IMG/VR virus record: IMGVR_UViG_3300050014_000823 | Span: 186,001-250,000 of that record | Strand: one strand, 5' to 3' | DNA: 64,000 nt | Part shown: positions 1 to 64,000 of the stretch, piece after piece | Layout of the letters: the number at the start of each line of letters is the position of its first letter | Numbering within the stretch: position 1 is the stretch's first letter | The notes under the pieces: model-generated | Database searches by the model: none | What the model was told of the DNA's origin: nothing | What the model saw: the letters and a program-made list of their open reading frames with translations, nothing else | Position numbers and translations under genes: made by a program

Positions 1-77
1 GGGTCGTTGTTATCATAGTCGTTTTTAGCAACTAAGTTTTTTCTGAATGGTACGCTGATATCTTCTAATCTGCTCAT
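1..77 (-). CDS. Partial CDS (N-terminus MSRLEDISVPFRKNLVAKNDYDNNDP), runs off the window start; hypothetical late protein
   Basis: ATG at 77-75, open to position 1, with a GTATTTATA motif upstream at 108-116. Confidence 0.6.
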   Translation of the reverse strand, partial: MSRLEDISVPFRKNLVAKNDYDNND

Positions 78-118
78 TTTATTTTGTTTTATATCTCAAT
101 TATTTACTATAAATACAA

Positions 119-904
119 TTAATCGTACTTTTTAAACGATAATGTTATGTATTCAATCAAATTTGGTACAATGTCCAGGTAATGCATTTCATCCACATCA
201 TACCAACCATAGTTTGTGTTTTCGGCATTATCTAACTCAATTTCAGTTGGGTCGCCCTCATATCGACAAGCAAAAACTGTTTCAATGCTCTCAGGATTCC
301 TTTGTATTGTGAAGGTCCTGACAAACTTATTAATTTCCAACCCAATTTCTTCAAGTATCTCTCTCTCAATAGCACGCTGTGGAGTTTCACCCTTCTCAAT
401 AGCACCACCAACCAATGCCCATTTCTCCGGCATCCAAGGTGCTTCTTTGCCTCTTTTCAACAGTAAAATCTTATTGTCGTTATTTACAATAACTGCAACG
501 GCATTTTTTTGTTTTTCTTCTTTCTTCTCTTTCTTTTCTTCATTCAGTGTTGGCATGGGACTATTCGGCATTAATTCTGAATTAGGATTTGATGTCATAT
601 CCTGCTTGGTTTCTTTTGACCTTGCCACACCTGCTCTATCTTGTGCTAATGAAGTTTCAATAAACTGTCTCATTGCTTCCCCACCAGCAAGGGCATATTG
701 TGTTTTATCATCAGTCTGTGGATTAAAATAATCAAAGAAGTTTTTAAGTCTTTTCATTGCTTGATATGTTAAATTACCGTTCTTAAGAATGAAATTAGCA
801 CGTTTAAGACCATTTTCATTCGAAGTGGATGCTTTAGCCACCGCAATACCATTAAGTACATTTGAGGGTATCCTATATGTCTTATCTTTGAGATATTGGT
901 TCAT
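119..904 (-). CDS. Nudix hydrolase with an N-terminal phage-type domain
   Basis: Canonical Nudix box GGAIEKGETPQRAIEREILEEIGL (GX5EX7REUXEEXGU) in the C-terminal half. Confidence 0.9.
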   Translation of the reverse strand: MNQYLKDKTYRIPSNVLNGIAVAKASTSNENGLKRANFILKNGNLTYQAMKRLKNFFDYFNPQTDDKTQYALAGGEAMRQFIETSLAQDRAGVARSKETKQDMTSNPNSELMPNSPMPTLNEEKKEKKEEKQKNAVAVIVNNDNKILLLKRGKEAPWMPEKWALVGGAIEKGETPQRAIEREILEEIGLEINKFVRTFTIQRNPESIETVFACRYEGDPTEIELDNAENTNYGWYDVDEMHYLDIVPNLIEYITLSFKKYD

Positions 905-1601
905 ATGCTTCTAAGATTTTGTTTATTCTGTTGATTTGGTCAAACTTTATTCTCAATAGAAAGTAGTTGTTTGATTCTGCAAAAGTATTTTTTATTTCAT
1001 CGTTAATTTTCTGGATTCTAAACTTATCAAGTCCACCGAAATGGTTATTAGCTATAAAGTGTTGTGCACCATCAAACTCTATTAATACGTTGTTCTCTGG
1101 AAGAAAAAAATCGAATGCAAGTTTATTTATATTTTTACAGTCATTAAATTTTTTCTCTCTTTCAAAAGCAATTGAATTATTTATTAAATATTTTGCAATC
1201 TCTCTTTCTCCGATAGATTCTGTACAACTGGGACAACCACATCCTTTTAAATGAGTATTTGGTTTTTGATTAAATTTTCCATGAATCGGACATAATATTT
1301 CTACATAAATATGTGCTGTTATATAGTTAACATTAGAATAATCATATCTATCTCCGTGAATTTCTTTTGCTTTAGTAATAAAATAATCAGTATTTTTTCT
1401 TAATTTCATTTTACCACACAATGGACAACCACAACCCTCTAAATGAGTATTTACTCGCTGTATGAATTCGCCATGTGTGGGACATGATATGATAATATTA
1501 TCGTGTGTATGTTTAAAATCAACCAAATCATACTCATAATAATTATTGTGCACAGCATTTGCTTTAGCAATAAACGCATCTATAGTTAATATCCTTGCCA
1601 T
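882..1601 (-). CDS. Putative homing endonuclease: DUF723-like zinc-binding repeats plus a PD-(D/E)XK/Vsr-like nuclease
   Basis: Two repeats of F..KA..HG..YDY...CP.HG.F.Q....HL.G.GCP.C, followed by FDFFLPENNVLIEFDGAQHF. Confidence 0.8.
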   Translation of the reverse strand: MARILTIDAFIAKANAVHNNYYEYDLVDFKHTHDNIIISCPTHGEFIQRVNTHLEGCGCPLCGKMKLRKNTDYFITKAKEIHGDRYDYSNVNYITAHIYVEILCPIHGKFNQKPNTHLKGCGCPSCTESIGEREIAKYLINNSIAFEREKKFNDCKNINKLAFDFFLPENNVLIEFDGAQHFIANNHFGGLDKFRIQKINDEIKNTFAESNNYFLLRIKFDQINRINKILEAYEPISQR

Positions 1602-2224
1602 TACTTTGCTTCGAGTAGATTTTTCAGTTTATCTTTAGATTCTTTATCAAGTTTGTCAATCAGGTCAGCAATTTTTTCAAGTTTCTTGTCGCCAATTTCT
1701 TTATCCTTGCTTTTACTTGCCATTTCATCTTCACTACGTTTCTCGATAACCCTATCTTCAACAACCGTAGCCTCATCAAGATTTTCAGGTTCTTTAAATG
1801 CATCTTCAAAGTGTTTTTCAACTACCTTAACAATTTTTCTTGCCCATTGGTCATCGAATTTCTGACATTCCTCAGTATGTTGACCCTCAGATGATTTTCT
1901 ATAATCTGGCTTTAATTTATTTGGATTTCTGTAGTAATGACCTAAAATATCAATAAATCTTTCGTGCATAAGTTGTGACAGGTCACGGAGTAATGCTTTT
2001 TGTTGTGAATTTTCTTCTTTTCCTTCCATGAATGGAAACATAGAAAAGCCAAAGCGACCCAACATATCATATCGAAATGGTTGTGTGCCTATTTTGGCAT
2101 TAATGTCAGTAGTACCATTGGCTGCAGTTTCTAAATCAGCACCTGATGTAGGCACGTCATTTTTTCCAATTAGGTCACCGTTAGAGTCTATGATTTCTAA
2201 TAATTCGCTCTTTTTGAATTTCAT
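1601..2224 (-). CDS. Hypothetical protein (late, charged; possibly head-associated)
   Basis: 207-aa ORF with a late-type motif upstream at 2240-2248. Confidence 0.7.
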   Translation of the reverse strand: MKFKKSELLEIIDSNGDLIGKNDVPTSGADLETAANGTTDINAKIGTQPFRYDMLGRFGFSMFPFMEGKEENSQQKALLRDLSQLMHERFIDILGHYYRNPNKLKPDYRKSSEGQHTEECQKFDDQWARKIVKVVEKHFEDAFKEPENLDEATVVEDRVIEKRSEDEMASKSKDKEIGDKKLEKIADLIDKLDKESKDKLKNLLEAK

Positions 2225-2279
2225 GATGCAATATTTTCATATAAATACTATTAAAATGCTAATACGCACCACGAAATTA

Positions 2280-5200
2280 TTATTCCGGACCATCGCCACT
2301 ATCATCGTAGCCAAAATCTGCAGCTTCTTCTTCCTGTTCGCTTTCCATGTTCTCCACATAAGTGTCGAATGCACCCATTGCTTCGGGTACTTCCACGAAA
2401 AGTTTATCCATAGTTATGTGTGCAGGAAGTCCAAATTGTTTCACAAAGCCGGGGAAGTGTAATATTCTTTTTTCTATCTTAGCTTTTAAATATTTATCCT
2501 TCTCAGTTTCAACATTAGCCTCTTCGAGATTTTTCAGTTTTTCTTGCTGTTCTGCTCTTTTTGTATCAAGTTCAAGTTCGATTTCACTCTTAGGTACTTC
2601 AACATTGTCTCTGATAATTTCCATGAAAATACCATTGAATTTACCCACATGATATTGGCTACCATCCTTAACGAGAACTAAATCACCCTTATCATATTTG
2701 TCATTAATTGACTTGATTTGTGGTTTACCGCTTGCTACCATTTTGTCGTTCAAGAACTTCAAAGCACCTTCGTAAATTTCGTAGTAAACTTTATCGTCTT
2801 CGTGCATCTTAAAACCATTCCACACAAGTCTTGGGTCATATCCGGTCTTATTCCAGAATTCCACTTCTTTAGGTTCGAGATACATTGAATCATCATAATC
2901 GTCACTGTCAAAGTTTTTAAGTTCGAGTTTTCCTGGTTCGTAACTACATTTAGTTATTTCCTCAATAGTACTTTTGTTGCCAAACTCATCTTTGACTTTC
3001 TTTTTCACAATCTTAGCAAGCATTGTATTAATTACCTCATCCTCAAAGCCAACAAGTATTGAACTAACTCTGCTGTTAAATGCATCAAGGTATTTCACGA
3101 CATTATAATAACCTGTCATTGTGGGATTCTCTTGAAGTTCTTCTGCACTAATTAAAGTAGATGCAAACCTGTCTTCACCAGTATCTTTGTCCTTAATTGT
3201 AGCTGAACTACCGTGAGACTTCAAATAACCTGTATTAACTTGGTATACAACAGAATCTAATTCGGGTTCGGGTGGCATATAATTAGCCACAAGTCTTAAT
3301 TTATCGTCCGATGTAAGTTTTTCTTCCTGCTTGGTGAAATTAATCTCTGCCTTATACTTTTCGAAAAGCGCATCAGCAATTCTATGACGTTTCTGTAGTA
3401 ATAACTCCATGTGTGCTTGCATTGCCTTATCCCTACCGTTCTTATCCTTACCTCTTTTCATGTAGGCATTTAAAGACATTTTAACCCTGTTCTTGGTTGC
3501 GATTTTCTTCAATGGAATTCTCTTATAGTATATGTCATCGACATAATCGTAGTAGTAATCAACAAACTCCTTACCCTTACCGTGGAGAATAAGTTCGAAA
3601 CCTTTGTCAATGAATTCTTCGATATACTCAGGCATTACTTTGGACTTAATTGTATTACCAGTGAGTTTGACTTTCTCTTTCATTTCACCTGTCTTTTTGT
3701 CTTTAACATTCGACAAGGTTGCATAGTTGATACGTGAAAGGTTCAAGCATGAAAGGAATTCACCGTCATTATCAACCGACATGTACGGTAATTTCATTTC
3801 CTCAGTGTTAAACTTTTTAATAAGTGCAGAAACACCTGTTTTACCACCATACTGCCACATATCCTCAATTAATCCCTCAGTTATTCCCTCAGTTATTCCC
3901 TCATCGGTAACTCTTATTGTGGTCCTGTCAGGAATATGGAAGTTTATACCGTCTGTTACAGCAAGCAATGCAACACAACCAAAACGATTGAACCATGTGA
4001 TTGCATGACGAAGTTCAAGACGACCTGCACAAGTAATACGAGCTGCACAAGTATTGTCCGACCAGTTGAATGACATATCCGAACCCAAAGCACCGAAAAG
4101 TGAGTTGTTCAAAATCTTAATAGGCAACTGCTTAACTTTAAACATTGCACGGTCCGCAGTGGTGAGAGTATCACTCAAATATTTTTTATGAACGTCAGGG
4201 TCAATCAGTTGTATCAACATAAGTTCTTCCTCGTTCAGTTTATCTGAATTTGCAAGTTTCTTATAAATGTTACGAGTAGTTGTAAGATACAACAACATTT
4301 TTCTGATAACACCCGTGATGTCGAACATCGGGAATATGTTCCAAGTTAACTGGAGCATAGGGTAAAGTGATGCGTAGTCAATCTTAACAAGTCTCTGTGT
4401 AAAACCAACCTTATAACATCTTGCAAGACCACCCGAAAAGTTTTCTTTCACATCGGAATGTGGAATAGCAAGGTCATTCTCATAACTCCATGCAGTCAAA
4501 AGTAAGTTCCAGATTGCAGCCGTACCCATAGTACAAACTCTCTGATAGGTAGTTGGTACAATCTTAGCCAACATGAATGCTGACTGATTATAAAGTTCAT
4601 CGACCTGTTCTGTTTCCCAAAGGTCATCGAGCAAGTAATTCTTAACAAGATTTTTACCACCGATAAAGGTTGTCATTTTCTTTGGGGCAGCTTCTGCTCT
4701 GAACCACTGAACAAATCCCGGACATTCATCAAGGCATTGAGTTCTTAATCCAGCATATTCTATATCTGAAAGATTGGCTTTATTTGCTTGTATTCTGTAT
4801 AATCTTCTTGAACATGTTTGAAATTCATCGGGTATCTGCAAATAATCGTTGGTTTCACTGACAAGAAACATTTTATTTTCAGTATAGTATCTGCCGATTG
4901 CATTGTCTTCTCCGGGAATATATGTTCTGTTCGGTCTGGCAATCTTCTCATGCTTGGCGATATACTTCAAACCATTTGCTTTGATTTCCGTGTTTACTGC
5001 AGCGGTTTTCTTAACAGCATGAATGATATCAATGACTGAAAGTCCCCACATTTCGGTTGCAGTAAACTTCTCAGCAGTATTACCATATTTTACTGAAACA
5101 TTGGGTCTTCTTTTAATATAGGTGTCTTTCTTTAATGTGGTTTGAAGTTTACCCATATTCATTTTGAGTTCCTTTGCCCTACCGAGAATAAAATCAAAGT

Positions 5201-5975
5201 CAAATCTCTCTGAATCATATCCACTGATAACCGCAGGTTGAAGATAAACTACCAAGTTAAAGAAGTCCTGTATAAGTTTTATTTCGGCATCGTCATCATT
5301 CGACTTCTCAACTTCTAATATTGTTTCAAAGCCACGATTGTCTCTTACACCAATGGCGAAAACTCTTGCTCTCTGGTATCTTAAACCTGTGGTTTCAATG
5401 TCAAAAGTAACCTTATGAACTTGTTTATATTCTTCGAAACCTTTAAAGAGTCTTGATTGTGTTGAAATAAAGAACTGTTCAACTATTCTTGGTGCATAAA
5501 AGAATTCCCTGTAAAGATAAATTGGTTCACCCTTTGCATCCTTAACCTCATTACCGTCTTCGTCATGAAGTTTTTCATATGGATAAACTCTACCGTCCTT
5601 TAAAAACTCAATAATGTGATTATATGATTTGCTGCTTGTTATCTTGAAACAATAACCATTTTTCATTCTCTTATGACCACCAGTCTTAAGCGGGGTAATT
5701 GTTATACCATGCTTAATCATCATATTAGGAAGAATGTCGGGGTCATGGGCATATAACTTTAACTTGTTTGGAGTTAAAGACAAGTCCTTCATGTACATGA
5801 AAGGAATATATGTTACAGGACGTATTTCGGGAGATTTGCCTGGCTCATGTATAATACACTGAGCAATATTGGTATCGGGGTCGGTTTCAACGTTAACCAA
5901 ATACTTTAATTCGTTATTATAGCCGTCAAGGAATTCCTTGATTTCGGTAATAATTGCCGATTTGTTTTCTACCAT
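2280..5975 (-). CDS. Family B DNA polymerase with 3'-5' exonuclease domain
   Basis: ExoI DIETTG, ExoII YDSERFDFDFI, ExoIII YLLDD, motif A DYASLYP, motif B KILNNSLFG, motif C variant AVTDG. Confidence 0.93.
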   Translation of the reverse strand: MVENKSAIITEIKEFLDGYNNELKYLVNVETDPDTNIAQCIIHEPGKSPEIRPVTYIPFMYMKDLSLTPNKLKLYAHDPDILPNMMIKHGITITPLKTGGHKRMKNGYCFKITSSKSYNHIIEFLKDGRVYPYEKLHDEDGNEVKDAKGEPIYLYREFFYAPRIVEQFFISTQSRLFKGFEEYKQVHKVTFDIETTGLRYQRARVFAIGVRDNRGFETILEVEKSNDDDAEIKLIQDFFNLVVYLQPAVISGYDSERFDFDFILGRAKELKMNMGKLQTTLKKDTYIKRRPNVSVKYGNTAEKFTATEMWGLSVIDIIHAVKKTAAVNTEIKANGLKYIAKHEKIARPNRTYIPGEDNAIGRYYTENKMFLVSETNDYLQIPDEFQTCSRRLYRIQANKANLSDIEYAGLRTQCLDECPGFVQWFRAEAAPKKMTTFIGGKNLVKNYLLDDLWETEQVDELYNQSAFMLAKIVPTTYQRVCTMGTAAIWNLLLTAWSYENDLAIPHSDVKENFSGGLARCYKVGFTQRLVKIDYASLYPMLQLTWNIFPMFDITGVIRKMLLYLTTTRNIYKKLANSDKLNEEELMLIQLIDPDVHKKYLSDTLTTADRAMFKVKQLPIKILNNSLFGALGSDMSFNWSDNTCAARITCAGRLELRHAITWFNRFGCVALLAVTDGINFHIPDRTTIRVTDEGITEGITEGLIEDMWQYGGKTGVSALIKKFNTEEMKLPYMSVDNDGEFLSCLNLSRINYATLSNVKDKKTGEMKEKVKLTGNTIKSKVMPEYIEEFIDKGFELILHGKGKEFVDYYYDYVDDIYYKRIPLKKIATKNRVKMSLNAYMKRGKDKNGRDKAMQAHMELLLQKRHRIADALFEKYKAEINFTKQEEKLTSDDKLRLVANYMPPEPELDSVVYQVNTGYLKSHGSSATIKDKDTGEDRFASTLISAEELQENPTMTGYYNVVKYLDAFNSRVSSILVGFEDEVINTMLAKIVKKKVKDEFGNKSTIEEITKCSYEPGKLELKNFDSDDYDDSMYLEPKEVEFWNKTGYDPRLVWNGFKMHEDDKVYYEIYEGALKFLNDKMVASGKPQIKSINDKYDKGDLVLVKDGSQYHVGKFNGIFMEIIRDNVEVPKSEIELELDTKRAEQQEKLKNLEEANVETEKDKYLKAKIEKRILHFPGFVKQFGLPAHITMDKLFVEVPEAMGAFDTYVENMESEQEEEAADFGYDDSGDGPE

Positions 5976-5977
5976 AA

Positions 5978-6337
5978 CTATTTTTTAATTGTTTTTATTA
6001 GTATCTTTCTTCGTTTGTCAAAGGAATATATCGTGTCATTAATATGACACTGATTGCTTAAAAGTACTGCTTGAGGATTCTTTGGTAATACACCAGAGAG
6101 CCATAATGCTGAAATAATGTTATTACCAATTATCTGATAATGCATGTCAGTCTTTTTAATTTTAAAGTCCAAATATACTAAATCTTCCCGATTCTTCAAG
6201 AAGTTTTCAAGAATTAACGTAAATATTGTATTTAATTCTTCCTTGAACTGTTTATCCGAAACGTCAACACCTATTGCAATCATCTGCAATAATGTATCAC
6301 GCATAGGATTCTGACCCCACACATATTCACTTCCCAT
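5978..6337 (-). CDS. Hypothetical protein
   Basis: ORF coupled between the helicase and the polymerase; ATG at 6337 overlaps the helicase stop. Confidence 0.7.
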   Translation of the reverse strand: MGSEYVWGQNPMRDTLLQMIAIGVDVSDKQFKEELNTIFTLILENFLKNREDLVYLDFKIKKTDMHYQIIGNNIISALWLSGVLPKNPQAVLLSNQCHINDTIYSFDKRRKILIKTIKK

Positions 6338-8114
6338 GTTTTGCCTTAATTTTCGCAATTAAATCATTAATAATACTCTGATTAATGTCCGATTCATATT
6401 TTTCTCCATCAATTACTTGTGAAAGTTCTGCTCGCTTAGATTCAATTAAGTCGAATACATATTCATCAATAGTATCTTTATATATGAAATAATACGCATT
6501 AACTGCATTTTTTTGACCAATTCTTAAAATCCTATATATTATTTGGTCTGCATCTGAAGGAGTCCAAGGCACTGTAATAATACCAATTTTATTTGCTGCA
6601 GTCAGTGTAACACCTTCAGAAATGGTTGCTTGAGAACCTAATAAAAGTTTTATTCTTCCATTTTCGTCTTGAAAATCTTTTAATATTTCAGCACGTTCAG
6701 TATCTTTTTCATTTCCCGTATGTAGTGCAGATTCTTTGGGATATGATTTATTTAATTCACACAAACTATCTTTATAAAAATCTACCACAACAAATTTTTC
6801 ACCGCATTCTAAAATAGAATCAATTAATTCTTTCACGCCATCAACTTTTAGATGTGAAGTATATTCTCGTAATTTACTTAATACTGCTAATGGATGTGTA
6901 ATTATTTTATCTGTGAATTCATTGGCAACACCCTCTTCAATTTTGAAATATGTTTCATATTCTTTTGGTGTCATTTCCAACATAATTCTTTGTGTTGTTT
7001 TTTCAGGTAAGTCTTTAATGACTTCTTCAAGTTTTTTCCTGTATGTGAAAGGAGCAATTTTATTAAATAATTCTTCAAATTTTGTCATACTTATATCTGT
7101 TTTCCATCCCAAGCCATCGACATTATACTCCATACCGCAATAATACTCATTAAAATATTTCTTTGTAGCAAAATCAGTTGGCGATATTTGGTGCAATACA
7201 CTATATAATTGATGCGCACGAGATTTTGCGGGAGTCCCCGACATAAACACTTTTGATGCTTTACCATTCGTAAAGATATCATCCTTAAATATTCTTTTAA
7301 ATGCTTTGTATGTATTTGTCTTGGTTGAAGCAATACGATGACACTCATCTACAATCAAACAGTCAATTTTTCCTATATTTAATTTATTAAATTTATCTTT
7401 TACCTTATTAAAATCAGACGAATTAAAATAATCGTAATTGACAATAATAAACTTGGCATCTTCGAGACTACACTTGTTTTTTTTACCGATAATAAAAGAG
7501 GTTGAATTTGTAAATTTTTCAATTTCATTGCGGTAATTAAATTTTAGAGAATTTGGCGTAATTACAAAAACTTTTTTAAAGCCATTCATTTCTGCATAAG
7601 TTATTGATATTAAACTTTTTCCTGACCCCATTCCTAATGCCAATAACGCATTTCTAACTGCATTTAAAAACATGCTACCTACGATTTGATGAGGATATAA
7701 ACGAATTCCCGGCTTCAAAAACCTATGAATATCTTCACTATATTTCTCATATGTCGTCTCTAATTCTCTCTTATATTGTACCCAATGCTCTTTCTTAATA
7801 TTAAGGTCGGCAATAAATTTGCGTTTTTCTTCTTCAGCAATTTCAATTTTACTAATTTGATTTATAAAAATTTTACGACTTTCGTCACTGCCGAAATCAA
7901 AATAGATTTTCTTAGAACTCCTATACTTCTTAATAAGAGACAATAATGAAGCTGTGGTTACTTCCCAAACCATCATACTTGAATTCCATTTTCGAGTCTC
8001 TTCGGGTAAACTTTTTATTTTTTCAATAAGACCTTCATTATATGAAAATCTAAGATAGTATGCCTGTCTTTTGGCAATTCTTTCACAAGAAACTACAAAT
8101 AATAATTGTTGCAT
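6327..8114 (-). CDS. SNF2-family helicase with an N-terminal HARP-like domain (SMARCAL1-like)
   Basis: Walker A GMGSGKS, DECH, SGTP and QIIYRILRIGQ motif VI; N-terminal FSYNEGLIEKIKSLP..RKW...W is HARP-like. Start moved to ATG 8114, downstream of the promoter. Confidence 0.88.
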   Translation of the reverse strand: MQQLLFVVSCERIAKRQAYYLRFSYNEGLIEKIKSLPEETRKWNSSMMVWEVTTASLLSLIKKYRSSKKIYFDFGSDESRKIFINQISKIEIAEEEKRKFIADLNIKKEHWVQYKRELETTYEKYSEDIHRFLKPGIRLYPHQIVGSMFLNAVRNALLALGMGSGKSLISITYAEMNGFKKVFVITPNSLKFNYRNEIEKFTNSTSFIIGKKNKCSLEDAKFIIVNYDYFNSSDFNKVKDKFNKLNIGKIDCLIVDECHRIASTKTNTYKAFKRIFKDDIFTNGKASKVFMSGTPAKSRAHQLYSVLHQISPTDFATKKYFNEYYCGMEYNVDGLGWKTDISMTKFEELFNKIAPFTYRKKLEEVIKDLPEKTTQRIMLEMTPKEYETYFKIEEGVANEFTDKIITHPLAVLSKLREYTSHLKVDGVKELIDSILECGEKFVVVDFYKDSLCELNKSYPKESALHTGNEKDTERAEILKDFQDENGRIKLLLGSQATISEGVTLTAANKIGIITVPWTPSDADQIIYRILRIGQKNAVNAYYFIYKDTIDEYVFDLIESKRAELSQVIDGEKYESDINQSIINDLIAKIKAKHGK

Positions 8115-8136
8115 GAAATTTATTACAATTGTGGTG

Positions 8137-8167
8137 CAAATATAATAATAAAAAATGTAAATACAAG
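8137..8167 (-). promoter_or_regulatory. Bacteroidota sigmaA-type promoter (TTG-N19-TATATTTG) for the helicase-polymerase operon
   Basis: caaatata at 8137-8144 and caag at 8164-8167 on the + strand. Confidence 0.65.
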
Positions 8168-8176
8168 AGATATTAA

Positions 8177-8205
8177 ACAATTACCACGTATTTATAGTAA
8201 ATTGT
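8177..8205 (+). promoter_or_regulatory. GTATTTATA late-type motif in the loop of a hairpin upstream of the GIY-YIG gene
   Basis: acaattac-cacGTATTTATA-gtaaattgt, ending 8 nt before ATG 8213. Confidence 0.55.
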
Positions 8206-8212
8206 ATCTGCT

Positions 8213-9109
8213 ATGAATAAATGGAATTTTGAATCATGCAAAAATGAAGCATTAAAATATAAAACTAAAGGTGATTTTTTTTTAAATTCTGGTAGTGCAT
8301 ATAATGCTTCTCGAAAAAATAAATGGCTTGATGAAATCACCAAACATATGATTATATTTAATAAACCAAACAATTATTGGACTTTTGATGCCTGTAAAAA
8401 TGAAGCATTAAAATATATAACAAAAATTGAGTTTAGAAATCAGTCCAGTTCTGCATATCAGACTGCGAAAAGAAAAAAATTTTTAAATGAAATATGCGGT
8501 CATATGATACCATTAGGTAATCAACATAAGAAATTAATATATTCGTATGAGTTTTCGGATAATTATGTATATGTTGGTTTAACATATAATATCATAAAAA
8601 GAAATTGGGAACACTTAACTGATATTAAAAGTCCCGTCTACAAACGCATATTAAAAACTAATATAATGCCAATTCATAAAATATTGATAAATGAATTTGT
8701 TGATGTTAATGAGGCAAAAACATTGGAAAATTATTGGTACGAGAAATATAAATCAAATGGATGGAAAATGTTAAATAGGGCGAAAACGGGTGCATTGGGT
8801 GGAAATAAAATTTATTGGACTTTTGAGAAATGTAAGGAGGAAGCATTAAAATATAACACAAAATATAAATTTATTAAAAATTCTGGTTCCGCATATAATT
8901 CAGCACTAAAAAACAATTGGCTTGATATAATAACAACACATATGATTAAAACCCAGAAACCCACAGGATATTGGAATATTGAAAGATGCCATGACGAAGC
9001 AGTTAAGTACCAAAGAAAATATGATTTTCAAAAAAATTCACCAAGTTCTTATTCTGCTGCAAGTAAAAGGGGGTGGATTAATATAATTTGTGGTCATATG
9101 CATCGTTAA
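8213..9109 (+). CDS. GIY-YIG-like homing endonuclease flanked by ~52-aa tandem repeats
   Basis: IYSYEFSDNYVYVGLT...R..H...LE...LN; four repeats of W.FE.C..EA.KY....F...S.SAY..A....WL..I..HM; inserted opposite to its neighbours. Confidence 0.8.
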   Translation: MNKWNFESCKNEALKYKTKGDFFLNSGSAYNASRKNKWLDEITKHMIIFNKPNNYWTFDACKNEALKYITKIEFRNQSSSAYQTAKRKKFLNEICGHMIPLGNQHKKLIYSYEFSDNYVYVGLTYNIIKRNWEHLTDIKSPVYKRILKTNIMPIHKILINEFVDVNEAKTLENYWYEKYKSNGWKMLNRAKTGALGGNKIYWTFEKCKEEALKYNTKYKFIKNSGSAYNSALKNNWLDIITTHMIKTQKPTGYWNIERCHDEAVKYQRKYDFQKNSPSSYSAASKRGWINIICGHMHR

Positions 9110-9507
9110 ATAACAGTAGTCTTAGTAATTGAATCTGATATCAGTATATTTATCTGACCATCAACAGGAAATTTAATTTTACCACAACCACCATTATTGC
9201 CTGACGGAATAAAATCGACTACAAATTCTCCCAAGTATCTTCCTGGCTTAGAGGTATTGCCTAATTTAAACCTATAAATTAACGCATAGATAAAATTGTT
9301 TGGATATTGTGGTCTAAGTCTGGTATATTCAATACTTGCAGGAACGTTGGCAATTCGATATATTCCCGTTTCAGCATCTATCATAGAAAACGTAACTGCC
9401 ACATTTGTGAGCATTTCATCGGTAATATCGTATTGTTCTCTTATGTCTTGAGTAAGATGATATTCTAATTCCGGAAGTGTACTGTCTTTTTTTATAAAAA
9501 AATTCAT
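9106..9507 (-). CDS. Putative baseplate/structural protein (BppU N-terminal-like)
   Basis: MNFFIKKDSTLPELEY...VTFSM...GRYLGEF pattern; last gene of the virion cluster; late motif at 9524-9532. Confidence 0.55.
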   Translation of the reverse strand: MNFFIKKDSTLPELEYHLTQDIREQYDITDEMLTNVAVTFSMIDAETGIYRIANVPASIEYTRLRPQYPNNFIYALIYRFKLGNTSKPGRYLGEFVVDFIPSGNNGGCGKIKFPVDGQINILISDSITKTTVI

Positions 9508-9509
9508 AA

Positions 9510-10235
9510 TTAATTATATTTAGTATAAATACCATCGACTAATATTGTTGTTATTGCATTTCTGAAAATATCCCAAGTACCTTGTGTTAATACCAATCCA
9601 CTTTCAGCCATTCCAGCACCTGCATAATCATTGGTTGACATTATATAATCCAAAATTCCCGATTTTTTATCACCAATTGCAATACCGAAACGACCCAATT
9701 GCGTGAATTCATATATTAAACTTTGTGCATCATCAAACAATTTTTCACCATCCGTCAATGAAACATATTGTGGAACAACAAACTTTATATAGTATGTTCT
9801 CAGATTACACGCTTCAAGCAATTTTGCGTGATATTTATGCCAAGACATCAGAACGAATCCCTGTGCTTGTTGTTGAGAATAACCCTTTGACATTAAATAA
9901 ATTACTGCATCAGTTGGATTATCGCTGATATAATGTTTAATTGCAACATCTTTTTCAACATTAGTCATGTTAGACCATCCCTTTGCCTTACATAGGTCTC
10001 TGATTTCAAAACGAACAACCATATAGTCATTTGCAGTAATTTCACCACTGGCATATCCTTGTTTCCAAACACTACCTACTTGCCAAATTCTTTTGATTTT
10101 CCAGTTTCCCTTTGCGGGGTCACTGAAACTTCTTGATGTGCCAATATAAATGTTAGTATTTGACACTTGGTCAACCAATACGGTTGGTTCTGTGTTTATT
10201 GGCTGAAAGTTGATATTTGATTCTTCTAATGGCAT
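9510..10235 (-). CDS. Hypothetical virion-associated protein
   Basis: 241-aa ORF with a late motif at 10251-10259. Confidence 0.65.
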   Translation of the reverse strand: MPLEESNINFQPINTEPTVLVDQVSNTNIYIGTSRSFSDPAKGNWKIKRIWQVGSVWKQGYASGEITANDYMVVRFEIRDLCKAKGWSNMTNVEKDVAIKHYISDNPTDAVIYLMSKGYSQQQAQGFVLMSWHKYHAKLLEACNLRTYYIKFVVPQYVSLTDGEKLFDDAQSLIYEFTQLGRFGIAIGDKKSGILDYIMSTNDYAGAGMAESGLVLTQGTWDIFRNAITTILVDGIYTKYN

Positions 10236-10270
10236 GGCTTTAAATTTTAATATAAATACTTAGATTTTTT

Positions 10271-12574
10271 CTAATAGCTTATGTTATAATATATGTATCG
10301 TTGATTATTATTGATGCTACTGATTTTTGCATTTTGCATCCAATATACTTTTTGTCCTTGCGTCCAAGGAGTATTTGTACCTGTTCCAGTATAATCAAGA
10401 CCCTGTACCAAGAAGTTAACTTGTGACTCACTTAAGTTCCACTGACCAGTTGTACCTGTTCCAAGTGGAAATGTTCCAGTATCACCTAATTGTTGAGTTC
10501 CACCAGTAACGGTATCACCAATATTGGTTATTTGAATATTCAATGAATAGTTTGTGAAATTCTTTCTATTGATAAACAAATAATTTATAAAACTATTCGA
10601 ACCAGTAATGCCTGTACAACCATTGATATAGAACGCATATTGTGAATAATTTAATGTTACACCCGATAAATTACCTGTCATATATATACAACCATTAAAA
10701 TCTGCAGAATATGTTCTATTAGTAAAATTAAAATCAGTTGCAATATTACTGGTTATTTTAGTACCATTTGCAAAAACTTGATACGGATTGGTCATTTTTA
10801 ACTGACCACCCAAATTAGTGCCGTCAATTCTTAAGTCAACATTATTAACATTCCATGCGCTTGTACTTCCAGACAATAATGAACAATTACTTAGTACAAT
10901 CTGATAAATTGTTGATGTACCTGTAAGCCAATTAGTCAAATCACCATGTAAATTTGGACAGTTGGTTGCATTAAAATTATAAACCTTACTTATATTCAAT
11001 TTTGATAAGTCTGAATAAAAATTATTATTGCTATATAAGGTTAGGTTGCTCATTTGATTATCAATAATAAAATTTGATAAATCACCAAATATTCCACCAA
11101 TATAACTGACATCAAATTGATTGATACTTTGTGTGTGAAAAACGCCAGCAGTTTTACCTGAATAATATGGTGTACTACTCAATGTAAATGTAACACCACT
11201 ATTACTATTCACACCCAATTGATATAATGTATTTGGTATTGTCATACCACTAACATCACCAGTTAAAAAATTTGTATCTAATGATAAGTATTGCAACTTG
11301 GGTGGAAGCACCAATAATTCTATGTTTCCCGTCACATACGTATTTCTAATTGTAATTGATGATGCGCTTAATGGTATTACAAAGGTACTGAGTGTTCCAT
11401 GCAATTTTGACCTTCCATAATAATTAAGAAAATTAATGCTCTGCATTTTTTCGTTGAAAACAAAATCGTTGATACTCATGTCGAGATTGTTCAACGCATA
11501 CATTGTCAAACTACTGAAATAGGTGAGACCACTATAATTCATGGGTATTGATGTTATGCCCGTACTGAAATATATTTGAAAATTTTGAAGTGTGCTTGGT
11601 AATGTCCATCCAGAAAGACTTCCAGAAAAATTGGAACTTGCAGGAAAATTATTTTGGTTGCCATATAACAAAAAATTACTAAGATGAGTATTACTAATGT
11701 CCCAATTTGATACATCGCCCCTTAAATATTGATTACTGTATAAATCAAACGAAGTCAATCCTGTATTAAACGTCCAACCACTTACATTACCAGTAATACC
11801 ATTTGAATTAAACAAATACCAATATATGTATTTTAACTTAGAAACATCCAAGGTCGTTGCATCGCCAGTAATTCCATAACATTCCTGTATGTATGAATAA
11901 ATTAAATTAGGACTATTGGTAATGATATCATTAAGACTTCCAGTTAGATAGCTATATAAATATGATAACACTAACCTTGTTAATTTAGTGAATCCATTAC
12001 CAAGATTTCCCGTGAAATGTGTATTAACCAATTCCAGGTCTTCGACATTATTAAGATTTGTAATTGTGTTAATATCACCCGACAAAGTATTATCAGCAAT
12101 ACGAAATGTACGAAGATTTTTAGGAAACACGCCATTAGTTATATCTTTATTAAAGGTTGTGTAATTGTAATAATTATTACCATTATAATTCAATATAACT
12201 GAATTCAAATTAGGAAATTGGTTCATGAATTTCAACAAATCACCAGCATAAGAATATCCATAATAAATATAATTATTGTATGGTTGAATTTTAGTAATTG
12301 CATCTAAATTACCTGAAAAATAAAAATTTTTATAACTACTTTCATTCGTTGCTTGCAATCCTTGATTCTGAAGACCATCATAATAAAATCTGTACTTCTG
12401 AGTACCCGCAGGTGTTTGATAATAAAAATTCACAGGATTACTCGGAGTCATACCTGTAAGTGTAAAACTCATTGAGTTACTATATAGCGAATTTAATCGT
12501 AAATACGAATCAACAATTTGTGCCTTAAACACACTGTCGCCATTTTTTAATATTCTACCGTCATTAATTAACAT
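10271..12574 (-). CDS. Leucine-rich-repeat protein, probable virion adhesin
   Basis: Many ~24-26-aa repeats of type LxxLxLxxxxxTGxIxx (e.g. LQYLSLDTNFLTGDVSG, LRTFRIADNTLSGDI); Asn/Ser/Thr-rich. Confidence 0.75.
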   Translation of the reverse strand: MLINDGRILKNGDSVFKAQIVDSYLRLNSLYSNSMSFTLTGMTPSNPVNFYYQTPAGTQKYRFYYDGLQNQGLQATNESSYKNFYFSGNLDAITKIQPYNNYIYYGYSYAGDLLKFMNQFPNLNSVILNYNGNNYYNYTTFNKDITNGVFPKNLRTFRIADNTLSGDINTITNLNNVEDLELVNTHFTGNLGNGFTKLTRLVLSYLYSYLTGSLNDIITNSPNLIYSYIQECYGITGDATTLDVSKLKYIYWYLFNSNGITGNVSGWTFNTGLTSFDLYSNQYLRGDVSNWDISNTHLSNFLLYGNQNNFPASSNFSGSLSGWTLPSTLQNFQIYFSTGITSIPMNYSGLTYFSSLTMYALNNLDMSINDFVFNEKMQSINFLNYYGRSKLHGTLSTFVIPLSASSITIRNTYVTGNIELLVLPPKLQYLSLDTNFLTGDVSGMTIPNTLYQLGVNSNSGVTFTLSSTPYYSGKTAGVFHTQSINQFDVSYIGGIFGDLSNFIIDNQMSNLTLYSNNNFYSDLSKLNISKVYNFNATNCPNLHGDLTNWLTGTSTIYQIVLSNCSLLSGSTSAWNVNNVDLRIDGTNLGGQLKMTNPYQVFANGTKITSNIATDFNFTNRTYSADFNGCIYMTGNLSGVTLNYSQYAFYINGCTGITGSNSFINYLFINRKNFTNYSLNIQITNIGDTVTGGTQQLGDTGTFPLGTGTTGQWNLSESQVNFLVQGLDYTGTGTNTPWTQGQKVYWMQNAKISSINNNQRYIYYNISY

Positions 12575-12582
12575 AGTATATT

Positions 12583-14772
12583 TTAATAAACAAATCCTTC
12601 AACTAATAAATGTGCGCAAAGTGGATTTACACTTGTTGAACAACATCCAACTCTGAAAAATATATCAACACCACAAGTATCTGGAACACCTTGATGTCTT
12701 GTACTTAAATCCAACTCATATGTTTCATTCGTCAAAACATCTGAAATTTGTTGTAAGTTAGCTAAATTATTCATTGAAAGGCTTGGGTCTCCCGGACAAC
12801 AGTTGTTACCAATGCTTACAGAGAAACATGTTGGAGAAGCATTACATAATATTATGAGTTTTGCACGGTTAAGTAATGCAACTTTGCCGGATGGTATACT
12901 AAATATTAAAGTATCTCCGACATTCTTCAAGTTAATATCTCTAACCACAATATAGTTTGGAACTGTAACACATGTTCCAACATCAGTTTGCATTATTGTT
13001 TGAGTGGGATATGCAAATTTCTGTCCAGTGTACAATATTTCGGATGTTGAACTAACCCATTCATTAATGATTGGAACTTGTTTAATTAATGTGCTTCCTG
13101 TGTCCCACACTAAACCTTGTGTTGCAGTTGCGCCATTTGGCACATGTACTACCGCCAAGCAAGCATCAAGTTTAACTGATTGATTTACAAAATCACCACA
13201 TATTAATGTGCAACTTGCACAGTTTGCAATGTGTAGTTTACTTGAACCAGTTTCATTATAACCAGCACATACACCAATCGCAATGTTATTACACCCACAT
13301 ATATTATTTTTAAGTGTCTGATTACCAATTCCAATATTAAAAGTACCACCAGTTATATATTTTAGTGATTGAGAACCAATTGCAATATTATCTATTCCAG
13401 AAACATTACATTGTAGTGCTTGTATACCAATTCCAATATTATCATAACCATCAACATTACATGTCATCGAATTTATACCAATTGCAATGTTTGAATCACC
13501 AATTGTATTTGCGCATAATGCTTGATATCCGAGAGCAATATTATAATTTGCAATAGTATTATTACCCAATGTATTAAAACCTAACCCAATATTGTATTGT
13601 CCACTAAGATTTTGTGTCATTGATGTTTGACCTAAAGCAATATTATTTCCTCCGCTTGTATTACTACAAAGCGATTGACAACCAATTCCAATGTTATTAG
13701 TACCACCAGTATTGAAATAAAGTGCTCTATATCCAATTCCAATATTATCATATCCTGTAGTATTATAAAAAAGTGATTGATAACCAACACCAATATTCTG
13801 ATAACCACTACTATTAGTACTAAGTGCAAATGAACCAAGTGCTACGTTACCAAATCCATTTATGTTACTATTAAGTGCAATTGTACCAACAGCAGTATTA
13901 TCATATCCACTAACGTTAGCACTAAGTGCTTCATATCCAAATGCGGTATTTTGACTACTTGTATTACTTTTAAGTGCAAATGAGCCAACAGCAGTATTAC
14001 TATTACCAATTATAACAGACATAAGAGCACATGCACCAATAGCTACGTTTCCCGTACCTGTTGTTGTATTAGTACCCGCAGATACACCAAAATAAGTATT
14101 ATCACATAAAGTACTACCGCTTATTGGTGTTCCACAACCTGCAACAGTTGAGCCATTAAGTGCATTAGACCAACCAATTCCACCACCAGTTGAACCTGTT
14201 GGTATGTGAGTATCCACATATTCTTTATCGACCAATGAACGATTTGTAAAGTCTGCACTATAATCTGTAACATATTCAATACCTGGGAAATTAACACCCG
14301 AAGCACCTGCTTTAATTGTGCCGCCACTAAATGACATATAACCACTAAAACTACAACCACCAAGTTTTCTTGATGCAAGTGATATATACGGACTTCCACC
14401 GGGGTTACCGTTAATGTATAATGTTGCTTCGCATCCACAGACGTTAGGTATATCGGTTGATATTGCAAGCGAATATGCATTAGTTCCTAAATCAAGAGAA
14501 GTATTTCCTGTTAATGTTCCACCTAATATGATATTTGCACCACTTGTACTTAAACCATTTGTACCACCTGTAATACTTCCACCGCCACCGCCAAGTGAAC
14601 ATATTGTCACAGTGTTAGCCTGACTTGTCATGACTATGCCTGTTCCTGCAGACAATGATTTAAATTGTAGGTTATTTCCGTTATTCTTACCGGAAAATAT
14701 CTGTGCACCACTACCTAGATTTTGACCTGTTGTTGTATTACCAACCAAATTTATATTTGACCTATTACCCAT
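12583..14772 (-). CDS. Tail-fibre/adhesin-like protein with a YadA/Hep-Hag-like beta-roll
   Basis: Long run of 14-aa NxAxGxxALxxNxxG repeats; TGGTNGL..LGGTLTGNT module. Confidence 0.75.
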   Translation of the reverse strand: MGNRSNINLVGNTTTGQNLGSGAQIFSGKNNGNNLQFKSLSAGTGIVMTSQANTVTICSLGGGGGSITGGTNGLSTSGANIILGGTLTGNTSLDLGTNAYSLAISTDIPNVCGCEATLYINGNPGGSPYISLASRKLGGCSFSGYMSFSGGTIKAGASGVNFPGIEYVTDYSADFTNRSLVDKEYVDTHIPTGSTGGGIGWSNALNGSTVAGCGTPISGSTLCDNTYFGVSAGTNTTTGTGNVAIGACALMSVIIGNSNTAVGSFALKSNTSSQNTAFGYEALSANVSGYDNTAVGTIALNSNINGFGNVALGSFALSTNSSGYQNIGVGYQSLFYNTTGYDNIGIGYRALYFNTGGTNNIGIGCQSLCSNTSGGNNIALGQTSMTQNLSGQYNIGLGFNTLGNNTIANYNIALGYQALCANTIGDSNIAIGINSMTCNVDGYDNIGIGIQALQCNVSGIDNIAIGSQSLKYITGGTFNIGIGNQTLKNNICGCNNIAIGVCAGYNETGSSKLHIANCASCTLICGDFVNQSVKLDACLAVVHVPNGATATQGLVWDTGSTLIKQVPIINEWVSSTSEILYTGQKFAYPTQTIMQTDVGTCVTVPNYIVVRDINLKNVGDTLIFSIPSGKVALLNRAKLIILCNASPTCFSVSIGNNCCPGDPSLSMNNLANLQQISDVLTNETYELDLSTRHQGVPDTCGVDIFFRVGCCSTSVNPLCAHLLVEGFVY

Positions 14773-14798
14773 TTTATTTTACTATTATATAAATACTA

Positions 14799-16901
14799 TT
14801 AAGATATTATTAAAATTTTAAATTCTTGACCATTTGCAGGTGGAGAATCGAATGTTACACAAACACAATTAGCGTTTGGTCTCTGTACGTTTGTGTAGAT
14901 TGTATCGTATGGACTACTACCTCTCACTACTTCAACTGCAACAAATTGTTTACCTTTGGCATGATTAATTGTAAATCCGGTTGCAGTGCTATTACCTGTA
15001 ATTGTAAATTCTGATAGTGATGAACCACCAGTTGCACCACTTACATATGGTACTTTATGAACTTGACATGTTCCAGAATCCCAAACCAATACACTATCAC
15101 TGCAAGTACCGTCTACAATATACCCAGATATATATGGTGAACCACAAAGTAGTACACAATTACCCTTTATCATCGAGATATTGTTGCAAGAATTAAGACT
15201 TAACTCTGCACAATTCATCATATTAACACAATATGCAGCAGATGGATAAGAAAGACACGTGTACATTGCATTTGCACCACATGTTGGTATTACGCATGTC
15301 ATTACGCTTGTAGTGTCAATATTAATTAACGGTGGGTCATTAAATGCCATTGGTTGACGTGCTGCACTTAAAATCACACGATTATATTCATGACAGCCAT
15401 CAAAAAGTAAACAACCACTATTACCCGATATATGAAACGAATATCCGTCAGTATTAGTAATATAAGTATTTCCAGTTAATGCGCCACCAAGAGCAATATT
15501 CTGACCAACTTTAGTAAGACCATTATTTGCTGTCGAAACACTTGTACCACCAGTAATCTGTGATATAACCCAACCCTTATTTACTAACGAACAATTGCTA
15601 AAATGAGCACTATAGTCTGCACAATATTCAATACCTGCAAAATTAGTCCATGTACCCTCAACACAAATAGCAGCAGCATTTTGGCAAATACATGTCTTAT
15701 CACCACAACCATTATCTGATAATAAAATAATTCCACCTGTTGAAAGATATATCTGACCTTGATTTAAATGATAACAAGTATATAAATTTATGCTTGGATT
15801 AGTAAGTTCAATACTACTACAATATTCTGTGGTTGGGGTATAATTGCATCTATATGTTTTTAATGTTAAATAACCTGCAGATTCACTAATACATCCGTAT
15901 TGCCTGCTACTATAGCCATCATCACCCAATTGAATTATCTTTGTTCCACCATAACAAGCATCTACACACAATTCAGCAGTATTGATACCATTATAGCCAG
16001 CATTATTAAATTTACTCCAAAGTCTACATTTATCCACACATAAAAAACGCTGATTACTATAATCATCATATCCATATAAAAATACCGATGGAGTTATAGT
16101 TAAGCCATTGTTACAACCAAGTGTTGAACCTGTTACAATGAAATTTCCAGCATCCGTATTAATTGAAGTGTTGCCTGTTAATGCACCACCAAGAACAACA
16201 ATTTTATCACTAAGAGTTAAACCGTTTGTTGCACCTGTAACATCACCGCCACCACCTTCAGGAACAGCAGTACTTAAAGCACCTAAACCATCTATATATA
16301 AAACACAAGTTGCTGTTGTTTTTGCAGGTAAACCATTAAAAGTAACCGCACTTGGGGTCATTTGTATACTCGTATAACATGCTGTGGAATAATTACAAGC
16401 ACTAAAATAGTTACAACCCTGTGAAGCACAAATCATTGCACCTATAGTTTCTGGAGTAGAAATAACACCGGATAAATATGCTTGTACTGAATCCACATAC
16501 ATTTCACCGCTATTATTACCATCATAATTAGATATATCAACATAATTATTAGCAACAGTAAAATAATTGTTACCAGAAGTATCGGTGAAACAAATGCAAC
16601 CACTATCAGTATTAATACCAGTATTACCTGTTAATGTTCCACCCAATATAATATTCTGTCCCGATTTGCTCAGACCATTTGTTGCACCAGTAATACCTGC
16701 AAAATTCTGCCAAGTAGCATTACCGTTTTCATCAGAAGCCAAGTACTTACCAAGACCTGCTTGTGGACATATGTGTAGTGTTGCACCACATTCAACAGTA
16801 AAATCACCATAAATTGCAGTACAACCCGATAAATAAAGTGAATCACCTGCTAACTGTTCAAACTTGCAATTACTTAGGTTGGGTTTTGTATCAATTGACA
16901 T
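14799..16901 (-). CDS. Cys-rich fibre-like virion protein
   Basis: Three NGL..LGGxLTGNT modules; N-terminal KPNLS..KFEQ..G..L.LSG motif shared with paralogs. Confidence 0.7.
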   Translation of the reverse strand: MSIDTKPNLSNCKFEQLAGDSLYLSGCTAIYGDFTVECGATLHICPQAGLGKYLASDENGNATWQNFAGITGATNGLSKSGQNIILGGTLTGNTGINTDSGCICFTDTSGNNYFTVANNYVDISNYDGNNSGEMYVDSVQAYLSGVISTPETIGAMICASQGCNYFSACNYSTACYTSIQMTPSAVTFNGLPAKTTATCVLYIDGLGALSTAVPEGGGGDVTGATNGLTLSDKIVVLGGALTGNTSINTDAGNFIVTGSTLGCNNGLTITPSVFLYGYDDYSNQRFLCVDKCRLWSKFNNAGYNGINTAELCVDACYGGTKIIQLGDDGYSSRQYGCISESAGYLTLKTYRCNYTPTTEYCSSIELTNPSINLYTCYHLNQGQIYLSTGGIILLSDNGCGDKTCICQNAAAICVEGTWTNFAGIEYCADYSAHFSNCSLVNKGWVISQITGGTSVSTANNGLTKVGQNIALGGALTGNTYITNTDGYSFHISGNSGCLLFDGCHEYNRVILSAARQPMAFNDPPLINIDTTSVMTCVIPTCGANAMYTCLSYPSAAYCVNMMNCAELSLNSCNNISMIKGNCVLLCGSPYISGYIVDGTCSDSVLVWDSGTCQVHKVPYVSGATGGSSLSEFTITGNSTATGFTINHAKGKQFVAVEVVRGSSPYDTIYTNVQRPNANCVCVTFDSPPANGQEFKILIIS

Positions 16902-17001
16902 AACTTCTTATCTTATTTAAGATAAATACTTAAAAACACAGACTTAATCCATTAGGCATAGAAAAAATAAAACCCACTGAAATTGTGAGTCTTAATTACA
17001 A

Positions 17002-17733
17002 TTAAAATGTTGGTGCTTGTGCGTCTAACCATGTGCACGTACCACCAATTTGAAAATCACTTGTGCTACCCGGAACACAACTTACTCCAACTATCTGTAT
17101 TTGACCACGTGAAAGACCACTGCCATTTACTGTACATGCAGATACCCCAACACAATAATCATCACCCAAACCTACAACAACATTATATTGACAATAACAA
17201 ACGCCAGTTCCAGGTGTTGCAAGTAAAGTAAATGGATTTGGATTGAAAATGTGTGAATCAGCATATGCACCACCCCAATCACCCGCATCTGCTTGAGCAG
17301 TCATGCCAAAGCATAAATTATAACAATCGCCAAGTTCTAATGGTGTACTTGGACACACATACGCACATATATAACAATAACATTGGTCACCAGAAGAAGT
17401 GCTACATATCTCAAAATTAATGTACTTAACCGTAGGCGGTAAAGTAGTTGTAGAGGTTGTCGTACTCGTAGTAGAAGTACTTGTTGTCGTAGTTGTCGGT
17501 GGTAAAGTAGTTGTAGTTGTTGTCGTAGTGGTAGTCGTTGTAGTAGTGGTAGTTGTTGGTGTATTCCAATTTCTGAAATTCAACATACTGTTGCAGCTTC
17601 CACCATAAGTAGGGTCAAAGCCACCACATGCAACAGCAGAATTCCTTGCAGCCAATAAATCATTTGACGGTGGAACTACTGCTGCGATAACATCAGTAAG
17701 GCAGAATGTCGTATTATTGGGTACACTTCCCAT
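17002..17733 (-). CDS. Thr-rich mucin-like, Cys-rich virion protein
   Basis: ~40-residue Thr/Ser/Pro tract between an N-terminal domain and a Cys-rich C-terminal domain. Confidence 0.7.
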   Translation of the reverse strand: MGSVPNNTTFCLTDVIAAVVPPSNDLLAARNSAVACGGFDPTYGGSCNSMLNFRNWNTPTTTTTTTTTTTTTTTTTLPPTTTTTSTSTTSTTTSTTTLPPTVKYINFEICSTSSGDQCYCYICAYVCPSTPLELGDCYNLCFGMTAQADAGDWGGAYADSHIFNPNPFTLLATPGTGVCYCQYNVVVGLGDDYCVGVSACTVNGSGLSRGQIQIVGVSCVPGSTSDFQIGGTCTWLDAQAPTF

Positions 17734-19685
17734 TATCCTAATCTATTTTCCAGTTCAGCAACTTTATTTTTTAAGTATGCAAGTTCCTTAAACACGAAGT
17801 CCATTTGTGCAATGGTTAACATACCATCAGCACCAACTCTCACTAACTCAGGATTTACTTTTTGTAGGTCTTGAGCAATAACACCATATCTAATTTGATT
17901 TGGCTCAGAAATTAACTCATATTGTTTATACTCGACATTAATTGGAGATATACTTATTGGTTCTATGCAAGTTTTTAACCTACAGTCAGAACTTAAAATA
18001 AAGTTTGATGCTGTTATTGTTGAACTTGCACATACTTGACCACACATACATATTAAGCCACTTGCACCACCGCTTACACCTGCACCAGATTTAATCATAA
18101 CATCACCACCAGCTTTAGGTGTTCCACCAATACCATCAACAGCATAGCCACCACAAATAAATATACTACCCCCCGCACCCGCATATCCTATTGCACCATA
18201 TCCAACTCCACCACAAATACACATTGTAGTTGCATCAGTAAAGGCAGTACCACCACCCTGTCCACATATTCTTGAACCTGAAGGTAATGTTAATGTGTTT
18301 GTTGTAAAAGCAAACCCATTACAAAATAGACCAGATGGACCAATGTAGTTGTTTGGTGCAATTATATAATTTGATGCACCTGCCCCTTTAGGAGTTATAA
18401 ATATGCTAATGTCGGTAGAAGTTCCTGCAGGACAAATATATGCATTACCAACACCCGCTTGTGTTGGACTTCCCATTATAAGATAGTTAGTACTACCATT
18501 CTTTGCTGCAATAAACACACAATTATTGTCAGCAGCCTGAATTGTCAAACAACCGTTATTACATAAAACATTACTCGTAAAAGTAGCCGTTGTATTGCAA
18601 ACATTATTTCCTGTTGCATTAAAAACAGTAAGGCGATTCGCAGTACCACTCATTGAAGATGTAGTGTTCGCTGTTACCCAACGTTTTACCCAATCAACAT
18701 CAGGAATACTGCGACAATTTGCATTAAATTTTGTACAATAATCAGCAGTATATAGCATACCAGAATTTCCTACGCCACCACCCACAGTAACATAAATTGC
18801 ATCAGGTCTAACAGTAAAATCATTTGAGCAAACACCGTTTGTTGAAGTAAATTGTGCCGTTCCACTTGCTGTTATAGAACCAGTCCACCCAAGTCCCGTT
18901 TGTACTCCACATCCCAAAAATCCACCACAACGAACACTCATGCTACCACAACAACTATTAAAGATTGAGCACATTGTCAAGTCATTTCCTGTTCCACTTG
19001 CATAAAGCAGTGCATGTCCGGTAATTGTACCACCAAGACAAACATTAGCACTATCATATTTACAAACACCATTTGTTGCGCCAGTTAAAGTACCGCTTCC
19101 ACCACTACCACCAGAAGTTATATAATATCCCGGATATGGAAGTACCCAACCCGTTGAAGTTGAAGTAGCAATTAATACAGATTTATCTATTTGTCCCGGT
19201 GTCGAAGGTTCAGTTGTTGTCAACAGACCTGCAACACTTGGACTTAAAAAGTACGTGCAATTCGCAACTAATCCCGTTAATCCTGTTACATATCCTGCTT
19301 GTGTCAAATCAAAGCAATTGGCATTATAACATTTGCTTACTATGCCTAAAACTTCGCCATTATATGCACCATTTGCTATTGGCTTACTATACACCCCACT
19401 ACCGAAGCCAATTACATCACCACAATTAAATCCATGTGATGTTTGATTTATTAATTTTGTAAGACTTTCACCTTTAGCAACTTCCCAAGTACCAATGCCT
19501 GAAGCATTTGATACCCATGCCTTTCCTTGCCCTGCACCATAAGAAGCACTAAATCCTGTTGGACCACAGATTTTTAATTGACCACAGATTACTGTCTGAC
19601 CAGATAAATGTATTGAATGACCGGGAAATTGGTCGAAGTGGCAATCGTCCCAATTTTGTTTTGTATCTAATTCTGCTGTTGACAT
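17733..19685 (-). CDS. Tail fibre/spike protein with a C-terminal intramolecular chaperone (peptidase S74-like)
   Basis: C-terminal SSDCRLKTCIEPI...YGVIAQDLQKVNPELV plus coiled coil; start moved to MSTAELDTK at 19685, below the late motif and terminator. Confidence 0.8.
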   Translation of the reverse strand: MSTAELDTKQNWDDCHFDQFPGHSIHLSGQTVICGQLKICGPTGFSASYGAGQGKAWVSNASGIGTWEVAKGESLTKLINQTSHGFNCGDVIGFGSGVYSKPIANGAYNGEVLGIVSKCYNANCFDLTQAGYVTGLTGLVANCTYFLSPSVAGLLTTTEPSTPGQIDKSVLIATSTSTGWVLPYPGYYITSGGSGGSGTLTGATNGVCKYDSANVCLGGTITGHALLYASGTGNDLTMCSIFNSCCGSMSVRCGGFLGCGVQTGLGWTGSITASGTAQFTSTNGVCSNDFTVRPDAIYVTVGGGVGNSGMLYTADYCTKFNANCRSIPDVDWVKRWVTANTTSSMSGTANRLTVFNATGNNVCNTTATFTSNVLCNNGCLTIQAADNNCVFIAAKNGSTNYLIMGSPTQAGVGNAYICPAGTSTDISIFITPKGAGASNYIIAPNNYIGPSGLFCNGFAFTTNTLTLPSGSRICGQGGGTAFTDATTMCICGGVGYGAIGYAGAGGSIFICGGYAVDGIGGTPKAGGDVMIKSGAGVSGGASGLICMCGQVCASSTITASNFILSSDCRLKTCIEPISISPINVEYKQYELISEPNQIRYGVIAQDLQKVNPELVRVGADGMLTIAQMDFVFKELAYLKNKVAELENRLG

Positions 19686-19721
19686 ATTAATATTTTCTAA
19701 TAAATACTTTAGAAAGGCAAT

Positions 19722-19749
19722 AAAAAAACCCATCGAATTCGATGGGTTT
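19722..19749 (-). terminator. Rho-independent terminator
   Basis: Perfect inverted repeat aaacccatcg-aatt-cgatgggttt with a U-tract on the minus strand. Confidence 0.8.
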
Positions 19750-19773
19750 CCTTAAAACTAAAAACTATGGCAA

Positions 19774-20685
19774 TTATTTCTGCTTGTTTACGGCTTCAAT
19801 AATCTTGTTTATGTCAAACAGGTTGACAGTATCATATGGGAAAGCCTGGATTTGCCCACTAATATCGAATTGCTCCAAGTATGAGAACTTGTTAAGTTCA
19901 TTTATATACTGTGCATTTGGAAGTACATTTATATGTTCCGGATAACCAAAAACTTCCGGCTTATTACCAATCCAAACAACGGTTGATTGCAGGTCGAGAG
20001 CTGCAGCGACATGTTGGCTGAAACTATCTATGAAAAGTCTCTTTGTACTCAAAGGAAACACCGCATATAATTCTCTATATGGCAAGTTAAGCATTTCTAC
20101 TCCTTGTAAAACAGGTTGCTCTGGGGACTTAATATGAAGTATACGGTAAGATTTACTGAAATAATTCACGAGTTTCTGTGCAATCTCAACTGGCATATCC
20201 CTAAACCAAGATTTCTTTGAGTATTGCCCCGTAGGACTGCCACCATGCGTTTGTAATAACATGATTGGTCTGTTATCAGGTTTAATCTTATCTCTCGCTA
20301 TTTCGAGTTCTCTGGGGTTTATATAGATTTTTGGTTTATAACCATCATAAGGAATTTTATACATATCACACCAACTTTGAGTCAAATGTTTTCTCTGTAG
20401 GATATGGTCTTCGGTGTGATAAACCTCTTGTCTGAATATTTTTGTTGTCGGTCTAATGAAATCTGCGAAAAAATATTGCATCTGACCAAAGGTATAAAAT
20501 CTGAATACATCTGGGTTGTAAAAGAACGGACCATCCCAAGCAGTTACAACAATTATTTTATAATCAGGGTATGCCTTTTTAATTGCACGAATAACTGCAA
20601 CACTCATAACTTGCTTACCATGACCACCTTCCGTATGAAAAATTATATATTTATCATCGTCTCTTATTTTATCATCTGTTACCAT
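19774..20685 (-). CDS. GT-B glycosyltransferase, GT9 (heptosyltransferase)-like
   Basis: GGHGKQVM...IRAIKKAYPDYKIIV N-terminal motif; C-terminal FIDSFSQHVAAAL...VVW...FGY typical of GT9. Confidence 0.7.
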   Translation of the reverse strand: MVTDDKIRDDDKYIIFHTEGGHGKQVMSVAVIRAIKKAYPDYKIIVVTAWDGPFFYNPDVFRFYTFGQMQYFFADFIRPTTKIFRQEVYHTEDHILQRKHLTQSWCDMYKIPYDGYKPKIYINPRELEIARDKIKPDNRPIMLLQTHGGSPTGQYSKKSWFRDMPVEIAQKLVNYFSKSYRILHIKSPEQPVLQGVEMLNLPYRELYAVFPLSTKRLFIDSFSQHVAAALDLQSTVVWIGNKPEVFGYPEHINVLPNAQYINELNKFSYLEQFDISGQIQAFPYDTVNLFDINKIIEAVNKQK

Positions 20686-20709
20686 AATTTTGAATTTTTA
20701 TATTAATTA

Positions 20710-21417
20710 TTATTTATATTCCCAACAAAAACCACCAGCGTGCTTTCTCTCTTTTTTTAAGCAATGATTTATATTTGGTTGAAAAATGCTTGTTATTGCC
20801 GATGCTTCCTTTTGACTTTTATATTCTTTAATAAAATCACCACTTTTAGATAATTGTATTATTGGTATGTTGTCTTTTTTTGTTTCTTTAAACACAAACG
20901 AATTTGCTTTTTCTTCGGACGAAAATAAATACGTGCTCCTATATGATTTTTTTCCTCTTTGGTCGATTACTTTTGAAATTATATCAGCACTAACACCATA
21001 TGTATTTGCAACTTCATTAACAGAATCATATCTTTTTAAAAATTTACCTTCTTCGGAATATTGATAAACAGGTTTTAAGTAAGTACAACCACCATCACCA
21101 CCATCAGTTAAATTTGTCAATTTAATTCCCTCATTTCTGTACTTTTGTATGTAATATCTTTCTAATCTTTCATGCTCACATATCTTCAATTTATTATTGT
21201 ATTCGTGCTCACATTCATCAAGTATTTTAATTTCCGGTTTTAATCCTAATGCAAGTATTTTATTAATGACATTATCTTTATGTGTGTTCTTTTCTCTTTT
21301 CTTACCATTCGTATTTAAATGCTCATGAAATCTTTTATTTAAGTCATTAGCAAATCCAACATAAAAAATACTGTCATTTCTTGGGTCAATCAATCCGTAA
21401 ATGTAAACAACTGCCAT
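20710..21417 (-). CDS. GIY-YIG homing endonuclease with NUMOD1-like DNA-binding repeats
   Basis: VYIYGLIDPRNDSIFYVG...R..EH...E...TNLTDGGDG; two PV.QY...G.F...Y.S..EA repeats. Confidence 0.85.
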   Translation of the reverse strand: MAVVYIYGLIDPRNDSIFYVGFANDLNKRFHEHLNTNGKKREKNTHKDNVINKILALGLKPEIKILDECEHEYNNKLKICEHERLERYYIQKYRNEGIKLTNLTDGGDGGCTYLKPVYQYSEEGKFLKRYDSVNEVANTYGVSADIISKVIDQRGKKSYRSTYLFSSEEKANSFVFKETKKDNIPIIQLSKSGDFIKEYKSQKEASAITSIFQPNINHCLKKERKHAGGFCWEYK

Positions 21418-21478
21418 ATTATAATTTTTTATACTTTTTTATAAATACGAGAAAAAATCAGAAAATCTATATTTATAT

Positions 21479-21515
21479 AAAAAAAAATGGAGAAAATTTC
21501 TTCTCTCCATTTTTT
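21479..21515. terminator. Bidirectional rho-independent terminator
   Basis: aaaaaatggaga...tctccatttttt. Confidence 0.7.
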
Positions 21516-21535
21516 GATATCGTAATTAACTATTA

Positions 21536-24500
21536 TTAGTTAACGAAAGCCAAACTGTACCATGCTGTTGATGCTGTGTCATACATTAATTCAAGTGCAC
21601 CAAAGTCAGTATTAATCAATCCAGTTGCTGAACCATCGATGTTATGACCGCCACCATTAACCGTGATATTGTTTACTAAGGCATTACCACTTATGTCTTT
21701 GATTTTGAATGCCTGTCCATTGATTGGTGTAGCAGGTAATGTAATTGTTGTTCCAGAAGTAGGATTAACCAACTGTACATATGTACTACCTGTTGTCAAC
21801 GTTGTTGAAACTGCAACAGTTGTCTTAGCATAAATGTTGTTCTTGTCACCAAGACTTGAACCTACAACAGTTTTAATTTCACCGGAAGTATTTCTTACAA
21901 GTACTGAATCACTTATAGTACCAGCATTTGGTATAGTAGCTAAACATGTTATACCACAAATTATAACATTTGTTGGATTTACTACTATACTATTTGTAGT
22001 GAAGCCATCAGTAGTTTTTATTTCTCCACATGAACTAAGTGCAGTAATATTTGTAACAGCATTAACATATTTTCCAATCATTTCAGCTTTACAAGTACCT
22101 GCATTTAAACATAAACTTGCAGAATAATCATTATTACATTTATATACACGAGAATAAACCGTATAACTATTAGGGTCAACACTCGTAAATGCTCTACAAG
22201 TTACAGAATTATCACCAATAAATAAGCTACTTGATGTAGATGTAATATTAGTATTTCCAGTTAAAGCACCACCAAGACTAACTATGCTACCTGCTTTGGT
22301 TAAACCGTTATTTGCAGTTATTGTTGTTAATCCTGTTAATGTAGCAACACTAAGTGTTCTAACTTCACCGCCTGTATTTCTTACAAGAAGAACATCAGAA
22401 GTTGCACCTGCTGTAGGCACAACACCAAGAGTTAATTTACCATTAATTGTTAATCCAGATGTACTGAAATCACCTTTAATAAGTGCATTAGTACCAGTAC
22501 CAATATAAAGTTGATTTGAACCAGCAGTTACTGCAGCACCAGCACCCTTACCAAGAATTATGTTATTACAGCCAGCCGAGATATTCAAACCAGCAGCACA
22601 ACCAATTGCAATGTTATCATTACCACTCGAAATATTCGCCAATGCATTTTGACCAATACCTAAGTTATTACTACCTGTAGTTACTATAGCACCACCCATA
22701 AGTGCTTGACAACCAATACCAATATTAAAAGCACCTGTACTAAGACAACTCATTATCTGTGTACCAATACCGATGTTTTGGCAACCAGTCATTAAACTAC
22801 TACCAAGTGCCAATACACTTCTACCAATAGCAATGTTACCACTTGCAGTTGGCTGTGCATAATATAGTGTTGAAAAACCAATAGCAAGGTTACATGTACC
22901 ACCACCAGAAGCAGGACCTGCAGCATAACCAATCCATGTGTTAGCATTACTTAATGTACTACCAGCAATTTTTAATATTGTTGAACCACTCTGCTGATAA
23001 CCAGCTTGAGTATTCAATTGTGCACCACCACAAACGTTAAGAGTAAATGCACCTGTTATACTTGTTGTACCTGTTAAAGCACCACCAAGTTTAACATTTG
23101 TTCCTTGTTTTGTTAAACCGTTATTTGCAGTTTGAATACCGCTTGTAGTAGTTTTACCAGTTACATAACCTGCGTCAACAAGTGAACGTGCTGTAAAACC
23201 TGCACAATAATTACCAGTATATTGAATACCAACCTGAGTAATACGTGAGTCTGTTATTACCAATGTTGGACTACCTACTCCAGATAATGTAAGTGTTGTT
23301 GCACCTGTTATTGTACCACCAAGTTTAACTTGTTGAGCTGCTCTTGTTAAACCATTTGTTGCTCCAGTTATAGCATTTGTTGCAGTTATTAAATCTGAAC
23401 AAGCAACCACAAGACATTCACCTGCGTTATATCCAACAGGAATTGCGGGAACTGCACCACAGTTTGCAGCACAAATACTAATAACACCCGCAGAATAACT
23501 TAAAGCAGTACCTGCAAGGTTAGGGTCAACACATAATCCAGTACCTGCTGTAGATAAACCACAACCTGTAGAACCACCGTTTCCTAAGTTAACACAAACT
23601 GTATGTACTCCACCAACCATTGAAATCGCAATACCTGCTCCTGCTTGAACATCAATGTTCGTTGCAAATAATGAGAAAGTTAATGAAGTTACACCTACTG
23701 TTATTGGGTTAAGTGTTGTTAATGCCCAAAGAGTATTATTTTGTGTTGAACCTGACGTTACCGGGATTAAGTTACCATTAGAAACTTCACCTGAAGGTGT
23801 TCCATCATAGTCAGTTGCACGTGTCCAAGTACTTGTTGAGGCACTATATATACCATTGGTTGAACCAGATGCTTGATTTTTAACAAGAATTCTGTCTCCA
23901 GTTACTGTTAAAACACCATCAATTGTTTGGTTACCGCTTAAAGTTATTGGACCTGTAGTTGCCAATCTTACTGCTCCGTGAACGTTAAGTCCAGTAGCAA
24001 TACTGTCAACATATTGTTTATCAACCAAAGAACGATTTGTATAGTTCAAACTATAATCAGATACATACACAATACCTGTTTGTGCAGCACCTGCTCTATT
24101 ATCGAAAATATTAAATCCTGAAGAACCATTAAAGTCAGCTAAGATACCAATAGCATTTGTTGTACCATTACCAATAGCACCACTACCAGATTCTGATTTG
24201 AACATTACTGTACCATTGCTTTGTCCAACAATAATTAAATCAGTTTCACCCGATGTTGCAAGTCTTAAGCCACAAAATCTTCCTAATGTCAATGTACGAT
24301 TACCATTATCAGATTCAATAATAGTATTTGCAACTAAAGCACCACCAAGGCAAACTTTTTGTCCTGTTGTACCAATACCATTTGTTGCTCCGGTTAATCC
24401 ACCAAGAGACGTAACTGATGTTGTACCAAGTACACCTGTTGAGGTATTAACACAAACTAAATTATTTGCACAACCAATAAGATTCTTTAATGCTACGGAT

Positions 24501-26122
24501 GAACCACCTAAGTTTACACCACCAGTTGCACCACTAATATTTATTTGATTTACGTTTTCACCTAAAACGAATGCACCTGTGATGCAAGTATTTCCTGTTA
24601 ATGCACCACCAAGAACAACTCTATTTCCAACCTTAGTTAAGCCATTATTTGCTAAAGATATGCCAGTACCACCTGTGATTAAATATTTAACCCAAGAAAC
24701 ATCTGGAATTGATTGTTCGGTTTGTGCAATGTATTGACAGAATGGTTGAGTATACTCAAGACCGTGGAAAAGTAATCCACATTCTGTTGCAACTGCAATT
24801 TTATCTTGAGATACTGATACTGATGTTAAACATCCGCTTGGTAATGCCTTTGAACTCAATACCACTGAACAGTTTCCTGGACACATTTTAATGCCAAGTG
24901 CTTCACCAACACCATCGATAAGATTCAGTTGTTTTGTATTAATATCAATTGTTGTTGCACCAGTTAATGTACCACCAAGTCTTATATTGTTACCTGCTTT
25001 TGTCAAACCGTTGTTTGCACTTATTGCAGTTGCACCAGTTATAGTTGCAACGCTTAAACATTTAACTCGTTTGTCAGTTGAATTCCAAACTAATACTGAA
25101 TCTGATGTTGTACCACCAGTTGGAGTTGTGAAAAGTTTAACACCACCAGTAAGTGAAACAGTACCAGCATTAAGTGAAACAACATTAGTAGCACCATCAA
25201 CACAAGCCAATGCTCCACCTGCTGATACTAAACCGATTCCATCTGTTGTTCCATCGATATACATTAATCCACTATTACATACTGACATAGAAATTTGATG
25301 TCCAGCAATATCAATACCATCGCTTACACATGCATATAATGATAAATTATTATTAGTAAATTTATAACATGCATTCGTATCTTCAAAACATAGTGAGTTA
25401 CCTGCTAATCCAATTGTTGTAGTACCAGTTAATGTACCACCAAGTTTAACATTTGTACCTTGCTTTGTTAAACCATTATTCGCAGTTTGAATACCAGAAG
25501 TAGTAGTTTTACCTGTTACCCAAGCAGCATCTGGAATTGAACGTGCTATAAAGCATGTGCTATAATCATTACCATACAATAAAGCATTTGTACCTAACAA
25601 TGTTGTTCTGCAACAGCCATTACAATTATAAAATTCTGAAAAAACACCATTATTTAATTGTGCGCAAACAATAACAGCACTATGACCCATACAACTATTT
25701 GCTGCAGCTACAACCATGTTACATGAACTTTCAGCAGGAGCACAACTTGTACCGACATATAATTTAGTTCCACTTGCTGTTGAGCAAGTGCCGTTTCCTG
25801 CCATAAAATATCTTAAAGCAACATCTGCAGGAATAGCAACGCAAGTATTGCCAGTTAAAATACCACCAAGTTTTACTTGTTGTGCTTGTTTTGTCAAACC
25901 GTTGGTTGCACCAGTTATTGCTGACCCTAATACACAAGCAGTTTTACCTGTTACATAAGCTGCATCAGCTAATGAACGTGCAGTAAACGTTGAACTTTGG
26001 TCTGAGGTATAACAGATTGTACCAACAGATGCAATCTTCGTATCACCCGATAATGTTAATGGAGTGCCATCTGTTTGCTCAAACTTAGCACAACTTAGAT
26101 TTAATTTTGTTGAAAATGCCAT
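21536..26122 (-). CDS. Long tail-fibre-like protein (1528 aa)
   Basis: Eight NGLT..LGG.LTG modules, an LSGNQTIDGV..GDRILVKNQ..NGIY fibre domain and NxAxG beta-roll repeats. Confidence 0.8.
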   Translation of the reverse strand: MAFSTKLNLSCAKFEQTDGTPLTLSGDTKIASVGTICYTSDQSSTFTARSLADAAYVTGKTACVLGSAITGATNGLTKQAQQVKLGGILTGNTCVAIPADVALRYFMAGNGTCSTASGTKLYVGTSCAPAESSCNMVVAAANSCMGHSAVIVCAQLNNGVFSEFYNCNGCCRTTLLGTNALLYGNDYSTCFIARSIPDAAWVTGKTTTSGIQTANNGLTKQGTNVKLGGTLTGTTTIGLAGNSLCFEDTNACYKFTNNNLSLYACVSDGIDIAGHQISMSVCNSGLMYIDGTTDGIGLVSAGGALACVDGATNVVSLNAGTVSLTGGVKLFTTPTGGTTSDSVLVWNSTDKRVKCLSVATITGATAISANNGLTKAGNNIRLGGTLTGATTIDINTKQLNLIDGVGEALGIKMCPGNCSVVLSSKALPSGCLTSVSVSQDKIAVATECGLLFHGLEYTQPFCQYIAQTEQSIPDVSWVKYLITGGTGISLANNGLTKVGNRVVLGGALTGNTCITGAFVLGENVNQINISGATGGVNLGGSSVALKNLIGCANNLVCVNTSTGVLGTTSVTSLGGLTGATNGIGTTGQKVCLGGALVANTIIESDNGNRTLTLGRFCGLRLATSGETDLIIVGQSNGTVMFKSESGSGAIGNGTTNAIGILADFNGSSGFNIFDNRAGAAQTGIVYVSDYSLNYTNRSLVDKQYVDSIATGLNVHGAVRLATTGPITLSGNQTIDGVLTVTGDRILVKNQASGSTNGIYSASTSTWTRATDYDGTPSGEVSNGNLIPVTSGSTQNNTLWALTTLNPITVGVTSLTFSLFATNIDVQAGAGIAISMVGGVHTVCVNLGNGGSTGCGLSTAGTGLCVDPNLAGTALSYSAGVISICAANCGAVPAIPVGYNAGECLVVACSDLITATNAITGATNGLTRAAQQVKLGGTITGATTLTLSGVGSPTLVITDSRITQVGIQYTGNYCAGFTARSLVDAGYVTGKTTTSGIQTANNGLTKQGTNVKLGGALTGTTSITGAFTLNVCGGAQLNTQAGYQQSGSTILKIAGSTLSNANTWIGYAAGPASGGGTCNLAIGFSTLYYAQPTASGNIAIGRSVLALGSSLMTGCQNIGIGTQIMSCLSTGAFNIGIGCQALMGGAIVTTGSNNLGIGQNALANISSGNDNIAIGCAAGLNISAGCNNIILGKGAGAAVTAGSNQLYIGTGTNALIKGDFSTSGLTINGKLTLGVVPTAGATSDVLLVRNTGGEVRTLSVATLTGLTTITANNGLTKAGSIVSLGGALTGNTNITSTSSSLFIGDNSVTCRAFTSVDPNSYTVYSRVYKCNNDYSASLCLNAGTCKAEMIGKYVNAVTNITALSSCGEIKTTDGFTTNSIVVNPTNVIICGITCLATIPNAGTISDSVLVRNTSGEIKTVVGSSLGDKNNIYAKTTVAVSTTLTTGSTYVQLVNPTSGTTITLPATPINGQAFKIKDISGNALVNNITVNGGGHNIDGSATGLINTDFGALELMYDTASTAWYSLAFVN

Positions 26123-26188
26123 AATTTCGTATTTTTATGTTATTTATAAATAGTTAAAAAGCCGATAAGTCTTTGCATTATGTTAAAT

Positions 26189-26944
26189 TTAGTTTATGAA
26201 TGCAGTTGCACTCCAAGAGTTTCCATTATTGACCAAAGTAACTGAGCCAAAGTCTGTATTAACAGTCGCACAATCGGCACAGTTAATGCATCTTCCATTA
26301 CCATTTACAATTATCATACACTCTAATGCATGACCACTAACATCAGTAATTGTAATCCTCTGACATGGTTTTGGTGTTACTGGCAAACAAATTGTTGAAC
26401 CACTCTGAGCACCAATAAAATCATTCGAACAAGTTGCCACATATACAGCAGTAACTGCTTGACAATAAACATTAACCTGATTTGATTTACCCGTTACATA
26501 TCCTGCATCAACAATTGAACGTGCAATATAATTCAAACTATAATCACCCGCATAAGTAACACCAATTTGATTTGAAGCAAAACGTGAGTCAACAAATGTT
26601 AATGTTGAGCCAACCGAGAGCGTAAGTGTAGTACCTGTGATTATTGAACCACCCAATCCAAGACTTTTACCTGAATTATATAGACTTAAACCGTTGGTTG
26701 CACCTGTGATAGTTCCACCTAATGATTTAAGTACCAAATCACCGTCACCGATACCAGTTTTATACCAATATTCACTACCACCAATGTTAACAGTTAAACC
26801 AGTATACCTAACACCACCGACACCACCAGTAATATTACTGTTCGCTTGACCTACGCTCGTATATGGTGTAAGGTTGCATAAATATCTGCTATCCGTTGGT
26901 TTCGGAGCACTTGTGTAAATATTATCACTTAAATTTATTGCCAT
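26189..26944 (-). CDS. Short fibre paralog
   Basis: N-terminus MAINLSDNI..APKP.DSRYL shared with 26956-28857; C-terminal domain shared with 21536-26122. Confidence 0.7.
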   Translation of the reverse strand: MAINLSDNIYTSAPKPTDSRYLCNLTPYTSVGQANSNITGGVGGVRYTGLTVNIGGSEYWYKTGIGDGDLVLKSLGGTITGATNGLSLYNSGKSLGLGGSIITGTTLTLSVGSTLTFVDSRFASNQIGVTYAGDYSLNYIARSIVDAGYVTGKSNQVNVYCQAVTAVYVATCSNDFIGAQSGSTICLPVTPKPCQRITITDVSGHALECMIIVNGNGRCINCADCATVNTDFGSVTLVNNGNSWSATAFIN

Positions 26945-26955
26945 ATCTGTATTTT

Positions 26956-28857
26956 TTAACTATTTCTAAATTGTATTGGATTTGCATCTGTTGCAGCATA
27001 TCCACTCATATAGACTTTATAATTTACACCCGCCCAACATCCCTGTGCCGAAGTAATTGCTATTGGACATTCATCTGGATATTTATCTGACGGAGCATTG
27101 TTAATTCTACCGTTATCAAGTGCGTTTACAAACCAACAGGTCTTTGATGTTGAGGTTGCAGGTATTGCAAGCCAAGTCCATTCACCACTGCTACTAAATG
27201 TAACTGTAACTGTTCCATTACTATCTGCAACTGGTTTTGCAATACATCCTGTTGTTATAAGAGCATTTGTTACTCCGGGACGACTACCTGCAGCAAGTTT
27301 ACCATAATAATATGGATAAATACCTGTTATTGAAGCATTTGATACATTTGAACAACCACTTACTAATGGTGTGTTATAGTTTGTTCCCGAACTACCTTTT
27401 GGTTGAACGCCACAATCATATCTTGTACAAACACTCCATGTCTGACCGCCTAATAATACACTATATGCAGTTGCTGTTTCAACAGCAGGTGAACTTGCGC
27501 ATGCTTGAAATCCCACAGGCATTTGACTGCCTGTAAAACTATATGCATTTGGTAAACCGCTTCTGAATGGAGAAGCACTACAATATTGTGGAGAAATACT
27601 ACCTCTACTAAATGTTGCAGTAACACTCAAACTTGCTATTGAGCAACCAACTTCAAATGTGCCAGAAGGACTTAAACCAATGCTTACACTTGGATTTACC
27701 AAAGAAGTCGGAAATAATTCTGGTGCTAAAATCTCTTGAAGTAAGCATAATGCTGTTTTTCCCGTTAAATTATCTCCTGCAGTTACACCACCAACTGTTT
27801 TTGTTGCGGGGTTAGCAAGATTATAAGTACCACCAGTAGCAACAAGACTTTCTGCAAATTGCTTAGTTATAAGCGAGTTGGCTGAAAGACCCGGAAGATA
27901 ACTACCACTATATTGTAAATTAAAACCGCCACCTAAAACTGTATTTCCTGTTAAAGTACCACCTAAAGCCAAACCCGCCATTGTAGCTGTTAAACCATTT
28001 GTGGCATTCACACTAACTGTATGTGTACCGCCAGATTGAACAACTGTTATGCCAGGACCACCCAGAACATCAGAAACGTGATTAAATAATACAAAATTTA
28101 ATGATGTTACACCGACAAATATTGGGTCTGGTGTTGAAAGCACCCATGAACTATTTGCATTTGTGTTTCCACTTAAAACCCACATATATGAACCACTCTC
28201 CACTTCAGTACCGTCAAAGTCTGTAGTACGACCCCAAATACCTGTTGAGGCACTATATACACCATTTGCAGTATCACCAGTGGTAGAATTGTTTTGATTT
28301 TTAACCAAGACTCTCATGCCAGTGGTTGTCATATACCCATCAATTAACTGATTACCGCTTAAAGTGATGTTGCTTGTTGTTGCCAAACTAACCGCTTGTT
28401 TTGGTTTTAATCCGGATAGTATTGCATTTGCATAACCTTTATCAATTAAAGAACGGTCAGTATATGATGCACTGTAATCACCTGCATATCTTAAGGTATA
28501 TTGTGAAACAGTACCATCAAAGACAGTATTTCCTGTTAATACACCACCTAATATTGCTGTTGTACCACTTTTAACAAGTGTTAAACCATTTGTTGCACCT
28601 GTCAATACGCTTGTGCCACCTAATGATTTGAGCACTAAATCTACGTCAGCCACTCCAATTTTATACCAATATTCTTTATTAACACCACCTGTCTGAGTAC
28701 CGTTTATTAATACAGTTAACCCCGGAAATCTTTCGCCCGAAGGTATAAGCATATTAACCTCAGTTGTGCCAGTATATGGAACAGTAATGTTCAGATATCT
28801 ACTATCTGCTGGTTTCGGTGCTTGGACCTTAATATTATCACTTAAATTTATTGCCAT
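26956..28857 (-). CDS. Fibre-like virion protein
   Basis: MAINLSDNI N-terminus, LSGNQLIDG..RVLVKNQ domain, C-terminal GIYPYYYGK...FRNS domain. Confidence 0.7.
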   Translation of the reverse strand: MAINLSDNIKVQAPKPADSRYLNITVPYTGTTEVNMLIPSGERFPGLTVLINGTQTGGVNKEYWYKIGVADVDLVLKSLGGTSVLTGATNGLTLVKSGTTAILGGVLTGNTVFDGTVSQYTLRYAGDYSASYTDRSLIDKGYANAILSGLKPKQAVSLATTSNITLSGNQLIDGYMTTTGMRVLVKNQNNSTTGDTANGVYSASTGIWGRTTDFDGTEVESGSYMWVLSGNTNANSSWVLSTPDPIFVGVTSLNFVLFNHVSDVLGGPGITVVQSGGTHTVSVNATNGLTATMAGLALGGTLTGNTVLGGGFNLQYSGSYLPGLSANSLITKQFAESLVATGGTYNLANPATKTVGGVTAGDNLTGKTALCLLQEILAPELFPTSLVNPSVSIGLSPSGTFEVGCSIASLSVTATFSRGSISPQYCSASPFRSGLPNAYSFTGSQMPVGFQACASSPAVETATAYSVLLGGQTWSVCTRYDCGVQPKGSSGTNYNTPLVSGCSNVSNASITGIYPYYYGKLAAGSRPGVTNALITTGCIAKPVADSNGTVTVTFSSSGEWTWLAIPATSTSKTCWFVNALDNGRINNAPSDKYPDECPIAITSAQGCWAGVNYKVYMSGYAATDANPIQFRNS

Positions 28858-28869
28858 ATCTATTGTTTT

Positions 28870-30735
28870 TTAACTATTTCTGAATTCCATTGGAGCACTT
28901 ATTGCACCAACAGTTCCACTCATATAAACCTTATAATTTATGCCCGACCAACATCCTTGTCCAGAAGTAATTCCAATTAAACATTCATCAGGATATTTAT
29001 CTGATGGAGCACAATTCACATGACCATTATCAAGAGCATTTACATACCAACATGTTTTTGCTGTTGCTGTGTATGGAATTGCAAGCCAAGTATATTCACT
29101 TGTACTTGAGTTGAAACTAACCGTCACAGTACCGCTACTGTCTGCAACAACCTTAGTTCCACCAGTTACAAGAGAATTTGTTACAGCCGGACGACTACCT
29201 GCAACGAGTTTACCATAATAATACGGATAAATTCCTGTTAAACTTGCAGATATTGCAGAAGTTTCTCCTGCAATTAATGGCGAACAATAATTATAACTCT
29301 TACTATCTTTTGGCTGAACTCCGCAATTATAATGCTGACAACTTCCCCATGTTTGTGTACCATATAATAATTCATACGTACCTGCAGGAAAAGTAAATGT
29401 GGGTGAAGTGCAACTAAATGCACCCGGAGCAGTTTGTGTACCTGTAAGGCAATATAAGTTAACACCATTACTTCTTTTACTACATGTTGCAGTAAACTGT
29501 GGATTAATACAGCCAGCATCAAAACAACTTAAAATACACAATGGAATATGACAACCCACTTCAAAAGTACCTGAAGGACTTAAACTCATACTACTACTTG
29601 GATTAGTAAGTACTGGATATAATGTTGGGACTAATAATTCCTCGAATAATTCAAAAGAAGTTTTACCAACTAATGATGTTCCTGCACAAATTCCACCAAC
29701 ACATATTGCAGCAGGACTTGCTAAGTTATATGTGTCACCACTACCGCCAGTACCACCGCTTGAAAAAATAACGATTGTGTCACCACTTTGAGTAACAACA
29801 GTGTTTCCACCACCCACAATAGTTCTGAAATTCAATGTGGTATCACTAATATTTATTGTTGTGTCTTTATAAACATCAACACCAATTCCGACATTTGAAC
29901 CTAAAACTGTTGGAGTTTTTCCAGAAAAATAAATCAGGGATTCGTCAGCAGTAATTTTCAGCAAGTCTGGAGTTTTACTCTGAATTGTTTTAAAATTCAA
30001 CACATTATTAACTTCACCTGCAAATACTGGCGCACCATTAGTATATGTACTACCTGTGGTAAGACTTCCAAGTACTGTGTTTATAACCGCAGTTGAGCCG
30101 TTATTATAAAAACTTCCTGTTACCCAAGCAGTTGTAGTGTACGGAAATGTTGTTACACCATTATAATATGAACTTACTGTCGGATTAATACCAATCAAAT
30201 TGGTAACATCGCCATCAACAAAAATCCAACCAACACTATAGTCTAAACCTTCATTCCAAATCCATGACTTAACCTGCCCGGTTGATTTTAAGTAACCTCT
30301 TTTAGCAATATTATCACTCGGTGTACCAGTATGAATTTTAAAATCAGTACCCCTATAAAAATAATTATAAAGTGAATTATAATTACCATCATAGGTATTG
30401 TCAGTCATGTTATCAATTGGAAGTGTCTGAATACCAGTAAATCCACTGAAATATCCAACATTAGTTCCACCTGTAACAAAATCACCAATCGGAACAGTTG
30501 AGTCGTATTTCTTTTCAATAAGATTAATATCAGCAACACCGTCTTTATACCAATATTCAATATTAGTTCCACCGCTATTAACAAGTACAGTTAAACCATT
30601 ATATCTTACAGGAACAGGTAATAATGCATTTGCTGAAGTTACTGAAGCATATGCGGTATTACCAGTGGTTAAATATTTTGACTCACTCGGTTTACCCGCA
30701 TTTATTTTAATGTTATCGTTTAGTATTATTGCCAT
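28870..30735 (-). CDS. Fibre-like virion protein (paralog)
   Basis: MAIILNDNI N-terminus and GIYPYYYGK...MEFRNS C-terminal domain. Confidence 0.7.
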   Translation of the reverse strand: MAIILNDNIKINAGKPSESKYLTTGNTAYASVTSANALLPVPVRYNGLTVLVNSGGTNIEYWYKDGVADINLIEKKYDSTVPIGDFVTGGTNVGYFSGFTGIQTLPIDNMTDNTYDGNYNSLYNYFYRGTDFKIHTGTPSDNIAKRGYLKSTGQVKSWIWNEGLDYSVGWIFVDGDVTNLIGINPTVSSYYNGVTTFPYTTTAWVTGSFYNNGSTAVINTVLGSLTTGSTYTNGAPVFAGEVNNVLNFKTIQSKTPDLLKITADESLIYFSGKTPTVLGSNVGIGVDVYKDTTINISDTTLNFRTIVGGGNTVVTQSGDTIVIFSSGGTGGSGDTYNLASPAAICVGGICAGTSLVGKTSFELFEELLVPTLYPVLTNPSSSMSLSPSGTFEVGCHIPLCILSCFDAGCINPQFTATCSKRSNGVNLYCLTGTQTAPGAFSCTSPTFTFPAGTYELLYGTQTWGSCQHYNCGVQPKDSKSYNYCSPLIAGETSAISASLTGIYPYYYGKLVAGSRPAVTNSLVTGGTKVVADSSGTVTVSFNSSTSEYTWLAIPYTATAKTCWYVNALDNGHVNCAPSDKYPDECLIGITSGQGCWSGINYKVYMSGTVGAISAPMEFRNS

Positions 30736-30740
30736 ATCTT

Positions 30741-31865
30741 TTAACTATTTCTTAATTCCATTATTGTTGCTGAAGCAGTCTGATAATTACTGATATAAAT
30801 CTTGTAGCACTGACCACCCCAAAGTACTGTTGAAACAGGACAAACGGTTGTATTTGAAGGAAATAGATTACCACCAGGACTTACAGCACCACCAATATTA
30901 CCGTTATTAAGTGCATCTACAAACCATTTTGTTTTAGTTGCTGAAGCATCTGGTGTTGCAAACCAAATATAATCATCTGGAGAGCTGCTGAAATTAATAC
31001 AAAGTGTACTTGTACTTAAAGCAACTACTTTACAACCACCAATTATCATTGCACATGTTGCAATTGGTCTATTAATACCTGCAGGGCAACCACCACTTGC
31101 TACTTTACCGTAATAATAAGGATATAAGCCACAAACACTTTGTGCAATTGGTGCTATACAACCAGCAGGCAATGCAGTGCAAAATACTGCACCACTGCTA
31201 TCATATGCGGGTGTTGGACCTGCATCATAACAAACTGTACCATATGAGGTATTATTGCCGGGAGTTATTGTGTGAGCAGGCATTGCATAGGTTGATGTTA
31301 ATGTAGTCAGTAAGCAATTACAGAAACCACCATTCATGTCTTGATATCTATGAGTATTTGGTAAACCACTTCTGAAACAGCAAGTACCACAATATTGTGG
31401 AGCAATTGAACCTCTGGTGAAGTTTAAACAACCCGTAACACTCACACTCACACCAACTTCATAATATGTTGTTGAAGGACTGATGTAGAATGAAAGTCCA
31501 GGTGCTGATACAGCAGGACTAACTGTTGGTACTAATATACTCTCAAGTATGTCTGAAATTGGCAATCCATATATTGGACTTCCACAACATAATCCACCTA
31601 CTGTACATGTTGTTGGCGATGCACCGCTATACACTCCACCGCCACCAGTACCTGTTGAAGGTTCTAAGGTAATTTTACCATTACAATAAGTTAATACATC
31701 GAAATTAGTTCCACCAGTTACAATGACAGGAATAAAGTTACTGCCATCAGATATTGAGAAACCTGTTACATTTTCAATTTTTGTCTGACCCGATAATGTT
31801 AGTGTTGTACCCTCTAATTGCTTAAATTGTTCATCACTAAGGTTTGGACGTGCGAAAAATCCCAT
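30741..31865 (-). CDS. Cys-rich virion protein (paralog)
   Basis: RPNLSDEQFKQ..G..LTLSG N-terminus; GLYPYYYGK...MELRNS C-terminus. Confidence 0.7.
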   Translation of the reverse strand: MGFFARPNLSDEQFKQLEGTTLTLSGQTKIENVTGFSISDGSNFIPVIVTGGTNFDVLTYCNGKITLEPSTGTGGGGVYSGASPTTCTVGGLCCGSPIYGLPISDILESILVPTVSPAVSAPGLSFYISPSTTYYEVGVSVSVTGCLNFTRGSIAPQYCGTCCFRSGLPNTHRYQDMNGGFCNCLLTTLTSTYAMPAHTITPGNNTSYGTVCYDAGPTPAYDSSGAVFCTALPAGCIAPIAQSVCGLYPYYYGKVASGGCPAGINRPIATCAMIIGGCKVVALSTSTLCINFSSSPDDYIWFATPDASATKTKWFVDALNNGNIGGAVSPGGNLFPSNTTVCPVSTVLWGGQCYKIYISNYQTASATIMELRNS

Positions 31866-31877
31866 ATGTTTTTATTT

Positions 31878-32594
31878 TTAAATTATTATATTATTTTTTA
31901 ACACTTCTGAAAGATTTTTTCTTTCAGTATATGGAATACGCAATAAAGTAATATTATTTTTCTCTGCATATTCAGATTTAATTTTATCATTCAATTGAGT
32001 AACCATGTATTCGCTTTCACCACCAAAACATTCAACGGGTTTAAAATGTTGTCTTCCATCATATTCAATAAGTATATTTTGATTTGGTAAATAAAAATCA
32101 TACCTCAAATTTCTACGATTCCTACACCCGTTAAAAGTTTTTTGTTTTTCATACTTAATTGAATGTTGATTCAGCCAATAACCAATTAATTTTTCACCCA
32201 CACTACCAATCATCATGCTTTTCTTATTTACCCTTTTAATAAACCTTTCACGTCTAATTCTTGGTTTAATATTTTTATTACATACTGAGCAACCAATTGG
32301 ACCGTGTAAATGATTAATTGGTGTTTGTGTGAATTCTATGTCATGTTTTTTACATGTGATTATAATTTTAGTTGACATATTAACATATTCACACTTCGAG
32401 TAATCAAAAATATCGCCATGAACATTAACTGCTCTTTCAATAAATTGTATTGTTGTTAATGACTTATTCTTCTTCTCACGATTTATTTCAATAACACTTA
32501 ATCCGGATTCAAAAAACGAGTTATATTTTTGTTTATATGTGTGCATTTCTCTTTTCATTTCTTCGTAACTGCAAGCCGTACCCCTAATTAGCAA
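31878..32594 (-). CDS. Putative homing endonuclease (DUF723-like plus PD-(D/E)XK), paralog of 882-1601; start uncertain
   Basis: FIERAVNVHGDIFDYS..C..H...HL.G..GC..C; RYDFYLPNQNILIEYDGRQHF. Confidence 0.75.
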   Translation of the reverse strand: MLIRGTACSYEEMKREMHTYKQKYNSFFESGLSVIEINREKKNKSLTTIQFIERAVNVHGDIFDYSKCEYVNMSTKIIITCKKHDIEFTQTPINHLHGPIGCSVCNKNIKPRIRRERFIKRVNKKSMMIGSVGEKLIGYWLNQHSIKYEKQKTFNGCRNRRNLRYDFYLPNQNILIEYDGRQHFKPVECFGGESEYMVTQLNDKIKSEYAEKNNITLLRIPYTERKNLSEVLKNNIII

Positions 32595-32670
32595 ATCCGA
32601 AGTTTTTCCTTCGGTTTTATTTATAATAAATACAATAGAAACAGATTAAAAACTTACAGTTGTGGAAAAT

Positions 32671-32703
32671 AAAAAACCCCGTAAGATTTCTCCTACGGGG
32701 TTT
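32671..32703 (-). terminator. Rho-independent terminator after the ARPP-like gene
   Basis: aaaccccgta...tacggggttt stem followed by a T-run on the minus strand. Confidence 0.75.
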
Positions 32704-32721
32704 CGATATACTTATTCAATC

Positions 32722-33819
32722 TTATAGACTGAAATTTTTCTGCTTACGAGCCTTCTTACGAAGTTCGTTTACTTCCCTGTATGCGTCAGGATTAAACCTT
32801 TCACGCTTAACAACTGATACAAGGTGATTGAATTCGTTCTCAGTAATTACCTGTCCGATATAACCTTCTGCCTTGAGAACATAAGATTTGGGAGCACGGA
32901 GTGACTGAGACTGACCTTCGGTATCAAGTTTTGCTTCGAAGGTTAAATCAAGAATTTCTTGAATCTTTTCAGTAACATCAGCAGTCATTTTAGCTTTTGT
33001 CTGCTTCAATGCTCTTTCAAGCAAATCAACAACATTTTCCCTGTGAGTCTGCTTCAATTCCTCATATGTCTGAGTAAACTCATTCATAGTAGTTTTGTTC
33101 TTCAACTCACTAATAATTGCCAATGAACCGTAGCAGTCACGAATCATTAAATCCCATACCTGTTCAGCGTATGTGAATGAAGGAAACTTGTCTATTGCAA
33201 CAATCTCACCATCAATCAACACGATGATACCAATCAAGTTCTTTGGACGTTCAAAGTGTGCAATGAACTGTTCAAGTTTCTTGTCGAACTTCTCGAAGTA
33301 GATGTTCAAGTAGTTACCAGTACCAGACTTGGTATCTACACCTAACTTCTGAATAGCAGGGTAAATATTACCGTGACCTGATGTCTGACCAACTGCATCA
33401 AACAACATTTCACGCATAGATACGGGAATCATACGGAATTCCTGAGTTCCACGGAAGTATCCGGTCTGTCCACCTTGTACACAACCTGCGTCATGGAAAG
33501 TTGTCTGAGCACGTGGCTCAACATAACCAGCCTTTACCATACCGTGGTTCTGTGCCTGTTGCTTAGTTAAAACAGCCATCTGAGTAGGAAGAATAACTTC
33601 CTTATCCTGTTGGTTGGTAAACGTGATTTGACCATAGGTAGAGTTACTTGACACCAATGATGTCAAGGGATTCGCAAAGCGAGTATCCAATGAAAACTCA
33701 GCATCGGTTGTAAGGCATACAATCTGCATATTTAATATGCTTTGTACAATAATATTACCATCTTTATCTTTGACAGGACGGCAACCTTTCAATAATTCTG
33801 AAAAATCTTTTGTATTCAT
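32722..33819 (-). CDS. ARPP-1/DUF6569-like protein
   Basis: N......VILP......QAQNH......YV.P......AGCVQ.G core and a GIIVLIDGEIVAIDKF C-terminal segment; recognised from family patterns, not by search. Confidence 0.6.
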   Translation of the reverse strand: MNTKDFSELLKGCRPVKDKDGNIIVQSILNMQIVCLTTDAEFSLDTRFANPLTSLVSSNSTYGQITFTNQQDKEVILPTQMAVLTKQQAQNHGMVKAGYVEPRAQTTFHDAGCVQGGQTGYFRGTQEFRMIPVSMREMLFDAVGQTSGHGNIYPAIQKLGVDTKSGTGNYLNIYFEKFDKKLEQFIAHFERPKNLIGIIVLIDGEIVAIDKFPSFTYAEQVWDLMIRDCYGSLAIISELKNKTTMNEFTQTYEELKQTHRENVVDLLERALKQTKAKMTADVTEKIQEILDLTFEAKLDTEGQSQSLRAPKSYVLKAEGYIGQVITENEFNHLVSVVKRERFNPDAYREVNELRKKARKQKNFSL

Positions 33820-34376
33820 AACGTATTGATTTTAATGTTATTAATTTCACACTCTAATTTATATGCATTAAATGCTAATTCTTCTGTTTCAAATCTACCT
33901 AAAAATTTTGTTTTACCTTGAATGTTAATTCTTGAAATCCAAGGTTTTTGATATTTTTCTTTAACATACGATACTCCAACATATTTACTACTACTTTTCA
34001 TTTTTGTTCTCGCATGATGAGTATTTTCTCTTGAAGTGCACCATTCTAAGTTAGAAGAAAAATTATTTTTCTTATTTCTATCTTTATGATTTACTTCATC
34101 CAAATTATTTGGATTAGGAATGAATGCTTCTGCAATTAATCTGTGTAAACAAAATGCTTTATTTATACAATTTTTCGATAAAGTAACCAGCACATATTTA
34201 CCTTGATTAATAAACGTACCTTTCAACGAACCCTTCAGTCTTCGACTGACACCATTTCTGTTAATTTCATTTCTATCCAAACTTCTAACTCTTCCAAAAT
34301 TACTTATTTGATAATAACCCTCATATCCGACAACATCTTTCCAATTTTCAAACAATATTCTTGGGTAGTGAAACAT
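33816..34376 (-). CDS. NUMOD4-HNH-AP2 homing endonuclease
   Basis: WKDVVGYEGYYQISNFGRVRS (NUMOD4), HRLIAEAF...VNHKDRNKKNN (HNH), SKYVGVS...LGRF.TEELA..AY (AP2). Confidence 0.9.
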   Translation of the reverse strand: MFHYPRILFENWKDVVGYEGYYQISNFGRVRSLDRNEINRNGVSRRLKGSLKGTFINQGKYVLVTLSKNCINKAFCLHRLIAEAFIPNPNNLDEVNHKDRNKKNNFSSNLEWCTSRENTHHARTKMKSSSKYVGVSYVKEKYQKPWISRINIQGKTKFLGRFETEELAFNAYKLECEINNIKINTL

Positions 34377-34388
34377 ATTAATTTGCGT

Positions 34389-36032
34389 TTAAGCGTTTAC
34401 ACTAATTTTTTTAATTCTCTTAACAGGAGCAGCTTCAAGAGCAAGAACCTGGTTTTCAAGCCAACGTTTGGTGTCAATTTCAAGTAACCTTGCGTTAATC
34501 TGTGGCTGTAAAGCTGCAGGGTTGTTAATTGCCATTGTGACAACACCCTTACCTAAAGTCCTTACATTAGCACCCATTTCGGCACTGGTAATCGGTGAAA
34601 TCTGGAATGTTGGTACACTCCTTCCACTTTCTGCTTGCCAGATTGAGATAACTTCGTTAGTCAATCCATCGTAAGCGTTTTCGTAACCATCGGTTAAGAT
34701 GAAAATTGCATCGTATGGCTTTGAAGGGTTTTCTTCCTTCAAAAGTTCAATAAATGCACTTGCAATATCACTTGCAAAACCTTTAGTATCAACTCTGTTA
34801 GATTCCCTTGCAGATGCCATAAGAACCAATGAAGTGAAATCTGCAATTGCCCTTGGGGTATTCTTTGATTCGGTCTTGTCACCTGTCATTGAGATACTAC
34901 CGTCAACAATAATACCGATATTCTGGTAGAAGAAACCTGCAATTTTCTTTTTATCTGCAAGTTTTACAATTGCTGACCTTAATTCTGGTGTGAAAGTTGT
35001 TTCATAACCAGTTTTGTAAAGTGCAAGGAAGTCTGTTGCCTTTTCAACCTCAACGTGTTTTTCAACACCGAGTTTTGCGGTTGATTTGGTCTGACGGACC
35101 TGCTGGTTTACAGAAGTTACCTTCACATTCTTACGAATGAGTGCCTTTGTAGCTTCTCTCTGAACCTTAGTTGACCACAATGAGTGATACTGAGGGTGTG
35201 AAGTACTTGCAACCATACCGATAAGAACTTCTTCCGGTACTGAACTTACAGAAGTAATGTCAGTTTTTGCCTTCTGGTATTCTGACAAAAGTGGAAATTC
35301 GTTTGCAGGATACTGAACGCCAACAAAGTTAGCACCACAATCCCTCTTGAACAAGAACATCAATAACTTATATGCACGAGTATCACTACCGTTAAAGTAC
35401 TTGAGAATGTTCTTAGTTGCAATTGTCAATTCCTTGTCACTTCCGTACAAACCATTTGTGATTATGTTCTTCTGTGCAATTGAAAGCAATACTGATGTCT
35501 TTTTAACACCATAAACGTGACGTAAAATCTGAGCAATCTTGTTACGGTACTTCAATGAGTAGAATTCCAAGTTAGTTTGACCCCAGATAAAGCCAAGAAT
35601 GATTTTCCTTGACCTTTCGTTGTTAATCTTAGCATCCTTTAAGTCTACGAAAAGACGTAATACATATGGAAGACCGTTTTCACCCAAGTTGTTGAGTGCG
35701 GTAAGAACTGCCTTATCACTAAGACCATTATCATACCAGTCGATTGGATTAACAATATTACATGCGCCACCCTTCAAAGTATTTTTAAATTCGTTTAAAA
35801 GTACCTCAGACACGAACTGTCCAGTCGCACCCTTTTGACTTGCTATAATCAAAGGGAGTTCCTTAGAAAGACCGTACATCTTCTTGATTTCCTTCTGGAG
35901 AGCAATTGCTTGCTCATCCCTGCTGTGGTAGTAAGTTGCTGATGCTTTGCTACCTGATGCTGTGGTAAGACCGTCAATCAGTGTCTGTTTAACGCTTACA
36001 AGCATTTTCTGTGTTAATACCAACTTTTCCAT
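34389..36032 (-). CDS. Helical N-terminal domain plus C-terminal vWA domain protein (TROVE/Ro60-like architecture)
   Basis: MIDAS motifs IIVDGSISM and IFILTDGYEN; ~370-aa basic helical N-terminal region (INNERSRK, KYRNK); 547 aa, similar in size to Ro60. Confidence 0.65.
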   Translation of the reverse strand: MEKLVLTQKMLVSVKQTLIDGLTTASGSKASATYYHSRDEQAIALQKEIKKMYGLSKELPLIIASQKGATGQFVSEVLLNEFKNTLKGGACNIVNPIDWYDNGLSDKAVLTALNNLGENGLPYVLRLFVDLKDAKINNERSRKIILGFIWGQTNLEFYSLKYRNKIAQILRHVYGVKKTSVLLSIAQKNIITNGLYGSDKELTIATKNILKYFNGSDTRAYKLLMFLFKRDCGANFVGVQYPANEFPLLSEYQKAKTDITSVSSVPEEVLIGMVASTSHPQYHSLWSTKVQREATKALIRKNVKVTSVNQQVRQTKSTAKLGVEKHVEVEKATDFLALYKTGYETTFTPELRSAIVKLADKKKIAGFFYQNIGIIVDGSISMTGDKTESKNTPRAIADFTSLVLMASARESNRVDTKGFASDIASAFIELLKEENPSKPYDAIFILTDGYENAYDGLTNEVISIWQAESGRSVPTFQISPITSAEMGANVRTLGKGVVTMAINNPAALQPQINARLLEIDTKRWLENQVLALEAAPVKRIKKISVNA

Positions 36033-36086
36033 AGTGAATGTTTAAAAATTTACATTACAATTATTAATAAAAAACATTTCAGAGTG

Positions 36087-36116
36087 CAAATATACTATTA
36101 AATCTGAAACATCAAA
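36087..36116 (-). promoter_or_regulatory. Bacteroidota sigmaA-type promoter (TTTG-N18-TATATTTG) for the vWA-HNH-ARPP operon
   Basis: caaatata at 36087-36094 and caaa at 36113-36116. Confidence 0.65.
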
Positions 36117-36125
36117 ACATATTCG

Positions 36126-36186
36126 AAAAAAAAAACAAAAAAAATGGGCGAGTAGACACATTTCTATGTCAGTCCCCGCCCATTTT
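36126..36186 (-). terminator. Terminator closing the ncRNA operon
   Basis: aaaatgggcg...cgcccatttt stem followed by a long U-tract on the minus strand. Confidence 0.75.
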
Positions 36187-36216
36187 CTCTTCGAAAAACA
36201 CTTCTCTCTATTAAGG

Positions 36217-36310
36217 AGAAGAAGTTTAGTTGTAATTTGGTAAGTTTGTCCCTCTTCTTCATGAGAGGGATTACATTTTTCAATCTACTGTATTCACAAC
36301 AAGTTCTTCT
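36217..36310 (-). ncRNA. Handle-RNA unit 1 (Y-RNA-like; hairpin cargo)
   Basis: 5' AGAAGAACTT-GTTGTGA-ATACAGT pairs with 3' TTACAAC-TAAAC-TTCTTCT; internal TCCCTCT/AGAGGGA hairpin. Confidence 0.6.
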
Positions 36311-36552
36311 GTCAAATTGCTGCTTCAGGTGGCACGCTCCGAAGAACCCGACATCTACTCACAACAATATGTCTTTTTTTATGAAAAAATAAGCACTTCT
36401 GCTTAAAAAACCATTCTTAATCATCAAATGTTAGGCGACACGCCCCGTTTTTTGTAAAAAACACTCTGGTGCCGACAGCCTAAAAACTTCAAGCGGTGGG
36501 GTTTACTTGATTTAATTTAAATTTGGTTTAACCCTTACCACTTTTAAAACTT

Positions 36553-36707
36553 GGGGAACATTTTAATAGTATTTGTTGTTTTTCTTTTGATAGTTTAACT
36601 GACTATTGACTTTACCACTTGTCTACTTCCCCAAATTTGTTTTGTTATTTGTGGGGAAGGAAGGACTCGAACCTCCGATATTACTGTAAACACTTTTAGT
36701 TTTCCCT
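36553..36707 (-). ncRNA. Handle-RNA unit 2 containing a circularly permuted tRNA-Asn(GTT)-like domain (YrlA-like)
   Basis: Order on the minus strand: handle, T arm GGAGG-TTCGAGT-CCTTC, acceptor 3' CTTCCCC, linker, acceptor 5' GGGGAAG, D arm GAC-AAGTGGTAAA-GTC, arm ATAGT-CAGTTAA-ACTAT, handle complement. Confidence 0.75.
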
Positions 36708-36718
36708 TCGTATCTTCA

Positions 36719-36807
36719 CCCGAAAGTTTGTGTTGCCACAGGGACAGTCGGGAATTCCAGAAACACGGTTACTTTACTTTCGTAAGAGGCTTTTCCGTGC
36801 ATACCTG
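36719..36807 (-). ncRNA. Two GNRA-capped structured hairpins within the ncRNA operon
   Basis: CACGG..TTAC-GAAA-GTAA..CCGTG and CCCGA..TGTG-GCAA-CACA..TCGGG. Confidence 0.45.
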
Positions 36808-36816
36808 AAAAATTTG

Positions 36817-36925
36817 TGGGGAGAGCAGGCTTCGAACCTGCAAATCATTGAGTTCAAATCAATTGCTTTACCTTTTACTGAAAACACAATCAGTTCTCTC
36901 ATCTAAGAGAGCAGTGAGTATGTAT
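36817..36925 (-). ncRNA. Handle-RNA unit 3: hairpin-closed handle fused to the 3' two-thirds of a tRNA (anticodon loop TTTGAAC)
   Basis: CTCTC-ttagat-GAGAGAACTGATTGTGTTTTCAGT, then GGTAAAGC, ATTGA-TTTGAAC-TCAAT, GCAGG-TTCGAAG-CCTGC, TCTCCCCA. Confidence 0.6.
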
Positions 36926-37090
36926 ATTGAAATTGGATTATGGTCTACATGAGAATGAGCGTGTTATCAGCATAATCCTTAACCAACCTTATTTTCTCAA
37001 TTAGATGTAAAAACTCAAAAAAATCAATATATTTGATAAGTTTTCAATATAGCCATACGAATAAAGTTTTTTTAATTAAAAGTGGTTAAA

Positions 37091-37417
37091 ATGACAAATC
37101 AAACATTCAGTGGACAATTGGGTTTTGTTATTAAAAAAATCCACGCAATTAATAAAAGCGGAAAATGGTTCTATTTTTTTAGCAATACCGATATAACTAA
37201 TACTATTTCAAATAATTACAAAATAGTTGGTGTTGATGTTAATATATTCTCTATCACAAATAACTTAAAAACGTTAATTGATATTGTTGGCTCTTTGAAA
37301 ACCAATGATAATGAATTAAATGATTTATCTATAGAACCATACCCACTATTTAAAATTCCTGAAATAACTCAAGAGAATTCTTCTGAGGAATGGTATCTGA
37401 TATTTATTACAGGTTGA
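37091..37417 (+). CDS. Hypothetical protein (inserted in the ncRNA region)
   Basis: ORF only; overlaps the 3' end of an opposite-strand ORF. Confidence 0.35.
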   Translation: MTNQTFSGQLGFVIKKIHAINKSGKWFYFFSNTDITNTISNNYKIVGVDVNIFSITNNLKTLIDIVGSLKTNDNELNDLSIEPYPLFKIPEITQENSSEEWYLIFITG

Positions 37418-37639
37418 TGCCTTATCCCATTCTGGAATTAGATTAATTATTCTTTTAATATTTTTTTCTGGAGTCCAACAACTAAGTAATCCATTCTTAG
37501 TTATATCAATATTAAAGTAAACATGCAAAACATTATCACTTGAATAACCGTGATATTTATAGTATGCAAAGAACACTCTCCTTTCATACCATCGTAGTAG
37601 CCAATACATAAATTTATTAACTGGATTATATTTTTTCAT
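37346..37639 (-). CDS. Hypothetical protein (MKKYNPVNK...)
   Basis: ATG at 37639 preceded by a GTATTTATA motif at 37654-37662. Confidence 0.45.
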   Translation of the reverse strand: MKKYNPVNKFMYWLLRWYERRVFFAYYKYHGYSSDNVLHVYFNIDITKNGLLSCWTPEKNIKRIINLIPEWDKASTCNKYQIPFLRRILLSYFRNFK

Positions 37640-37661
37640 TATTGATATATAATTATAAATA

Positions 37662-37910
37662 CTAATAATAATTATTAGCAAAACCACCAATTGCCGTTTT
37701 GTTTAAAAAGAGTTTGTTCAATTCATCTTTACTGGGTAAATACCAATCGCTATAGCTACCTAATACCAAATCAGAACACAATTTTGCAGCATAGTTTCCT
37801 GCCCCCTGATTACTGACTACAGTGTTTGTGTTCGCATTTCCAGTTCCCAATCCTGTTGCTGTTGCCCCTGTTGTAGTATTAGTTCCATTATACCATTGTA
37901 TACCTGTACT
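37662..37910 (-). pseudogene. Fragment of a DUF1566/Lcl-C (C-type lectin fold) gene
   Basis: STGIQWYNG..TGATATGLGTG..NT...AAKLCSDL...YSDWYLPSKDELNKL...GGF.NNYY*; no in-frame ATG; stops where YWSS is expected. Confidence 0.65.
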
Positions 37911-37956
37911 ATAGTATCTTTTGTTTTATTTTTGCTATCTCCCCATATTAATACTT

Positions 37957-37968
37957 TGTTAAAGAACG
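37957..37968 (-). promoter_or_regulatory. boxA-like antitermination element (CGTTCTTTAACA)
   Basis: Near-match to the rrn boxA TGCTCTTTAACA; similar sites at 39006-39018 and 39168-39179. Confidence 0.55.
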
Positions 37969-37979
37969 TTTAAAAATTT

Positions 37980-38057
37980 AAGAAGAATTTCGTCAGTCTT
38001 GTTTTGTAGTTTTCTGATTTGCCGTCAAATTTACTGTAAACACCAACAGTTCTTCTT
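37980..38057 (-). ncRNA. Handle-RNA unit 4 (minimal)
   Basis: AAGAAGAACT-GTTGGT-GTTTACAGT ... ACTGAC-GAAA-TTCTTCTT; small TTTG-acgg-CAAA hairpin cargo. Confidence 0.6.
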
Positions 38058-38139
38058 TTATTTCTCGAAATCTATTGGCGCAGTCTTCTTGTGACTTACC
38101 TTTGTCGGAGTGTTATGCCGAGACCATTAAATTTCATTG

Positions 38140-38212
38140 TAGCGTTGGACAGGACTCGAACCTGTGATTCCGAGCTTATGAGGCTCGTGAGATGCCGCTT
38201 CTCTACCCCGCT
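38140..38212 (-). tRNA. tRNA-Met(CAT), initiator-like 5' end, imperfect acceptor stem, CCA not encoded
   Basis: AGCGGGG-TA-GAGA..TCTC, anticodon arm CGAGC-CTCATAA-GCTCG, T arm ACAGG-TTCGAGT-CCTGT. Confidence 0.8.
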
Positions 38213-38958
38213 ATATGCTTCTCAAAATTTTCAAATTCCTTTGTTACAAAGGATTTATCGAATTTTCCTAAATCTTTTATAACATATGGTTCATACCCAC
38301 AACCAATAATTTCTTTAATTTTTAATTTATCTCTATTCTCTGTTTGTAATAATGAATGATTTTTCGATATTTTCTTATAATGCCAAGCACCATTCCATAA
38401 TACTGCAATTTTATAATCTTCTATAATTACATCTGCATCCCATCCATTAAAAATTTGTTCATTACAAAGAACCAACTTAAATTTCTCACAACATAATTTA
38501 GCAAAATATATTTCGTTTTTACTTCTTTTATTTTGTGATTTTACAGAACATAAACCACCAATTCTTTCATACCCTTTCAGTGGCATTCGGAATTTTGTGG
38601 CACATGAATGTCCACAAAATCTTTGGTTTACTTTCTTCTGTTCAAAACTATTTTCACAATATTCACAATTAATAATTTTAACCTTTTTGTTTTTTAATGA
38701 AAGTTTATCTTTTGTTCCTTGTGAATGTACTCTCTTATTAGCACAGCCTCGTGAACAATAATATATTTTCTTTTGTGGGTGTAGTTTTTCACGTTCATTT
38801 ACAATAAAAATTTTAGCACATGAAATACATTTAACCGAATAATCAACAAACTTACCATATTTTTTATCATTTTTTTGAGTATTTTGAAACTCATTTTGAC
38901 AAGAAACATTACAAAATTTATTTTTTACCAATTTTCCACAATTCAAACAATTATTCAT
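38203..38958 (-). CDS. Putative homing endonuclease: CxxC zinc-finger repeats plus a PD-(D/E)XK/Vsr-like domain
   Basis: Three C..C...(F/Y)C...C repeats; WDADVIIEDYKIAVLWNGAWH; own late motif at 38972-38980; last codons overlap the tRNA-Met 5' end. Confidence 0.7.
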   Translation of the reverse strand: MNNCLNCGKLVKNKFCNVSCQNEFQNTQKNDKKYGKFVDYSVKCISCAKIFIVNEREKLHPQKKIYYCSRGCANKRVHSQGTKDKLSLKNKKVKIINCEYCENSFEQKKVNQRFCGHSCATKFRMPLKGYERIGGLCSVKSQNKRSKNEIYFAKLCCEKFKLVLCNEQIFNGWDADVIIEDYKIAVLWNGAWHYKKISKNHSLLQTENRDKLKIKEIIGCGYEPYVIKDLGKFDKSFVTKEFENFEKHIAG

Positions 38959-39028
38959 AATACATATTTATTATAAATACTGCGGACTTTTAAATCGAAC
39001 CATAGTTTTCAAAGAACATTATAAGGTA

Positions 39029-39154
39029 AAAAGGATAATTCGTTTGTTATTTTTGTTTTAAACAATGAGGTTTCGACACCCCAACATTCTGCCTGAAAAG
39101 CGGACACTCTACTTTGAGTTAATTGTATACTGTAATAACGAACAGTTTCCTTTT
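39029..39154 (-). ncRNA. Handle-RNA unit 5 enclosing a degenerate cloverleaf (anticodon loop TTTTCAG, Glu-like)
   Basis: AAAAGGAAACT-GTTCGTTATT-ACAGT ... AATAACAAAC-GAATTA-TCCTTTT; inside: ACAAT/ATTGT stem, ACTC-aaagta-GAGT D arm, TCCGC-TTTTCAG-GCAGA arm, degenerate T arm. Confidence 0.65.
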
Positions 39155-39167
39155 GTATTTTAAATCT

Positions 39168-39230
39168 TGTTAAAGAACATTTGTCATTTCGGACGATGCA
39201 AACATAATACACTTTTATTTAACATGCAAG
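39168..39230 (-). promoter_or_regulatory. SigmaA-type promoter (TTG-N20-TATGTTTG) followed by boxA-like TGTTCTTTAACA, driving the ncRNA operon
   Basis: caag 39227-39230, caaacata 39199-39206, tgttaaagaaca 39168-39179; a late-type motif also lies at 39276-39284. Confidence 0.65.
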
Positions 39231-39324
39231 TGTTTTCTGAAAAAAATTAAAAATATTTTTACTATCGTCTGGGATTATAAATACGTAATAGTTTTAAAAA
39301 AGTTACAAAAAAATATAAAAATTT

Positions 39325-41355
39325 TTATCTTAATCTTATATCTTCCTCATTTACACGCATTTTACCCAAGTAATCAAACACATGTTTTTGGTCAGAACTT
39401 ACTTCATCGGGGTCAATTAACAACTTTTTTTCTGCCTCACTAAGGTCAATTTTTTTCTTAGAAATCGGATTTTTATTCACATTGCTGACCATTTCGTGCA
39501 CAGATTTTCGAACTTCTGGCTCAATTTTCGGCTTAATATCTTCGAATTTTACCTCAGTTTCATTCGTGGCAGTAGTAAAAGTTTCTCCCGACCAATTTAA
39601 TAACTCTGGTTCTACACCATCATTTACACCCTCACTTACACCATCATTTACACCATCACTTTTTTCAATAGGTTTGTCTTCAAGTATGAATTTATCGTCA
39701 CTTGCTTCCTCATTTGCACCCTCATTTGCACCCTCACTTACACCATCATTTACACCATCATTATTATCTATTTCACGTGTTGAGATTCCCGGAGATACAA
39801 ATTGTGAAGTATCTATGGGTTTCTTTTCCTCGATATTTTCTGATTTTATATATGCACTTCTCAATAACTCGTCTTCCGCAGTTAATCCCCCTGCATTGCT
39901 TACAAGAGTATTAAATAAACCACCCGGAGAATGAGATTCAATTGATTCTGCTTTTCCAGCTATTACATCTTCACTATATTTTTTCTTTACACTATATGTT
40001 GTACCTACATATCTTTCGTCAGTAATTTTAATTTCCATTGTATCGTTGTTAAAGATACAGTCTTTAAATGTCTGACCGTCTTTAGCAAACCTTGCCTTAA
40101 TAATACGTATACTTGCGAGACTTGCTTCTTTCTGGTCAGGAGTTTTAGCTACCGACATAAAGAAGTGTGCTTTCTGTACTCTCTTGATGTTACCACCAGA
40201 CTGATGCGCCTCAACGAGTTCAGCATCAAAACCTGAACGATTACTCTGAATTGCAGACCAACATGGAATGTCAAAATCACTTGCCATTGCTTCAAACGAC
40301 TTAACAATTTGAAGTTCAGCCTCATTACGGTCATTGACTTTCTTGTGAGATTCTAAACAATCAAGATAGTCAAGTATAATAATATCGAATTTAATACCTG
40401 TTTTTTTCTGTTCTCTGAGAATCCAGTCTTTAATATCCGTCATTGTGGTATTTTCCTGGCTGAACTTTTTCACTTTAAGTTTACCCGGATTCATGTGTGC
40501 AATATGGTCATTTGCCTTTTGAAGTGCTTCGTCATTTCTTTCATCGAGTTCACTTAAAGGTATTCCTGTCCAAATAGTAACATGCTTTCTCTTAATTTGT
40601 TCTTCGGTATCCTCAAAAATAATCTGACATACATTATAATCATGTGCACGTGCAGTATTGGCAATTTTAGTCAGTAATGTTGTTTTACCAACACCTGAAG
40701 GAGTCAAAATTAATCCAATTTCGCCTTTACCCAATCCACCACCAGTAAGTGTGTCAATAACACCAACACCAGTAGGAATTGTTTTACGAAATTCTTTCAT
40801 TAGTGCTTTGTCAAGACCCTCTGTTGCATCACTACCATTATCTTCTGTATTGCCGATAAGTGCAATTTTTTGCATTTTTTCGTCAAACTCAGGTAAGAAG
40901 GTCTTGCTACGAATCTCACCTGTTTTTACTTTTGCAAGAACACCCTCTGCCCATTTGCGTATTTCTTGCTGTTTAATAAATTCAGTAGTTGCCTGTTGAA
41001 CAACTATTCCATCGTGCATTAAAGTCTGATTGAGAATTCTTTCATTCCACAACTTAACTCTTTCGATTACAGCAAAAAGTGATTCTTCCTCAATAACATT
41101 ATTGGGAGATTTGAATTCGTTTATGGCTTGGATTACACTCTGATTCTGTAGATTAGGTACTTTACCGTATCTCTTGACGTATTCCAACATAATAAGGAAT
41201 AACCTCTTTATGTTAGGGTCATCAAAGTATTCTACTGCTAAGATTGGTATTGTTCTCTCGGCATATTCTGGTTCAACCAGAAGTTGCCACAATAATTTTT
41301 GTTGAAATTCCGGACCTTTGTATGCCGTTAAGGTATTATCTAATTGTTCGCTCAT
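39325..41355 (-). CDS. Replicative DnaB/T4 gp41-like helicase with an acidic C-terminal extension
   Basis: IPTG...D....GG...GE; Walker A PSGVGKT; IILDYLD; SAIQSNR; IKARF. Confidence 0.92.
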   Translation of the reverse strand: MSEQLDNTLTAYKGPEFQQKLLWQLLVEPEYAERTIPILAVEYFDDPNIKRLFLIMLEYVKRYGKVPNLQNQSVIQAINEFKSPNNVIEEESLFAVIERVKLWNERILNQTLMHDGIVVQQATTEFIKQQEIRKWAEGVLAKVKTGEIRSKTFLPEFDEKMQKIALIGNTEDNGSDATEGLDKALMKEFRKTIPTGVGVIDTLTGGGLGKGEIGLILTPSGVGKTTLLTKIANTARAHDYNVCQIIFEDTEEQIKRKHVTIWTGIPLSELDERNDEALQKANDHIAHMNPGKLKVKKFSQENTTMTDIKDWILREQKKTGIKFDIIILDYLDCLESHKKVNDRNEAELQIVKSFEAMASDFDIPCWSAIQSNRSGFDAELVEAHQSGGNIKRVQKAHFFMSVAKTPDQKEASLASIRIIKARFAKDGQTFKDCIFNNDTMEIKITDERYVGTTYSVKKKYSEDVIAGKAESIESHSPGGLFNTLVSNAGGLTAEDELLRSAYIKSENIEEKKPIDTSQFVSPGISTREIDNNDGVNDGVSEGANEGANEEASDDKFILEDKPIEKSDGVNDGVSEGVNDGVEPELLNWSGETFTTATNETEVKFEDIKPKIEPEVRKSVHEMVSNVNKNPISKKKIDLSEAEKKLLIDPDEVSSDQKHVFDYLGKMRVNEEDIRLR
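39612..39760 (-). repeat. 12-bp-unit coding tandem repeats (GVND/GVSE/GANE) in the helicase tail
   Basis: tacaccatcatt / tacaccctcact / tgcaccctcatt units in two clusters. Confidence 0.75.
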
Positions 41356-41423
41356 TAAAATGTATGTGTTAAGAACAGGAGGTCACTGAAAATTATCAGT
41401 AACCGCCCGTATGAATACCCCAA

Positions 41424-42035
41424 CTATCGTCTCATTTTTCTGAGCAGTTCTTCCCGTTTTCCGGTAGAAAGTTCTCTGATTTGATTTATTGACATCCCTC
41501 TGACGTTGATTAAATCATAATCGTCCCACATATTTTTAATATCGTTCCCTTTGATTTTTGTGAAAATGTCTTTTGTGATTTCTGTGACTGCATCAACCAC
41601 ATCAGTTGACCATCTTGCAACAGGATTAAAACCATCTACATAGAAAACTCTTTCTACGATAGGATTTTCGTTGATGTAGAAACCAATTTTACATTCTACG
41701 CCTCTTATTGTTTTTTCCTCGATTTGCTGGATGATTGCCTGTGGATTGTATCTCAAATCATTCTTAATTTGTGAAGGATATGATTCAAGAATGTCTTGAT
41801 TAAAATGGTATAGGTCATAGCAGGTATTACTGCCACAATCCCATAATATGTCGTACTTTTTTCTCGAAAGGGTTTTCTGCAACTTAGTAATTGCACGTGG
41901 AAGGATATCCCGAATGTCTATGGAATATCTTGTAAATGGGTTGAACTTATCTGCATCAAAAATTTTCTCACACAATAATACGTTACCTTGCATTAATGCA
42001 AATCTGAATGTATTGCTGTATTCTTTTTCGTTCAT
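41424..42035 (-). CDS. Hypothetical protein in the replication cluster
   Basis: 203-aa ORF with a TATATTTG promoter element at 42070-42077. Confidence 0.75.
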   Translation of the reverse strand: MNEKEYSNTFRFALMQGNVLLCEKIFDADKFNPFTRYSIDIRDILPRAITKLQKTLSRKKYDILWDCGSNTCYDLYHFNQDILESYPSQIKNDLRYNPQAIIQQIEEKTIRGVECKIGFYINENPIVERVFYVDGFNPVARWSTDVVDAVTEITKDIFTKIKGNDIKNMWDDYDLINVRGMSINQIRELSTGKREELLRKMRR

Positions 42036-42107
42036 GGGGTCTGTTATTTTTAATTGTTAATACTATGTACAAATATAATGTGAATATGCCGAAGATGAAA
42101 GACTTTT

Positions 42108-43160
42108 TTATAATTTACCCTTATTATTTTTATAATATTCGTTAAGTAGCTGTTTCTCATTCTCTATGACAACATAAAAAGGTTCTACGTAATTCGGAAA
42201 AGTGCCAGTGTATATCGTCAAGAACTCATCTTCCGTCATCATCTTAATCAGGTTTTTACTACCTCTGTCTGTCGGATTTAACGGCATTTTTAGCTGTTCG
42301 AGTTCTTCTCTTGCCTGTTCGTTTAAAAATGGTTCTCTGAGGTTAACTAATTTGTAATTCATTATAAGTCTGTCAACATTTGCCAAAAGACTTTCAAATA
42401 CTTTCAATGGTTTTTGTTTGTTAGCAATGCGTTCCTTGTTAATCCTGTCGGCTTCCCGGCAAATTTCCCTTACAGTAAACTTTTTATACTGCATATCGGG
42501 GAAATGTTTAACGAGTGTATCTTCTCCAACACCTGGAATTCCTTTAATATTATCTGCCTTGTCACCCGTAATTACCTTCATAATAAGCGAGTTAGTATAG
42601 TGGTGACCAAAGTTCAAGGAATAATTTGCCTTTGTGATTGGCATATCGATGTTTGCGAAAAGTATTGTAATATTTAAGTCTAATAATTGTCCGAAGTCCC
42701 TGTCATTAGTATAAAGATAAATTTCTTCACGATTTTCATATTGCATACAATAAGCTGCAATTATATCATCGGCTTCGATATCATCTACCTCAATTTGTCT
42801 CAGAAATAAATCTTCGGCATATGCTTTTATTCTCTGTCGTTGTTTTAAAATGGATTCTTCTTTCTCTGCTTCCCGTTTAATTTCGGCATCGCTCAATTCA
42901 ATTTTTTGATGCCAACTTTTGTTTTTACGATTGGCTTTATACGCAGCGTCAATATGGTGTCTGTAGACACCACCGTTTTGACCGTCCCAGACTAAAACGA
43001 CTTTATTGATTTTATGTGCTTTTATTAATTTGCGTACAGTTGTGAGAAAAGAATATAACCCACCAATATGACCAAACTTATTGGTGTGTACATCCTTTGC
43101 CCCGTTGAACGAGCGTTTCAACAGATAGGAAGAATCCACTAACAGAGTTCTTGTTCTCAT
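42108..43160 (-). CDS. 5'-3' exonuclease / flap endonuclease (T4 RNase H / PolI 5' nuclease family)
   Basis: LLVD, VWDG, YR..YKANR, EADD, TNDRD, GDKADNIKGIPGVG. Confidence 0.92.
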   Translation of the reverse strand: MRTRTLLVDSSYLLKRSFNGAKDVHTNKFGHIGGLYSFLTTVRKLIKAHKINKVVLVWDGQNGGVYRHHIDAAYKANRKNKSWHQKIELSDAEIKREAEKEESILKQRQRIKAYAEDLFLRQIEVDDIEADDIIAAYCMQYENREEIYLYTNDRDFGQLLDLNITILFANIDMPITKANYSLNFGHHYTNSLIMKVITGDKADNIKGIPGVGEDTLVKHFPDMQYKKFTVREICREADRINKERIANKQKPLKVFESLLANVDRLIMNYKLVNLREPFLNEQAREELEQLKMPLNPTDRGSKNLIKMMTEDEFLTIYTGTFPNYVEPFYVVIENEKQLLNEYYKNNKGKL

Positions 43161-44254
43161 CCTATTTCGAAGGTATCTTCTTTTGTGAAATCAGTGTACT
43201 TGTCGCCCAAGTCACCTACTTCAACATCAGTTCCAAGAATATCACGGAAGAATCCAAGATTTTCCTTTTTATATGCTTCAATACTATCTTTGTCCGGAAG
43301 TATGAATCCGTGTGGGGTACTTACTACCTTTCCTTCAAAGGAAATTCCACCAAGAGGTCCGTCAATTTGGTTTTTAGCAACGTTTACATTAGCCTCAATA
43401 CCATATGCGATATCCCTGCTTTTGCTTGTAGCAGTTACTTTCTTAGCACCATGAGCAGCAATACCACCAAAATGATAGATTAGTCGTGAACCATAAAAGA
43501 ATGTTTCACCACCTTTGTGTTTTACAACACCTGCACCCATACTGTCAATCCAGATTTTCTGTACGCCAATAACTGTATTGGTATACTTTTTACTTTCTTT
43601 TCTACTGTTTGGAATTGTGTTGTTGAGCATGTATTTGAAAGATTTCTCAAATGCTCCGGCATTCCACATGTTGTTATCTGAGGTATTTTTTTCTTGTGCA
43701 TTGATTGATTTAATGCAATCAAGCGTACCCAATGAGTCGATTGCGAACAATAAATCATACGGTAAATCACCGTTTTCCTGTTGGTCGATTAGGAAAAACA
43801 TTGCTGCAGCCATATCTTCAATGGCAGCTTCTTTTCTTTTTGGGTCTTGTTTCTTACCGAATTGGTTAAGAAGATATTCGTTATCGATTAAAATAAAAAA
43901 TTCGTTATCCCAATCGAAACCCATTTTTCTTAAACGTTCATTTCCAAGGTTATTTTCAGTATCAATGATGACAGGTAATACTCCCATTTTCTGTGCACTT
44001 ACAATGCCTTCACAAACTGCTGTTGATTTACCTGTATTACTAAAACCACGTGCCAATGAAACATATCCCTTTGGAAAGCCGGGAAGACCTGTTGATTGTT
44101 GTAATGCTTTTGAACTTGGAATCCATATTAATGGTTTGTCTGGAGAATCTTCTCCACCAATTTTTTTCTTGAAATCGTTTAAGGAAAAAGTTTTTTTTGC
44201 CGTAGGTTTCCTAACAGGAGCTGCAGGAACTCCACTTTCGTTATCTTTTGCCAT
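43157..44254 (-). CDS. RecA/UvsX-like recombinase
   Basis: PGFPKG...GFSNTGKS Walker A, IDTEN, IDSLG, GGE...Y, AKNQ. Confidence 0.88.
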   Translation of the reverse strand: MAKDNESGVPAAPVRKPTAKKTFSLNDFKKKIGGEDSPDKPLIWIPSSKALQQSTGLPGFPKGYVSLARGFSNTGKSTAVCEGIVSAQKMGVLPVIIDTENNLGNERLRKMGFDWDNEFFILIDNEYLLNQFGKKQDPKRKEAAIEDMAAAMFFLIDQQENGDLPYDLLFAIDSLGTLDCIKSINAQEKNTSDNNMWNAGAFEKSFKYMLNNTIPNSRKESKKYTNTVIGVQKIWIDSMGAGVVKHKGGETFFYGSRLIYHFGGIAAHGAKKVTATSKSRDIAYGIEANVNVAKNQIDGPLGGISFEGKVVSTPHGFILPDKDSIEAYKKENLGFFRDILGTDVEVGDLGDKYTDFTKEDTFEIG

Positions 44255-44280
44255 TTAATAAATTTGTTTAGAGTAAATTA

Positions 44281-44303
44281 AGGGGGAACATTATATTCCC
44301 CCT
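44281..44303 (-). terminator. Hairpin (possible terminator) after the SSB gene
   Basis: agggggaa-cattata-ttccccct; U-tract is weak. Confidence 0.5.
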
Positions 44304-44327
44304 CAATTCGATTTAATAATTTTTTCC

Positions 44328-45545
44328 TTAGAAAGGTAGGTCTTCGTAATCACCTGAAGGTGGAAGTTCTTCATTTTCATCACCTACAAGGTCCTCGTGC
44401 TCGTCATGAACTAAAGCAGAACCCGCATTTTCGGTAAGGTCAACAGAGTCTTCCTTGTACGTACCCACTGTTGTAGGTGTTATGTTTGCAATAGTTGTAC
44501 GTGGTCCTTCTTCAAGGTCAGATGCGTATTCGAAGTTCTCGTCATCATCTGCATCGAGATTCTGCTTACGTGTGTTAGCAGCGAGTTCAAGGTCTGGACG
44601 ACCAGGAAATACCCAATGCTTGTTACTTGCATCACTATCTTCCCAATATGGGTTAGTACCTGCAGCAACCATTTGAAGGAATTCCAACGGTGTGATTCCC
44701 GGTGCTTTCTTTGGTAAGAAAACTTGTCTCCATGAAGTTGTGTCTTCGAGCCACTGTCTTGCAACGATTGGGTCGCTGTGAAGTGGTGACTTAGCACGAG
44801 TACTCATGGCAGTAATTTGTTTGTAACTGATTTTGTTGAATTCAGTATCTGCCGTTGTTATACTGATATCAGTACCGTTAATCGGGTCTGCGAAACTTAC
44901 ACCATTCTGAGTGTTGAAGTCATCGAGAATCGGGAACAATTTATCAAGAGTACCTTGGTTCTTGAAATTATGTTTGAATCTCCAGAATTTAACACCGTCT
45001 TTTTCAGCACCCTTGTCGATACCTTTGATGATGTAGAATTTTTTAGCATCCCATTTACCTGCCTCAATAAAAATCTCACGGTTTCTGTCCCATATGACTT
45101 TCTGTGCAGAGGTCAAGTCCTCTTTCTTAACTTTCTTAAGAGAAGGGTCTTGTGTTGCAAGAATTCTTTTTGCTTTTTCACAAAGCGGACATGGAGCAGG
45201 AATCATAATTTTGTTACCATTTCCATCGAGCACTGGATTACCATCTTTGTCAACTTTGACAATTTTTGGGTCATTGTGTGCAGGGCAATAAACTTTCGCA
45301 TATACCCTCTTACCACCAGCGATGGTCATAGGTACTGCATGGAAGAACGCCTCAACGAAAAAGAATTTCGTCTTGTACGGTAGAATCCTGAAAGTTTCTT
45401 TAGGTTTGCGGGGAGTGAAATACTTTGAAAGTATATCCTCTTTTGATTTGCGTTTGTTTTTTACTTGATTTTTCTGATAAGTACTAAACGCTTCTTTGAA
45501 ATTTGACAAATCGCCACTTTGGGCATTTACATTTTGATTTTCCAT
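44328..45545 (-). CDS. T4 gp32-like single-stranded DNA-binding protein
   Basis: FRILP...H...C...CPLCE, DP..G.DI, acidic tail ending in DLPF; next to recA/uvsX. Confidence 0.8.
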   Translation of the reverse strand: MENQNVNAQSGDLSNFKEAFSTYQKNQVKNKRKSKEDILSKYFTPRKPKETFRILPYKTKFFFVEAFFHAVPMTIAGGKRVYAKVYCPAHNDPKIVKVDKDGNPVLDGNGNKIMIPAPCPLCEKAKRILATQDPSLKKVKKEDLTSAQKVIWDRNREIFIEAGKWDAKKFYIIKGIDKGAEKDGVKFWRFKHNFKNQGTLDKLFPILDDFNTQNGVSFADPINGTDISITTADTEFNKISYKQITAMSTRAKSPLHSDPIVARQWLEDTTSWRQVFLPKKAPGITPLEFLQMVAAGTNPYWEDSDASNKHWVFPGRPDLELAANTRKQNLDADDDENFEYASDLEEGPRTTIANITPTTVGTYKEDSVDLTENAGSALVHDEHEDLVGDENEELPPSGDYEDLPF

Positions 45546-45595
45546 TTTGTTAATTAAATTACATTAAGTTATTTTTACAATATATAATTGTGCTA

Positions 45596-45627
45596 CAAAT
45601 ATAGCCTACATTAACTATAAATACAAG
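45596..45627 (-). promoter_or_regulatory. SigmaA-type promoter with a nested GTATTTATA motif upstream of the SSB gene
   Basis: caaatata 45596-45603, tataaatac 45616-45624, caag 45624-45627. Confidence 0.6.
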
Positions 45628-45663
45628 GATTTTTAAAAATAAACTAAAAATCCGAAACTTTTT

Positions 45664-47097
45664 TTAAGGTAAAATACCATCATTAACGACTGTGAATGAT
45701 AACGTTTGCTTGTTCTCATAATAGTCGCCATTTTTTAATCTTATCTGCAAATAATAATCCTGCGGAATCAACCATGATGTGTCCAAATCGAAATCATAAC
45801 CACTTGAAGTCCTATTAACTTTAGTAAAAGGTATAATATCTATCTCATATTTTGCTCCGACTGTCGTAAATAGTCTATATTCAATATCCAAAGGTAAGAA
45901 ATTACTTTGATTTGGGTATAGTTCTTTTATACTCAGCCTGATTTTTCTGATATTTCCTGCTCTGACATTCTCTTTTTCGTTGATTCCCCAGAAATAAAAG
46001 AAATAATTTCTTGGGTCAATCTGATTGCTCTGATTAAAGGTATAATACTTGTCTGCAGAGATAAGATAAAACTCACCATTGTATTCTGTAGTTCTACTAT
46101 TAATGGTTACTGACCATACATCACGGAATATTACTGCATCAGGATATGTTAGAGAATCAATGTTTATGTTTATTTTGTAAACACCCCTTGACACATGTGT
46201 GATTGAATCACCTGTAAGGGTCAGCACAAGATTATCTTCGTAATCATAAATGTCTACCTTATTTACTGTGATGTTTTGACTGAAGTTACCGACATTTACA
46301 TATAGATAAAGGTCATTATCCTTATCCATGTAAAAATAATTTCTGTCGTCCGTAATTTCGTCCGCAATAATTGTTTCAATGAAAGGTTCGTAAAAAGTAT
46401 TTGTGTGTTTAGCATGAAATGCAACTGCCTGTCTGAATTCAGTCTCTAATGCTTCGATATTATCGGGAAATTTAATTCCTAAACCAAAAGAACTACCCGT
46501 ATATGCCGATGTTCCTGTATAACCTGTACCAAAAAGTCGTTGATTAATGTAATGTGTAACGTCAATTTCCATATTTTCATTACCTGCCTCGAATCCCTGT
46601 GTACCGATTATCTGTGTTACACCACTTATATATGCACCCGCAACTGTCCAACCGCTTGCTGTTGTTCTTGCGGTCCAGTTAGATGCCTGTTCGGGAATTA
46701 CCGGAACAGGTCCTAAAGTAAATAAATCCTGTTTATCGGAATACGTAAAAACATAGCCATTACCTTCTCGCCAATCTTCGTTAACATTAAAAAGGTCTAA
46801 AGTAAAAGCTGCAGCACGGTCAATACCCATACTATATGACTTTTTTCCAATGAATTGCGGTGCATATGCAATAGTATTAGTCATATGTAATACGTGTCCG
46901 ATAATCCTTTGTGGATTTATTGAACCCTGTACAATTCTATCACGTAAACCCTGTAAATCAACATCAAAAATAAATCTACTAACCTTTGCATCGAATGTAC
47001 CATAAGATATTTCGGTAACGGGGTTCTGAGAGTTATTCGTAAGGTTACTTTCGATTAACGTGTTATTCTTGGAAAAATATGACCTGAATACTGACAT
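45664..47097 (-). CDS. Putative virion structural protein
   Basis: Beta-rich 477-aa ORF with a late motif at 47110-47118. Confidence 0.55.
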   Translation of the reverse strand: MSVFRSYFSKNNTLIESNLTNNSQNPVTEISYGTFDAKVSRFIFDVDLQGLRDRIVQGSINPQRIIGHVLHMTNTIAYAPQFIGKKSYSMGIDRAAAFTLDLFNVNEDWREGNGYVFTYSDKQDLFTLGPVPVIPEQASNWTARTTASGWTVAGAYISGVTQIIGTQGFEAGNENMEIDVTHYINQRLFGTGYTGTSAYTGSSFGLGIKFPDNIEALETEFRQAVAFHAKHTNTFYEPFIETIIADEITDDRNYFYMDKDNDLYLYVNVGNFSQNITVNKVDIYDYEDNLVLTLTGDSITHVSRGVYKININIDSLTYPDAVIFRDVWSVTINSRTTEYNGEFYLISADKYYTFNQSNQIDPRNYFFYFWGINEKENVRAGNIRKIRLSIKELYPNQSNFLPLDIEYRLFTTVGAKYEIDIIPFTKVNRTSSGYDFDLDTSWLIPQDYYLQIRLKNGDYYENKQTLSFTVVNDGILP

Positions 47098-47124
47098 GTT
47101 ACTTTTCTATATAAATACGAGCAA

Positions 47125-47156
47125 ACAAAAAAGACTACTCGTGGTAGTCTTTTTAT
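47125..47156. terminator. Bidirectional terminator
   Basis: aaaaagactac-tcgtg-gtagtcttttt. Confidence 0.7.
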
Positions 47157-47174
47157 TATCTGAAATATTGTATT

Positions 47175-49874
47175 TTATTTCATGTTATGCTTAATTAAAA
47201 TCTGCACAGCCTCTTTTTTACTCATTCCTGTTGGAACTCTACGATATGTTAGGGTTTCTCTTGCAATTTTAATCTGACCTTCGTTTAATTCTTCTTTCTT
47301 CTCTTCTTCGGGTTCTTCCTCTTTTTCTTCTGGTTCTTCAACAGGTGCTTCTACAGGACTTTCTGCAGGAGTTTCCTCTGCTTCTGGTTCTTCGTCACCT
47401 TCTACTTCGTCACCAACATTATGAGGTTTAAATCCAAGTAACACATCTGTTGTTGCTTTATCGCCACCTTGAGCATCTGTTGATGCATTTGCCTGTGCTG
47501 AATCTTCAGGTGTTTCTTTGCTTGTATAATACTCTGGGTCTTCTGTAAGATGGTCCAAAACGATTTCCAATGCGTACATCGGGTCATCGGTATGTTCCAT
47601 TTCAACTTTCAATCCCATTAATATTTGTTCTTGACTGAATTCCATTGGAGATTTACCTTCACCCTTACCGCCAGGAATTAATTCACCTACTTCTTCTTTG
47701 TCTTGTGCAAGTTGTTCAACATTATCTGTCTCTGGTTCCATTGACATTCCTATTTTATCGAAATCCGGCTCAATTGCAGGTATTGGCATACCCTCATCAT
47801 CAGTACCAATTCCCGGCATTTTACTCATATCTTCTTCTTCATCACCAACTTCGCTTGGACTTGGATTATCGATATCTTCAATGCCCTTTTGAGCATTTGG
47901 TTCTGCTTCTTCTGCAAACTCTGCAGGTTCTTCTACTGGTTGTGCTATTCCACTATAACTTCTTGCCATATCTTTTTGAGCAAGTCCCTTTTCACCATAT
48001 CCCTTTGGAACTTCTGGTAAATTAGAAATGTCGTCATCGCCATACACTTCAGTTTCATTCATGTTCGCCATATCATACTGTAAGCCAATATAGCCAAGAC
48101 GTGAATTCCAAGACATAATATAACCGTCTTTTTCGTAAGTTTGGTCTTCTGTACCATTACCAAGTTCCTGTGAACCTTGGTGTTGACCAGGATTATGCCA
48201 TTGTTTAAGGTATTCCATTGCAGCGTCTTTACCTTTAGTATCAAGAATTTCTAATGGCTGATATGCTTCATCACCCTGTAAGAAAACAACATCCTCATAT
48301 TTGTCACGGTCTGTACTTTCATTTATTTTAACTGTTGACACCGGATTTTTCTTTTTCTTCGGATATTTTGACTGTGATTTTGGCTTGAAAGTTTTACCCA
48401 ATTGTTTAAATGGAGAAAATGCATCAGTATTTTCTTTTTTCTTATCCTCTTTTTTCTTCTCGTCTTTCTTCACTTCCTTCTTCTCTGCTTCCTGCAAGAA
48501 AGGTTCTGCCTCTTTAGGATATGTTCTCGTTTTAGCGGGTTTTTTAACGCCTGCCATCCTATCAAGTTCAGCCATTACTTCGGGAGTAGTCGGAGAATAA
48601 TTCGGATTTCTTGTACCGTTTCTTTGTACTAAAGCATCATATGCCTGTAATATTTTGTCTCTTTTTTCTGGAGATACTTCAGGAACTGGCTCATTGTCAG
48701 TAGGTAACACATCATCAACAGTTGGAGTTTCTGGCTCTTGTTGTGGCATATCTTCTGCATTTTCAACATCATCTGGATTGTATTCCATTGTATCTACTTC
48801 TGAACCATAGCCGGGATTTTCTTCGTCATATTCATTTTCAACAACACCGCCCAATGTCATACCTGCAATAGGTTTGTCCATTTCCAAAACGGGTTGCATT
48901 TTTAATTTCATTGCTGGTTTATCGGTTTCACCTAATCCCAGACTTTTAAGACTATAACCTTCTTCTTTGAGTCTTTTGTTAACTGCTTTTTTTACGTTTG
49001 CAAGCAATTGCTCAAATGTCATACCTTCTCTGATATAATCCCACATAGAATTAACGTCAGCCAAATCATCCCAACTCATTGGTAACATTTTGTTTGCCAA
49101 TCCCATTGCAACCTTATAAAGTAAATCTTTATGTAGGTTTGGAACATCTGCCTTTGTTAATTTTCTACCAAGTTGTTTTATATCGGTAATTTTACCACCA
49201 ATCGGACTAACACCGCCAATTGGGGGAACAGGAGCAACCTCTTCTTTTACAAATTTGTCGAGTTCCGGAGATTTTACTCTTACAGAAGGATTTGTAGGTT
49301 TATTGTCTGCGTAATTATGTCCTGTTTGCATTTTATCGAAACTATTTTTGCCAAACGGCATAGTATCGATAATATTAATTGCCTCTTGAAGTTCCTCTGC
49401 ATTTGGTCCTTCTTGACCTTTCACGTCAATATACTTGTCGATAATATCGAATAGTTCGTTTGTATAGTTGCTGTTGAAGTTCTGTAAAGCATTTTCATCC
49501 AACTCAAAAGTTTGTGAACCATTTGCATTGGCATATGAGAATTTCTGTAACTGTACACCTTGAACATTGTACACACCCTGTTGGTCACCATCATTGAATT
49601 CTAATTTGAATACGAATGTATATTGGTTTTTATCTTTATCAACACCGTTGATTGAAACTACGCTGTTGTCATCAGTCATTTGTACTGTAGTCGTATTGCT
49701 ACCACCATCATTTATTGTTAACTGACCATTTTTTAATGCCATGAAGCCACGGGTTAAAATTGTTTTAGCATCGGGTGTACCGAAACCTAAGTCTTCATTT
49801 AGCTTAACCTTATTGACTTTCTGAAACACTTCAAGAAGTCTGTCTGTACTGCCAACTGGTTTATATATTCTCAT
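47175..49874 (-). CDS. Large acidic multi-module protein with a DUF5661-like motif; probable head-internal protein
   Basis: GLKVEMEHTDDPMYALEIVLDHLTEDPEYYT motif; several LNE/INE/LQE sites; acidic low-complexity linkers. Confidence 0.6.
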   Translation of the reverse strand: MRIYKPVGSTDRLLEVFQKVNKVKLNEDLGFGTPDAKTILTRGFMALKNGQLTINDGGSNTTTVQMTDDNSVVSINGVDKDKNQYTFVFKLEFNDGDQQGVYNVQGVQLQKFSYANANGSQTFELDENALQNFNSNYTNELFDIIDKYIDVKGQEGPNAEELQEAINIIDTMPFGKNSFDKMQTGHNYADNKPTNPSVRVKSPELDKFVKEEVAPVPPIGGVSPIGGKITDIKQLGRKLTKADVPNLHKDLLYKVAMGLANKMLPMSWDDLADVNSMWDYIREGMTFEQLLANVKKAVNKRLKEEGYSLKSLGLGETDKPAMKLKMQPVLEMDKPIAGMTLGGVVENEYDEENPGYGSEVDTMEYNPDDVENAEDMPQQEPETPTVDDVLPTDNEPVPEVSPEKRDKILQAYDALVQRNGTRNPNYSPTTPEVMAELDRMAGVKKPAKTRTYPKEAEPFLQEAEKKEVKKDEKKKEDKKKENTDAFSPFKQLGKTFKPKSQSKYPKKKKNPVSTVKINESTDRDKYEDVVFLQGDEAYQPLEILDTKGKDAAMEYLKQWHNPGQHQGSQELGNGTEDQTYEKDGYIMSWNSRLGYIGLQYDMANMNETEVYGDDDISNLPEVPKGYGEKGLAQKDMARSYSGIAQPVEEPAEFAEEAEPNAQKGIEDIDNPSPSEVGDEEEDMSKMPGIGTDDEGMPIPAIEPDFDKIGMSMEPETDNVEQLAQDKEEVGELIPGGKGEGKSPMEFSQEQILMGLKVEMEHTDDPMYALEIVLDHLTEDPEYYTSKETPEDSAQANASTDAQGGDKATTDVLLGFKPHNVGDEVEGDEEPEAEETPAESPVEAPVEEPEEKEEEPEEEKKEELNEGQIKIARETLTYRRVPTGMSKKEAVQILIKHNMK

Positions 49875-49885
49875 GTTTATATCTA

Positions 49886-50332
49886 TTATTCGAAAATTAT
49901 TGGGTTTTTCTGACCGAATTCTCTTAATAAAACACCTGCAAGAGCATTTGCTTCGTTTTCATGCTCACTACCCGTTTCATTTGAACCATCTTTCAAAACA
50001 CCCGCTTTACGTTGTTTATCGTGTACTAATTCATGTGCAAGCGTCCTTAAAACGTCTGCTAAATTCCTATTTGTTGCCACCACTCGCAATTCATTTGTCT
50101 TTGGTGTGTACTTACCGAAGGAATGCATTGTTGGTGCTTCAGTTTCATCATACGAAATCACTATGTCTGGCATACTTTCACCCAAACCAAGTTTATTCTT
50201 AGCAAACTCAACGAACTGATTAATAACCTCTTCCTTCTTCTCCTTTGGGAGAATCGACTCGTTGAGATTATTAACTCTTCTCATCATTTCAAAGAGTCGT
50301 TGTGGACTGCCGTATGCATGAAATACTCTCAC
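49886..50332 (-). CDS. Zincin-like metallopeptidase-domain protein
   Basis: TLAHELVH (HExxH) plus downstream E.EANA; N-terminus shared with 47175-49874. Confidence 0.7.
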   Translation of the reverse strand: MRVFHAYGSPQRLFEMMRRVNNLNESILPKEKKEEVINQFVEFAKNKLGLGESMPDIVISYDETEAPTMHSFGKYTPKTNELRVVATNRNLADVLRTLAHELVHDKQRKAGVLKDGSNETGSEHENEANALAGVLLREFGQKNPIIFE

Positions 50333-50334
50333 TA

Positions 50335-51126
50335 TTAATTAAAATCATTAAAACTATTCTGAACATCTGTTTTGGAACTCTGTGGCAGGTCATCAAAGTC
50401 TGCAATAAAACTACCATCGGGTAATTCTCTTACACCCTTCTCGTGCTCTTCATTACGTTTCTCACTGAACCAGTTACCCGACCAAAAATCATTTAAGTTA
50501 AAATAATATGGATAACTCACATTTTTCTTACTCATAAGTTTCTCGGTATTAGTCGGTTCACGGACTTCCTCAACATCGACACTAAGAGTTTCTAACTTCG
50601 CATTTAAACCTTGTACGGTTGCGTTTAGACCTTCTAATTGGTCGTGTATGCTTTGCATTGCTGCAATATTATGTTTAATAATGTCATTCTGAATGTCATC
50701 AACTTCCTGTTGTGGCTCTGCACCCATACCCATAGGGTCAGGATTCATACCACTTGGGTCTACTGGTGGTTCAGGCATTGTGCCACCGCCTGCTGTCGGA
50801 GCATCTGTTCCGGGTGGTGTTTCTGCAGGTGGACCTGCTGCTGGTGGTTCGGGTAATGCACCCGGAGCACCTGTATTTCCTGCAGGGGGTTCACCCATAC
50901 CCAAAGGCTGGTCATTGGAAGGCGCAGGAGGCACTTCGCCCCCACCTGGTTTAGGTGCGTCTTCTTGGTCACCTGCTTCGTTAGTAATCGCAGGTATCTC
51001 ATCGAACTGGTCGTTAGCACTAACTAAAGAACGATATCTTGGCGATTCATTAATCGTATAGCCAACACGATACTTAAAGTTTCTAAGACCTTCCTCAAAA
51101 ACTTTATCTTTCTTATTATCTTTCAT
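50335..51126 (-). CDS. Pro-rich/coiled-coil hypothetical protein (scaffold-like)
   Basis: Pro/Gly-rich linker followed by a heptad coiled coil. Confidence 0.6.
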   Translation of the reverse strand: MKDNKKDKVFEEGLRNFKYRVGYTINESPRYRSLVSANDQFDEIPAITNEAGDQEDAPKPGGGEVPPAPSNDQPLGMGEPPAGNTGAPGALPEPPAAGPPAETPPGTDAPTAGGGTMPEPPVDPSGMNPDPMGMGAEPQQEVDDIQNDIIKHNIAAMQSIHDQLEGLNATVQGLNAKLETLSVDVEEVREPTNTEKLMSKKNVSYPYYFNLNDFWSGNWFSEKRNEEHEKGVRELPDGSFIADFDDLPQSSKTDVQNSFNDFN

Positions 51127-51139
51127 CTATATGAAATTA

Positions 51140-51322
51140 TTAATATTGCTCTCTTAATAATTGTTTACCGTCTTTAGTAACATAGATACGGTCAACACGT
51201 TCAATCAAGCCTTCACGTTCATCGAGAATGACTTTTTTTGCAGTGTCAACCTTTGGTTTCACTTCCTCAGTTTGAGGAACTTCAACAAAGTTATCAAGTG
51301 CGTTTTCTACTTTAGTTTCCAT
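51140..51322 (-). CDS. Small hypothetical protein
   Basis: 60-aa ORF with a late motif at 51342-51350. Confidence 0.6.
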   Translation of the reverse strand: METKVENALDNFVEVPQTEEVKPKVDTAKKVILDEREGLIERVDRIYVTKDGKQLLREQY

Positions 51323-51405
51323 AGTACTTATAATTATTTCATATAAATACTATGTTTTGTTAGAAAATAATTATTTTGGGAGTATCGTAGATGTGTATTT
51401 GAAAT

Positions 51406-52185
51406 TTATTTTAAATCTTGTAGTGTATAGCCACCAATTCCACCAGTTTTACACCTATTTAATGGTATCCAACCCTCAGAAACATATTTATTTAATGTTT
51501 CACGTTCTAATTTAATCGCATTTTCAACTGAAACATATTCAGTTAATTGTTTTCTTATTGGTACTAAACCTGTCATTTTCATGTGAATTGTGACACTATC
51601 CCTTTCATCAGAATTTCTAATGTATTGTCTTTTAACTATATTATATGTTAATCCAACATATACGTGATTGTCTGAAAACTCATATGCGTATATACATCTT
51701 TTATATTTACTACCCACAGGAATCATGTGTTGACAAATATCATCAAGCCAACCACTTTTCAACGAAATAGTATATACGTGTGGTGAGAATTTACAAAATT
51801 CGGTTTTTGTCTTATATTCCAATGCTCTATTTCGGCAATTTTCAACATTATTCCAATGTCCATTCGGCAATTTTTTAAATTTCATATGCCGACAAACATT
51901 TTCAAGCCACCCATTGTGTTTTGCTGATTCATATGCTTTTTTATCTCCTTGTTGAAATTCTATTCTATGTTGATATTTTAACGCAACAGTGCGACATTTT
52001 TCCTCAGTCCACTTAAATGTATCTTCATACGGCTTTTTCATGTGTTTACATGCAATATCAAGCTGTCCACCTTTTCTCAATATTTCGTATGCTCTCGAAG
52101 ATATTTCTCTGAAATCACGTCTATTCGAAAATTTAAGTGCTTCGTCAAAACACATTTTTTCAGTCCACTTATTGTATTTTTTCAT
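51406..52185 (-). CDS. GIY-YIG-like homing endonuclease with three N-terminal repeats (paralog of 8213-9109)
   Basis: CIYAYEFSDNHVYVGLTYN; W...C...ALKY....F......AY......GWL...C.HM repeats. Confidence 0.8.
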   Translation of the reverse strand: MKKYNKWTEKMCFDEALKFSNRRDFREISSRAYEILRKGGQLDIACKHMKKPYEDTFKWTEEKCRTVALKYQHRIEFQQGDKKAYESAKHNGWLENVCRHMKFKKLPNGHWNNVENCRNRALEYKTKTEFCKFSPHVYTISLKSGWLDDICQHMIPVGSKYKRCIYAYEFSDNHVYVGLTYNIVKRQYIRNSDERDSVTIHMKMTGLVPIRKQLTEYVSVENAIKLERETLNKYVSEGWIPLNRCKTGGIGGYTLQDLK

Positions 52186-52219
52186 AATAAAAAACCGTTA
52201 ATATAAATACTAACGGTTT
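52186..52219 (-). promoter_or_regulatory. Terminator-like hairpin with the GTATTTATA motif in its loop, abutting the endonuclease start
   Basis: aaaccgtta-GTATTTATAT-taacggttt-tttatt-ATG on the minus strand. Confidence 0.7.
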
Positions 52220-52239
52220 ACATAAATTTTAAATTATAT

Positions 52240-52881
52240 TTATAATATTGTAACTAAATATCTTTTAAGTAAAGTAAAATTAGGGAGAATTTTATAATAT
52301 GTCAGGTACGTATCACCGCTTAAATCTTCGTGAGATTTAATTGCCCTATTACATAAACCCAATTTTATTTCATCTATACTAATCCGAAAAAAACCATACA
52401 TATTGAGATTCACACCCCAAATACATTTTTGTTTTGAAATGGCTGTTCCTAACACATATAACATTTCGTCTTTGTAATTATAAAGCATGTCTATTTCTTT
52501 CGGCAAAACATCCATTAAACCCTGTACATCAACGATTTGAAAGAATATTGGGTCTAAATTTACGTATAGGTATTTTGGACTGAAATAAAATTGTGGTACG
52601 GCTGCGATAAAACTTTCAATGCCTCTGACGTGCGATTGTTTGCTTTCTTCGAAGCTGCATTCCCAATAAAGTTCATTGCTAACTATGCGTTTTTTCAGAA
52701 TATCCGCATTCTGAATTATCTGATTGTTGGGGTTTGAAGCCTTCATGAACGACCATCCAACGTATAGTGTAGGAAGTTTGTCGAGACTGTCATACTCTTG
52801 TGGTCCTTTATAGTAGTTAATATAACTGACTTCGGTATGATTTACCAGTTCTTTTTCATAAATAATGTTACCTATTTTCAT
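52240..52881 (-). CDS. Hypothetical protein
   Basis: 213-aa ORF coupled to the hldD-like gene. Confidence 0.7.
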   Translation of the reverse strand: MKIGNIIYEKELVNHTEVSYINYYKGPQEYDSLDKLPTLYVGWSFMKASNPNNQIIQNADILKKRIVSNELYWECSFEESKQSHVRGIESFIAAVPQFYFSPKYLYVNLDPIFFQIVDVQGLMDVLPKEIDMLYNYKDEMLYVLGTAISKQKCIWGVNLNMYGFFRISIDEIKLGLCNRAIKSHEDLSGDTYLTYYKILPNFTLLKRYLVTIL

Positions 52882-53785
52882 TTTTTAGCTTATTTACGTA
52901 TTTCAAAACACCATCTTCTAACTCATGAAAAGGCTTTTTATAGCCAGCAACCCTCAACTTATTCATCTTAGCCTCAGTAAAATACTGATACTTGTCTCTG
53001 ATTTTAATTGGGGTGTCAATATAATTAATAGTTCCGGGATTACCAAGACTTTTAAAAACTGCTTTCGCCAAGTCATTAAAAGTACGTGCTTTTCCTGTTC
53101 CGACATTATAAATACCCGAAAGTGGTTTTTCTGTTGCCATAAATATGCAAACGTCAACAATATCATCCACATATACAAAATCACGTAGCTGTTCACCGTC
53201 TTTGTAGTCTGGACGATGTGACTTAAATAATTGAATTTTTGCAGGACCTGAACAAAACTCAATTTGGTGATATAAATGTAAAACAACAGAAGCCATTTTA
53301 CCTTTATCGGCTTCTCCGTAGCCGTAAACATTAAAAAATTTTAGTCCGTACCAATAAGGTGGTTGTTTTTCCTGGACTTCTGCCCAAACATCGAACTGTT
53401 GCTTTGACCAACCGTAGGGATTAAGTGGTTGTAACTTAATGATATCCTTCTCGTCATTAAAACCTAATTCTCCGTCACCATAGGTTGCTGCACTTGAAGC
53501 ATAAACCAAAGGGATTTGGTATTCTGCGCAGATATTCCAGATAAATATACTTGCGCCAACATTATATTCGTCAAAAAGATTTCTGTCCATAACAGTAGTA
53601 TCGGTAATAGCACCTAAGTGATAAATAACATCTATATCTTTGGCGTGAATTAAAAGCCATTCATATATCGACTGCAGACTTTCGGTACGGGTATCAAGTA
53701 CCACAACACCAATTGCTCCACGTCTTTGCAATTCTGCAACGAGATTCTGACCAATAAAACCTAAACCACCTGTTACTACTATCAT
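52868..53785 (-). CDS. hldD: ADP-L-glycero-D-manno-heptose 6-epimerase
   Basis: MIVVTGGLGFIG, HLGAITDTT, YASSAATYG, PLNPYGWSK, FFNVYG..E..KGKMASV, QLRDFVYVDD, KYQYFTEA. Confidence 0.92.
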   Translation of the reverse strand: MIVVTGGLGFIGQNLVAELQRRGAIGVVVLDTRTESLQSIYEWLLIHAKDIDVIYHLGAITDTTVMDRNLFDEYNVGASIFIWNICAEYQIPLVYASSAATYGDGELGFNDEKDIIKLQPLNPYGWSKQQFDVWAEVQEKQPPYWYGLKFFNVYGYGEADKGKMASVVLHLYHQIEFCSGPAKIQLFKSHRPDYKDGEQLRDFVYVDDIVDVCIFMATEKPLSGIYNVGTGKARTFNDLAKAVFKSLGNPGTINYIDTPIKIRDKYQYFTEAKMNKLRVAGYKKPFHELEDGVLKYVNKLKNENR

Positions 53786-54210
53786 AAATTTTTTATTTTC
53801 TCAATAATATTTGTGCTTGACCTTTTATCTGTTGGGTAAAAAACCACACCAAACCTTGAATTTTCACTGCCGATTACCTCTTTATTTCTATATTGGTCAC
53901 CAACAACCATATAATCAATATCTAACTTATCGACTAAGTTTCTCAACTCATCATCTGTGTCAAAGATAAATACTTGATGAACCATTCGCAAATTTCGCAT
54001 TATTGTTATTCTTGTGTTAATGTCATTAATGGGTCGTTTATCACCCTTTAACCTCTTAACACGCTCATCTGTATCAAGTCCAACATATAGCTTATTTTCC
54101 GCATCGAGAACTGGATATACATCACCGGGTTGATAGTTCTTTGCATACCAAAGTAAGTCTATGTGTCCCGTATGTAAGATGTCAAAGCACCCGTTTACCC
54201 AGATATTCAT
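53782..54210 (-). CDS. D-glycero-beta-D-manno-heptose 1-phosphate adenylyltransferase (RfaE domain II / HldC-like)
   Basis: NGCFDILHTGH, VGLDTD..V.RLKG..RPIN, SSTNII. Confidence 0.85.
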   Translation of the reverse strand: MNIWVNGCFDILHTGHIDLLWYAKNYQPGDVYPVLDAENKLYVGLDTDERVKRLKGDKRPINDINTRITIMRNLRMVHQVFIFDTDDELRNLVDKLDIDYMVVGDQYRNKEVIGSENSRFGVVFYPTDKRSSTNIIEKIKNL

Positions 54211-54494
54211 ATTTCTTCGATTCTTTTAGTTTTGTCATCAATAAGTAGGTCGTATGAGGGTTTAGTTTGGGTGTCAAGTCTGTGAAATTTACAACCCCAA
54301 TCAGCAAGTTGTTTCGCTGTTAATTCTTTCCAATCTATACCAGTATTTCCACCCCTGGCGGTCCAATAGGTAATTGAATGTCCTTCGTCAAAGAGTTTGT
54401 TGATTTTCTCAATCATATCATATCTTGGCTTGGCATTTGGATATCCCTCACTACTGTCACAGATTGTTCCGTCTATGTCTACTAAAATTTTCAT
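54207..54494 (-). CDS. Small HAD-superfamily phosphatase
   Basis: DIDGTI, TARG, KP..D..IDDK. Confidence 0.8.
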   Translation of the reverse strand: MKILVDIDGTICDSSEGYPNAKPRYDMIEKINKLFDEGHSITYWTARGGNTGIDWKELTAKQLADWGCKFHRLDTQTKPSYDLLIDDKTKRIEEI

Positions 54495-55642
54495 TGCTGG
54501 CTATCTCCTTTCTCTATTCTTATTGAATCTTCCGGAAAATCGGTTGTTGACACTTCAACTATAATCGAATTTGTAATCGCCATTAACTGATGTTCTACGT
54601 TTTGTTTAATTTCTATTTTGTCTCCTCTTTTAAAAAGAAAATAATCGAAAAAATCACCGTTTTCACTATTCATAACACATTCCAAACTACCCCACATACA
54701 AAACCACAATTCTTGTTTGAGAATATGTTTATGCCAACTAAATTTTTTTCCTTTGAAAAATACTAAATATTTTAAACAATATTTTTCGTTATTTACTAAG
54801 TGAATTTCCAACCCCCACCCCTTCTTAACTACCTTCGAGTTCGAATTTAATCCAATAAAAACTTGTGTCCAGAATTCTCGATTGAAATTTGTAATATTAT
54901 GACACTTTTTACATAATGTAATTAAATTATCTTCACCATTATTTTTTTTATTATAATCAACGTGATGTACATGTAAGTCTTCGGTTTCGCCACACAATTG
55001 ACAACAATTACCGTCCCTCTCTTTTATTCTGTCTTTTAATCCTTTATTAAATCCTCTCGCATATTTATGGTCTAACCTAACATTATCTTCAATTTCTTTA
55101 TTATTTCCATTATTTCTGGAACAATTTAGTGAACAAAATACCACATTCTGTCCCTTATGTAAATTTCTCCTTGTGTATTCAAAAACTTTACCACATCTTT
55201 TACACGTAGCCTTTTCTTTATCTTCAATCCACGCAGGATTATTTTCATTTAGTCTTTGTTGACTCAAGTACACGCTTAGACATTCTCTTGAACACACAAT
55301 TCTTTCGCCATAATGCTTAAATTCATTACCACAAACCTCACAATTACTCGTTGTTCTTATATCGGTCTTTGGTCTTACTGAATCTAACTGACATGTTTTT
55401 GAACAATATTGTCTGTCCTTCTCCCAAGTTGGTGCATTAAATTCTTTCTGACATTGTTTACAAACCAATGTTGATTTACGATTTTCATCAGTTTGTTTTT
55501 TATTTCGATTTCGCTTACACTCATAACAAATATCACTTTTAACATATCTCTTATCGACATGTCCATATTTACAAGGTTCACCAGTAAAGTACCACTTCTG
55601 ACCGATTTCTTTAGCTTCTTCCCTTGTAATTATCTCAATCAT
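54491..55642 (-). CDS. Zinc-finger/HNH endonuclease fused in frame to a C-terminal cupin (sugar isomerase-like)
   Basis: YFTG.PCK.GH, CxxC repeats, RDG..CQLCG...HVHH.DY...NN...NLITLC..CH, then KKGWG.E....N.KYC.K.L....KFS.H.H..K.E...H...EVST. Confidence 0.8.
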   Translation of the reverse strand: MIEIITREEAKEIGQKWYFTGEPCKYGHVDKRYVKSDICYECKRNRNKKQTDENRKSTLVCKQCQKEFNAPTWEKDRQYCSKTCQLDSVRPKTDIRTTSNCEVCGNEFKHYGERIVCSRECLSVYLSQQRLNENNPAWIEDKEKATCKRCGKVFEYTRRNLHKGQNVVFCSLNCSRNNGNNKEIEDNVRLDHKYARGFNKGLKDRIKERDGNCCQLCGETEDLHVHHVDYNKKNNGEDNLITLCKKCHNITNFNREFWTQVFIGLNSNSKVVKKGWGLEIHLVNNEKYCLKYLVFFKGKKFSWHKHILKQELWFCMWGSLECVMNSENGDFFDYFLFKRGDKIEIKQNVEHQLMAITNSIIVEVSTTDFPEDSIRIEKGDSQQ

Positions 55643-56427
55643 AATTTTGCTTTATTTAAATCCACAACAACCACACCCTTTTGAGTAACAACCCAAGCTG
55701 CGCACTTGTTTGCAAACTGAATTGCTTTGGAAATATCTTTATTTTTCATATAATCTGCAACCAAAGCCGCAAGGAAAGTATCTCCTGCACCACTTAAATC
55801 TCTGACTGGGTGTTCATCGTCTTCATTTAAAATCTCTTGATAATCAAAAATACCTACTTTATTGTGTGAATACATTGCCCCCTTTTTACCGAGAGTTACA
55901 ACTAATATATTACTGTATTGAAAGTCCAACCATTGTTTATTTTTCAGAAATTCTTTTTCGTTTATTTTAACACAAAAAACCTTATCACACCAATGACCAA
56001 AATCTTTCTTCGTGTCCATAAAAACCAACGGATGTGAATTTGCAATGTGTTCTATTACTTCCTCACTAATAAAACCCTTATCATAGTCACTAATAACAAT
56101 TGCTTCGTATTGACTATAATCAAACGCCATTTGCCTATCATATATGTTTGGTCCAACAAATATCATGTCGTTTTCATCAACCCGAAGTAACATCTGATTT
56201 GAAACTTCATCAACATATCGGGTTTTTGTTATGCCACTATATGTGTGGATATCTGCATCAATACCTAATGCAAGTAAGTTTGCATAGACATTCACAGCCA
56301 TACCACCATTAGACTTATCACCCAAAGGTTTAAAAACGGGTACTGGTGCTTCAGGACTTAACCTGTCGCATTTTCCATAGCGAAACACATCTTTACAACC
56401 GTCACCGATTACTAATACTTTACTCAC
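55639..56427 (-). CDS. Heptose-7-phosphate kinase (RfaE domain I / HldA-like, PfkB family)
   Basis: RLSPEAPVPV, GG.A.NV, SDYDKG, DLSGAGDTF. Confidence 0.88.
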   Translation of the reverse strand: MSKVLVIGDGCKDVFRYGKCDRLSPEAPVPVFKPLGDKSNGGMAVNVYANLLALGIDADIHTYSGITKTRYVDEVSNQMLLRVDENDMIFVGPNIYDRQMAFDYSQYEAIVISDYDKGFISEEVIEHIANSHPLVFMDTKKDFGHWCDKVFCVKINEKEFLKNKQWLDFQYSNILVVTLGKKGAMYSHNKVGIFDYQEILNEDDEHPVRDLSGAGDTFLAALVADYMKNKDISKAIQFANKCAAWVVTQKGVVVVDLNKAKL

Positions 56428-57455
56428 TGTAATCTCTTTAAAATCTCAATTATTTTTTCCGCAGCGTGACCATCACCAAATGGGCACTCTACATTTATTT
56501 CATAATCATTATGTACTTCGTCAAAAAAGTACTTTAAGTCTTCTGGTCTTGTTACCAAAAGACCATTTACACCAATTGCTTCCGGACGTTCTGTAACAAT
56601 TCGGCAAGTTAAACATATTTTATTGAAAAAACAAGATTCTTCCTGAAGTCCACCACTATCAGTTATTACCATACGACACTGAACCAGTAATTCAAGCATA
56701 TCCTCATATGGCAATGGGTCAATAACTACAACATTTTTTAATAAATGCTTCCATTTCTGCACATTTGGATTTGGATGCATTGGTAATATGAAAGCATATT
56801 GTGGATATTCCGTTGCAAGTTTTTCCAACTCAGTAAACCATCTGTCCATCCAATGATGATTTTCACGCCTATGTAATGTAACCAAAATTTTGTTGGTATA
56901 TATGCATTTATCTTTATATAACAAGAGATTATCAATGACCGTATTACCAACAACATAAACATCATCCAAAATTTTTTCTCCCGCAAGATTTCTTGCTGCC
57001 CAATCAGTTGGACATAGGTGAATATCTGCAATTTGTGATATTATTCTCCTGTTGACTTCTTCGGGATATGGGTTTTCTTTGTCGTATGTTCGGAGTCCGG
57101 CTTCCAGGTGTATTACTTTAATACCATGATGAAATGCAGACAGTGCTACCGCAAATGCCGATGTGGTATCGCCTTGGACCATTACATATGCATCAACGAA
57201 TTTACCTGTTTCTGTGTTGAGTTTACAGAAAGACCGAAAAAATTCCCACAACTGTCCTGTTATCGAACTAACAATCGAATCCAGTCTGTTGGGTTTATTC
57301 TCGATATTAAGAATCCAATCATATTCGAATTCTCCTATGTGAACCTGTTGTCCAGTGAATAGTATGTTAAACTCAAAATTATTCTTCCTTAATTCATCGA
57401 TAATCGGCTTAAGTTTAATGTATTCTGGTCGTGTGCCGTATGCTAATAATATCAT
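56424..57455 (-). CDS. wecB: UDP-N-acetylglucosamine 2-epimerase (non-hydrolysing)
   Basis: GTRPEYIK, QGDTT, HLEAGLRT, PEE.NR, TLHRREN, TDSGGLQEE, TERPE, FGDG. Confidence 0.92.
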   Translation of the reverse strand: MILLAYGTRPEYIKLKPIIDELRKNNFEFNILFTGQQVHIGEFEYDWILNIENKPNRLDSIVSSITGQLWEFFRSFCKLNTETGKFVDAYVMVQGDTTSAFAVALSAFHHGIKVIHLEAGLRTYDKENPYPEEVNRRIISQIADIHLCPTDWAARNLAGEKILDDVYVVGNTVIDNLLLYKDKCIYTNKILVTLHRRENHHWMDRWFTELEKLATEYPQYAFILPMHPNPNVQKWKHLLKNVVVIDPLPYEDMLELLVQCRMVITDSGGLQEESCFFNKICLTCRIVTERPEAIGVNGLLVTRPEDLKYFFDEVHNDYEINVECPFGDGHAAEKIIEILKRLQ

Positions 57456-58219
57456 TGTAAATCTTTTAATACTTCAGGTAATTCTTCGTTAAACTCAACT
57501 GCCTTACACCAAGCAGGTGGATTAACAGGATGCATATTAACCATGTCTGGTGTCCATTTAAGCCATATATTATTAAACCACGCATCTACATCAAAATCAT
57601 TATGATGACCCCAAGTTTTTAACTTTTCTCTGAGTTCACTATCGGTTAATACGTATGATGCATGATAACAAATGGCATTTGGAATATTAATGGTTGATAT
57701 CCCCGTAGGTTTTCTTTTTCTTTCGAACCTATTTCCTCTGTTTAGGTTAATAAATATTTGGGGGTGACCAACAATTTGACTGCCTAAATTAGCTACTGTT
57801 ATATGTTTAAATGATTTCCAGAAACTTATCCACCCACAAGTATAAATGTCGTAGCCGGGATGATTAACAATAAACATTTTCATCTGCTCAAAGCCATCGT
57901 GAAAATAAAATTCGTCTGCATCATGAATCATAAGATAGTCAATACCATCTTCTTTGGCTCTGTCAACACATGCATTCCTTTGTGCTTCTTCGGTAAGCCA
58001 ATCACCTAAAATCAAGACAATTTTATCAGCAAATCTCGATTCTCTTATTATTTTCAAGTCAAAAGAATTTACATATTCTTGTCTTGCGGTGGGGTTATAT
58101 CCCCAAGGCTTATCGCTATATGCAATATAAATTTTATCTACATGTGGATATGCATTTTCAATATTTCTCATAATCCACTTGTCTTGACCGAACAATACTA
58201 TGTGTGTTGCAAATTTCAT
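57452..58219 (-). CDS. GT-A (GT2-like) glycosyltransferase
   Basis: QRNAC...DADEF (DxD) motif. Confidence 0.7.
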   Translation of the reverse strand: MKFATHIVLFGQDKWIMRNIENAYPHVDKIYIAYSDKPWGYNPTARQEYVNSFDLKIIRESRFADKIVLILGDWLTEEAQRNACVDRAKEDGIDYLMIHDADEFYFHDGFEQMKMFIVNHPGYDIYTCGWISFWKSFKHITVANLGSQIVGHPQIFINLNRGNRFERKRKPTGISTINIPNAICYHASYVLTDSELREKLKTWGHHNDFDVDAWFNNIWLKWTPDMVNMHPVNPPAWCKAVEFNEELPEVLKDLQ

Positions 58220-58842
58220 TTCTTTTTAGCTATTAAACATCCACAATCGGTTACAGAATCTTTAAATCCCTGAAAACCATCAAACATATGTTTCATTTCA
58301 TCCCACGCACGCCAAACCCCGCATTGGTCTGGTTTACTTCTTTGCCAATAATCGTGCGTCCAAACATAATATTTATTTTGCATGTTATATTTAAGTATTA
58401 ACTCAATTTCTTTTCTTACGTGCTCTTCTGTGTGGTCACCATCCTGTATAATTAAATCGAAATCAAATGGTTCTGACAATATTTTCAGCGAATCGTCAAG
58501 AACACGTTTAAAATTATTTGAATGTAACTTGTCATATTCAAGTCTTTCTTGAATGTCAAGCAATGTGACTTCACCGCAACCATTCATTTCAACCGCCTGC
58601 AATATGTGATTAGAACTTCTACCAAGAAAATTACCGATTTCCAATATTCTTTTTGGCTTTAAAATGCGCATCAACACAAATATTGACTTGCCCTCACTTT
58701 CCCATATGCTTCCTGCAGGTTCTTCGGGATAGCCACCATATAACGACTCATCATAATAACCACAAAAATCCGTAAGATTAACTCCCGTTAGTTTTTCAAA
58801 CCCAATAAAATACGTCTTTATAAAGTCTTCCCTTTTATCCAT
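58216..58842 (-). CDS. Class I SAM-dependent methyltransferase (Methyltransf_24-like)
   Basis: KPKRILEIGNFLGRSS, FDLIIQDGDH, HD. Confidence 0.8.
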   Translation of the reverse strand: MDKREDFIKTYFIGFEKLTGVNLTDFCGYYDESLYGGYPEEPAGSIWESEGKSIFVLMRILKPKRILEIGNFLGRSSNHILQAVEMNGCGEVTLLDIQERLEYDKLHSNNFKRVLDDSLKILSEPFDFDLIIQDGDHTEEHVRKEIELILKYNMQNKYYVWTHDYWQRSKPDQCGVWRAWDEMKHMFDGFQGFKDSVTDCGCLIAKKK

Positions 58843-59398
58843 TTTTTTCAAACATAAAAAATTTTGCTGAAGTCAATAAAAAATTATCAACCTCTTCTAT
58901 TAATTTAAAATCTTTACGATTCTCTTCCACCCAATCAGTAAACTTGCGATGAATGACATGTGGTGCACTACTATCGTAGCTATTAAAATTTGACGAAAAT
59001 ATTAACACGTATTTCTTTGACCCATCAAACAATCTGGTCAAATATTTTTCATATTCCTCTTGAGAAAGAATGTGATATACTACGTCTAAGGATATACACA
59101 AATCTGCTTGGGGCAAATCCGACATTAATGAACAAAAATTCATGGCTTTATTGTTCTTAAACTTTTCGTGGCATAAATAAAGTGCATATGAAGATATGTC
59201 ATAACCCATATAACTATCAAAACCCTTTAACAGACTAATTTGATTACCATCACCACACCCAAAGTCCGATATTGTTTTAATTCCGAACTTCGTGATATAA
59301 TTATTAATCACAGTCGCTTTATGGTCGGCAGTTTCGCCATACGACCCATTACCCGAATTACCGCCTGCTCTATATCTCTCTTCCCAATAATTATTCAT
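58835..59398 (-). CDS. Class I SAM-dependent methyltransferase
   Basis: YWEERY..GGNSG.GS, DFGCGDG, GYDIS, SLDVVYH. Confidence 0.85.
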   Translation of the reverse strand: MNNYWEERYRAGGNSGNGSYGETADHKATVINNYITKFGIKTISDFGCGDGNQISLLKGFDSYMGYDISSYALYLCHEKFKNNKAMNFCSLMSDLPQADLCISLDVVYHILSQEEYEKYLTRLFDGSKKYVLIFSSNFNSYDSSAPHVIHRKFTDWVEENRKDFKLIEEVDNFLLTSAKFFMFEKNG

Positions 59399-59408
59399 AA
59401 TTAATTTA

Positions 59409-60062
59409 TTAATCGCTCCACCCTCTTAAACCTGCGTTTAGATGAATATACCCAACTTGTGGTGGCATTTCAACATTATATAGCATAGATTCACTGTGTA
59501 CATATTTAATTATATTTGATTTTAAGTTTGTTGTTGCAATTTTTTTATAAAACCAAAGTTCGGGACAAATACTACCATTTTTATATTTGTCAATTTCCGA
59601 TTCACTTTTTAATAGCGAAATTTTAGTAAACAATGCTTCAACCGCCCTTCTATTCATAAATATCACTTCCATCATTGCATATTCATTGCCATACCACACG
59701 GGGTTTCTATATACTAAATCACATTTATTTTCGAAAACACTTGTTATATGGTTCATAACAACATCAATAGACTTTGGATTTATTCTGACATCATCGTGTG
59801 AAAAAATTAAAACATCGAAATCTGTTTCCAATGACATATTACATGACAACATCAGTCCATTAACACATCCAATTTTATGTTGGGGTGTTTCCATGTAATA
59901 TTTAATACTTAGGTTATTTTCTTGACTAAAAAACTCATCATTTTTATAACTATTACACGCAATAAACTCTTGTGCGTCAGGAAAAAAACTTCTTTCAATA
60001 TTTATTGTTTCCTTTAACGTTTTAAATCTATTATAAACATTATGTGCAAAAACTATTTTCAT
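59409..60062 (-). CDS. Putative GT-A glycosyltransferase
   Basis: N-terminal .YNR..L, FSHDDV; located in the glycan operon. Confidence 0.55.
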   Translation of the reverse strand: MKIVFAHNVYNRFKTLKETINIERSFFPDAQEFIACNSYKNDEFFSQENNLSIKYYMETPQHKIGCVNGLMLSCNMSLETDFDVLIFSHDDVRINPKSIDVVMNHITSVFENKCDLVYRNPVWYGNEYAMMEVIFMNRRAVEALFTKISLLKSESEIDKYKNGSICPELWFYKKIATTNLKSNIIKYVHSESMLYNVEMPPQVGYIHLNAGLRGWSD

Positions 60063-60071
60063 CTTACTAAT

Positions 60072-60800
60072 TTACCATATACAAACTTTATTTAATGTGT
60101 CAGCACCACGCAAATACCCTCTTGTTGGACCAAGACTCATCATTGAATCTAATGTCGAACCTGCGTCCAGATAAGTGTTGTTGGGGGAAGACTTAAAACA
60201 TTCCATGATTAGAATGTTCGAAAACGGACCTGCACAGAAGAGAAACAAATGATTTTCAATTTTTTTCTCTTCGATATATTTTTTCATCTTACCAACCAAC
60301 TCAAAATCTTGCATCCACGCATTAGTACCAACGTAAAACGTCTGTACTATTTTACCTGCAAAGGGCAAGTGATTAATAACTGCCTTGTTGTTTACTACCA
60401 TAACAACATTATAATTGTTAAACTCAGGAATTATTGTTTTCACATAGTTGGGATAGTTTGCATTGACAAATATATTACCCCATGTCAGATGCTCATCGTC
60501 CTGTCCTGTTAGTGCTTTTAATTTTTCGTGTTTCTCGTTACCAACACAACATCTACATGCAATTCCAACATAATAATTGTCTGCCTTGTATTGTGCAGAT
60601 TCAAGTAATTTTTCCCTGAAGTATCCGTGGTCTGGTTGATTTGGGTCATAAATAAACTCACCGTTTAATTTTTGCCTTAAGTCAATGAATTCGTTGAAAA
60701 GAATAATCATTTCACCGTCATTGTTTCTTGAAACAGCAAAAGGTATGTGATTTTTTATCTTTTCTTGAAACTTTATAAAATCTCCACCAAATGTTTTCAT
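60072..60800 (-). CDS. GT-D fold (DUF1792-like) glycosyltransferase-like protein
   Basis: SRNNDGE (R.xDGE), LFCAGP, LDAGS. Confidence 0.6.
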   Translation of the reverse strand: MKTFGGDFIKFQEKIKNHIPFAVSRNNDGEMIILFNEFIDLRQKLNGEFIYDPNQPDHGYFREKLLESAQYKADNYYVGIACRCCVGNEKHEKLKALTGQDDEHLTWGNIFVNANYPNYVKTIIPEFNNYNVVMVVNNKAVINHLPFAGKIVQTFYVGTNAWMQDFELVGKMKKYIEEKKIENHLFLFCAGPFSNILIMECFKSSPNNTYLDAGSTLDSMMSLGPTRGYLRGADTLNKVCIW

Positions 60801-60801
60801 A

Positions 60802-61536
60802 TCATTTAATATTATTTACAGTTTTCCAACCATTATTTATACAATGTACACAAATCTCACCACGTAAATCCAGGTGATTTCCAATTCTCCATGAAGCATT
60901 TGCATCACTGCCAACCTCATTACCTGTTCGAAAATCCGAACTCCAGAGATTCTGATTATTATCTGGATGTGGTGGAACAAATGTATTAATGTTGCCGTAC
61001 TTTTGTGCTAAGTAAGAAAATGTAATATCTTCACCATTATCCCAAGAATATGGCTTTTCATACCACATATATTTTGCCCATTCTTGTCTAAAAAACCAAG
61101 CATGTCCAACTAAATCAACACGTTCAACTTTATTGGAGTGTCCACCATTCCAACCGAACTTATGATGAGGATAATACCCTTTACAGTCAACAATTACACC
61201 ACTACCACCAAGTATACCGTTGCTTTCAGGTTTTTCAATTGTTTCTACACAATTTTTAAACCAGTCCTTCTGTGGAAGTATATCATCATCAAACATTGCA
61301 ACGAACTTTGTTTTAAGCATTGGTAGTATGGAAAATCTACCCCAAAATTTAGTGTTCCAGTTACATGCATATGTTCGTATATCTTTATCAACAGGAAAAT
61401 ATTGTGCAACATCTGTTTTATTGTACCAAACATGAATGTTTTCGCTTTTAATTTCAACTGACTGTGCCTTTACTGCTTGAATTTGTCTTTCGAGCATATA
61501 GGGTCTTTTATATACATTTAATACAACACTAATCAT
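60802..61536 (-). CDS. GT2-like glycosyltransferase
   Basis: ISVVLNVYKRP, FDDD, GEDI. Confidence 0.75.
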   Translation of the reverse strand: MISVVLNVYKRPYMLERQIQAVKAQSVEIKSENIHVWYNKTDVAQYFPVDKDIRTYACNWNTKFWGRFSILPMLKTKFVAMFDDDILPQKDWFKNCVETIEKPESNGILGGSGVIVDCKGYYPHHKFGWNGGHSNKVERVDLVGHAWFFRQEWAKYMWYEKPYSWDNGEDITFSYLAQKYGNINTFVPPHPDNNQNLWSSDFRTGNEVGSDANASWRIGNHLDLRGEICVHCINNGWKTVNNIK

Positions 61537-62510
61537 AATTTTTCAATATATTTTTGAGTATAAACACCGCCACCCCTTCTTGAGTCTGCATGAAGTTGTG
61601 AATCATCATTGCCGTCATGATAAACCATAGAATATTGTGTTCTGAAAATCCAACAACTCATTTCTTTAATTGCATCGTTTATTTGATTCCACGCACGCAC
61701 AGGTGTTCCTGGTTTACTCACCGCAACAGCATCAACGGGTTTCATCTTATATTCCATGTGTTTAATAACAGCATCGTCTATTAGTGCAATTCCATCCACA
61801 AAATCTTTTCTCTGCCACCATTGTTCGTGCTCAGTTATTTTTTTAAATGACCATAAATGTGGTGCAATTGCCATAATTCTGCCATTTTCTGCCTTTTTAC
61901 TAAAAAACATATCCACAACCGCATCCAAGAATCCTTTAGAAAGTATAAAATCGTCATCCATCTGTAAAACAACATGACAAGTAATATTCTTTAAAAATTC
62001 CCACATCTGATTATAACAATACCAGTGCAACACCTTTCCGTTGGGGGTTTTATTTTCAATGTATGTAAGATTTGAAAACTCATTTATTAAACTACCATAT
62101 CTCGTATCAGTTGAACCGTCATTGAGAAGTATTATTTTTATTGTATATTTTGTTGGTTGCTCGTGAAATTGTTGTATTAATCTCCGAACCTTTTCATATC
62201 TATTGTGTGACGGTATGCAAATAACTACGTCATAATCAACAAATGCTTTTTTTTCATATATTCTAAAGCCACTTGCGCCATTTTCAGCACGTAAAGCAGT
62301 ACGTTCAGAATTATTTAATCGACTCACATCAATATATGTGTTCTGTTTATCTTGTAAATAGACATCAGCACGTTTTCTATTTCTAATTTCATCCAAATCA
62401 TCCATTGCTTTATTTCCTCTTTTATCGAGAAATAATAATTTCTGATTTCGTAATTCGATTTTCTTCTCGATTAACCTCTTTCTCGAAATTTTTTGCCTTT
62501 TCATTACCAA
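61533..62510 (-). CDS. GT2-like glycosyltransferase with a basic N-terminal extension
   Basis: ICIPSHNR, LNDGSTD, QMDDDF. Confidence 0.75.
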   Translation of the reverse strand: MVMKRQKISRKRLIEKKIELRNQKLLFLDKRGNKAMDDLDEIRNRKRADVYLQDKQNTYIDVSRLNNSERTALRAENGASGFRIYEKKAFVDYDVVICIPSHNRYEKVRRLIQQFHEQPTKYTIKIILLNDGSTDTRYGSLINEFSNLTYIENKTPNGKVLHWYCYNQMWEFLKNITCHVVLQMDDDFILSKGFLDAVVDMFFSKKAENGRIMAIAPHLWSFKKITEHEQWWQRKDFVDGIALIDDAVIKHMEYKMKPVDAVAVSKPGTPVRAWNQINDAIKEMSCWIFRTQYSMVYHDGNDDSQLHADSRRGGGVYTQKYIEKL

Positions 62511-64000
62511 CTTTCAGCTATAACTTCCTCATATAGTGTAAATACTTTATTGGCAGAAAAGTCCGAGTGATATTTTTCCAAGTCCTGTGGAACTTCCTGT
62601 AATTCCTTATTTTGAATGTTTCCTTGGTCATCCACAACATATATCCAACCTGGTTTTCCACATAAAAATCCCTCAATGGTTGTTCTGCCTTTAAAAATTC
62701 CTGCAGTATAGTCACACTTCTTAATGTATTCTTCGACATTCTGCTTAACCCCAAGATATTTCACATGGTCGCCAACGAGAATATTAGCATACCCGCCATT
62801 ATCCGCACCGATTATCTGTAATAATTGACCATTCGTTCTGGTCATTTCAACTAAGTCGAGTAAAATGTTTTTTCTTAAATGGTCAAGTGTACCAATAAAC
62901 AGTACAATCTCTTTGGGATTCTTAACAGGCGTATAGTTTGTATTAAACCTCTTAGTATCGAATGGATTGTCAATTGTGACAATCTTATCAGCCTCAATAC
63001 CGTAAGACCTAATATAATCGGTGATGCTATCACGAATACTTATGTATCTCGCAATTCTTGGATTGATAATTGGTTCTTCGAAGGTAGGTATGACTTCGCT
63101 TCTGACATGCATAACTGCAGGAGTATTCGGGTATAAGCCTAACATAAGTTCCCCGATAGGTTTGTGGTTAATGTGAATGATATCGAATTCCTGCTCATTT
63201 TTAATAAAATGAAATTTACCGTCTTGGTCCAGTACATAATTGGGTAAATTTATGTAACTGCAAACTCTTACACCATTTGCAAGTGCTTTCTTGTGTAATG
63301 GTTCGCCAACAACTTGAGAAATTATAGTAACATCACAACCCTGTTTAACAAGTTCCTTTGAAAGTTCGTAATTTGACATTTCAGAACCCGTGTAGTTTTT
63401 AAAGAACTGACAGCAGAGCAGTACTTTTAATCTACCCTCAGAAACATGACGAATAGGTAAATTATATTCACTGGCGAACTTTATCCTATTTCTGTCCCAA
63501 TCTGGATTAGTTTGACCCATTGACTTGTGTAATACTCTTATTGAGGCGGTTACACCAATATTAACATCTTTCAGATAGTTATCTACACAAAATGGTAAGT
63601 CATAAAAGTGAAATAAACCATAATTCTCGTTGAAATTTTTAACTATTTGGTCGGGGTCAACACCCATGAATAAACCATCAATAATTATAACTGGTTTTAC
63701 TCCGTTGAATTGTGGTGAATACTCACTTACCCATGTACTCATGCCGTTTGTGTGTTCAACAATACCATACATTTTGCTTCTGTCTTCCCACCACATGCCA
63801 GATGCCGGGAGAAATGTTGTCCCCGCAAGTCCAATAATTGCGTAGTCGGTATGATTAAATTGGTTTAACAATACTTTTCCCCAGTTTTTTGTCTTATATA
63901 CCATGTCGTTATGACAAAAAACAAACACACAATCTTTTTCTGCGTGGGTTTTTAGTGCATCGTTATAAATCTGTGGCAAACCAAACTGTCCAAAGTTCGG
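62504..64000 (-). CDS. Bifunctional glycosyltransferase (GT-A N-terminal plus GT4-like C-terminal); 5'-truncated by the window end
   Basis: FCHND..IGLAG..IDG..FHFYD, then GSEM..YELSKEL..G.DV, NPFD, GRTTIEG; frame open to 64000. Confidence 0.8.
   Translation of the reverse strand, partial: PNFGQFGLPQIYNDALKTHAEKDCVFVFCHNDMVYKTKNWGKVLLNQFNHTDYAIIGLAGTTFLPASGMWWEDRSKMYGIVEHTNGMSTWVSEYSPQFNGVKPVIIIDGLFMGVDPDQIVKNFNENYGLFHFYDLPFCVDNYLKDVNIGVTASIRVLHKSMGQTNPDWDRNRIKFASEYNLPIRHVSEGRLKVLLCCQFFKNYTGSEMSNYELSKELVKQGCDVTIISQVVGEPLHKKALANGVRVCSYINLPNYVLDQDGKFHFIKNEQEFDIIHINHKPIGELMLGLYPNTPAVMHVRSEVIPTFEEPIINPRIARYISIRDSITDYIRSYGIEADKIVTIDNPFDTKRFNTNYTPVKNPKEIVLFIGTLDHLRKNILLDLVEMTRTNGQLLQIIGADNGGYANILVGDHVKYLGVKQNVEEYIKKCDYTAGIFKGRTTIEGFLCGKPGWIYVVDDQGNIQNKELQEVPQDLEKYHSDFSANKVFTLYEEVIAESW

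What the first reader, a model, noticed from the sequence alone, without database searches (positions are those of the whole stretch)
17002..20685. GT9-like transferase embedded among fibre genes next to a mucin-like Thr-tract protein: possible virion glycosylation
A GT9/heptosyltransferase-like gene lies within the structural cluster, about 32 kb from the donor-synthesis genes. It is two genes from a protein carrying PTTTTTTTTTTTTTTTTTLPPTTTTTSTSTTSTTTSTTTLPP. The tract uses mixed ACN codons, so it is maintained at the protein level rather than by slippage. Established: bacterial TibC/Aah enzymes use ADP-heptose to O-heptosylate adhesins. Inference: this phage glycosylates its Ser/Thr-rich fibres.
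Basis: inference. Interest (0 to 1): 0.62.

Follow-up and report, generated by a model that had tools for sequence, protein, structure and literature searches.

The report
Phage-only GT9-like sugar transferase among fibre genes
A large peat-soil phage carries, in the middle of its tail-fibre genes, a strongly conserved sugar-transferring enzyme from a virus-only offshoot of the heptosyltransferase family; it may decorate the virion's fibres, but comparison with related phages gives no support for a specific link to the neighbouring threonine-rich protein.

Summary
Gene 19774-20685(-) encodes a 303-aa protein that Pfam misses. Its AlphaFold model (pLDDT 95) matches GT9 enzymes (WaaF, WaaC, TibC; Z 19-23) well above other GT-B families (Z ~11), and hhalign to E. 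coli GT9 gives 97.4% probability. The Thr tract (17 consecutive Thr, mixed codons) and the HldD/HldE-like genes 32-35 kb away are real.

The enzyme belongs to an uncharacterised family seen so far only in viruses. That family keeps the GT9 donor-site motif but replaces the catalytic Asp (WaaC D13, TibC D110) with Lys (GGxGK, 19 of 19 lineages), and it lacks every TibC-specific module.

It forms its own terminator-bounded unit with a homing endonuclease. It is under strong purifying selection: rank 1 of 147 orthologues against one relative, with synonymous sites saturated. Three complete relatives lack it.

Long Ser/Thr tracts do not track the enzyme or the hld genes. The hld genes occur only in genomes that carry the enzyme (9 of 16 against 0 of 4).

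In other phage lineages homologues sit beside fibre genes, often with sulfotransferases, APS kinase and 2OG oxygenases. Glycosylation of virion fibres is the best guess (~0.4). Modification of the host envelope is a serious rival (~0.3).

The parts
19774..20685 (-). P0003, 303-aa GT9-like GT-B glycosyltransferase of a family seen only in viruses so far (signature GGxGK / SWxRDxP / IDSFxQHxAAA)
   Evidence: No Pfam hit. 673 clusters at 50% identity.
20710..21417 (-). GIY-YIG/NUMOD homing endonuclease, same terminator-bounded unit as the transferase
   Evidence: Present upstream of the transferase in many but not all related loci.
21482..21515 (-). Intrinsic-terminator hairpin after the 1528-aa fibre-like gene. 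It closes the unit upstream of the endonuclease and transferase.
   Evidence: Free energy -17.2 kcal/mol, z -5.1.
19721..19754 (-). Intrinsic-terminator hairpin plus U-run directly after the transferase stop. It overlaps the listed ATG of the next gene.
   Evidence: Free energy -20.9 kcal/mol, z -6.4.
17733..19733 (-). P0002, tail fibre with a C-terminal Peptidase_S74 intramolecular chaperone. The real start is probably the in-frame ATG at 19685.
17002..17733 (-). P0001: a 56-aa N-terminal adaptor, a Thr/Ser/Pro linker and a Cys-rich C-terminal domain. It is translationally coupled to P0002 by a TAATG overlap.
   Evidence: No homologue of the C-domain was found.
17431..17559 (-). Thr-rich tract (residues 59-101) with mixed ACN codons
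16968..16994 (-). Terminator-like hairpin after P0001
   Evidence: Free energy -10 kcal/mol, z -3.4.
10271..31865 (-). Cluster of large fibre-like or virion-surface genes (host-recognition cluster) in which the transferase is embedded
   Evidence: Mosaic and variable in relatives.
52868..53785 (-). HldD, ADP-glyceromanno-heptose 6-epimerase
   Evidence: above the curated cut-off. Closest cellular relatives are 50-56% identical and almost all Bacteroidota.
53782..54210 (-). HldE domain II-like heptose-1-phosphate adenylyltransferase
   Evidence: Present in 8 of 16 transferase-bearing relatives and 0 of 4 without.
55639..56427 (-). HldE domain I-like (PfkB) heptose-7-phosphate kinase
56424..63979 (-). 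Rest of the sugar cluster: WecB 2-epimerase, two methyltransferases, two GT2 genes and a GT2_5+GT4 fusion
   Evidence: The GT2_5 domain is conserved in all 13 relatives tested.

Best explanation
P0003 is a soluble, catalytically active GT-B glycosyltransferase. It belongs to an offshoot of family GT9 that has so far been seen only in viruses.

Shown:
- It has the GT9 fold and the GT9 donor-site motif.
- Lys replaces the GT9 catalytic Asp throughout the family.
- It is transcribed as its own terminator-bounded unit inside the tail-fibre (host-recognition) cluster.
- It is under very strong purifying selection.
- Homologues in many phage lineages lie next to fibre genes.

Inferred:
- In the cytoplasm of the infected cell (probably a Bacteroidota host) it transfers a nucleotide-activated sugar onto a phage-made virion surface protein of the fibre cluster, before or during assembly.
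- In this phage the sugar is most likely ADP-heptose. It would be made by the phage's HldE-like kinase and adenylyltransferase, with or without HldD, from host precursors.
- The Thr-rich linker of the neighbouring adaptor protein is one possible acceptor. It is not a required one, because the enzyme is retained in relatives without such tracts.
For: Fold and homology. The donor motif D220-S221-x3-H225-xAAA aligns with WaaC D261...H266..AA.

Virus-only so far: the nearest ESM Atlas clusters are 100% viral. In 401 Bacteroidota genomes the best hit scores only 74 bits, and the best-scoring cellular ORFs inspected keep the canonical Gly-Asp.

Placement among fibre genes. It is the fixed anchor between variable fibre genes in about 48 related loci. 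It lies directly after the tail-fibre gene in Pelagibacter phage HTVC112P. A Gly- and Ser/Thr-rich large ORF lies within 3 genes in 10 of 17 lineages, against 1-4% for random genes in three related genomes.

Neighbours in other lineages are modification enzymes and fibre domains: sulfotransferases, APS kinase, 2OG-Fe(II) oxygenases, GT25, GT2, methyl- and acetyltransferases; collagen, Mtd_N, Peptidase_S74, BppL_N. Fusions to GT25 and FkbM methyltransferase also occur.

Selection: rank 1 of 147 orthologues against G002 (88% identity, median 57%, major capsid protein 80%), with pS 0.78 and pN 0.098. Rank 27 of 154 against G007.

No membrane features: maximum hydropathy 0.86 and family median pI 6.6. 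The genome has no lipid-carrier initiating transferase and no Wzx flippase.

Donor: it is the only GT9-like gene in the genome. The hld genes are nested within transferase-bearing genomes, 9 of 16 against 0 of 4.

Precedents: TibC heptosylates a protein in the cytoplasm and uses ADP-D,D-heptose (PMC4358343). Mycobacteriophage virions are glycosylated (Freeman 2023, cited as ref 80 in PMC12582341).
Against: - No direct evidence identifies any acceptor.
- Fibre adjacency is also what is expected for receptor-masking genes.
- The lineages are not independent. Many are T4-like, and this phage has a gp23-like capsid protein.
- Such high conservation fits a conserved acceptor better than hypervariable fibres do.
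- Three complete relatives lack the gene, so it is dispensable.
- Ser/Thr tracts track neither the enzyme nor the hld genes.
- 7 of 16 transferase-bearing genomes have no hld gene (four of the seven are fragments, 47-75% complete).
- The loss of the catalytic Asp leaves both activity and donor uncertain.
- The hld nestedness has p about 0.07, uncorrected for phylogeny.
- No hld genes lie near homologues in other lineages.
Confidence: 0.4

Rival explanations
1. Host-envelope modification. The enzyme adds a sugar to a host glycolipid or polysaccharide (LPS inner core, O-chain or capsule precursor) at the inner face of the membrane. This masks the receptor and prevents superinfection or loss of progeny on debris.
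For: The archetypal GT9 acceptor is the LPS inner core. Receptor-modifying genes commonly sit beside receptor-binding genes (own knowledge: T5 llp, P22/Sf6 O-antigen modifiers). The literature reads glycosyltransferases and rfaE inside the fibre 'host recognition cluster' of pelagimyophages this way (PMC7029224). A conserved host core structure would explain the extreme sequence conservation. The N-domain of this protein is mildly basic, pI 8.85. Likely hosts have the heptose pathway.
Against: The family has so far been seen only in viruses and has lost the Asp that all four E. coli LPS heptosyltransferases and the best cellular hits keep. Family median pI is 6.6, whereas three of the four E. 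coli enzymes have strongly basic N-domains. The phage has no flippase or lipid-carrier genes. Neighbours such as 2OG oxygenases next to collagen-like fibres look like protein-modifying enzymes.
Confidence: 0.3
2. The first reader's narrow model, which is a special case of the best explanation: P0003 uses phage-made ADP-L,D-heptose to O-heptosylate the Thr tract of P0001 and the other Thr-linker proteins, TibC-style.
For: The tract is real and maintained at protein level. Three proteins in this genome carry such linkers. P0001 is probably a virion-attached adaptor protein. The HldD/HldE genes are present. Pro/Thr linkers are O-glycosylated in several bacteria (own knowledge).
Against: Poly-Thr runs occur only in this phage among 13 relatives. 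G007 has the largest Ser/Thr tracts without HldD, 45 kb from its transferase. G006 has HldD but no tracts. A P0001 homologue lies near the transferase in only 4 of about 48 loci. All TibC-specific modules and the catalytic Asp are missing. TibC/Aah modify Ser in beta-helix repeats, not mucin-like tracts (PMC4358343).
Confidence: 0.12
3. The enzyme acts on another phage or host molecule, for example it glycosylates modified phage DNA.
For: T4 DNA glucosyltransferases are also GT-B (own knowledge). The Gly-rich loop plus Lys could bind phosphate (inference). A thymidylate-synthase-family gene is present.
Against: No GT9-like DNA transferase is known. The thymidylate-synthase hit scores like an ordinary ThyA, 285 bits. 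The gene sits among fibre genes, not with nucleotide metabolism. Three complete relatives lack it.
Confidence: 0.05
4. A non-catalytic role, for example a fibre assembly factor or structural protein with a GT9-like fold, like the GT9-like subunits of the chloroplast NDH complex.
For: GT9-like folds without known enzyme activity exist in NDH-PSI structures, Z about 18. The catalytic Asp is lost.
Against: The donor-binding motif and other pocket residues are more than 90% conserved across 74 diverse members. Fusions to GT25 and FkbM methyltransferase, and sugar-modifying neighbours, point to glycan chemistry.
Confidence: 0.05

Closest known systems
GT9 LPS heptosyltransferases (WaaC, WaaF, WaaQ; Pfam PF01075)
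   Same: GT-B fold, with GT9 structures as best matches (Z 19-23). Profile homology 97.4%. The C-terminal Asp...His..Ala-Ala donor motif is kept, as is the Trp of the Lys-x-Trp motif.
   Different: No match to PF01075. The catalytic Asp is replaced by Lys in a GGxGK loop. An Arg-Asp pair (SWxRDxP) occupies the region of WaaC's Lys-x-Trp motif; the Lys that aligns with K192 is not conserved in the family. The protein is shorter (303 aa). The family has been seen only in viruses so far, and its acceptor is unknown.
BAHT protein O-heptosyltransferases (TibC, Aah)
   Same: GT9-type catalytic core (Z about 20). A cytoplasmic enzyme that could act on a surface adhesin-like protein. An ADP-heptose donor is plausible (PMC4358343).
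   Different: It lacks the N-terminal beta-barrel and the four-Cys iron finger (it has one Cys), and Asp110 is not conserved. A beta-hairpin thumb and dodecamer formation were not examined. There is no autotransporter substrate.
Glycosyltransferases in the tail-fibre 'host recognition cluster' of pelagi- and cyanomyophages (PMC7029224)
   Same: Glycosyltransferases and rfaE-type genes are embedded among hypervariable fibre genes of T4-like phages. This phage also has a gp23-like capsid protein.
   Different: That work highlights GT8 and proposes O-chain modification. This particular family was not singled out, and no function was tested in either case.
Mycobacteriophage virion glycosylation (Freeman et al. 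2023, cited in PMC12582341)
   Same: Phage-encoded glycosyltransferases decorate virion proteins.
   Different: Different host phylum. From my own recollection of that paper, which I could not read here, the enzyme families and the modified proteins (capsid and tail tube) also differ. Glycosylation was shown there and is only inferred here.

Membership tests
GT9 (Pfam PF01075 / CAZy GT9) | Match to the PF01075 model above its gathering score | tested here: not met
   No hit for P0003 or anywhere in the genome at E<=10. 6 of 74 family members give weak hits. One fusion protein reaches 22.9 bits against the 22-bit cut-off.
GT9 (Pfam PF01075 / CAZy GT9) | GT-B fold closest to solved GT9 structures; profile-level homology | tested here: met
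   Foldseek E 2.7e-13. Z 19-23 against about 11 for other GT-B families. hhalign probability 97.4%, E 1.3e-11.
GT9 (Pfam PF01075 / CAZy GT9) | Catalytic Asp after strand 1 (WaaC D13, TibC D110) | tested here: not met
   It aligns with K24. Lys is found in 93% of 74 members and in 19 of 19 lineages. Cellular relatives keep Gly-Asp.
GT9 (Pfam PF01075 / CAZy GT9) | C-terminal donor-binding motif (WaaC D261, H266, A269, A270) | tested here: met
   D220, S221 and H225 are each at least 95% conserved, and the Ala run is 73-81% conserved.
GT9 (Pfam PF01075 / CAZy GT9) | Uses ADP-heptose as donor | not testable with these tools
   Indirect only: the hld genes are nested within transferase-bearing genomes.
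BAHT (TibC/Aah) | N-terminal beta-barrel (TibC residues 1-97) | tested here: not met
   The model aligns to TibC residues 96-387 only. P0003 starts at the catalytic domain.
BAHT (TibC/Aah) | Four-Cys iron-finger motif | tested here: not met
   P0003 has a single Cys. The feature is as defined in PMC4358343.
BAHT (TibC/Aah) | Dodecamer assembly and an autotransporter beta-helix substrate | not tested
ADP-L-glycero-beta-D-manno-heptose pathway (GmhA, HldE, GmhB, HldD) | All four steps encoded | tested here: not met
   HldD is above cut-off. The HldE domain I- and II-like genes are best hits but below cut-off. No SIS isomerase was found. Only a 10.9-bit HAD hit was found. The missing steps would have to come from the host.
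Phage virion glycosylation system | Glycan demonstrated on virion proteins | not testable with these tools
   Needs virions and mass spectrometry.

The most novel reading that the evidence does not exclude
A family derived from GT9 and seen only in viruses (at least 673 clusters at 50% identity), with Lys in place of the catalytic Asp, is the core of a widespread virion-fibre decoration system. In phages of aquatic and soil Gram-negative bacteria it would glycosylate, and with its neighbours sulfate, hydroxylate and methylate, tail fibres. That would make the receptor-binding surface partly carbohydrate and change how host range and immune or defence recognition of these phages are understood.
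Probability: 0.3. Interest if true: 0.75.

Novelty: new variant of a known kind. Interest (0 to 1): 0.5.

Why it matters
Post-translational glycosylation of phage virions has, to my knowledge, been shown experimentally only in mycobacteriophages. If this family decorates fibres, then part of host recognition in many environmental phages, including abundant marine pelagiphages, would depend on glycans that genome-based host-range prediction cannot see.

Whatever the acceptor turns out to be, the family is a clear biochemical target. It is a GT9 fold that has swapped its catalytic base for Lys, and where present it can be more conserved than the major capsid protein. Two cultured phages (HTVC111P and HTVC112P) carry it.

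Tried and rejected
- Pfam, NCBIfam and phmmer-against-PDB searches with P0003 alone gave nothing usable. Megablast of the region against phages found no match.
- The search for related loci with the 74-member alignment failed for lack of a conserved stretch. With P0216 it found nothing. A degenerate motif scan replaced these.
- Contigs encoding diverse representatives were short and unannotated. A look-up of one window GT2 found no record. Cluster members carried no taxon names.
- The P0001 C-domain search found no homologue in the allowed length range. This says nothing about longer proteins.
- No HldE or HldD homologues lie in the flanks of other lineages.
- The reversed-pattern control of the WSN scan is uninformative, because the pattern equals its own reverse complement. 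Many of its hits are other reading frames. Only the G000, G007, G008 and G003 tracts were accepted, after translation or by reading the matched bases.
- 'Transferase present in all 13 relatives' is circular, because those genomes were found with the transferase as query. This was corrected with capsid-selected genomes.
- I considered recent transfer or homing-endonuclease gene conversion as the cause of the high conservation. I rejected it because synonymous sites are saturated.
- Presence/absence profiling against three transferase-free genomes gave 22 co-distributed ORFs. These are too few genomes, and too divergent, to name a partner.
- The Freeman 2023 paper is not held.
- Read laying was not used. 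No alternative genetic code was used.


Full report
**Setting**

The window is bases 186001-250000 of a 299-kb viral contig that CheckV rates 91% complete. It comes from peat metagenomes. The phage has a T4 gp23-like major capsid protein. GC content is about 35%. The closest cellular relatives of its HldD are 50-56% identical and almost all Bacteroidota, so a Bacteroidota host is likely; this is an inference.

Nearly all genes in the window lie on the minus strand. A DNA polymerase and a helicase occupy 2.3-8.2 kb. A run of large fibre-like genes follows, from about 10.3 to 31.9 kb. A sugar-metabolism cluster occupies 52.9-64 kb.

**Checking the observation**

- The 303-aa ORF at 19774-20685 is followed by a 666-aa fibre with a Peptidase_S74 chaperone domain.
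- Next comes a 243-aa ORF whose residues 59-101 form the Thr-rich tract.
- The 17 consecutive Thr codons use all four ACN codons. Tandem Repeats Finder sees only imperfect 18- and 36-nt periodicity. The tract is therefore maintained as protein, not as a slippery repeat.
- HldD passes its curated NCBIfam cut-off. An adenylyltransferase and a PfkB kinase are best matched by the two HldE domains.
- GmhA and GmhB were not found, so the pathway is incomplete and depends on the host.

**What the transferase is**

Sequence libraries do not recognise it. An exhaustive profile-free search found 673 clusters at 50% identity. An AlphaFold2 model built on 74 diverse members is confident, at pLDDT 95 and pTM 0.93.

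All top PDB matches are GT9 enzymes: Veillonella GT9, WaaF, WaaC and TibC. Their Z-scores are 19-23, against about 11 for the next GT-B families. A profile-profile comparison with the four E. coli GT9 enzymes gives 97.4% probability over 227 columns. 'GT9-like' is therefore correct at the level of fold and remote homology.

**How it differs from GT9 and from TibC**

The alignment keeps the C-terminal donor motif: D220, S221, H225 and the Ala run match WaaC D261, H266, A269 and A270. It also keeps the Trp of the Lys-x-Trp motif.

The invariant Gly-Asp that carries the catalytic base (WaaC D13, TibC D110) aligns with Gly-Lys. GGxGK is present in 19 of 19 lineages of the family, including the pelagiphage homologue.

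In a sample of 401 Bacteroidota genomes the best hit reaches only 74 bits. The top-scoring cellular ORFs that I inspected keep Gly-Asp, and the three best sit next to GT4-like genes. The nearest ESM Atlas clusters are 100% viral.

The protein has one Cys and no N-terminal extension. It therefore lacks the beta-barrel and iron finger that define the TibC/Aah family (PMC4358343). I file it as a GT9-derived family known only from viruses so far, not as a member of GT9 proper or of BAHT.

What the Lys does is unknown. A Gly-rich loop followed by Lys at a helix start usually contacts phosphate; this is an inference.

**Local organisation**

Strong hairpins followed by U-runs lie after the 1528-aa gene (-17.2 kcal/mol, z -5.1) and directly after the transferase stop (-20.9 kcal/mol, z -6.4). 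A weaker hairpin lies after the Thr-tract gene.

The GIY-YIG endonuclease and the transferase therefore form one unit. The fibre and the Thr-tract gene form the next unit, and their stop and start overlap as TAATG. The transferase is embedded among fibre genes but is not coupled to them.

**Comparative genomics within the clade**

In about 48 related loci the transferase (69-100% identity) is a fixed anchor between fibre genes that are mosaic and only 31-70% identical.

Conservation is high where the gene is present:
- Against genome G002 it is the most conserved of 147 reciprocal best hits. It is 88% identical, against a median of 57% and 80% for the capsid protein.
- Against G007 it ranks 27 of 154.
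- Synonymous sites are saturated (pS 0.78) while pN is 0.098. The conservation therefore reflects purifying selection, not recent transfer through the neighbouring homing endonuclease.

The gene is not universal. Among seven capsid-selected large relatives that the transferase search had not already brought in, six of them complete, three complete genomes have it (59-66% identity). Three complete genomes and one 79%-complete genome lack it.

- Runs of 10 or more Thr occur only in this phage among 13 transferase-bearing genomes.
- Mixed Ser/Thr tracts are large in G007, which has no HldD. They lie in four proteins about 45 kb from its transferase. Tracts are also present in G008 (HldD present), small in G003, and absent in several complete genomes, including G006 (HldD present).
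- A homologue of the Thr-tract protein lies near the transferase in only 4 of about 48 loci.
- In contrast, hld-type genes (kinase, adenylyltransferase or epimerase) occur in 9 of 16 transferase-bearing genomes and in none of the 4 without it. The hypergeometric p is about 0.07, uncorrected for relatedness.

This nested pattern is what is expected if the transferase consumes phage-made ADP-heptose. Genomes with HldE-like genes but no HldD could still supply ADP-D,D-heptose, which is the form TibC uses (PMC4358343).

The donor part of the hypothesis therefore gains modest support. The Thr-tract part gains none.

**Other phage lineages**

A motif scan plus an HMM recovered 143 homologues in 30 clusters at 60% identity.

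- A Gly- and Ser/Thr-rich large ORF lies within three genes in 10 of 17 lineages, against 1-4% of genes in three related genomes.
- In Pelagibacter phage HTVC112P the homologue directly follows the annotated tail-fibre gene.
- In a T4-like clade it sits between fibres with collagen, Mtd_N and Peptidase_S74 domains and the neck genes. Its neighbours there are a GT2/methyltransferase, a sulfotransferase and an APS-kinase or nucleotidyltransferase gene.
- Over 75 neighbours from 15 lineages, the commonest Pfam families are sulfotransferases, APS kinase, an ice-binding-like beta-roll and 2OG-Fe(II) oxygenases.
- Fusions to GT25 and to FkbM methyltransferase exist.

The family therefore belongs to glycan-building and modification cassettes placed beside fibre genes.

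**The Thr-tract protein**

Its first 56 residues are 46-50% identical to small proteins of Cellulophaga phages. In phi17:1, the context I examined, that gene follows a tail gene with the same one-base overlap. In relatives the same module is fused to different C-terminal parts. One is a beta-helix-like domain with no Ser/Thr linker.

I read it as a fibre-docking adaptor that carries a variable distal domain, with the Thr tract as a flexible linker. Two further proteins of this phage, outside the window, use the same kind of linker between Cys-rich modules. The C-terminal domain has no detectable relatives in the length range searched.

**Mechanism and rivals**

The best-supported reading is a cytoplasmic transferase that decorates a virion surface protein, probably with heptose. 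My confidence is about 0.4.

The main rival is modification of a host envelope glycan to mask the receptor, at about 0.3. This is how the literature reads glycosyltransferases in fibre clusters of marine T4-like phages (PMC7029224). It would also explain the extreme conservation, through a conserved acceptor. Against it stand:
- the virus-only distribution seen so far;
- the lost Asp;
- the near-neutral pI of the family;
- the absence of flippase and lipid-carrier genes;
- protein-modifying neighbours.

DNA modification and a non-catalytic role are minor possibilities.

**Novelty and limits**

Glycosyltransferases among fibre genes have been described, and virion glycosylation is known in mycobacteriophages (ref 80 in PMC12582341; the paper itself is not held). 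What is new here:
- the definition of a large, uncharacterised GT9-derived family seen only in viruses so far, with a Lys at the catalytic position;
- its unusual degree of conservation;
- its recurrent pairing with sulfation and hydroxylation genes.

Nothing here identifies the acceptor. The lineages are not independent, the co-occurrence tests are small, and the complex prediction could not be run.

Noticed in passing
window 19685-19754: The first ATG of the fibre ORF (19733) lies inside the 3' arm of the terminator hairpin that follows the transferase. The real start is probably the in-frame ATG 16 codons downstream, at 19685.
   Followed up: partly
window 17002-17733 (L071:12953-13684): The public JGI gene call splits the Thr-tract ORF. 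It calls a 118-aa C-terminal gene and a 62-aa antisense ORF over the tract. The conserved N-terminal module in frame with the tract argues for the full 243-aa protein.
   Followed up: yes
window 20710-21417, 31878-32594, 54491-55642: The window holds three free-standing homing endonuclease genes: one GIY-YIG and two HNH. The last sits between the HldE-like kinase and adenylyltransferase genes, so the two HldE activities are encoded as separate genes with a mobile element between them.
   Followed up: partly
G000:C1:153723-156263 and 163015-165867 (outside the window): Two further large proteins (846 and 950 aa) use poly-Thr/Pro linkers between Cys-rich modules of about 110-140 aa. The 950-aa protein also has four or five Ig/FN3-like repeats. 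Such long pure Thr runs were not seen in 12 related genomes.
   Followed up: partly
window 17563-17733; L003:4998-5435; L045:13694-15187; L015:13058-14767: A 56-aa N-terminal module (phrog_21885) is shared with Cellulophaga phages. In phi17:1 and in several related loci its gene starts 1 nt inside the stop of a tail or fibre gene. It is fused to very different C-terminal domains, which suggests a portable fibre-docking adaptor.
   Followed up: partly
L064:8606-12960, L057:8064-12617, L062:4735-7754: In T4-like lineages the GT9-like gene lies in cassettes with sulfotransferases, APS kinase or nucleotidyltransferase fusions, GT2/methyltransferase and 2OG-Fe(II) oxygenases, next to collagen-like fibres and upstream of the neck genes. 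This suggests sulfated or hydroxylated fibre decoration.
   Followed up: partly
window 62504-63979: The N-terminal GT2_5 domain (residues 1-175) of this 491-aa protein is conserved at 49-61% identity in all 13 relatives tested, but with different or no C-terminal fusions. It is a second widely kept glycosyltransferase of the clade.
   Followed up: no
G000:C1:292202-293875 and 284351-285403: There is a T4 gp23-like major capsid protein (E 2e-21 to solved T4-type capsid proteins) and a thymidylate-synthase-family gene (285 bits). The phage is a distant T4-like jumbo myovirus from peat.
   Followed up: partly
window 50335-52881, 57452-58219, 59409-60800: Six ORFs in and beside the sugar cluster (213-263 aa) have no Pfam or NCBIfam match. 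They might supply the missing isomerase and phosphatase steps or further glycan chemistry.
   Followed up: no

What the first reader, a model, noticed from the sequence alone, without database searches (positions are those of the whole stretch)
32671..39284. Candidate phage Ro/Y-RNA-like RNP system: an operon of 'handle + cargo' RNAs feeding a TROVE-like vWA gene and an ARPP-like gene
Seen in sequence, on the minus strand in order: a promoter (39230-39199), boxA-like sites, five RNA units interspersed with tRNA-Met and inserted genes, a strong terminator (36186-36126), then a new promoter driving a 547-aa helical+vWA protein, an HNH insert and an ARPP/DUF6569-like protein. All five units start with a related motif: AGAAGAACTTGTTGTGAATACAGT, GGGAAAACTAAAAGTGTTTACAGT, GAGAGAACTGATTGTGTTTTCAGT, AGAAGAACTGTTGGTGTTTACAGT and AAGGAAACTGTTCGTTATTACAGT. 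Established: Ro60/TROVE proteins are helical rings with a vWA domain that bind Y RNAs through a bulged terminal stem; bacterial Y RNAs (YrlA) carry a tRNA-mimic module and lie next to Ro genes. Inference: this is a divergent Ro-like protein with its own RNA family, where one handle presents several cargoes. It could act as an anticodon-nuclease decoy or RNA repair/quality-control scaffold, with the ARPP protein as partner. The handle does not match the Ro60/YrlA consensus as I recall it.
Basis: partly seen in the sequence, partly recalled or inferred. Interest (0 to 1): 0.92.

Follow-up and report, generated by a model that had tools for sequence, protein, structure and literature searches.

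The report
Divergent Ro60-like RNP with tRNA-mimic RNAs
A jumbo phage carries an operon of five small RNAs, mostly tRNA mimics that share one conserved closing stem, next to a gene for a very divergent Ro60-like ring protein and its constant partner ARPP; the same trio also occurs in Planctomycetes, Myxobacteria and Bacteroidota, so it looks like an unrecognised sister lineage of the Ro60/Y-RNA particle.

Summary
All five motif strings are present, on the minus strand only (3 strict matches against 0.02 expected). The motif is not a free-standing handle. It is the 5' strand of a closing stem: helix H1, an asymmetric internal loop, helix H2, then an invariant UWCAGUAA junction. Compensatory base changes support this stem. 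The cargos are a full cloverleaf tRNA mimic, a circularly permuted tRNA mimic with YrlA topology, a tRNA mimic carrying the module in the D-arm region (split here by a roughly 1-kb insert), and two small non-tRNA cargos.

The 547-aa protein matches no Pfam, PHROG, NCBIfam or PDB sequence. Its AlphaFold model (pLDDT 93.5) has Ro60/TROVE proteins as its 12 best PDB fold matches, all full length. ARPP-1 lies directly downstream in 63 phage loci and 57 of 64 further loci, nearly all cellular, and is fused to the Ro-like protein once. The motif recurs upstream of homologues sharing 25-30% identity in bacteria, where the genes often sit inside long tRNA arrays.

This is a new variant of the Ro60/Y-RNA kind. 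RNA binding and function (tRNA quality control, repair or decoy) are inferred, not shown. Interest 0.8.

The parts
39197..39209 (-). Bacteroidota-type -7 promoter box (TAnnTTTG) for the RNA operon
   Evidence: Read from the sequence. Promoter function is inferred only; the sigma-70 scan was uninformative.
39167..39179 (-). boxA-like element 1 (an exact match to the 13-nt boxA-like pattern searched); two further copies lie at 39018-39006 and 37968-37956
   Evidence: In 75 related loci the motif occurs at 0.44 per kb in the array region against 0.03 per kb elsewhere.
39029..39154 (-). RNA unit U5 (type D): closing stem H1/H2 enclosing a full cloverleaf tRNA mimic at 39128-39060
   Evidence: The cargo scores 36.4 bits against Rfam tRNA. 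In alignment A2 of 42 orthologues, 93.2% of cells are paired, 22 pairs show compensatory change, and the slid controls give 39-56%.
38203..38958 (-). Inserted 251-aa ORF (Cys-rich, probably mobile) between U5 and tRNA-Met
   Evidence: Present in only 13 of 75 loci, at 54-100% identity (86% or more in all but one). It also has a 76% nucleotide match in Prevotella phage Lak-C1.
38141..38211 (-). tRNA-Met (CAU)
   Evidence: Rfam tRNA, 44 bits. ARAGORN calls the orthologue in 10 of 12 relatives.
37981..38056 (-). RNA unit U4: closing stem with a short non-tRNA cargo
   Evidence: RNAalifold run independently on 36 orthologues predicts H1 and H2, with compensatory changes at 3 pairs.
37911..37944 (-). 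5' piece of unit U3 (type C): the 7-nt acceptor 5' strand and the start of the A-rich hairpin
   Evidence: In 43 of 44 orthologous units this strand lies within 85 nt upstream and pairs 7 of 7 with the 3' strand, across 12 covarying variants. The window's own phage is the only exception.
36926..37910 (-). Insert of about 1 kb that splits unit U3; it holds small ORFs, one with a weak Lcl_C (PF07603) match
36814..36925 (-). 3' piece of unit U3 (type C): local H1 hairpin, motif, anticodon arm, T arm, acceptor 3' strand and ACAA tail
   Evidence: Partial Rfam tRNA match of 27.5 bits. The H1 hairpin has 5 of 5 Watson-Crick pairs in 28 of 45 orthologues and covaries.
36719..36800 (-). Two further hairpins without the motif (36800-36763 and 36752-36719); similar sequences follow this unit type in some related loci
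   Evidence: Seen in the sequence and in the orthologues listed. Not tested further.
36554..36706 (-). RNA unit U2 (type B): closing stem with a circularly permuted tRNA mimic. The order is T arm, acceptor 3' strand, loop, acceptor 5' strand, D arm, anticodon arm
   Evidence: In alignment A3 of 43 orthologues, 97.8% of cells are paired and 24 pairs show compensatory change. All 7 pairs of the permuted acceptor helix are compensatory. Slid controls give 37-55%.
36217..36310 (-). RNA unit U1 (type A): closing stem with a GC-rich hairpin cargo
   Evidence: RNAalifold on 39 orthologues gives 25 pairs, 11 of them with compensatory change.
36126..36186 (-). Intrinsic terminator of the RNA operon
   Evidence: Folding energy -31.4 kcal/mol, z = -5.8, none of 200 shuffles as good, followed by a U run.
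36085..36097 (-). -7 promoter box (TAnnTTTG) for the protein operon
   Evidence: Read from the sequence. Inferred only.
34389..36032 (-). Ro60-like protein, 547 aa: helical N-terminal domain plus a C-terminal vWA domain with an intact MIDAS motif
   Evidence: No match in any family library. AlphaFold model with pLDDT 93.5 and pTM 0.91. The top 12 PDB fold hits are all Ro60/TROVE, and BFVD returns Ro-like and TROVE proteins. D377, S379, S381, D448 and G449 are conserved.
33816..34376 (-). HNH homing endonuclease, an insert between the two partner genes
   Evidence: Pfam NUMOD4 + HNH_3 and PHROG 59. Present in only 9 of 75 loci.
32722..33819 (-). ARPP-1 protein, 365 aa
   Evidence: PF20208, E = 3.7e-15. 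Invariant residues include Q90, H92, C113, R136 and E190. Model pLDDT 87.1, with no significant PDB fold match.
32673..32704 (-). Terminator-like hairpin ending the protein operon
   Evidence: 14-pair stem followed by a T run.

Best explanation
The locus encodes a Ro60/Y-RNA-type ribonucleoprotein system of a divergent lineage that has not been annotated. One promoter, followed by boxA-like antitermination elements, drives an operon of five small RNAs and a tRNA-Met, ending at a strong terminator. Each RNA carries the same module: helix H1 (purine-rich 5' strand, pyrimidine-rich 3' strand), an asymmetric internal loop, helix H2, and an invariant single-stranded UWCAGUAA junction. By analogy with the bulged stem of Y RNAs, this module is the probable binding site for the downstream Ro60-like ring protein. 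The module is grafted onto different cargos. In type D it sits at the acceptor end of a full tRNA mimic. In type B it sits between the anticodon arm and the T arm of a permuted, YrlA-like tRNA mimic. In type C it sits as a capped hairpin in the D-arm region. Two other units carry small hairpins. The Ro-like protein works with ARPP-1, a predicted Cys/His/Gln enzyme that always lies next to it and is once fused to it. The likely role is tRNA-centred. The particle would hold tRNA-shaped RNAs so that tRNA-handling enzymes, damaged tRNAs or tRNA-cleaving nucleases are recruited, repaired or diverted during infection. Shown here: the fold, the RNA structures, and the three-way co-occurrence. Inferred: physical binding, RNA processing, the activity of ARPP, and the biological role.
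For: Protein. The AlphaFold model has pLDDT 93.5. All 12 significant PDB fold matches are Ro60/TROVE entries aligned over about 580 columns (E = 8e-7 to 9e-4, probability 1.00); the next hits have E of at least 0.03 and align over only about half the length. BFVD gives a Ro-like RNA-binding protein of Gordonia phage VanLee and a TROVE protein. The MIDAS residues are conserved in 89 homologues.

RNA. The motif is confined to this region of the window. The closing stems and cargos are supported by compensatory changes in types D, B, A and U4, and in 13 Planctomycete units (95.7% paired, against 18-46% for slid controls).

Linkage. The motif lies on the same strand within about 3 kb upstream in 74 of 75 phage loci. 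In the further loci, nearly all cellular, it occurs at 1.16 per kb in the 1 kb upstream against 0.04 per kb elsewhere, 63 hits observed against 2.2 expected. ARPP lies directly downstream in 63 phage loci and 57 of 64 further loci, and P0265 is a fusion of the two proteins.

tRNA context. Bacterial copies sit inside same-strand arrays of 13 to 40 tRNA genes.

Precedent. Phage Ro60 proteins with Y-like RNAs encoded upstream are known (PMC4201824, PMC12135203).
Against: No sequence method links the protein to TROVE. There is no Pfam TROVE hit in any of 89 members even at E up to 1, and no PDB sequence or profile hit. TM-scores are only 0.36-0.53 with rmsd of 8-12 A, so ring closure and the RNA-binding surface are not verified. 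The conserved RNA motif is unlike the GNCGAA/CGAA Ro-binding motif, and no Rfam family other than tRNA matches. There are no expression or binding data. ARPP has no known activity and no structural relative. The partner of the H2 strand in type C was not resolved. About 45% of the further loci that have upstream sequence lack a match to my loose motif pattern.
Confidence: 0.75

Rival explanations
1. The units are precursors of ordinary phage tRNAs. On this view the closing stem is a leader-trailer duplex that guides RNase P and RNase Z processing. The downstream proteins are then either unrelated to the RNAs or act only as precursor chaperones.
For: The type D cargos pass the Rfam tRNA threshold, and ARAGORN calls them as tRNAs in relatives. 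A genuine tRNA-Met lies in the same operon. Most type B units encode an NCCA end. M. smegmatis YrlA is cut by RNase P and receives CCA (PMC4201824).
Against: Anticodons of orthologous cargos vary freely between related phages (Thr, UCA, AUC, Asn, Ile, Glu). Two unit types have no tRNA cargo. Type B is permuted and type C lacks a D arm. The motif tracks the Ro-like gene across phyla.
Confidence: 0.12
2. The RNAs are decoys. The tRNA-shaped cargos soak up host anticodon nucleases or other tRNA-targeting defence toxins. The Ro-like protein and ARPP stabilise or recycle the decoys. This is a specific version of the best explanation, not an exclusive rival.
For: Anticodon loops vary rapidly on an otherwise conserved scaffold. 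The module is placed at three different positions on the tRNA shape, each leaving different parts of that shape exposed. The system is linked to horizontally transferred long tRNA arrays (PMC8421152). ARPP is described in conflict systems (PMC9503650).
Against: There is no direct evidence. The bacterial copies would need a different rationale, namely self-protection. No nuclease target has been identified.
Confidence: 0.3
3. The protein is a generic vWA co-chaperone (MoxR/CoxE-type) or a virion assembly factor, and its position next to the RNA array is coincidental.
For: Only weak vWA profile hits are found by sequence (VWA_2 and VWA_CoxE, E about 4e-4). vWA chaperones are known in jumbo phages (PMC7824862).
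Against: No MoxR ATPase gene lies between the RNA array and ARPP. The helical N-terminal domain matches only Ro60 proteins. The link between RNA motif and gene holds in distant phyla.
Confidence: 0.04
4. The repeated motif is a DNA-level signal, such as a phage promoter or an operator, and not an RNA element.
For: It is a short conserved sequence that recurs in an intergenic region.
Against: It occurs on one strand only. Its flanks covary with distant 3' partners in the manner of RNA helices. It lies inside a single transcription unit bounded by one promoter-like site and one terminator.
Confidence: 0.02

Closest known systems
Bacterial and phage Ro60 (Rsr) with Y RNAs and YrlA, for example the Salmonella rsr-yrlBA locus, M. 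smegmatis YrlA, mycobacteriophages, and Thermus phage phiLo Ro60 with Yrl1/Yrl2
   Same: The protein is about 530 aa, with a helical domain followed by a vWA domain carrying a MIDAS motif. The small RNAs are encoded on the same strand just upstream. The 5' and 3' ends of each RNA form a long stem with an internal loop. The tRNA-like module has its T arm, loop-closed acceptor stem and D arm in permuted order. Some copies encode CCA at the acceptor end, which recalls M. smegmatis YrlA.
   Different: There is no detectable sequence similarity to TROVE. The conserved RNA motif (RRRAC, then 8-11 variable nt, then WUHCAG) replaces GNCGAA. There are three to eight RNAs per locus (most often four to six) instead of one or two, and the module is grafted at three different positions on tRNA-shaped cargos. 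The obligate partner is ARPP-1, not RtcB or PNPase. The bacterial copies sit inside long tRNA arrays.
ARPP-containing conflict systems (ARG and Rhodanese-Phosphatase-associated protein; Iyer et al. 2022, PMC9503650)
   Same: The same Pfam family (PF20208) with the conserved Cys and Gln. The family is reported in two-gene neighbourhoods and in phage-host conflict contexts.
   Different: The neighbourhoods reported there are ARG-centred systems, HIRAN, WYL and a deacetylase. That paper does not contain the word TROVE or describe a Ro-like partner.
Circularly permuted and split tRNA genes (Cyanidioschyzon merolae, Nanoarchaeum)
   Same: In type B the 3' half of the tRNA shape lies upstream of the 5' half. 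In this window type C is physically split.
   Different: There is no bulge-helix-bulge splicing motif. The permuted body is held by a conserved protein-binding stem. The anticodons are not conserved.
[quoted passage not shown]
   Same: The bacterial homologues lie within same-strand arrays of 13-40 tRNA genes. Homing endonucleases are interspersed, as they are in this phage locus.
   Different: The L-array paper read here (PMC8421152) does not mention tRNA-like RNAs or a von Willebrand/vWA protein; PMC4758250 was not read.

Membership tests
Ro60 / TROVE (Pfam PF05731) | The TROVE domain is recognisable by a sequence profile | tested here: not met
   No Pfam hit for the window protein, for 10 distant homologues, or for any of 89 members at E up to 1. 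No PDB hit by sequence or by profile.
Ro60 / TROVE (Pfam PF05731) | A helical-repeat domain followed by a vWA domain, with the overall Ro60 fold | tested here: met
   The 12 best PDB Foldseek hits are all Ro60/TROVE at full length, with probability 1.00 and TM 0.36-0.53. BFVD returns Ro-like and TROVE proteins. Ring closure itself was not inspected.
Ro60 / TROVE (Pfam PF05731) | A MIDAS motif in the vWA domain | tested here: met
   D377 is invariant and S379 and S381 are at least 90% conserved; D448 and G449 are invariant, across 89 sequences.
Ro60 / TROVE (Pfam PF05731) | Binds Y RNA on the ring surface and misfolded RNA ends in the central cavity | not testable with these tools
   Needs EMSA, RNA immunoprecipitation or an experimental structure.
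Y RNA / YrlA | The 5' and 3' ends form a long stem with an internal loop or bulge | tested here: met
   H1 and H2 show compensatory changes in four unit types and in Planctomycete units.
Y RNA / YrlA | A conserved GNCGAA(N)G or CGAA Ro-binding motif near the 5' end | tested here: not met
   The conserved 5' sequence is RGRAR-AACU, four variable nt, then GUKUUUWCAGUAA. CGAA appears only on the 3' side, in about half of the type D and U4 units.
Y RNA / YrlA | A tRNA-like module with T arm, loop-closed acceptor stem and D arm | tested here: met
   In type B all 7 acceptor pairs are compensatory, and the T and D stems are 100% paired. The same unit type was seen by eye in several cellular loci.
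Y RNA / YrlA | Encoded within 4 kb of the Ro gene on the same strand | tested here: met
   74 of 75 phage loci. 31 of 56 further loci, with 28-fold enrichment.
Y RNA / YrlA | A match to a curated Rfam model | tested here: not met
   Only tRNA (RF00005) reaches threshold in the window and in 15 cellular loci.
ARPP-1 (Pfam PF20208) | A profile match above the gathering score, plus the conserved Cys and Gln | tested here: met
   56.5 bits against a cut-off of 27. C113 and Q90 are invariant in 38 sequences.
tRNA (RF00005) | A cloverleaf above the Rfam gathering score, with free acceptor ends | tested here: inconclusive
   The tRNA-Met (44 bits) and the U5 cargo (36.4 bits) pass, and U3 (27.5 bits) does not. 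The U5 cargo is enclosed in the closing stem, so free ends would require processing.

The most novel reading that the evidence does not exclude
This is a second, widespread Ro-like ribonucleoprotein lineage, made of the Ro-like ring, ARPP and modular tRNA-mimic RNAs. It travels with long tRNA arrays in bacteria and with jumbo phages. It protects, repairs or impersonates tRNAs under attack by tRNA-targeting nucleases. The single conserved stem module lets the ring hold the tRNA shape from three different sides.
Probability: 0.35. Interest if true: 0.9.

Novelty: new variant of a known kind. Interest (0 to 1): 0.8.

Why it matters
Ro60/Y-RNA particles are conserved from bacteria to humans, yet the purpose of the tRNA-like module in bacterial Y RNAs is still unknown. 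This lineage offers a natural experiment. One conserved protein-binding stem is attached to tRNA shapes in three orientations. It has an obligate candidate enzyme partner (ARPP) and is embedded in tRNA arrays. That points directly at tRNA metabolism and makes the question testable in culturable Planctomycetes and Myxobacteria. It also gives a first RNA and protein context for ARPP, a family with no known activity. It adds a protein family of about 290 clusters (at 50% identity) that current domain libraries do not recognise. And it suggests that jumbo phages deploy arrays of structured non-coding RNAs.

Tried and rejected
Approaches that gave nothing:
- Sequence-family searches of the 547-aa protein (Pfam, PHROGs, NCBIfam, PDB sequences and a PDB profile search) returned nothing.
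- The ARPP model has no significant PDB fold relative. The top PNPase rows have E of at least 0.13 and probability 0.04, and I disregard them.
- The sigma-70 promoter scan found no more sites than shuffles (26 against 26.5) and does not model Bacteroidota promoters.
- Two look-ups of the 2016 RNA-repair survey failed.

Approaches that misled or lacked power:
- Single-sequence MFE folds of the units were uninformative.
- I first read the motif as a local hairpin (ACUGU paired with ACAGU). I rejected this because the 3' half is invariant while the 5' half varies without compensation.
- My first cross-phylum pattern was too strict and found almost nothing. The loosened pattern worked.
- A generic closing-stem score with shuffled controls did not discriminate in AT-rich phage DNA. 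I therefore relied on the per-type alignments.

Points on type C:
- Pairing of the H1 5' strand with the strand after the T arm was rejected in favour of a local hairpin.
- The true acceptor partner was then found upstream.
- The partner of the type C H2 strand remains unresolved.

Other:
- No group I intron or other Rfam family explains the 1-kb insert.
- GenBank phages hold only one homologue, in the uncultured 462-kb phage LR756500.1.

Full report
WHAT IS IN THE WINDOW. The region lies in a jumbo phage; related contigs reach 300-360 kb, and the same sequence occurs as an IMG/VR contig of 299 kb. Everything described here is on the minus strand. In order:
- a TAnnTTTG promoter box (39209-39197);
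- a boxA-like element (39179-39167);
- RNA unit U5 (39154-39029);
- a second boxA-like element;
- an inserted 251-aa ORF (38958-38203);
- tRNA-Met (38211-38141);
- unit U4 (38056-37981);
- a third boxA-like element;
- the 5' piece of unit U3 (37944-37911);
- an insert of about 1 kb;
- the rest of U3 (36925-36814);
- two extra hairpins;
- unit U2 (36706-36554);
- unit U1 (36310-36217);
- a strong terminator (36186-36126; z = -5.8);
- a second TAnnTTTG box;
- the 547-aa gene (36032-34389);
- an HNH endonuclease gene (34376-33816);
- the ARPP-1 gene (33819-32722);
- a second terminator (32704-32673).

A strict consensus finds 3 copies where 0.02 are expected, all on one strand and only in this region. 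The tRNA-Met passes the Rfam threshold (44 bits). ARAGORN misses it in the window but finds the orthologue in 10 of 12 relatives.

WHAT THE MOTIF IS. Across 241 unit sequences from 75 related phage loci, the five bases before the motif are always purines. Positions A0, A1, C2, G8, U9, U13, C15, A16, G17 and A19 are 96-100% conserved.

I first thought the motif formed its own hairpin. That is wrong, because the 3' half never varies while the 5' half changes without compensation. Comparative analysis shows instead that the motif is the 5' strand of a closing stem:
- The purine run pairs with a pyrimidine run at the 3' end of the unit (helix H1).
- Motif positions 4-12 pair with a segment just upstream of that run (helix H2).
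- The two helices are separated by an asymmetric internal loop (AAC(U) on the 5' side, about five to seven bases such as RAAAU on the 3' side).
- The invariant UWCAGUAA is a single-stranded junction leading into the cargo.

Formal pair counts support this:

| Unit type | Sequences | Cells paired | Pairs with compensatory change | Slid controls |
|---|---|---|---|---|
| D | 42 | 93.2% | 22 | 39-56% |
| B | 43 | 97.8% | 24 | 37-55% |

RNAalifold, run without any prior structure, predicts the same closing stem for type A (39 sequences, 11 compensatory pairs) and for the U4 type (36 sequences).

THE CARGOS.
- Type D (window U5) encloses a complete cloverleaf. ARAGORN calls it a tRNA in relatives, but with a different anticodon in each phage: Thr CGU, UCA, AUC, Asn GUU, Ile UAU.
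- Type B (window U2) is a circularly permuted tRNA shape. The T arm comes first, then the acceptor 3' strand (usually followed by an encoded NCCA), a short loop, the acceptor 5' strand, the D arm and an anticodon arm. All seven acceptor pairs show compensatory change. This is the topology described for YrlA. The 7-bp acceptor stem with CCA recalls M. smegmatis YrlA, which is cut by RNase P and receives CCA (PMC4201824).
- Type C (window U3) is a tRNA shape with normal ends. Its D-arm region is replaced by an A-rich hairpin and the module, with H1 closed by a loop. Its 7-bp acceptor stem is perfect in 43 of 44 orthologues, across 12 covarying sequence variants. The single exception is this phage, where a 1-kb insert has pushed the 5' strand away. 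I could not settle which segment pairs with the H2 strand in type C.
- Types A and U4 (window U1 and U4) carry only small hairpins.

So one module is attached at the acceptor end, between the anticodon arm and the T arm, or in the D-arm region of tRNA-shaped RNAs.

THE PROTEIN. The 547-aa product matches nothing in Pfam, PHROGs, NCBIfam or PDB sequences. A full HMMER scan of 1.84 billion cluster representatives finds 293 relatives, mostly 500-550 aa long. None of 89 aligned members touches the TROVE profile even at E up to 1. Only weak vWA hits appear. The MIDAS residues are conserved.

The AlphaFold model is confident (pLDDT 93.5, pTM 0.91). Its 12 significant PDB matches are all Ro60/TROVE entries aligned over the full length. 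They include Xenopus, human and Deinococcus Ro60 and the Thermus phage phiLo Ro60. Unrelated proteins appear only from E = 0.03 and align over about half the length or less. The viral structure library returns a Gordonia phage Ro-like RNA-binding protein and a TROVE protein.

TM-scores of 0.36-0.53 mean the architecture is shared but the geometry differs. I did not verify ring closure.

THE PARTNER. ARPP-1 (PF20208) follows the Ro-like gene after a gap of about 15-45 bases in all 63 phage loci that extend far enough. The HNH gene that separates the two in this window is present in only 9 of 75 loci. One homologue, P0265, is a single 884-aa fusion of the two proteins.

ARPP has invariant Gln, His, Cys, Arg and Glu residues. 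Its model is confident (pLDDT 87.1). It has no significant structural relative in the PDB. The published description predicts an enzyme acting on sugar or ribose moieties and does not mention a Ro-like partner (PMC9503650).

BEYOND PHAGES. A scan of one genome per species found 62 loci. They include:
- Planctomycetota: Rhodopirellula, Stieleria, Novipirellula, Thalassoglobus;
- Myxococcota: Minicystis rosea, Haliangium, Polyangiales;
- Bacteroidota: Saprospiraceae, Chitinophagales, Microscillaceae;
- other groups, including complete chromosomes.

These 62 loci plus two contigs fetched by exact protein look-up make the 64 loci counted here; one of the 62, L078, is a contig of the window's own phage clade binned in a MAG. 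ARPP is directly downstream in 57 of the 64. Five of the seven exceptions are contigs that end too soon, and two (L138, L139) have room downstream but no ARPP match.

A loose form of the motif (three purines, AC, 8-11 bases, WUHCAG) occurs at 1.16 per kb in the 1 kb upstream on the coding strand, against 0.04 per kb everywhere else. That is 63 hits where 2.2 are expected, in 31 of 56 loci. In 13 Planctomycete units the closing stem is 95.7% paired with 7 compensatory pairs. Where my closing-stem search found both 3' strands, the spacing between the two was almost always 10 bases. Permuted type B units also appear by eye in several cellular loci.

Only tRNA matches appear in Rfam for these loci. 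Strikingly, the bacterial genes often lie inside long same-strand tRNA arrays: 24, 16, 13, 40 and 27 tRNA genes within 9- to 11-kb loci. These resemble the horizontally transferred L-arrays described in PMC8421152.

HOW IT PROBABLY WORKS. Established knowledge:
- Ro60 binds the bulged terminal stem of Y RNAs on the outside of its ring.
- The rest of the Y RNA recruits partners such as PNPase.
- Phage Ro60 proteins with Y-like RNAs encoded upstream are known (PMC4201824, PMC12135203, PMC7824862).

By analogy, I infer the following. The Ro-like protein binds the H1/loop/H2/junction module. The operon transcript is cut into individual RNAs; the embedded tRNA-Met and the tRNA-like ends are plausible entry points for RNase P and RNase Z. 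The tRNA-shaped cargos then engage tRNA-handling or tRNA-cleaving proteins, with ARPP as the enzymatic arm.

The freely varying anticodon loops and the tRNA-array context favour a role in tRNA surveillance, repair or decoy action. None of this is shown.

COMPARISON AND NOVELTY. The system works like a Ro60/Y-RNA particle, and its type B RNA has the YrlA topology. It fails three family membership tests: the TROVE profile, the GNCGAA motif, and any Rfam model other than tRNA. It also differs in four respects:
- arrays of three to eight RNAs per locus (most often four to six);
- modular grafting of one stem onto several cargos;
- an obligate ARPP partner;
- linkage to tRNA arrays.
I found no paper describing this lineage. 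I therefore rate it a new variant of a known kind, with high interest for RNA biology and for phage-host conflict.

Noticed in passing
window 37944-36814 (minus strand): Unit U3 is split by an insert of about 1 kb (37910-36926). The insert carries small ORFs, one with a weak Lcl_C (PF07603) match. In 43 of 44 related units the two halves are contiguous. Whether the split RNA still assembles, or the insert is removed, is unknown.
   Followed up: partly
window 38958-38203 (minus strand): A 251-aa Cys-rich ORF lies between unit U5 and tRNA-Met, and its stop codon overlaps the 5' end of the tRNA. It is present in only 13 of 75 related loci, at 54-100% identity (86% or more in all but one). It also has a 76% nucleotide match in Prevotella phage Lak-C1. 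This suggests a mobile element, probably a homing-endonuclease-like gene.
   Followed up: partly
window 34376-33816 and 32594-31878 (minus strand): Two homing-endonuclease genes flank ARPP: an HNH/NUMOD4 gene and a second gene matching PHROG 559. The first is present in only 9 of 75 related loci and the second in 25 of 75.
   Followed up: partly
window 36800-36719 and 36553-36311 (minus strand): Two further hairpins without the motif lie between U3 and U2. One contains a small hairpin capped by a GAAA tetraloop; similar sequences appear in some related loci. A 240-nt stretch between U2 and U1 is unexplained and may hold additional RNAs.
   Followed up: no
L085, L088, L083, L091 (Minicystis rosea), L127 (Haliangium): The bacterial Ro-like/ARPP pairs lie inside long same-strand tRNA gene arrays of 13 to 40 tRNA genes within 9- to 11-kb loci. 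In Minicystis rosea the arrays lie on both sides of the pair.
   Followed up: partly
L076 1122-3776: A single 884-aa protein fuses the Ro-like protein to ARPP-1/ARPP-2, in a GC-rich contig. Two module-bearing tRNA-like RNAs lie upstream of it.
   Followed up: partly
window 39325-41355 (minus strand) and related loci: The RNA array always follows a DnaB-like helicase gene and a conserved 203-aa gene, so the locus sits in the replication module of these phages. In several relatives the helicase match is reduced to a part of the gene, which may mean further inserts there.
   Followed up: no
L091 4686-5236: ARAGORN reports a tmRNA-like call overlapping the start of the Ro-like gene in Minicystis rosea. 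This is probably a false positive triggered by a tRNA-like unit.
   Followed up: no

What the first reader, a model, noticed from the sequence alone, without database searches (positions are those of the whole stretch)
36217..39154. Conserved RNA handle shows compensatory changes across paralogous copies
In units 1, 2, 4 and 5 the 5' and 3' ends pair in the same architecture while the sequence changes. Outer stems: AGAAGAA/TTCTTCT, GGGAA/TTCCC, AAGAAGAA/TTCTTCTT, AAAAGGA/TCCTTTT. An internal loop has 5' ACT opposite an A-rich strand. Inner stems: GTTGTGA/TTACAAC, AGTGTTT/AAATACT, GTTGGT/ACTGAC, GTTCGTTATT/AATAACAAAC. Each then has an unpaired, near-invariant ACAGT and an AAAC-rich 3' linker. 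Conserved pairing with conserved unpaired bases is what a protein-binding RNA motif looks like, not a DNA repeat.
Basis: seen in the sequence. Interest (0 to 1): 0.8.

Follow-up and report, generated by a model that had tools for sequence, protein, structure and literature searches.

The report
Phage Y-RNA-like handle beside Ro60 gene
The repeated "handle" is a real, expressed RNA stem shared by five small RNAs (several are whole or rearranged tRNAs) lying just upstream of a very divergent Ro60-like gene in a jumbo phage, so it is most likely the docking module of an undescribed family of Y-RNA-like tRNA mimics.

Summary
It has an outer helix, an asymmetric loop with 5' RAAC(U/G), an inner helix, then single-stranded U(A/U)CAGUA, in a fixed 20-nt register. 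About 30 related phage contigs carry the same arrays. The stems keep pairing through compensatory changes, while handle strands of different classes mostly pair poorly. A 97-nt metatranscriptome contig, depth 139, spans unit 1 exactly and retains the handle.

The cargo varies:
- a normal tRNA;
- a circularly permuted tRNA with the handle at the variable-loop position;
- a tRNA with the handle as a hairpin in its D arm;
- an anticodon-stem-loop-like minihelix;
- a plain hairpin.

The gene directly downstream (34389-36032) has no Pfam hit. Its AlphaFold model (pLDDT 92) matches only Ro60/Rsr structures significantly. Three Ro-like genes at 29-31% identity also have handle-bearing tRNA units upstream.

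Best reading: a divergent Y-RNA (YrlA-like) family whose handle docks the Ro60-like ring. Binding is inferred, not shown. I rate it a new variant of a known kind: no Rfam match, a different motif, arrays of five or more, complete tRNAs in three topologies, and anticodons that vary between related phages.

The parts
36213..36310 (-). Unit 1 (class E): handle plus hairpin cargo. Outer helix 36304-36310 with 36217-36223. Inner helix 36294-36300 with 36229-36235. ACAGU at 36287-36291.
   Evidence: Fold; coordinates. Model R1, built from class B only, hits it at 36.3 bits, E 3e-6. An RNA contig spans 36213-36309 at depth 139 with 0 mismatches.
36550..36706 (-). Unit 2 (class C): circularly permuted tRNA inside the handle. 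T arm 36660-36676. Acceptor 3' strand plus A 36652-36659. Linker 36633-36651. Acceptor 5' strand 36626-36632. D arm follows. Anticodon arm 36590-36606 with loop CAGUUAA. Handle strands 36683-36706 and 36554-36574.
   Evidence: Fold. RNAalifold on 17 orthologues gives 35 pairs, 20 with compensatory changes. Weak hit to the permuted-tmRNA model. An adapter-flanked RNA end lies at 36550.
36817..36919 (-). Unit 3, 3' part (class D): gap ACUCACUG, outer hairpin CUCUC-UUAGAU-GAGAG (36896-36911), block AACU-N10-UCAGUA (36876-36895), then D-loop remainder, anticodon arm, T arm and acceptor 3' strand ending CCCCA.
   Evidence: Partial Rfam tRNA hit at 36825-36879, 27.5 bits. Coordinates. Intact orthologues fold as a tRNA with the handle hairpin in the D arm.
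37909..37944 (-). Unit 3, 5' part: tRNA 5' end GGGGAGAUAGCAAAA plus the A-rich linker and the inner-helix 3' strand. About 1 kb (36920-37908) carrying small ORFs separates it from the rest.
   Evidence: Coordinates. The contiguous form is seen in L003, L055 and L130. The ORFs at 37082-37417 (+) and 37346-37690 (-) have no PHROG or Pfam hit.
37980..38057 (-). Unit 4 (class B): handle plus an anticodon-stem-loop-like minihelix, UUUGA-CGGCAAA-UCAGA (38013-38029).
   Evidence: Fold. Alignment A2 of 19 orthologues and its pair counts. R1 scores 87 bits, though this unit was in the training set.
39029..39154 (-). Unit 5 (class A): normal-order tRNA (39059-39128, anticodon UUC) between the handle strands. 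ACAGU abuts tRNA position 1.
   Evidence: Rfam tRNA 36.4 bits; orthologous cargos reach 62 bits. Alignment A4 and its pair counts.
34389..36032 (-). Ro60/Rsr-like protein, 547 aa: helical-repeat N-terminal part plus a C-terminal vWA domain with a MIDAS DxSxS motif. Proposed partner of the handle.
   Evidence: No Pfam, PHROG or PDB sequence hit. AF2 model pLDDT 92, pTM 0.90. All 11 Foldseek PDB hits with E <= 0.001 are Ro60/Rsr, full length. ESM Atlas neighbours are TROVE/vWA_Ro60. D377 and S381 are invariant and S379 nearly so. The gene lies downstream of the array in 26 of 30 loci.
32722..33819 (-). ARPP-1 domain protein, possibly a third component. It follows the Ro-like gene directly in distant loci. 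In the window an HNH/NUMOD4 endonuclease gene (33816-34376) separates the two.
   Evidence: Pfam PF20208, E 3.7e-15. It is 34-36% identical to the gene after the Ro-like gene in L162 and L166. HNH gene.
36146..36181 (-). Intrinsic-terminator-like hairpin followed by a U run, closing the RNA array after unit 1.
   Evidence: Read from the sequence. The same arrangement is seen in L003, L055 and L085.
39170..39178 (-). GUUCUUU(A/G)A box, a promoter-like motif upstream of units. Other copies lie at 39009-39017 and 37959-37967.
   Evidence: It recurs upstream of units in relatives. Function was not tested.

Best explanation
Each unit is transcribed from the minus strand into a small RNA of about 80-165 nt. 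Its 5' and 3' ends pair into a bipartite stem: an outer helix of 5-8 bp, an asymmetric internal loop whose 5' strand is RAAC(U/G), and an inner helix of 6-10 bp. The stem opens into conserved single strands, U(A/U)CAGUA on the 5' side and an A-rich AAAACAA-like run on the 3' side.

This stem is the common module of a family of Y-RNA-like RNAs. It is most likely the docking site for the Ro60/Rsr-like ring protein encoded immediately downstream.

The other end of each RNA is a variable module:
- a complete tRNA;
- a circularly permuted tRNA, with the acceptor stem closed by a linker and the handle leaving at the variable-loop position;
- a tRNA with the handle inserted in the D arm (in the window this unit is split by about 1 kb);
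- an isolated anticodon-stem-loop mimic;
- a plain hairpin.

By analogy with bacterial YrlA, the RNA would act as a tether or gate. The handle holds Ro, and the tRNA-shaped module is presented to tRNA-recognising proteins such as nucleases, modification or repair enzymes, or possibly the translation apparatus.

Shown: the conserved structure, its expression, retention of the handle in the stable RNA, the tRNA folds, the Ro60 fold of the neighbouring gene, and their linkage across deep divergence. Inferred: that Ro binds the handle, and what the tRNA modules do.
For: Structure:
- Folds and pair counts.
- RNAalifold finds handle plus cloverleaf unaided in classes C and D, with 20 of 35 and 14 of 30 pairs compensatory.
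- Cognate handle strands pair far better than most cross-class ones.

Expression: a 97-nt RNA contig at depth 139 runs from the base of the outer helix to 4 nt past it.

Partner protein:
- The AF2 model (pLDDT 92) matches only Ro60/Rsr structures significantly.
- The MIDAS motif is invariant or nearly so.
- ESM Atlas neighbours are TROVE/vWA_Ro60.

Linkage:
- The Ro-like gene lies directly downstream, on the same strand, in 26 of 30 loci with arrays. The other four contigs show no match; at least three visibly end too soon.
- Ro-like genes at 29-31% identity (L162, L164, L166) also have upstream units with the same architecture and tRNA cargo.
- In L162 the conserved single strand is different (AUAGAUUUUCCG), as expected if RNA and protein co-evolve.

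Precedent:
- Y RNAs lie within 4 kb of Ro60 on the same strand, pair their ends, and in YrlA carry T arm, closed acceptor stem-loop and D arm in that order. M. smegmatis YrlA is cut by RNase P and receives CCA (PMC4201824).
- Thermus phage phiLo Ro60 binds two upstream Y-like RNAs (PMC12135203).
Against: - No binding data exist.
- The canonical Ro-contact motifs (GGUCCGA; GNCGAAN0-1G near the 5' end) are absent from the 5' strand. CGAA occurs only in the 3' strand of classes A and B.
- No Rfam Y-RNA-type model matches.
- The protein fails the Pfam TROVE model, and TM-scores to Ro60 are only about 0.5.
- Most loci with arrays belong to one phage clade, so synteny within it is not independent evidence.
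- Classes A and D look like functional tRNA genes, with Rfam scores up to 62 bits and CCA encoded in some. For these the handle could be a maturation element instead.
Confidence: 0.7

Rival explanations
1. The handle is an intron-like maturation element. It is cut out and the ends are ligated. Classes D and C then become ordinary tRNAs, class C via a circular intermediate opened by RNase P and 3' processing, as for the permuted tRNA genes of Cyanidioschyzon. In class A it is only a leader-trailer stem.
For: The handle sits at positions where archaeal and algal tRNA genes carry introns or permutation junctions: D arm, variable region and termini. Many class C and D orthologues encode A-CCA right after the acceptor 3' strand. 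Cargos score as tRNA up to 62 bits. Anticodons look like real decoding sets, including suppressor types.
Against: Classes B and E carry the same handle with no tRNA to mature. The abundant 97-nt RNA keeps the whole handle. No joint removing a handle and no back-joint was seen, although only assembled contigs were available. The geometry is not a bulge-helix-bulge. No bacterial splicing endonuclease is known (10.1101/312249). This reading also leaves the conserved linkage to a Ro60-like gene unexplained.
Confidence: 0.12
2. The stems are generic processing or stability elements. They could be RNase III-type leader-trailer helices or exonuclease blocks that define the ends of small RNAs in a polycistronic RNA island, with no dedicated protein partner.
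For: The interrupted duplex of about 15-20 bp flanks each RNA. RNA ends lie at the base of the outer helix, with about 4 nt of 3' overhang in units 1 and 2.
Against: Generic double-strand signals do not need a 20-nt fixed register with invariant unpaired bases. These are kept down to about 30% identity of the neighbouring protein. The helix is not cleaved in the stable RNA. A closed handle inside a tRNA D arm (class D) makes no sense as an RNase III site.
Confidence: 0.08
3. The handle is recognised by another factor or is itself catalytic. Candidates are the conserved ARPP-1 protein of the same gene cluster, a host tRNA-binding enzyme, or a small self-cleaving/ligating ribozyme using ACAGU and the A-rich strand.
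For: ARPP-1 follows the Ro-like gene in distant loci. Its describers predict it to be an enzyme acting on ribose-containing substrates (PMC9503650). ACAGU abuts tRNA position 1 in unit 5.
Against: No ribozyme family matches, even at E <= 10. The distance from ACAGU to the tRNA 5' end varies among orthologues. ARPP-1 has no known RNA-binding role, whereas Ro60 has a documented one.
Confidence: 0.07
4. It is a DNA-level feature: a promoter (suggested by the fixed 20-nt block), a recombination site or an inverted-repeat mobile element.
For: The 5' block is strongly conserved in sequence and in fixed register directly upstream of the cargo.
Against: The RNA contig starts at the outer helix, so the block is transcribed. 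The 3' strand changes in step with the 5' strand. G.U pairs are common and would be A.C on the other strand. A separate GUUCUUUAA box lies upstream of several units and relatives.
Confidence: 0.02

Closest known systems
Bacterial and phage YrlA-type Y RNAs with Ro60/Rsr (Chen et al. 2014, PMC4201824; structure preprint 10.1101/312249)
   Same: - Small RNAs encoded just upstream of a Ro60-fold gene on the same strand.
- The 5' and 3' ends pair into an interrupted stem.
- The other module mimics tRNA.
- Class C has the YrlA order: T arm, closed acceptor stem-loop, D arm.
[quoted passage not shown]
   Different: - No match to any Rfam model other than tRNA.
- The conserved motif is RAAC(U/G)...U(A/U)CAGUA, not GNCGAAN0-1G.
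- The handle leaves the tRNA at the variable region, the D arm or the termini, not in place of the anticodon stem.
- A full anticodon arm is present, and its triplet varies between related phages.
- There are five or more paralogous RNAs per locus.
- The protein is too divergent for the Pfam TROVE model.
- ARPP-1 is a conserved neighbour.
Thermus phage phiLo Ro60 with Yrl1/Yrl2 (PMC12135203)
   Same: A phage-encoded Ro60 with Y-like RNAs upstream of its gene. The phiLo Ro60 structure 9l5y is among the significant structural matches.
   Different: phiLo has two RNAs with a CGAA bulge and no complete tRNA modules. Here there are five in the window, with tRNA cargo and a different motif. Binding was shown for phiLo but not here.
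Circularly permuted and split tRNA genes of red and green algae and archaea (Soma et al. 2007, as cited in 10.1101/312249)
   Same: In unit 2 the 3' half comes before the 5' half, the acceptor ends are joined by a short linker, and the transcript ends pair in a stem.
   Different: Those genes use a bulge-helix-bulge motif cut by a splicing endonuclease, and the junction is usually in the anticodon region. Here the stem is a longer bipartite helix with different conserved bases, in a phage of a presumably bacterial host. There is no evidence of excision.
Two-piece (permuted) tmRNA
   Same: The arrangement T arm, acceptor 3' strand, linker, acceptor 5' strand gave a weak hit to the permuted tmRNA model (19.7 bits, E 0.36).
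   Different: The hit is far below the gathering score of 47. There are no pseudoknots and no tag reading frame. D and anticodon arms are present.

Membership tests
Y RNA / YrlA (Ro60-associated RNA) | The 5' and 3' ends pair into a long stem interrupted by a bulge or internal loop. | tested here: met
Y RNA / YrlA (Ro60-associated RNA) | Encoded within a few kb of a Ro60 orthologue on the same strand. | tested here: met
   The units lie 0.2-3.1 kb upstream of 34389-36032 on the same strand. The same holds in 26 of 30 loci and in the distant loci L162, L164 and L166.
Y RNA / YrlA (Ro60-associated RNA) | Conserved Ro-contact sequence in the 5' strand (GGUCCGA in animals; GNCGAAN0-1G in YrlA). 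| tested here: not met
   The 5' strand is RAAC(U/G)-N10-(A/U)CAGUA. CGAA appears only in the 3' strand of classes A and B.
Y RNA / YrlA (Ro60-associated RNA) | Match to a curated covariance model of a Y-RNA-type family. | tested here: not met
   Only tRNA passes the Rfam gathering scores in the window and in 10 loci. No Y-RNA-type family appears at E <= 10 over 35900-39400.
Y RNA / YrlA (Ro60-associated RNA) | tRNA-like module ordered T arm, closed acceptor stem-loop, D arm. | tested here: met
   Class C (unit 2). It has an extra anticodon arm. Classes A, D, B and E have other topologies.
Y RNA / YrlA (Ro60-associated RNA) | Physical association with Ro60. | not testable with these tools
   Needs EMSA or RNA immunoprecipitation.
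Ro60/Rsr protein (TROVE + vWA) | Helical-repeat ring plus a C-terminal vWA fold over the full length. | tested here: met
   AF2 pLDDT 92. The top 11 Foldseek PDB hits are all Ro60/Rsr, E 1e-7 to 7e-4, about 580 aligned columns, TM about 0.4-0.5.
Ro60/Rsr protein (TROVE + vWA) | MIDAS motif DxSxS in the vWA domain. | tested here: met
   D377 and S381 are invariant and S379 is at least 90% conserved across 58 homologues.
Ro60/Rsr protein (TROVE + vWA) | Match to the Pfam TROVE profile. | tested here: not met
   No hit at E <= 10 for the protein. None of 58 family members hits TROVE at 1e-3. A profile search against PDB sequences finds only a weak vWA hit.
Circularly permuted tRNA gene (splicing-endonuclease type) | The 3' half lies upstream of the 5' half, with the acceptor ends joined by a linker. 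| tested here: met
Circularly permuted tRNA gene (splicing-endonuclease type) | Bulge-helix-bulge motif (3-nt bulges flanking a 4-bp helix) at the paired termini. | tested here: not met
   The inner helix is 6-10 bp and the loops are asymmetric, 1-7 nt against 2-9 nt.
Circularly permuted tRNA gene (splicing-endonuclease type) | Circular intermediate or ligated mature tRNA. | tested here: inconclusive
   No such joint appears in four metatranscriptome runs. Only assembled contigs were available, and these drop rare or short forms.
RNase III processing stem | A duplex of about two helical turns, cleaved to leave 2-nt 3' overhangs. | tested here: inconclusive
   The duplex length fits. However, the stable 97-nt RNA keeps the whole helix with about 4 nt of 3' overhang.

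The most novel reading that the evidence does not exclude
The Ro60-like ring carries a set of genuine or near-genuine tRNAs on a common handle. The anticodon loop is the specificity element, and it evolves fast. The particles would then act as one of the following:
- anticodon-specific decoys, sensors or repair platforms against host tRNA-targeting defences, with ARPP-1 as an enzymatic partner;
- after RNase P opens the acceptor loop, two-piece chargeable tRNAs (including UCA/UUA suppressor types) held together by a Ro-bound arm.

Either case would also provide living intermediates between tRNAs and Y RNAs.
Probability: 0.2. Interest if true: 0.88.

Novelty: new variant of a known kind. Interest (0 to 1): 0.7.

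Why it matters
Y RNAs and Ro60 are conserved from bacteria to humans, yet what the RNA's second module does is still unclear. Their proposed origin from tRNA rests on mimics that lack an anticodon arm.

This family may supply the missing forms:
- complete cloverleafs joined to a Ro-type handle at three different positions;
- acceptor ends that in some members encode CCA;
- anticodons that vary between related phages;
- arrays of five or more RNAs per Ro gene.

It also does three other things:
- It assigns a fold and a likely role to a large family of proteins annotated 'hypothetical', with 293 cluster representatives, mostly in 300-360 kb phages from peat, sediment and fresh water.
- It adds what appears to be the first circularly permuted full cloverleaf (with its own anticodon arm) and the first D-arm-interrupted tRNA gene reported from a phage (the host is presumably bacterial); I found no report in the searched literature.
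- It links Ro/Y RNPs to an ARPP-1 enzyme previously seen in ADP-ribose conflict systems.

If the variable anticodons reflect an arms race with host tRNA nucleases, the system is a tractable model for what tRNA mimicry by Y RNAs is for.

Tried and rejected
Searches that found nothing useful:
- ARAGORN found no tRNA in the window, although Rfam's tRNA model finds three.
- A loose stem-plus-ACAGU descriptor and a duplex-energy scan gave as many or as strong hits in shuffled sequence. Single-sequence energetics cannot establish the motif.
- Model R1, built from class B, finds classes B and E only. It runs end to end and does not tolerate 100-nt cargo, so cross-class statistics were computed by script instead.
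- PHROG, Pfam, PDB sequence and PDB profile searches all failed to name the 547-aa protein. Only structure prediction plus Foldseek did.
- I looked in the window for RtcB, RNA ligase, PNPase or a canonical TROVE gene. Of roughly 60 ORFs of at least 110 aa, 40 were scanned and none was found. The rest of the 299-kb genome was not available.
- Literature searches for permuted or split tRNA genes in phages, and for D-loop tRNA introns in jumbo phages, found nothing relevant.

Ideas rejected:
- Promoter reading of the fixed 20-nt block: rejected because the block is transcribed and co-varies with the 3' strand.
- Hairpin ribozyme, other small ribozymes, group I intron and CRISPR repeat: no Rfam support.
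- Splicing joints in RNA contigs: the three joints seen are DNA-level differences of relatives, lacking the 251-aa ORF or spacers. They are not handle excision.
- A conserved ACU/AGU mini-hairpin within the 5' block: not conserved across classes.

Full report
**What is there.** The window is part of a 299-kb jumbo-phage contig (IMGVR_UViG_3300050014_000823). Almost all its genes are on the minus strand. They include a DnaB-like helicase (39325-41355), a 5'-3' exonuclease, a RecA-like protein and several homing endonucleases. The finding lies in a 3-kb island between the helicase and gene 34389-36032 that holds few protein-coding genes.

All units read on the minus strand. Two things were missed:
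- The 5' strand is in a fixed register, with AACU-N10-ACAGUA at identical spacing in all four units.
- 'Unit 3' is a fifth copy with UCAGU at 36876-36895.

Taken singly, the folds are only modestly better than shuffles (z -1.8 to -2.6). Energy or loose-descriptor scans do not separate the units from chance. The case therefore rests on comparison.

**Comparative evidence.** Helicase relatives and a motif scan of viral contigs brought in about 30 syntenic islands. The units fall into five classes that keep their order across phages. Several units, here and in relatives, follow a GUUCUUUAA box.

- In class B (19 orthologues) 91% of cells pair, against 38-58% when partners are slid.
- In class A (18 orthologues) 91% pair against 49-60%. 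Five pairs change on both sides, which 0 of 500 shuffles reach. Examples of outer helices are AAAAGGA/UCCUUUU, AAAAGAGA/UCUCUUUU and AAGUGAGA/UCUCACUU.
- Across classes, cognate 5' and 3' strands pair at a mean of -13.7 kcal/mol. Most cross-class combinations give -4.7 to -7.2. Classes B and E, which share the outer helix, give about -10.3.
- Only 105 of 5096 cross-class combinations pair as well as the cognate.
- G.U pairs are frequent, which fits RNA from the minus strand only.

**Cargo.**
- *Class A (unit 5)* holds a normal-order tRNA. It scores 36 bits in the window, and orthologues reach 62 bits.
- *Class C (unit 2)* is a circularly permuted tRNA. The order is T arm, acceptor 3' strand, a 3-20-nt linker, acceptor 5' strand, D arm and anticodon arm. 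The handle leaves at the variable-loop position. RNAalifold recovers this unaided, with 20 of 35 pairs compensatory.
- *Class D (unit 3)* is a tRNA whose D arm is interrupted by the handle closed as a hairpin, with 14 of 30 pairs compensatory. In the window this unit is split by about 1 kb of small ORFs.
- *Class B (unit 4)* carries a 5-bp/7-nt minihelix resembling an anticodon stem-loop.
- *Class E (unit 1)* carries a covarying hairpin.

Anticodon triplets differ widely between orthologous units while the rest is conserved:
- Class A: UUC, UCA, CAA, CAU, GUC, CGC, CGU, UAU.
- Class C: GUU, AUG, AUU, UUA, UGA, CUU, UUG.

**Expression.** A sediment metatranscriptome holds a 97-nt contig at depth 139 with no mismatch. 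It covers 36213-36309, that is unit 1 from the base of the outer helix to 4 nt past it. Two peat metatranscriptomes cover 36183/36192-36323. An adapter-flanked end lies 4 nt past the outer helix of unit 2. No joint removes a handle. The joints seen are relatives lacking the 251-aa ORF or spacer DNA. These are assembled contigs, so rare processed forms cannot be excluded.

**The neighbouring gene.** Gene 34389-36032 (547 aa) has no PHROG, Pfam or PDB sequence hit, but other evidence identifies its fold:
- The ESM Atlas placed it among TROVE/vWA_Ro60 clusters.
- An exhaustive HMMER search gave 293 cluster representatives.
- A 58-member alignment shows a MIDAS DxSxS motif that is invariant or nearly so.
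- The AlphaFold model has pLDDT 92 and pTM 0.90.
- All 11 Foldseek PDB hits with E <= 0.001 are Ro60: human, Xenopus, D. radiodurans Rsr and Thermus phage phiLo. They align over the full length with TM about 0.4-0.5.

The gene follows the array on the same strand in 26 of 30 loci. The other four contigs show no match; at least three visibly end too soon.

Three Ro-like genes at only 29-31% identity also have upstream units with an outer 5-7-bp helix, a 5' AC(U/C)N loop, an inner helix and tRNA or permuted-tRNA cargo.
- In L164 and L166 the AACU...(A/U)CAG(U/A) block is kept.
- In L162 the single strand is AUAGAUUUUCCG instead.

An ARPP-1 protein (32722-33819) is the next conserved gene in these distant loci.

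**Interpretation.** This is the Ro60/Y-RNA arrangement.
- Y RNAs pair their ends into an interrupted stem that binds Ro.
- They lie within a few kb of the Ro gene on the same strand.
- In bacteria and phages, YrlA carries a tRNA-like module ordered T arm, closed acceptor stem-loop, D arm.
- M. smegmatis YrlA is cut by RNase P and receives CCA (PMC4201824; 10.1101/312249).
- A phage Ro60 binding two upstream Y-like RNAs has been solved (PMC12135203).

I therefore read the handle as the Ro-docking module and the tRNA-shaped end as the effector module. The structure, its expression, the tRNA folds, the Ro60 fold and the linkage are shown. Binding and function are inferred.

**Membership.** The general Y-RNA features are met. 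The defining sequence motif (GNCGAAN0-1G or GGUCCGA) and any curated model are not met. The protein fails the TROVE profile. So this works like a Y RNA but is not a member of the described YrlA family.

**Rivals.**
- *An intron-like maturation element* is attractive because of the positions and the encoded CCA. It does not explain the tRNA-free classes, the retained handle or the Ro linkage.
- *Generic RNase III or stability stems* do not need invariant unpaired bases.
- *A promoter or other DNA element* is excluded by transcription of the block and by covariation.
- *Another binder (ARPP-1) or catalysis* cannot be excluded.

**Novelty.** Nothing in the searched literature describes this family. 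It is a new variant of a known kind. Its unusual features are arrays of five or more paralogues, complete tRNAs in three topologies, anticodons that vary between related phages, a different motif, a very divergent Ro60 and an ARPP-1 partner.

Noticed in passing
window 38203-38958 (-): A 251-aa cysteine-rich ORF sits between unit 5 and a tRNA-Met-like gene. It has no PHROG or Pfam hit. It shares 76% DNA identity over 229 nt with Prevotella phage Lak-C1. It is present in L003 but absent in L055, L085 and an RNA-run relative (joint 38211->39028). It looks like an optional mobile gene.
   Followed up: partly
window 36920-37908: An insertion of about 1 kb splits unit 3 inside the 3' strand of its handle. 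It carries small ORFs (37346-37690 -, 37662-37850 -, 37082-37417 +). The two that were scanned have no family hit. The orthologous units in relatives are contiguous. Whether unit 3 still works, as a long or two-piece RNA, is unknown.
   Followed up: partly
window 36719-36752 (-): A conserved hairpin, CCCGA...UCGGG, encloses a near-invariant loop GUCCCUGUGGCAACACAAACUU. Relatives have CCCGG/CCGGG or CCCCG/CGGGG stems, which are compensatory. It follows class D or class B units in many phages.
   Followed up: partly
window 36315-36550 (-): A further conserved non-coding stretch lies between units 2 and 1. It has a covarying stem (AAGUGGU...ACCGCUU here, GAGUGGU...ACCGCUC in L085) and the block CCUAACAUUUGAUGAUUAAGAAUGG. 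It is covered at depth 22-32 in RNA run X6 and has no Rfam match. It may be another RNA of the system.
   Followed up: partly
window 32722-33819 (-) and 33816-34376 (-): An ARPP-1 domain protein is the conserved gene right after the Ro-like gene in the distant loci L162 and L166 (34-36% identity). In the window an HNH/NUMOD4 homing-endonuclease gene is wedged between them.
   Followed up: partly
window 38141-38211 (-): A tRNA-Met-like gene (CAU, 44 bits) without a handle has two mismatches in its acceptor stem. ARAGORN calls no tRNA anywhere in the window.
   Followed up: no
alignments A4 and A5 (loci L003-L156): Anticodon triplets vary between orthologous handle-tRNA units. UCA occurs in 6 of 18 class A units and UUA in some class C units; both are suppressor types. 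Several class C loops have A or G where U33 is expected. The window's long ORFs read through in the standard code.
   Followed up: partly
L055:7743-7790, L130:4113-4160, L003:8970-9015, L017:11964-12015: In class D units the tRNA 5' end is also complementary to the stretch between the inner and outer 3' strands of the handle. Examples are GAGAUAG/CUAUCUC and GAGGUAUGCGA/UCGCAUUCCUC. This alternative pairing competes with the cloverleaf and handle, and RNAfold prefers it in two cases.
   Followed up: partly
L164:1274-2686: A contig with a 29%-identical Ro-like gene and three handle units also carries an Omp85-family gene. The system may therefore also occur in bacterial chromosomes or prophages.
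   Followed up: no
window 39613-39762: 12-nt tandem repeats (UACACCAUCAUU and CCUCAUUUACAC types) lie inside the helicase gene on the opposite strand reading.
   Followed up: no
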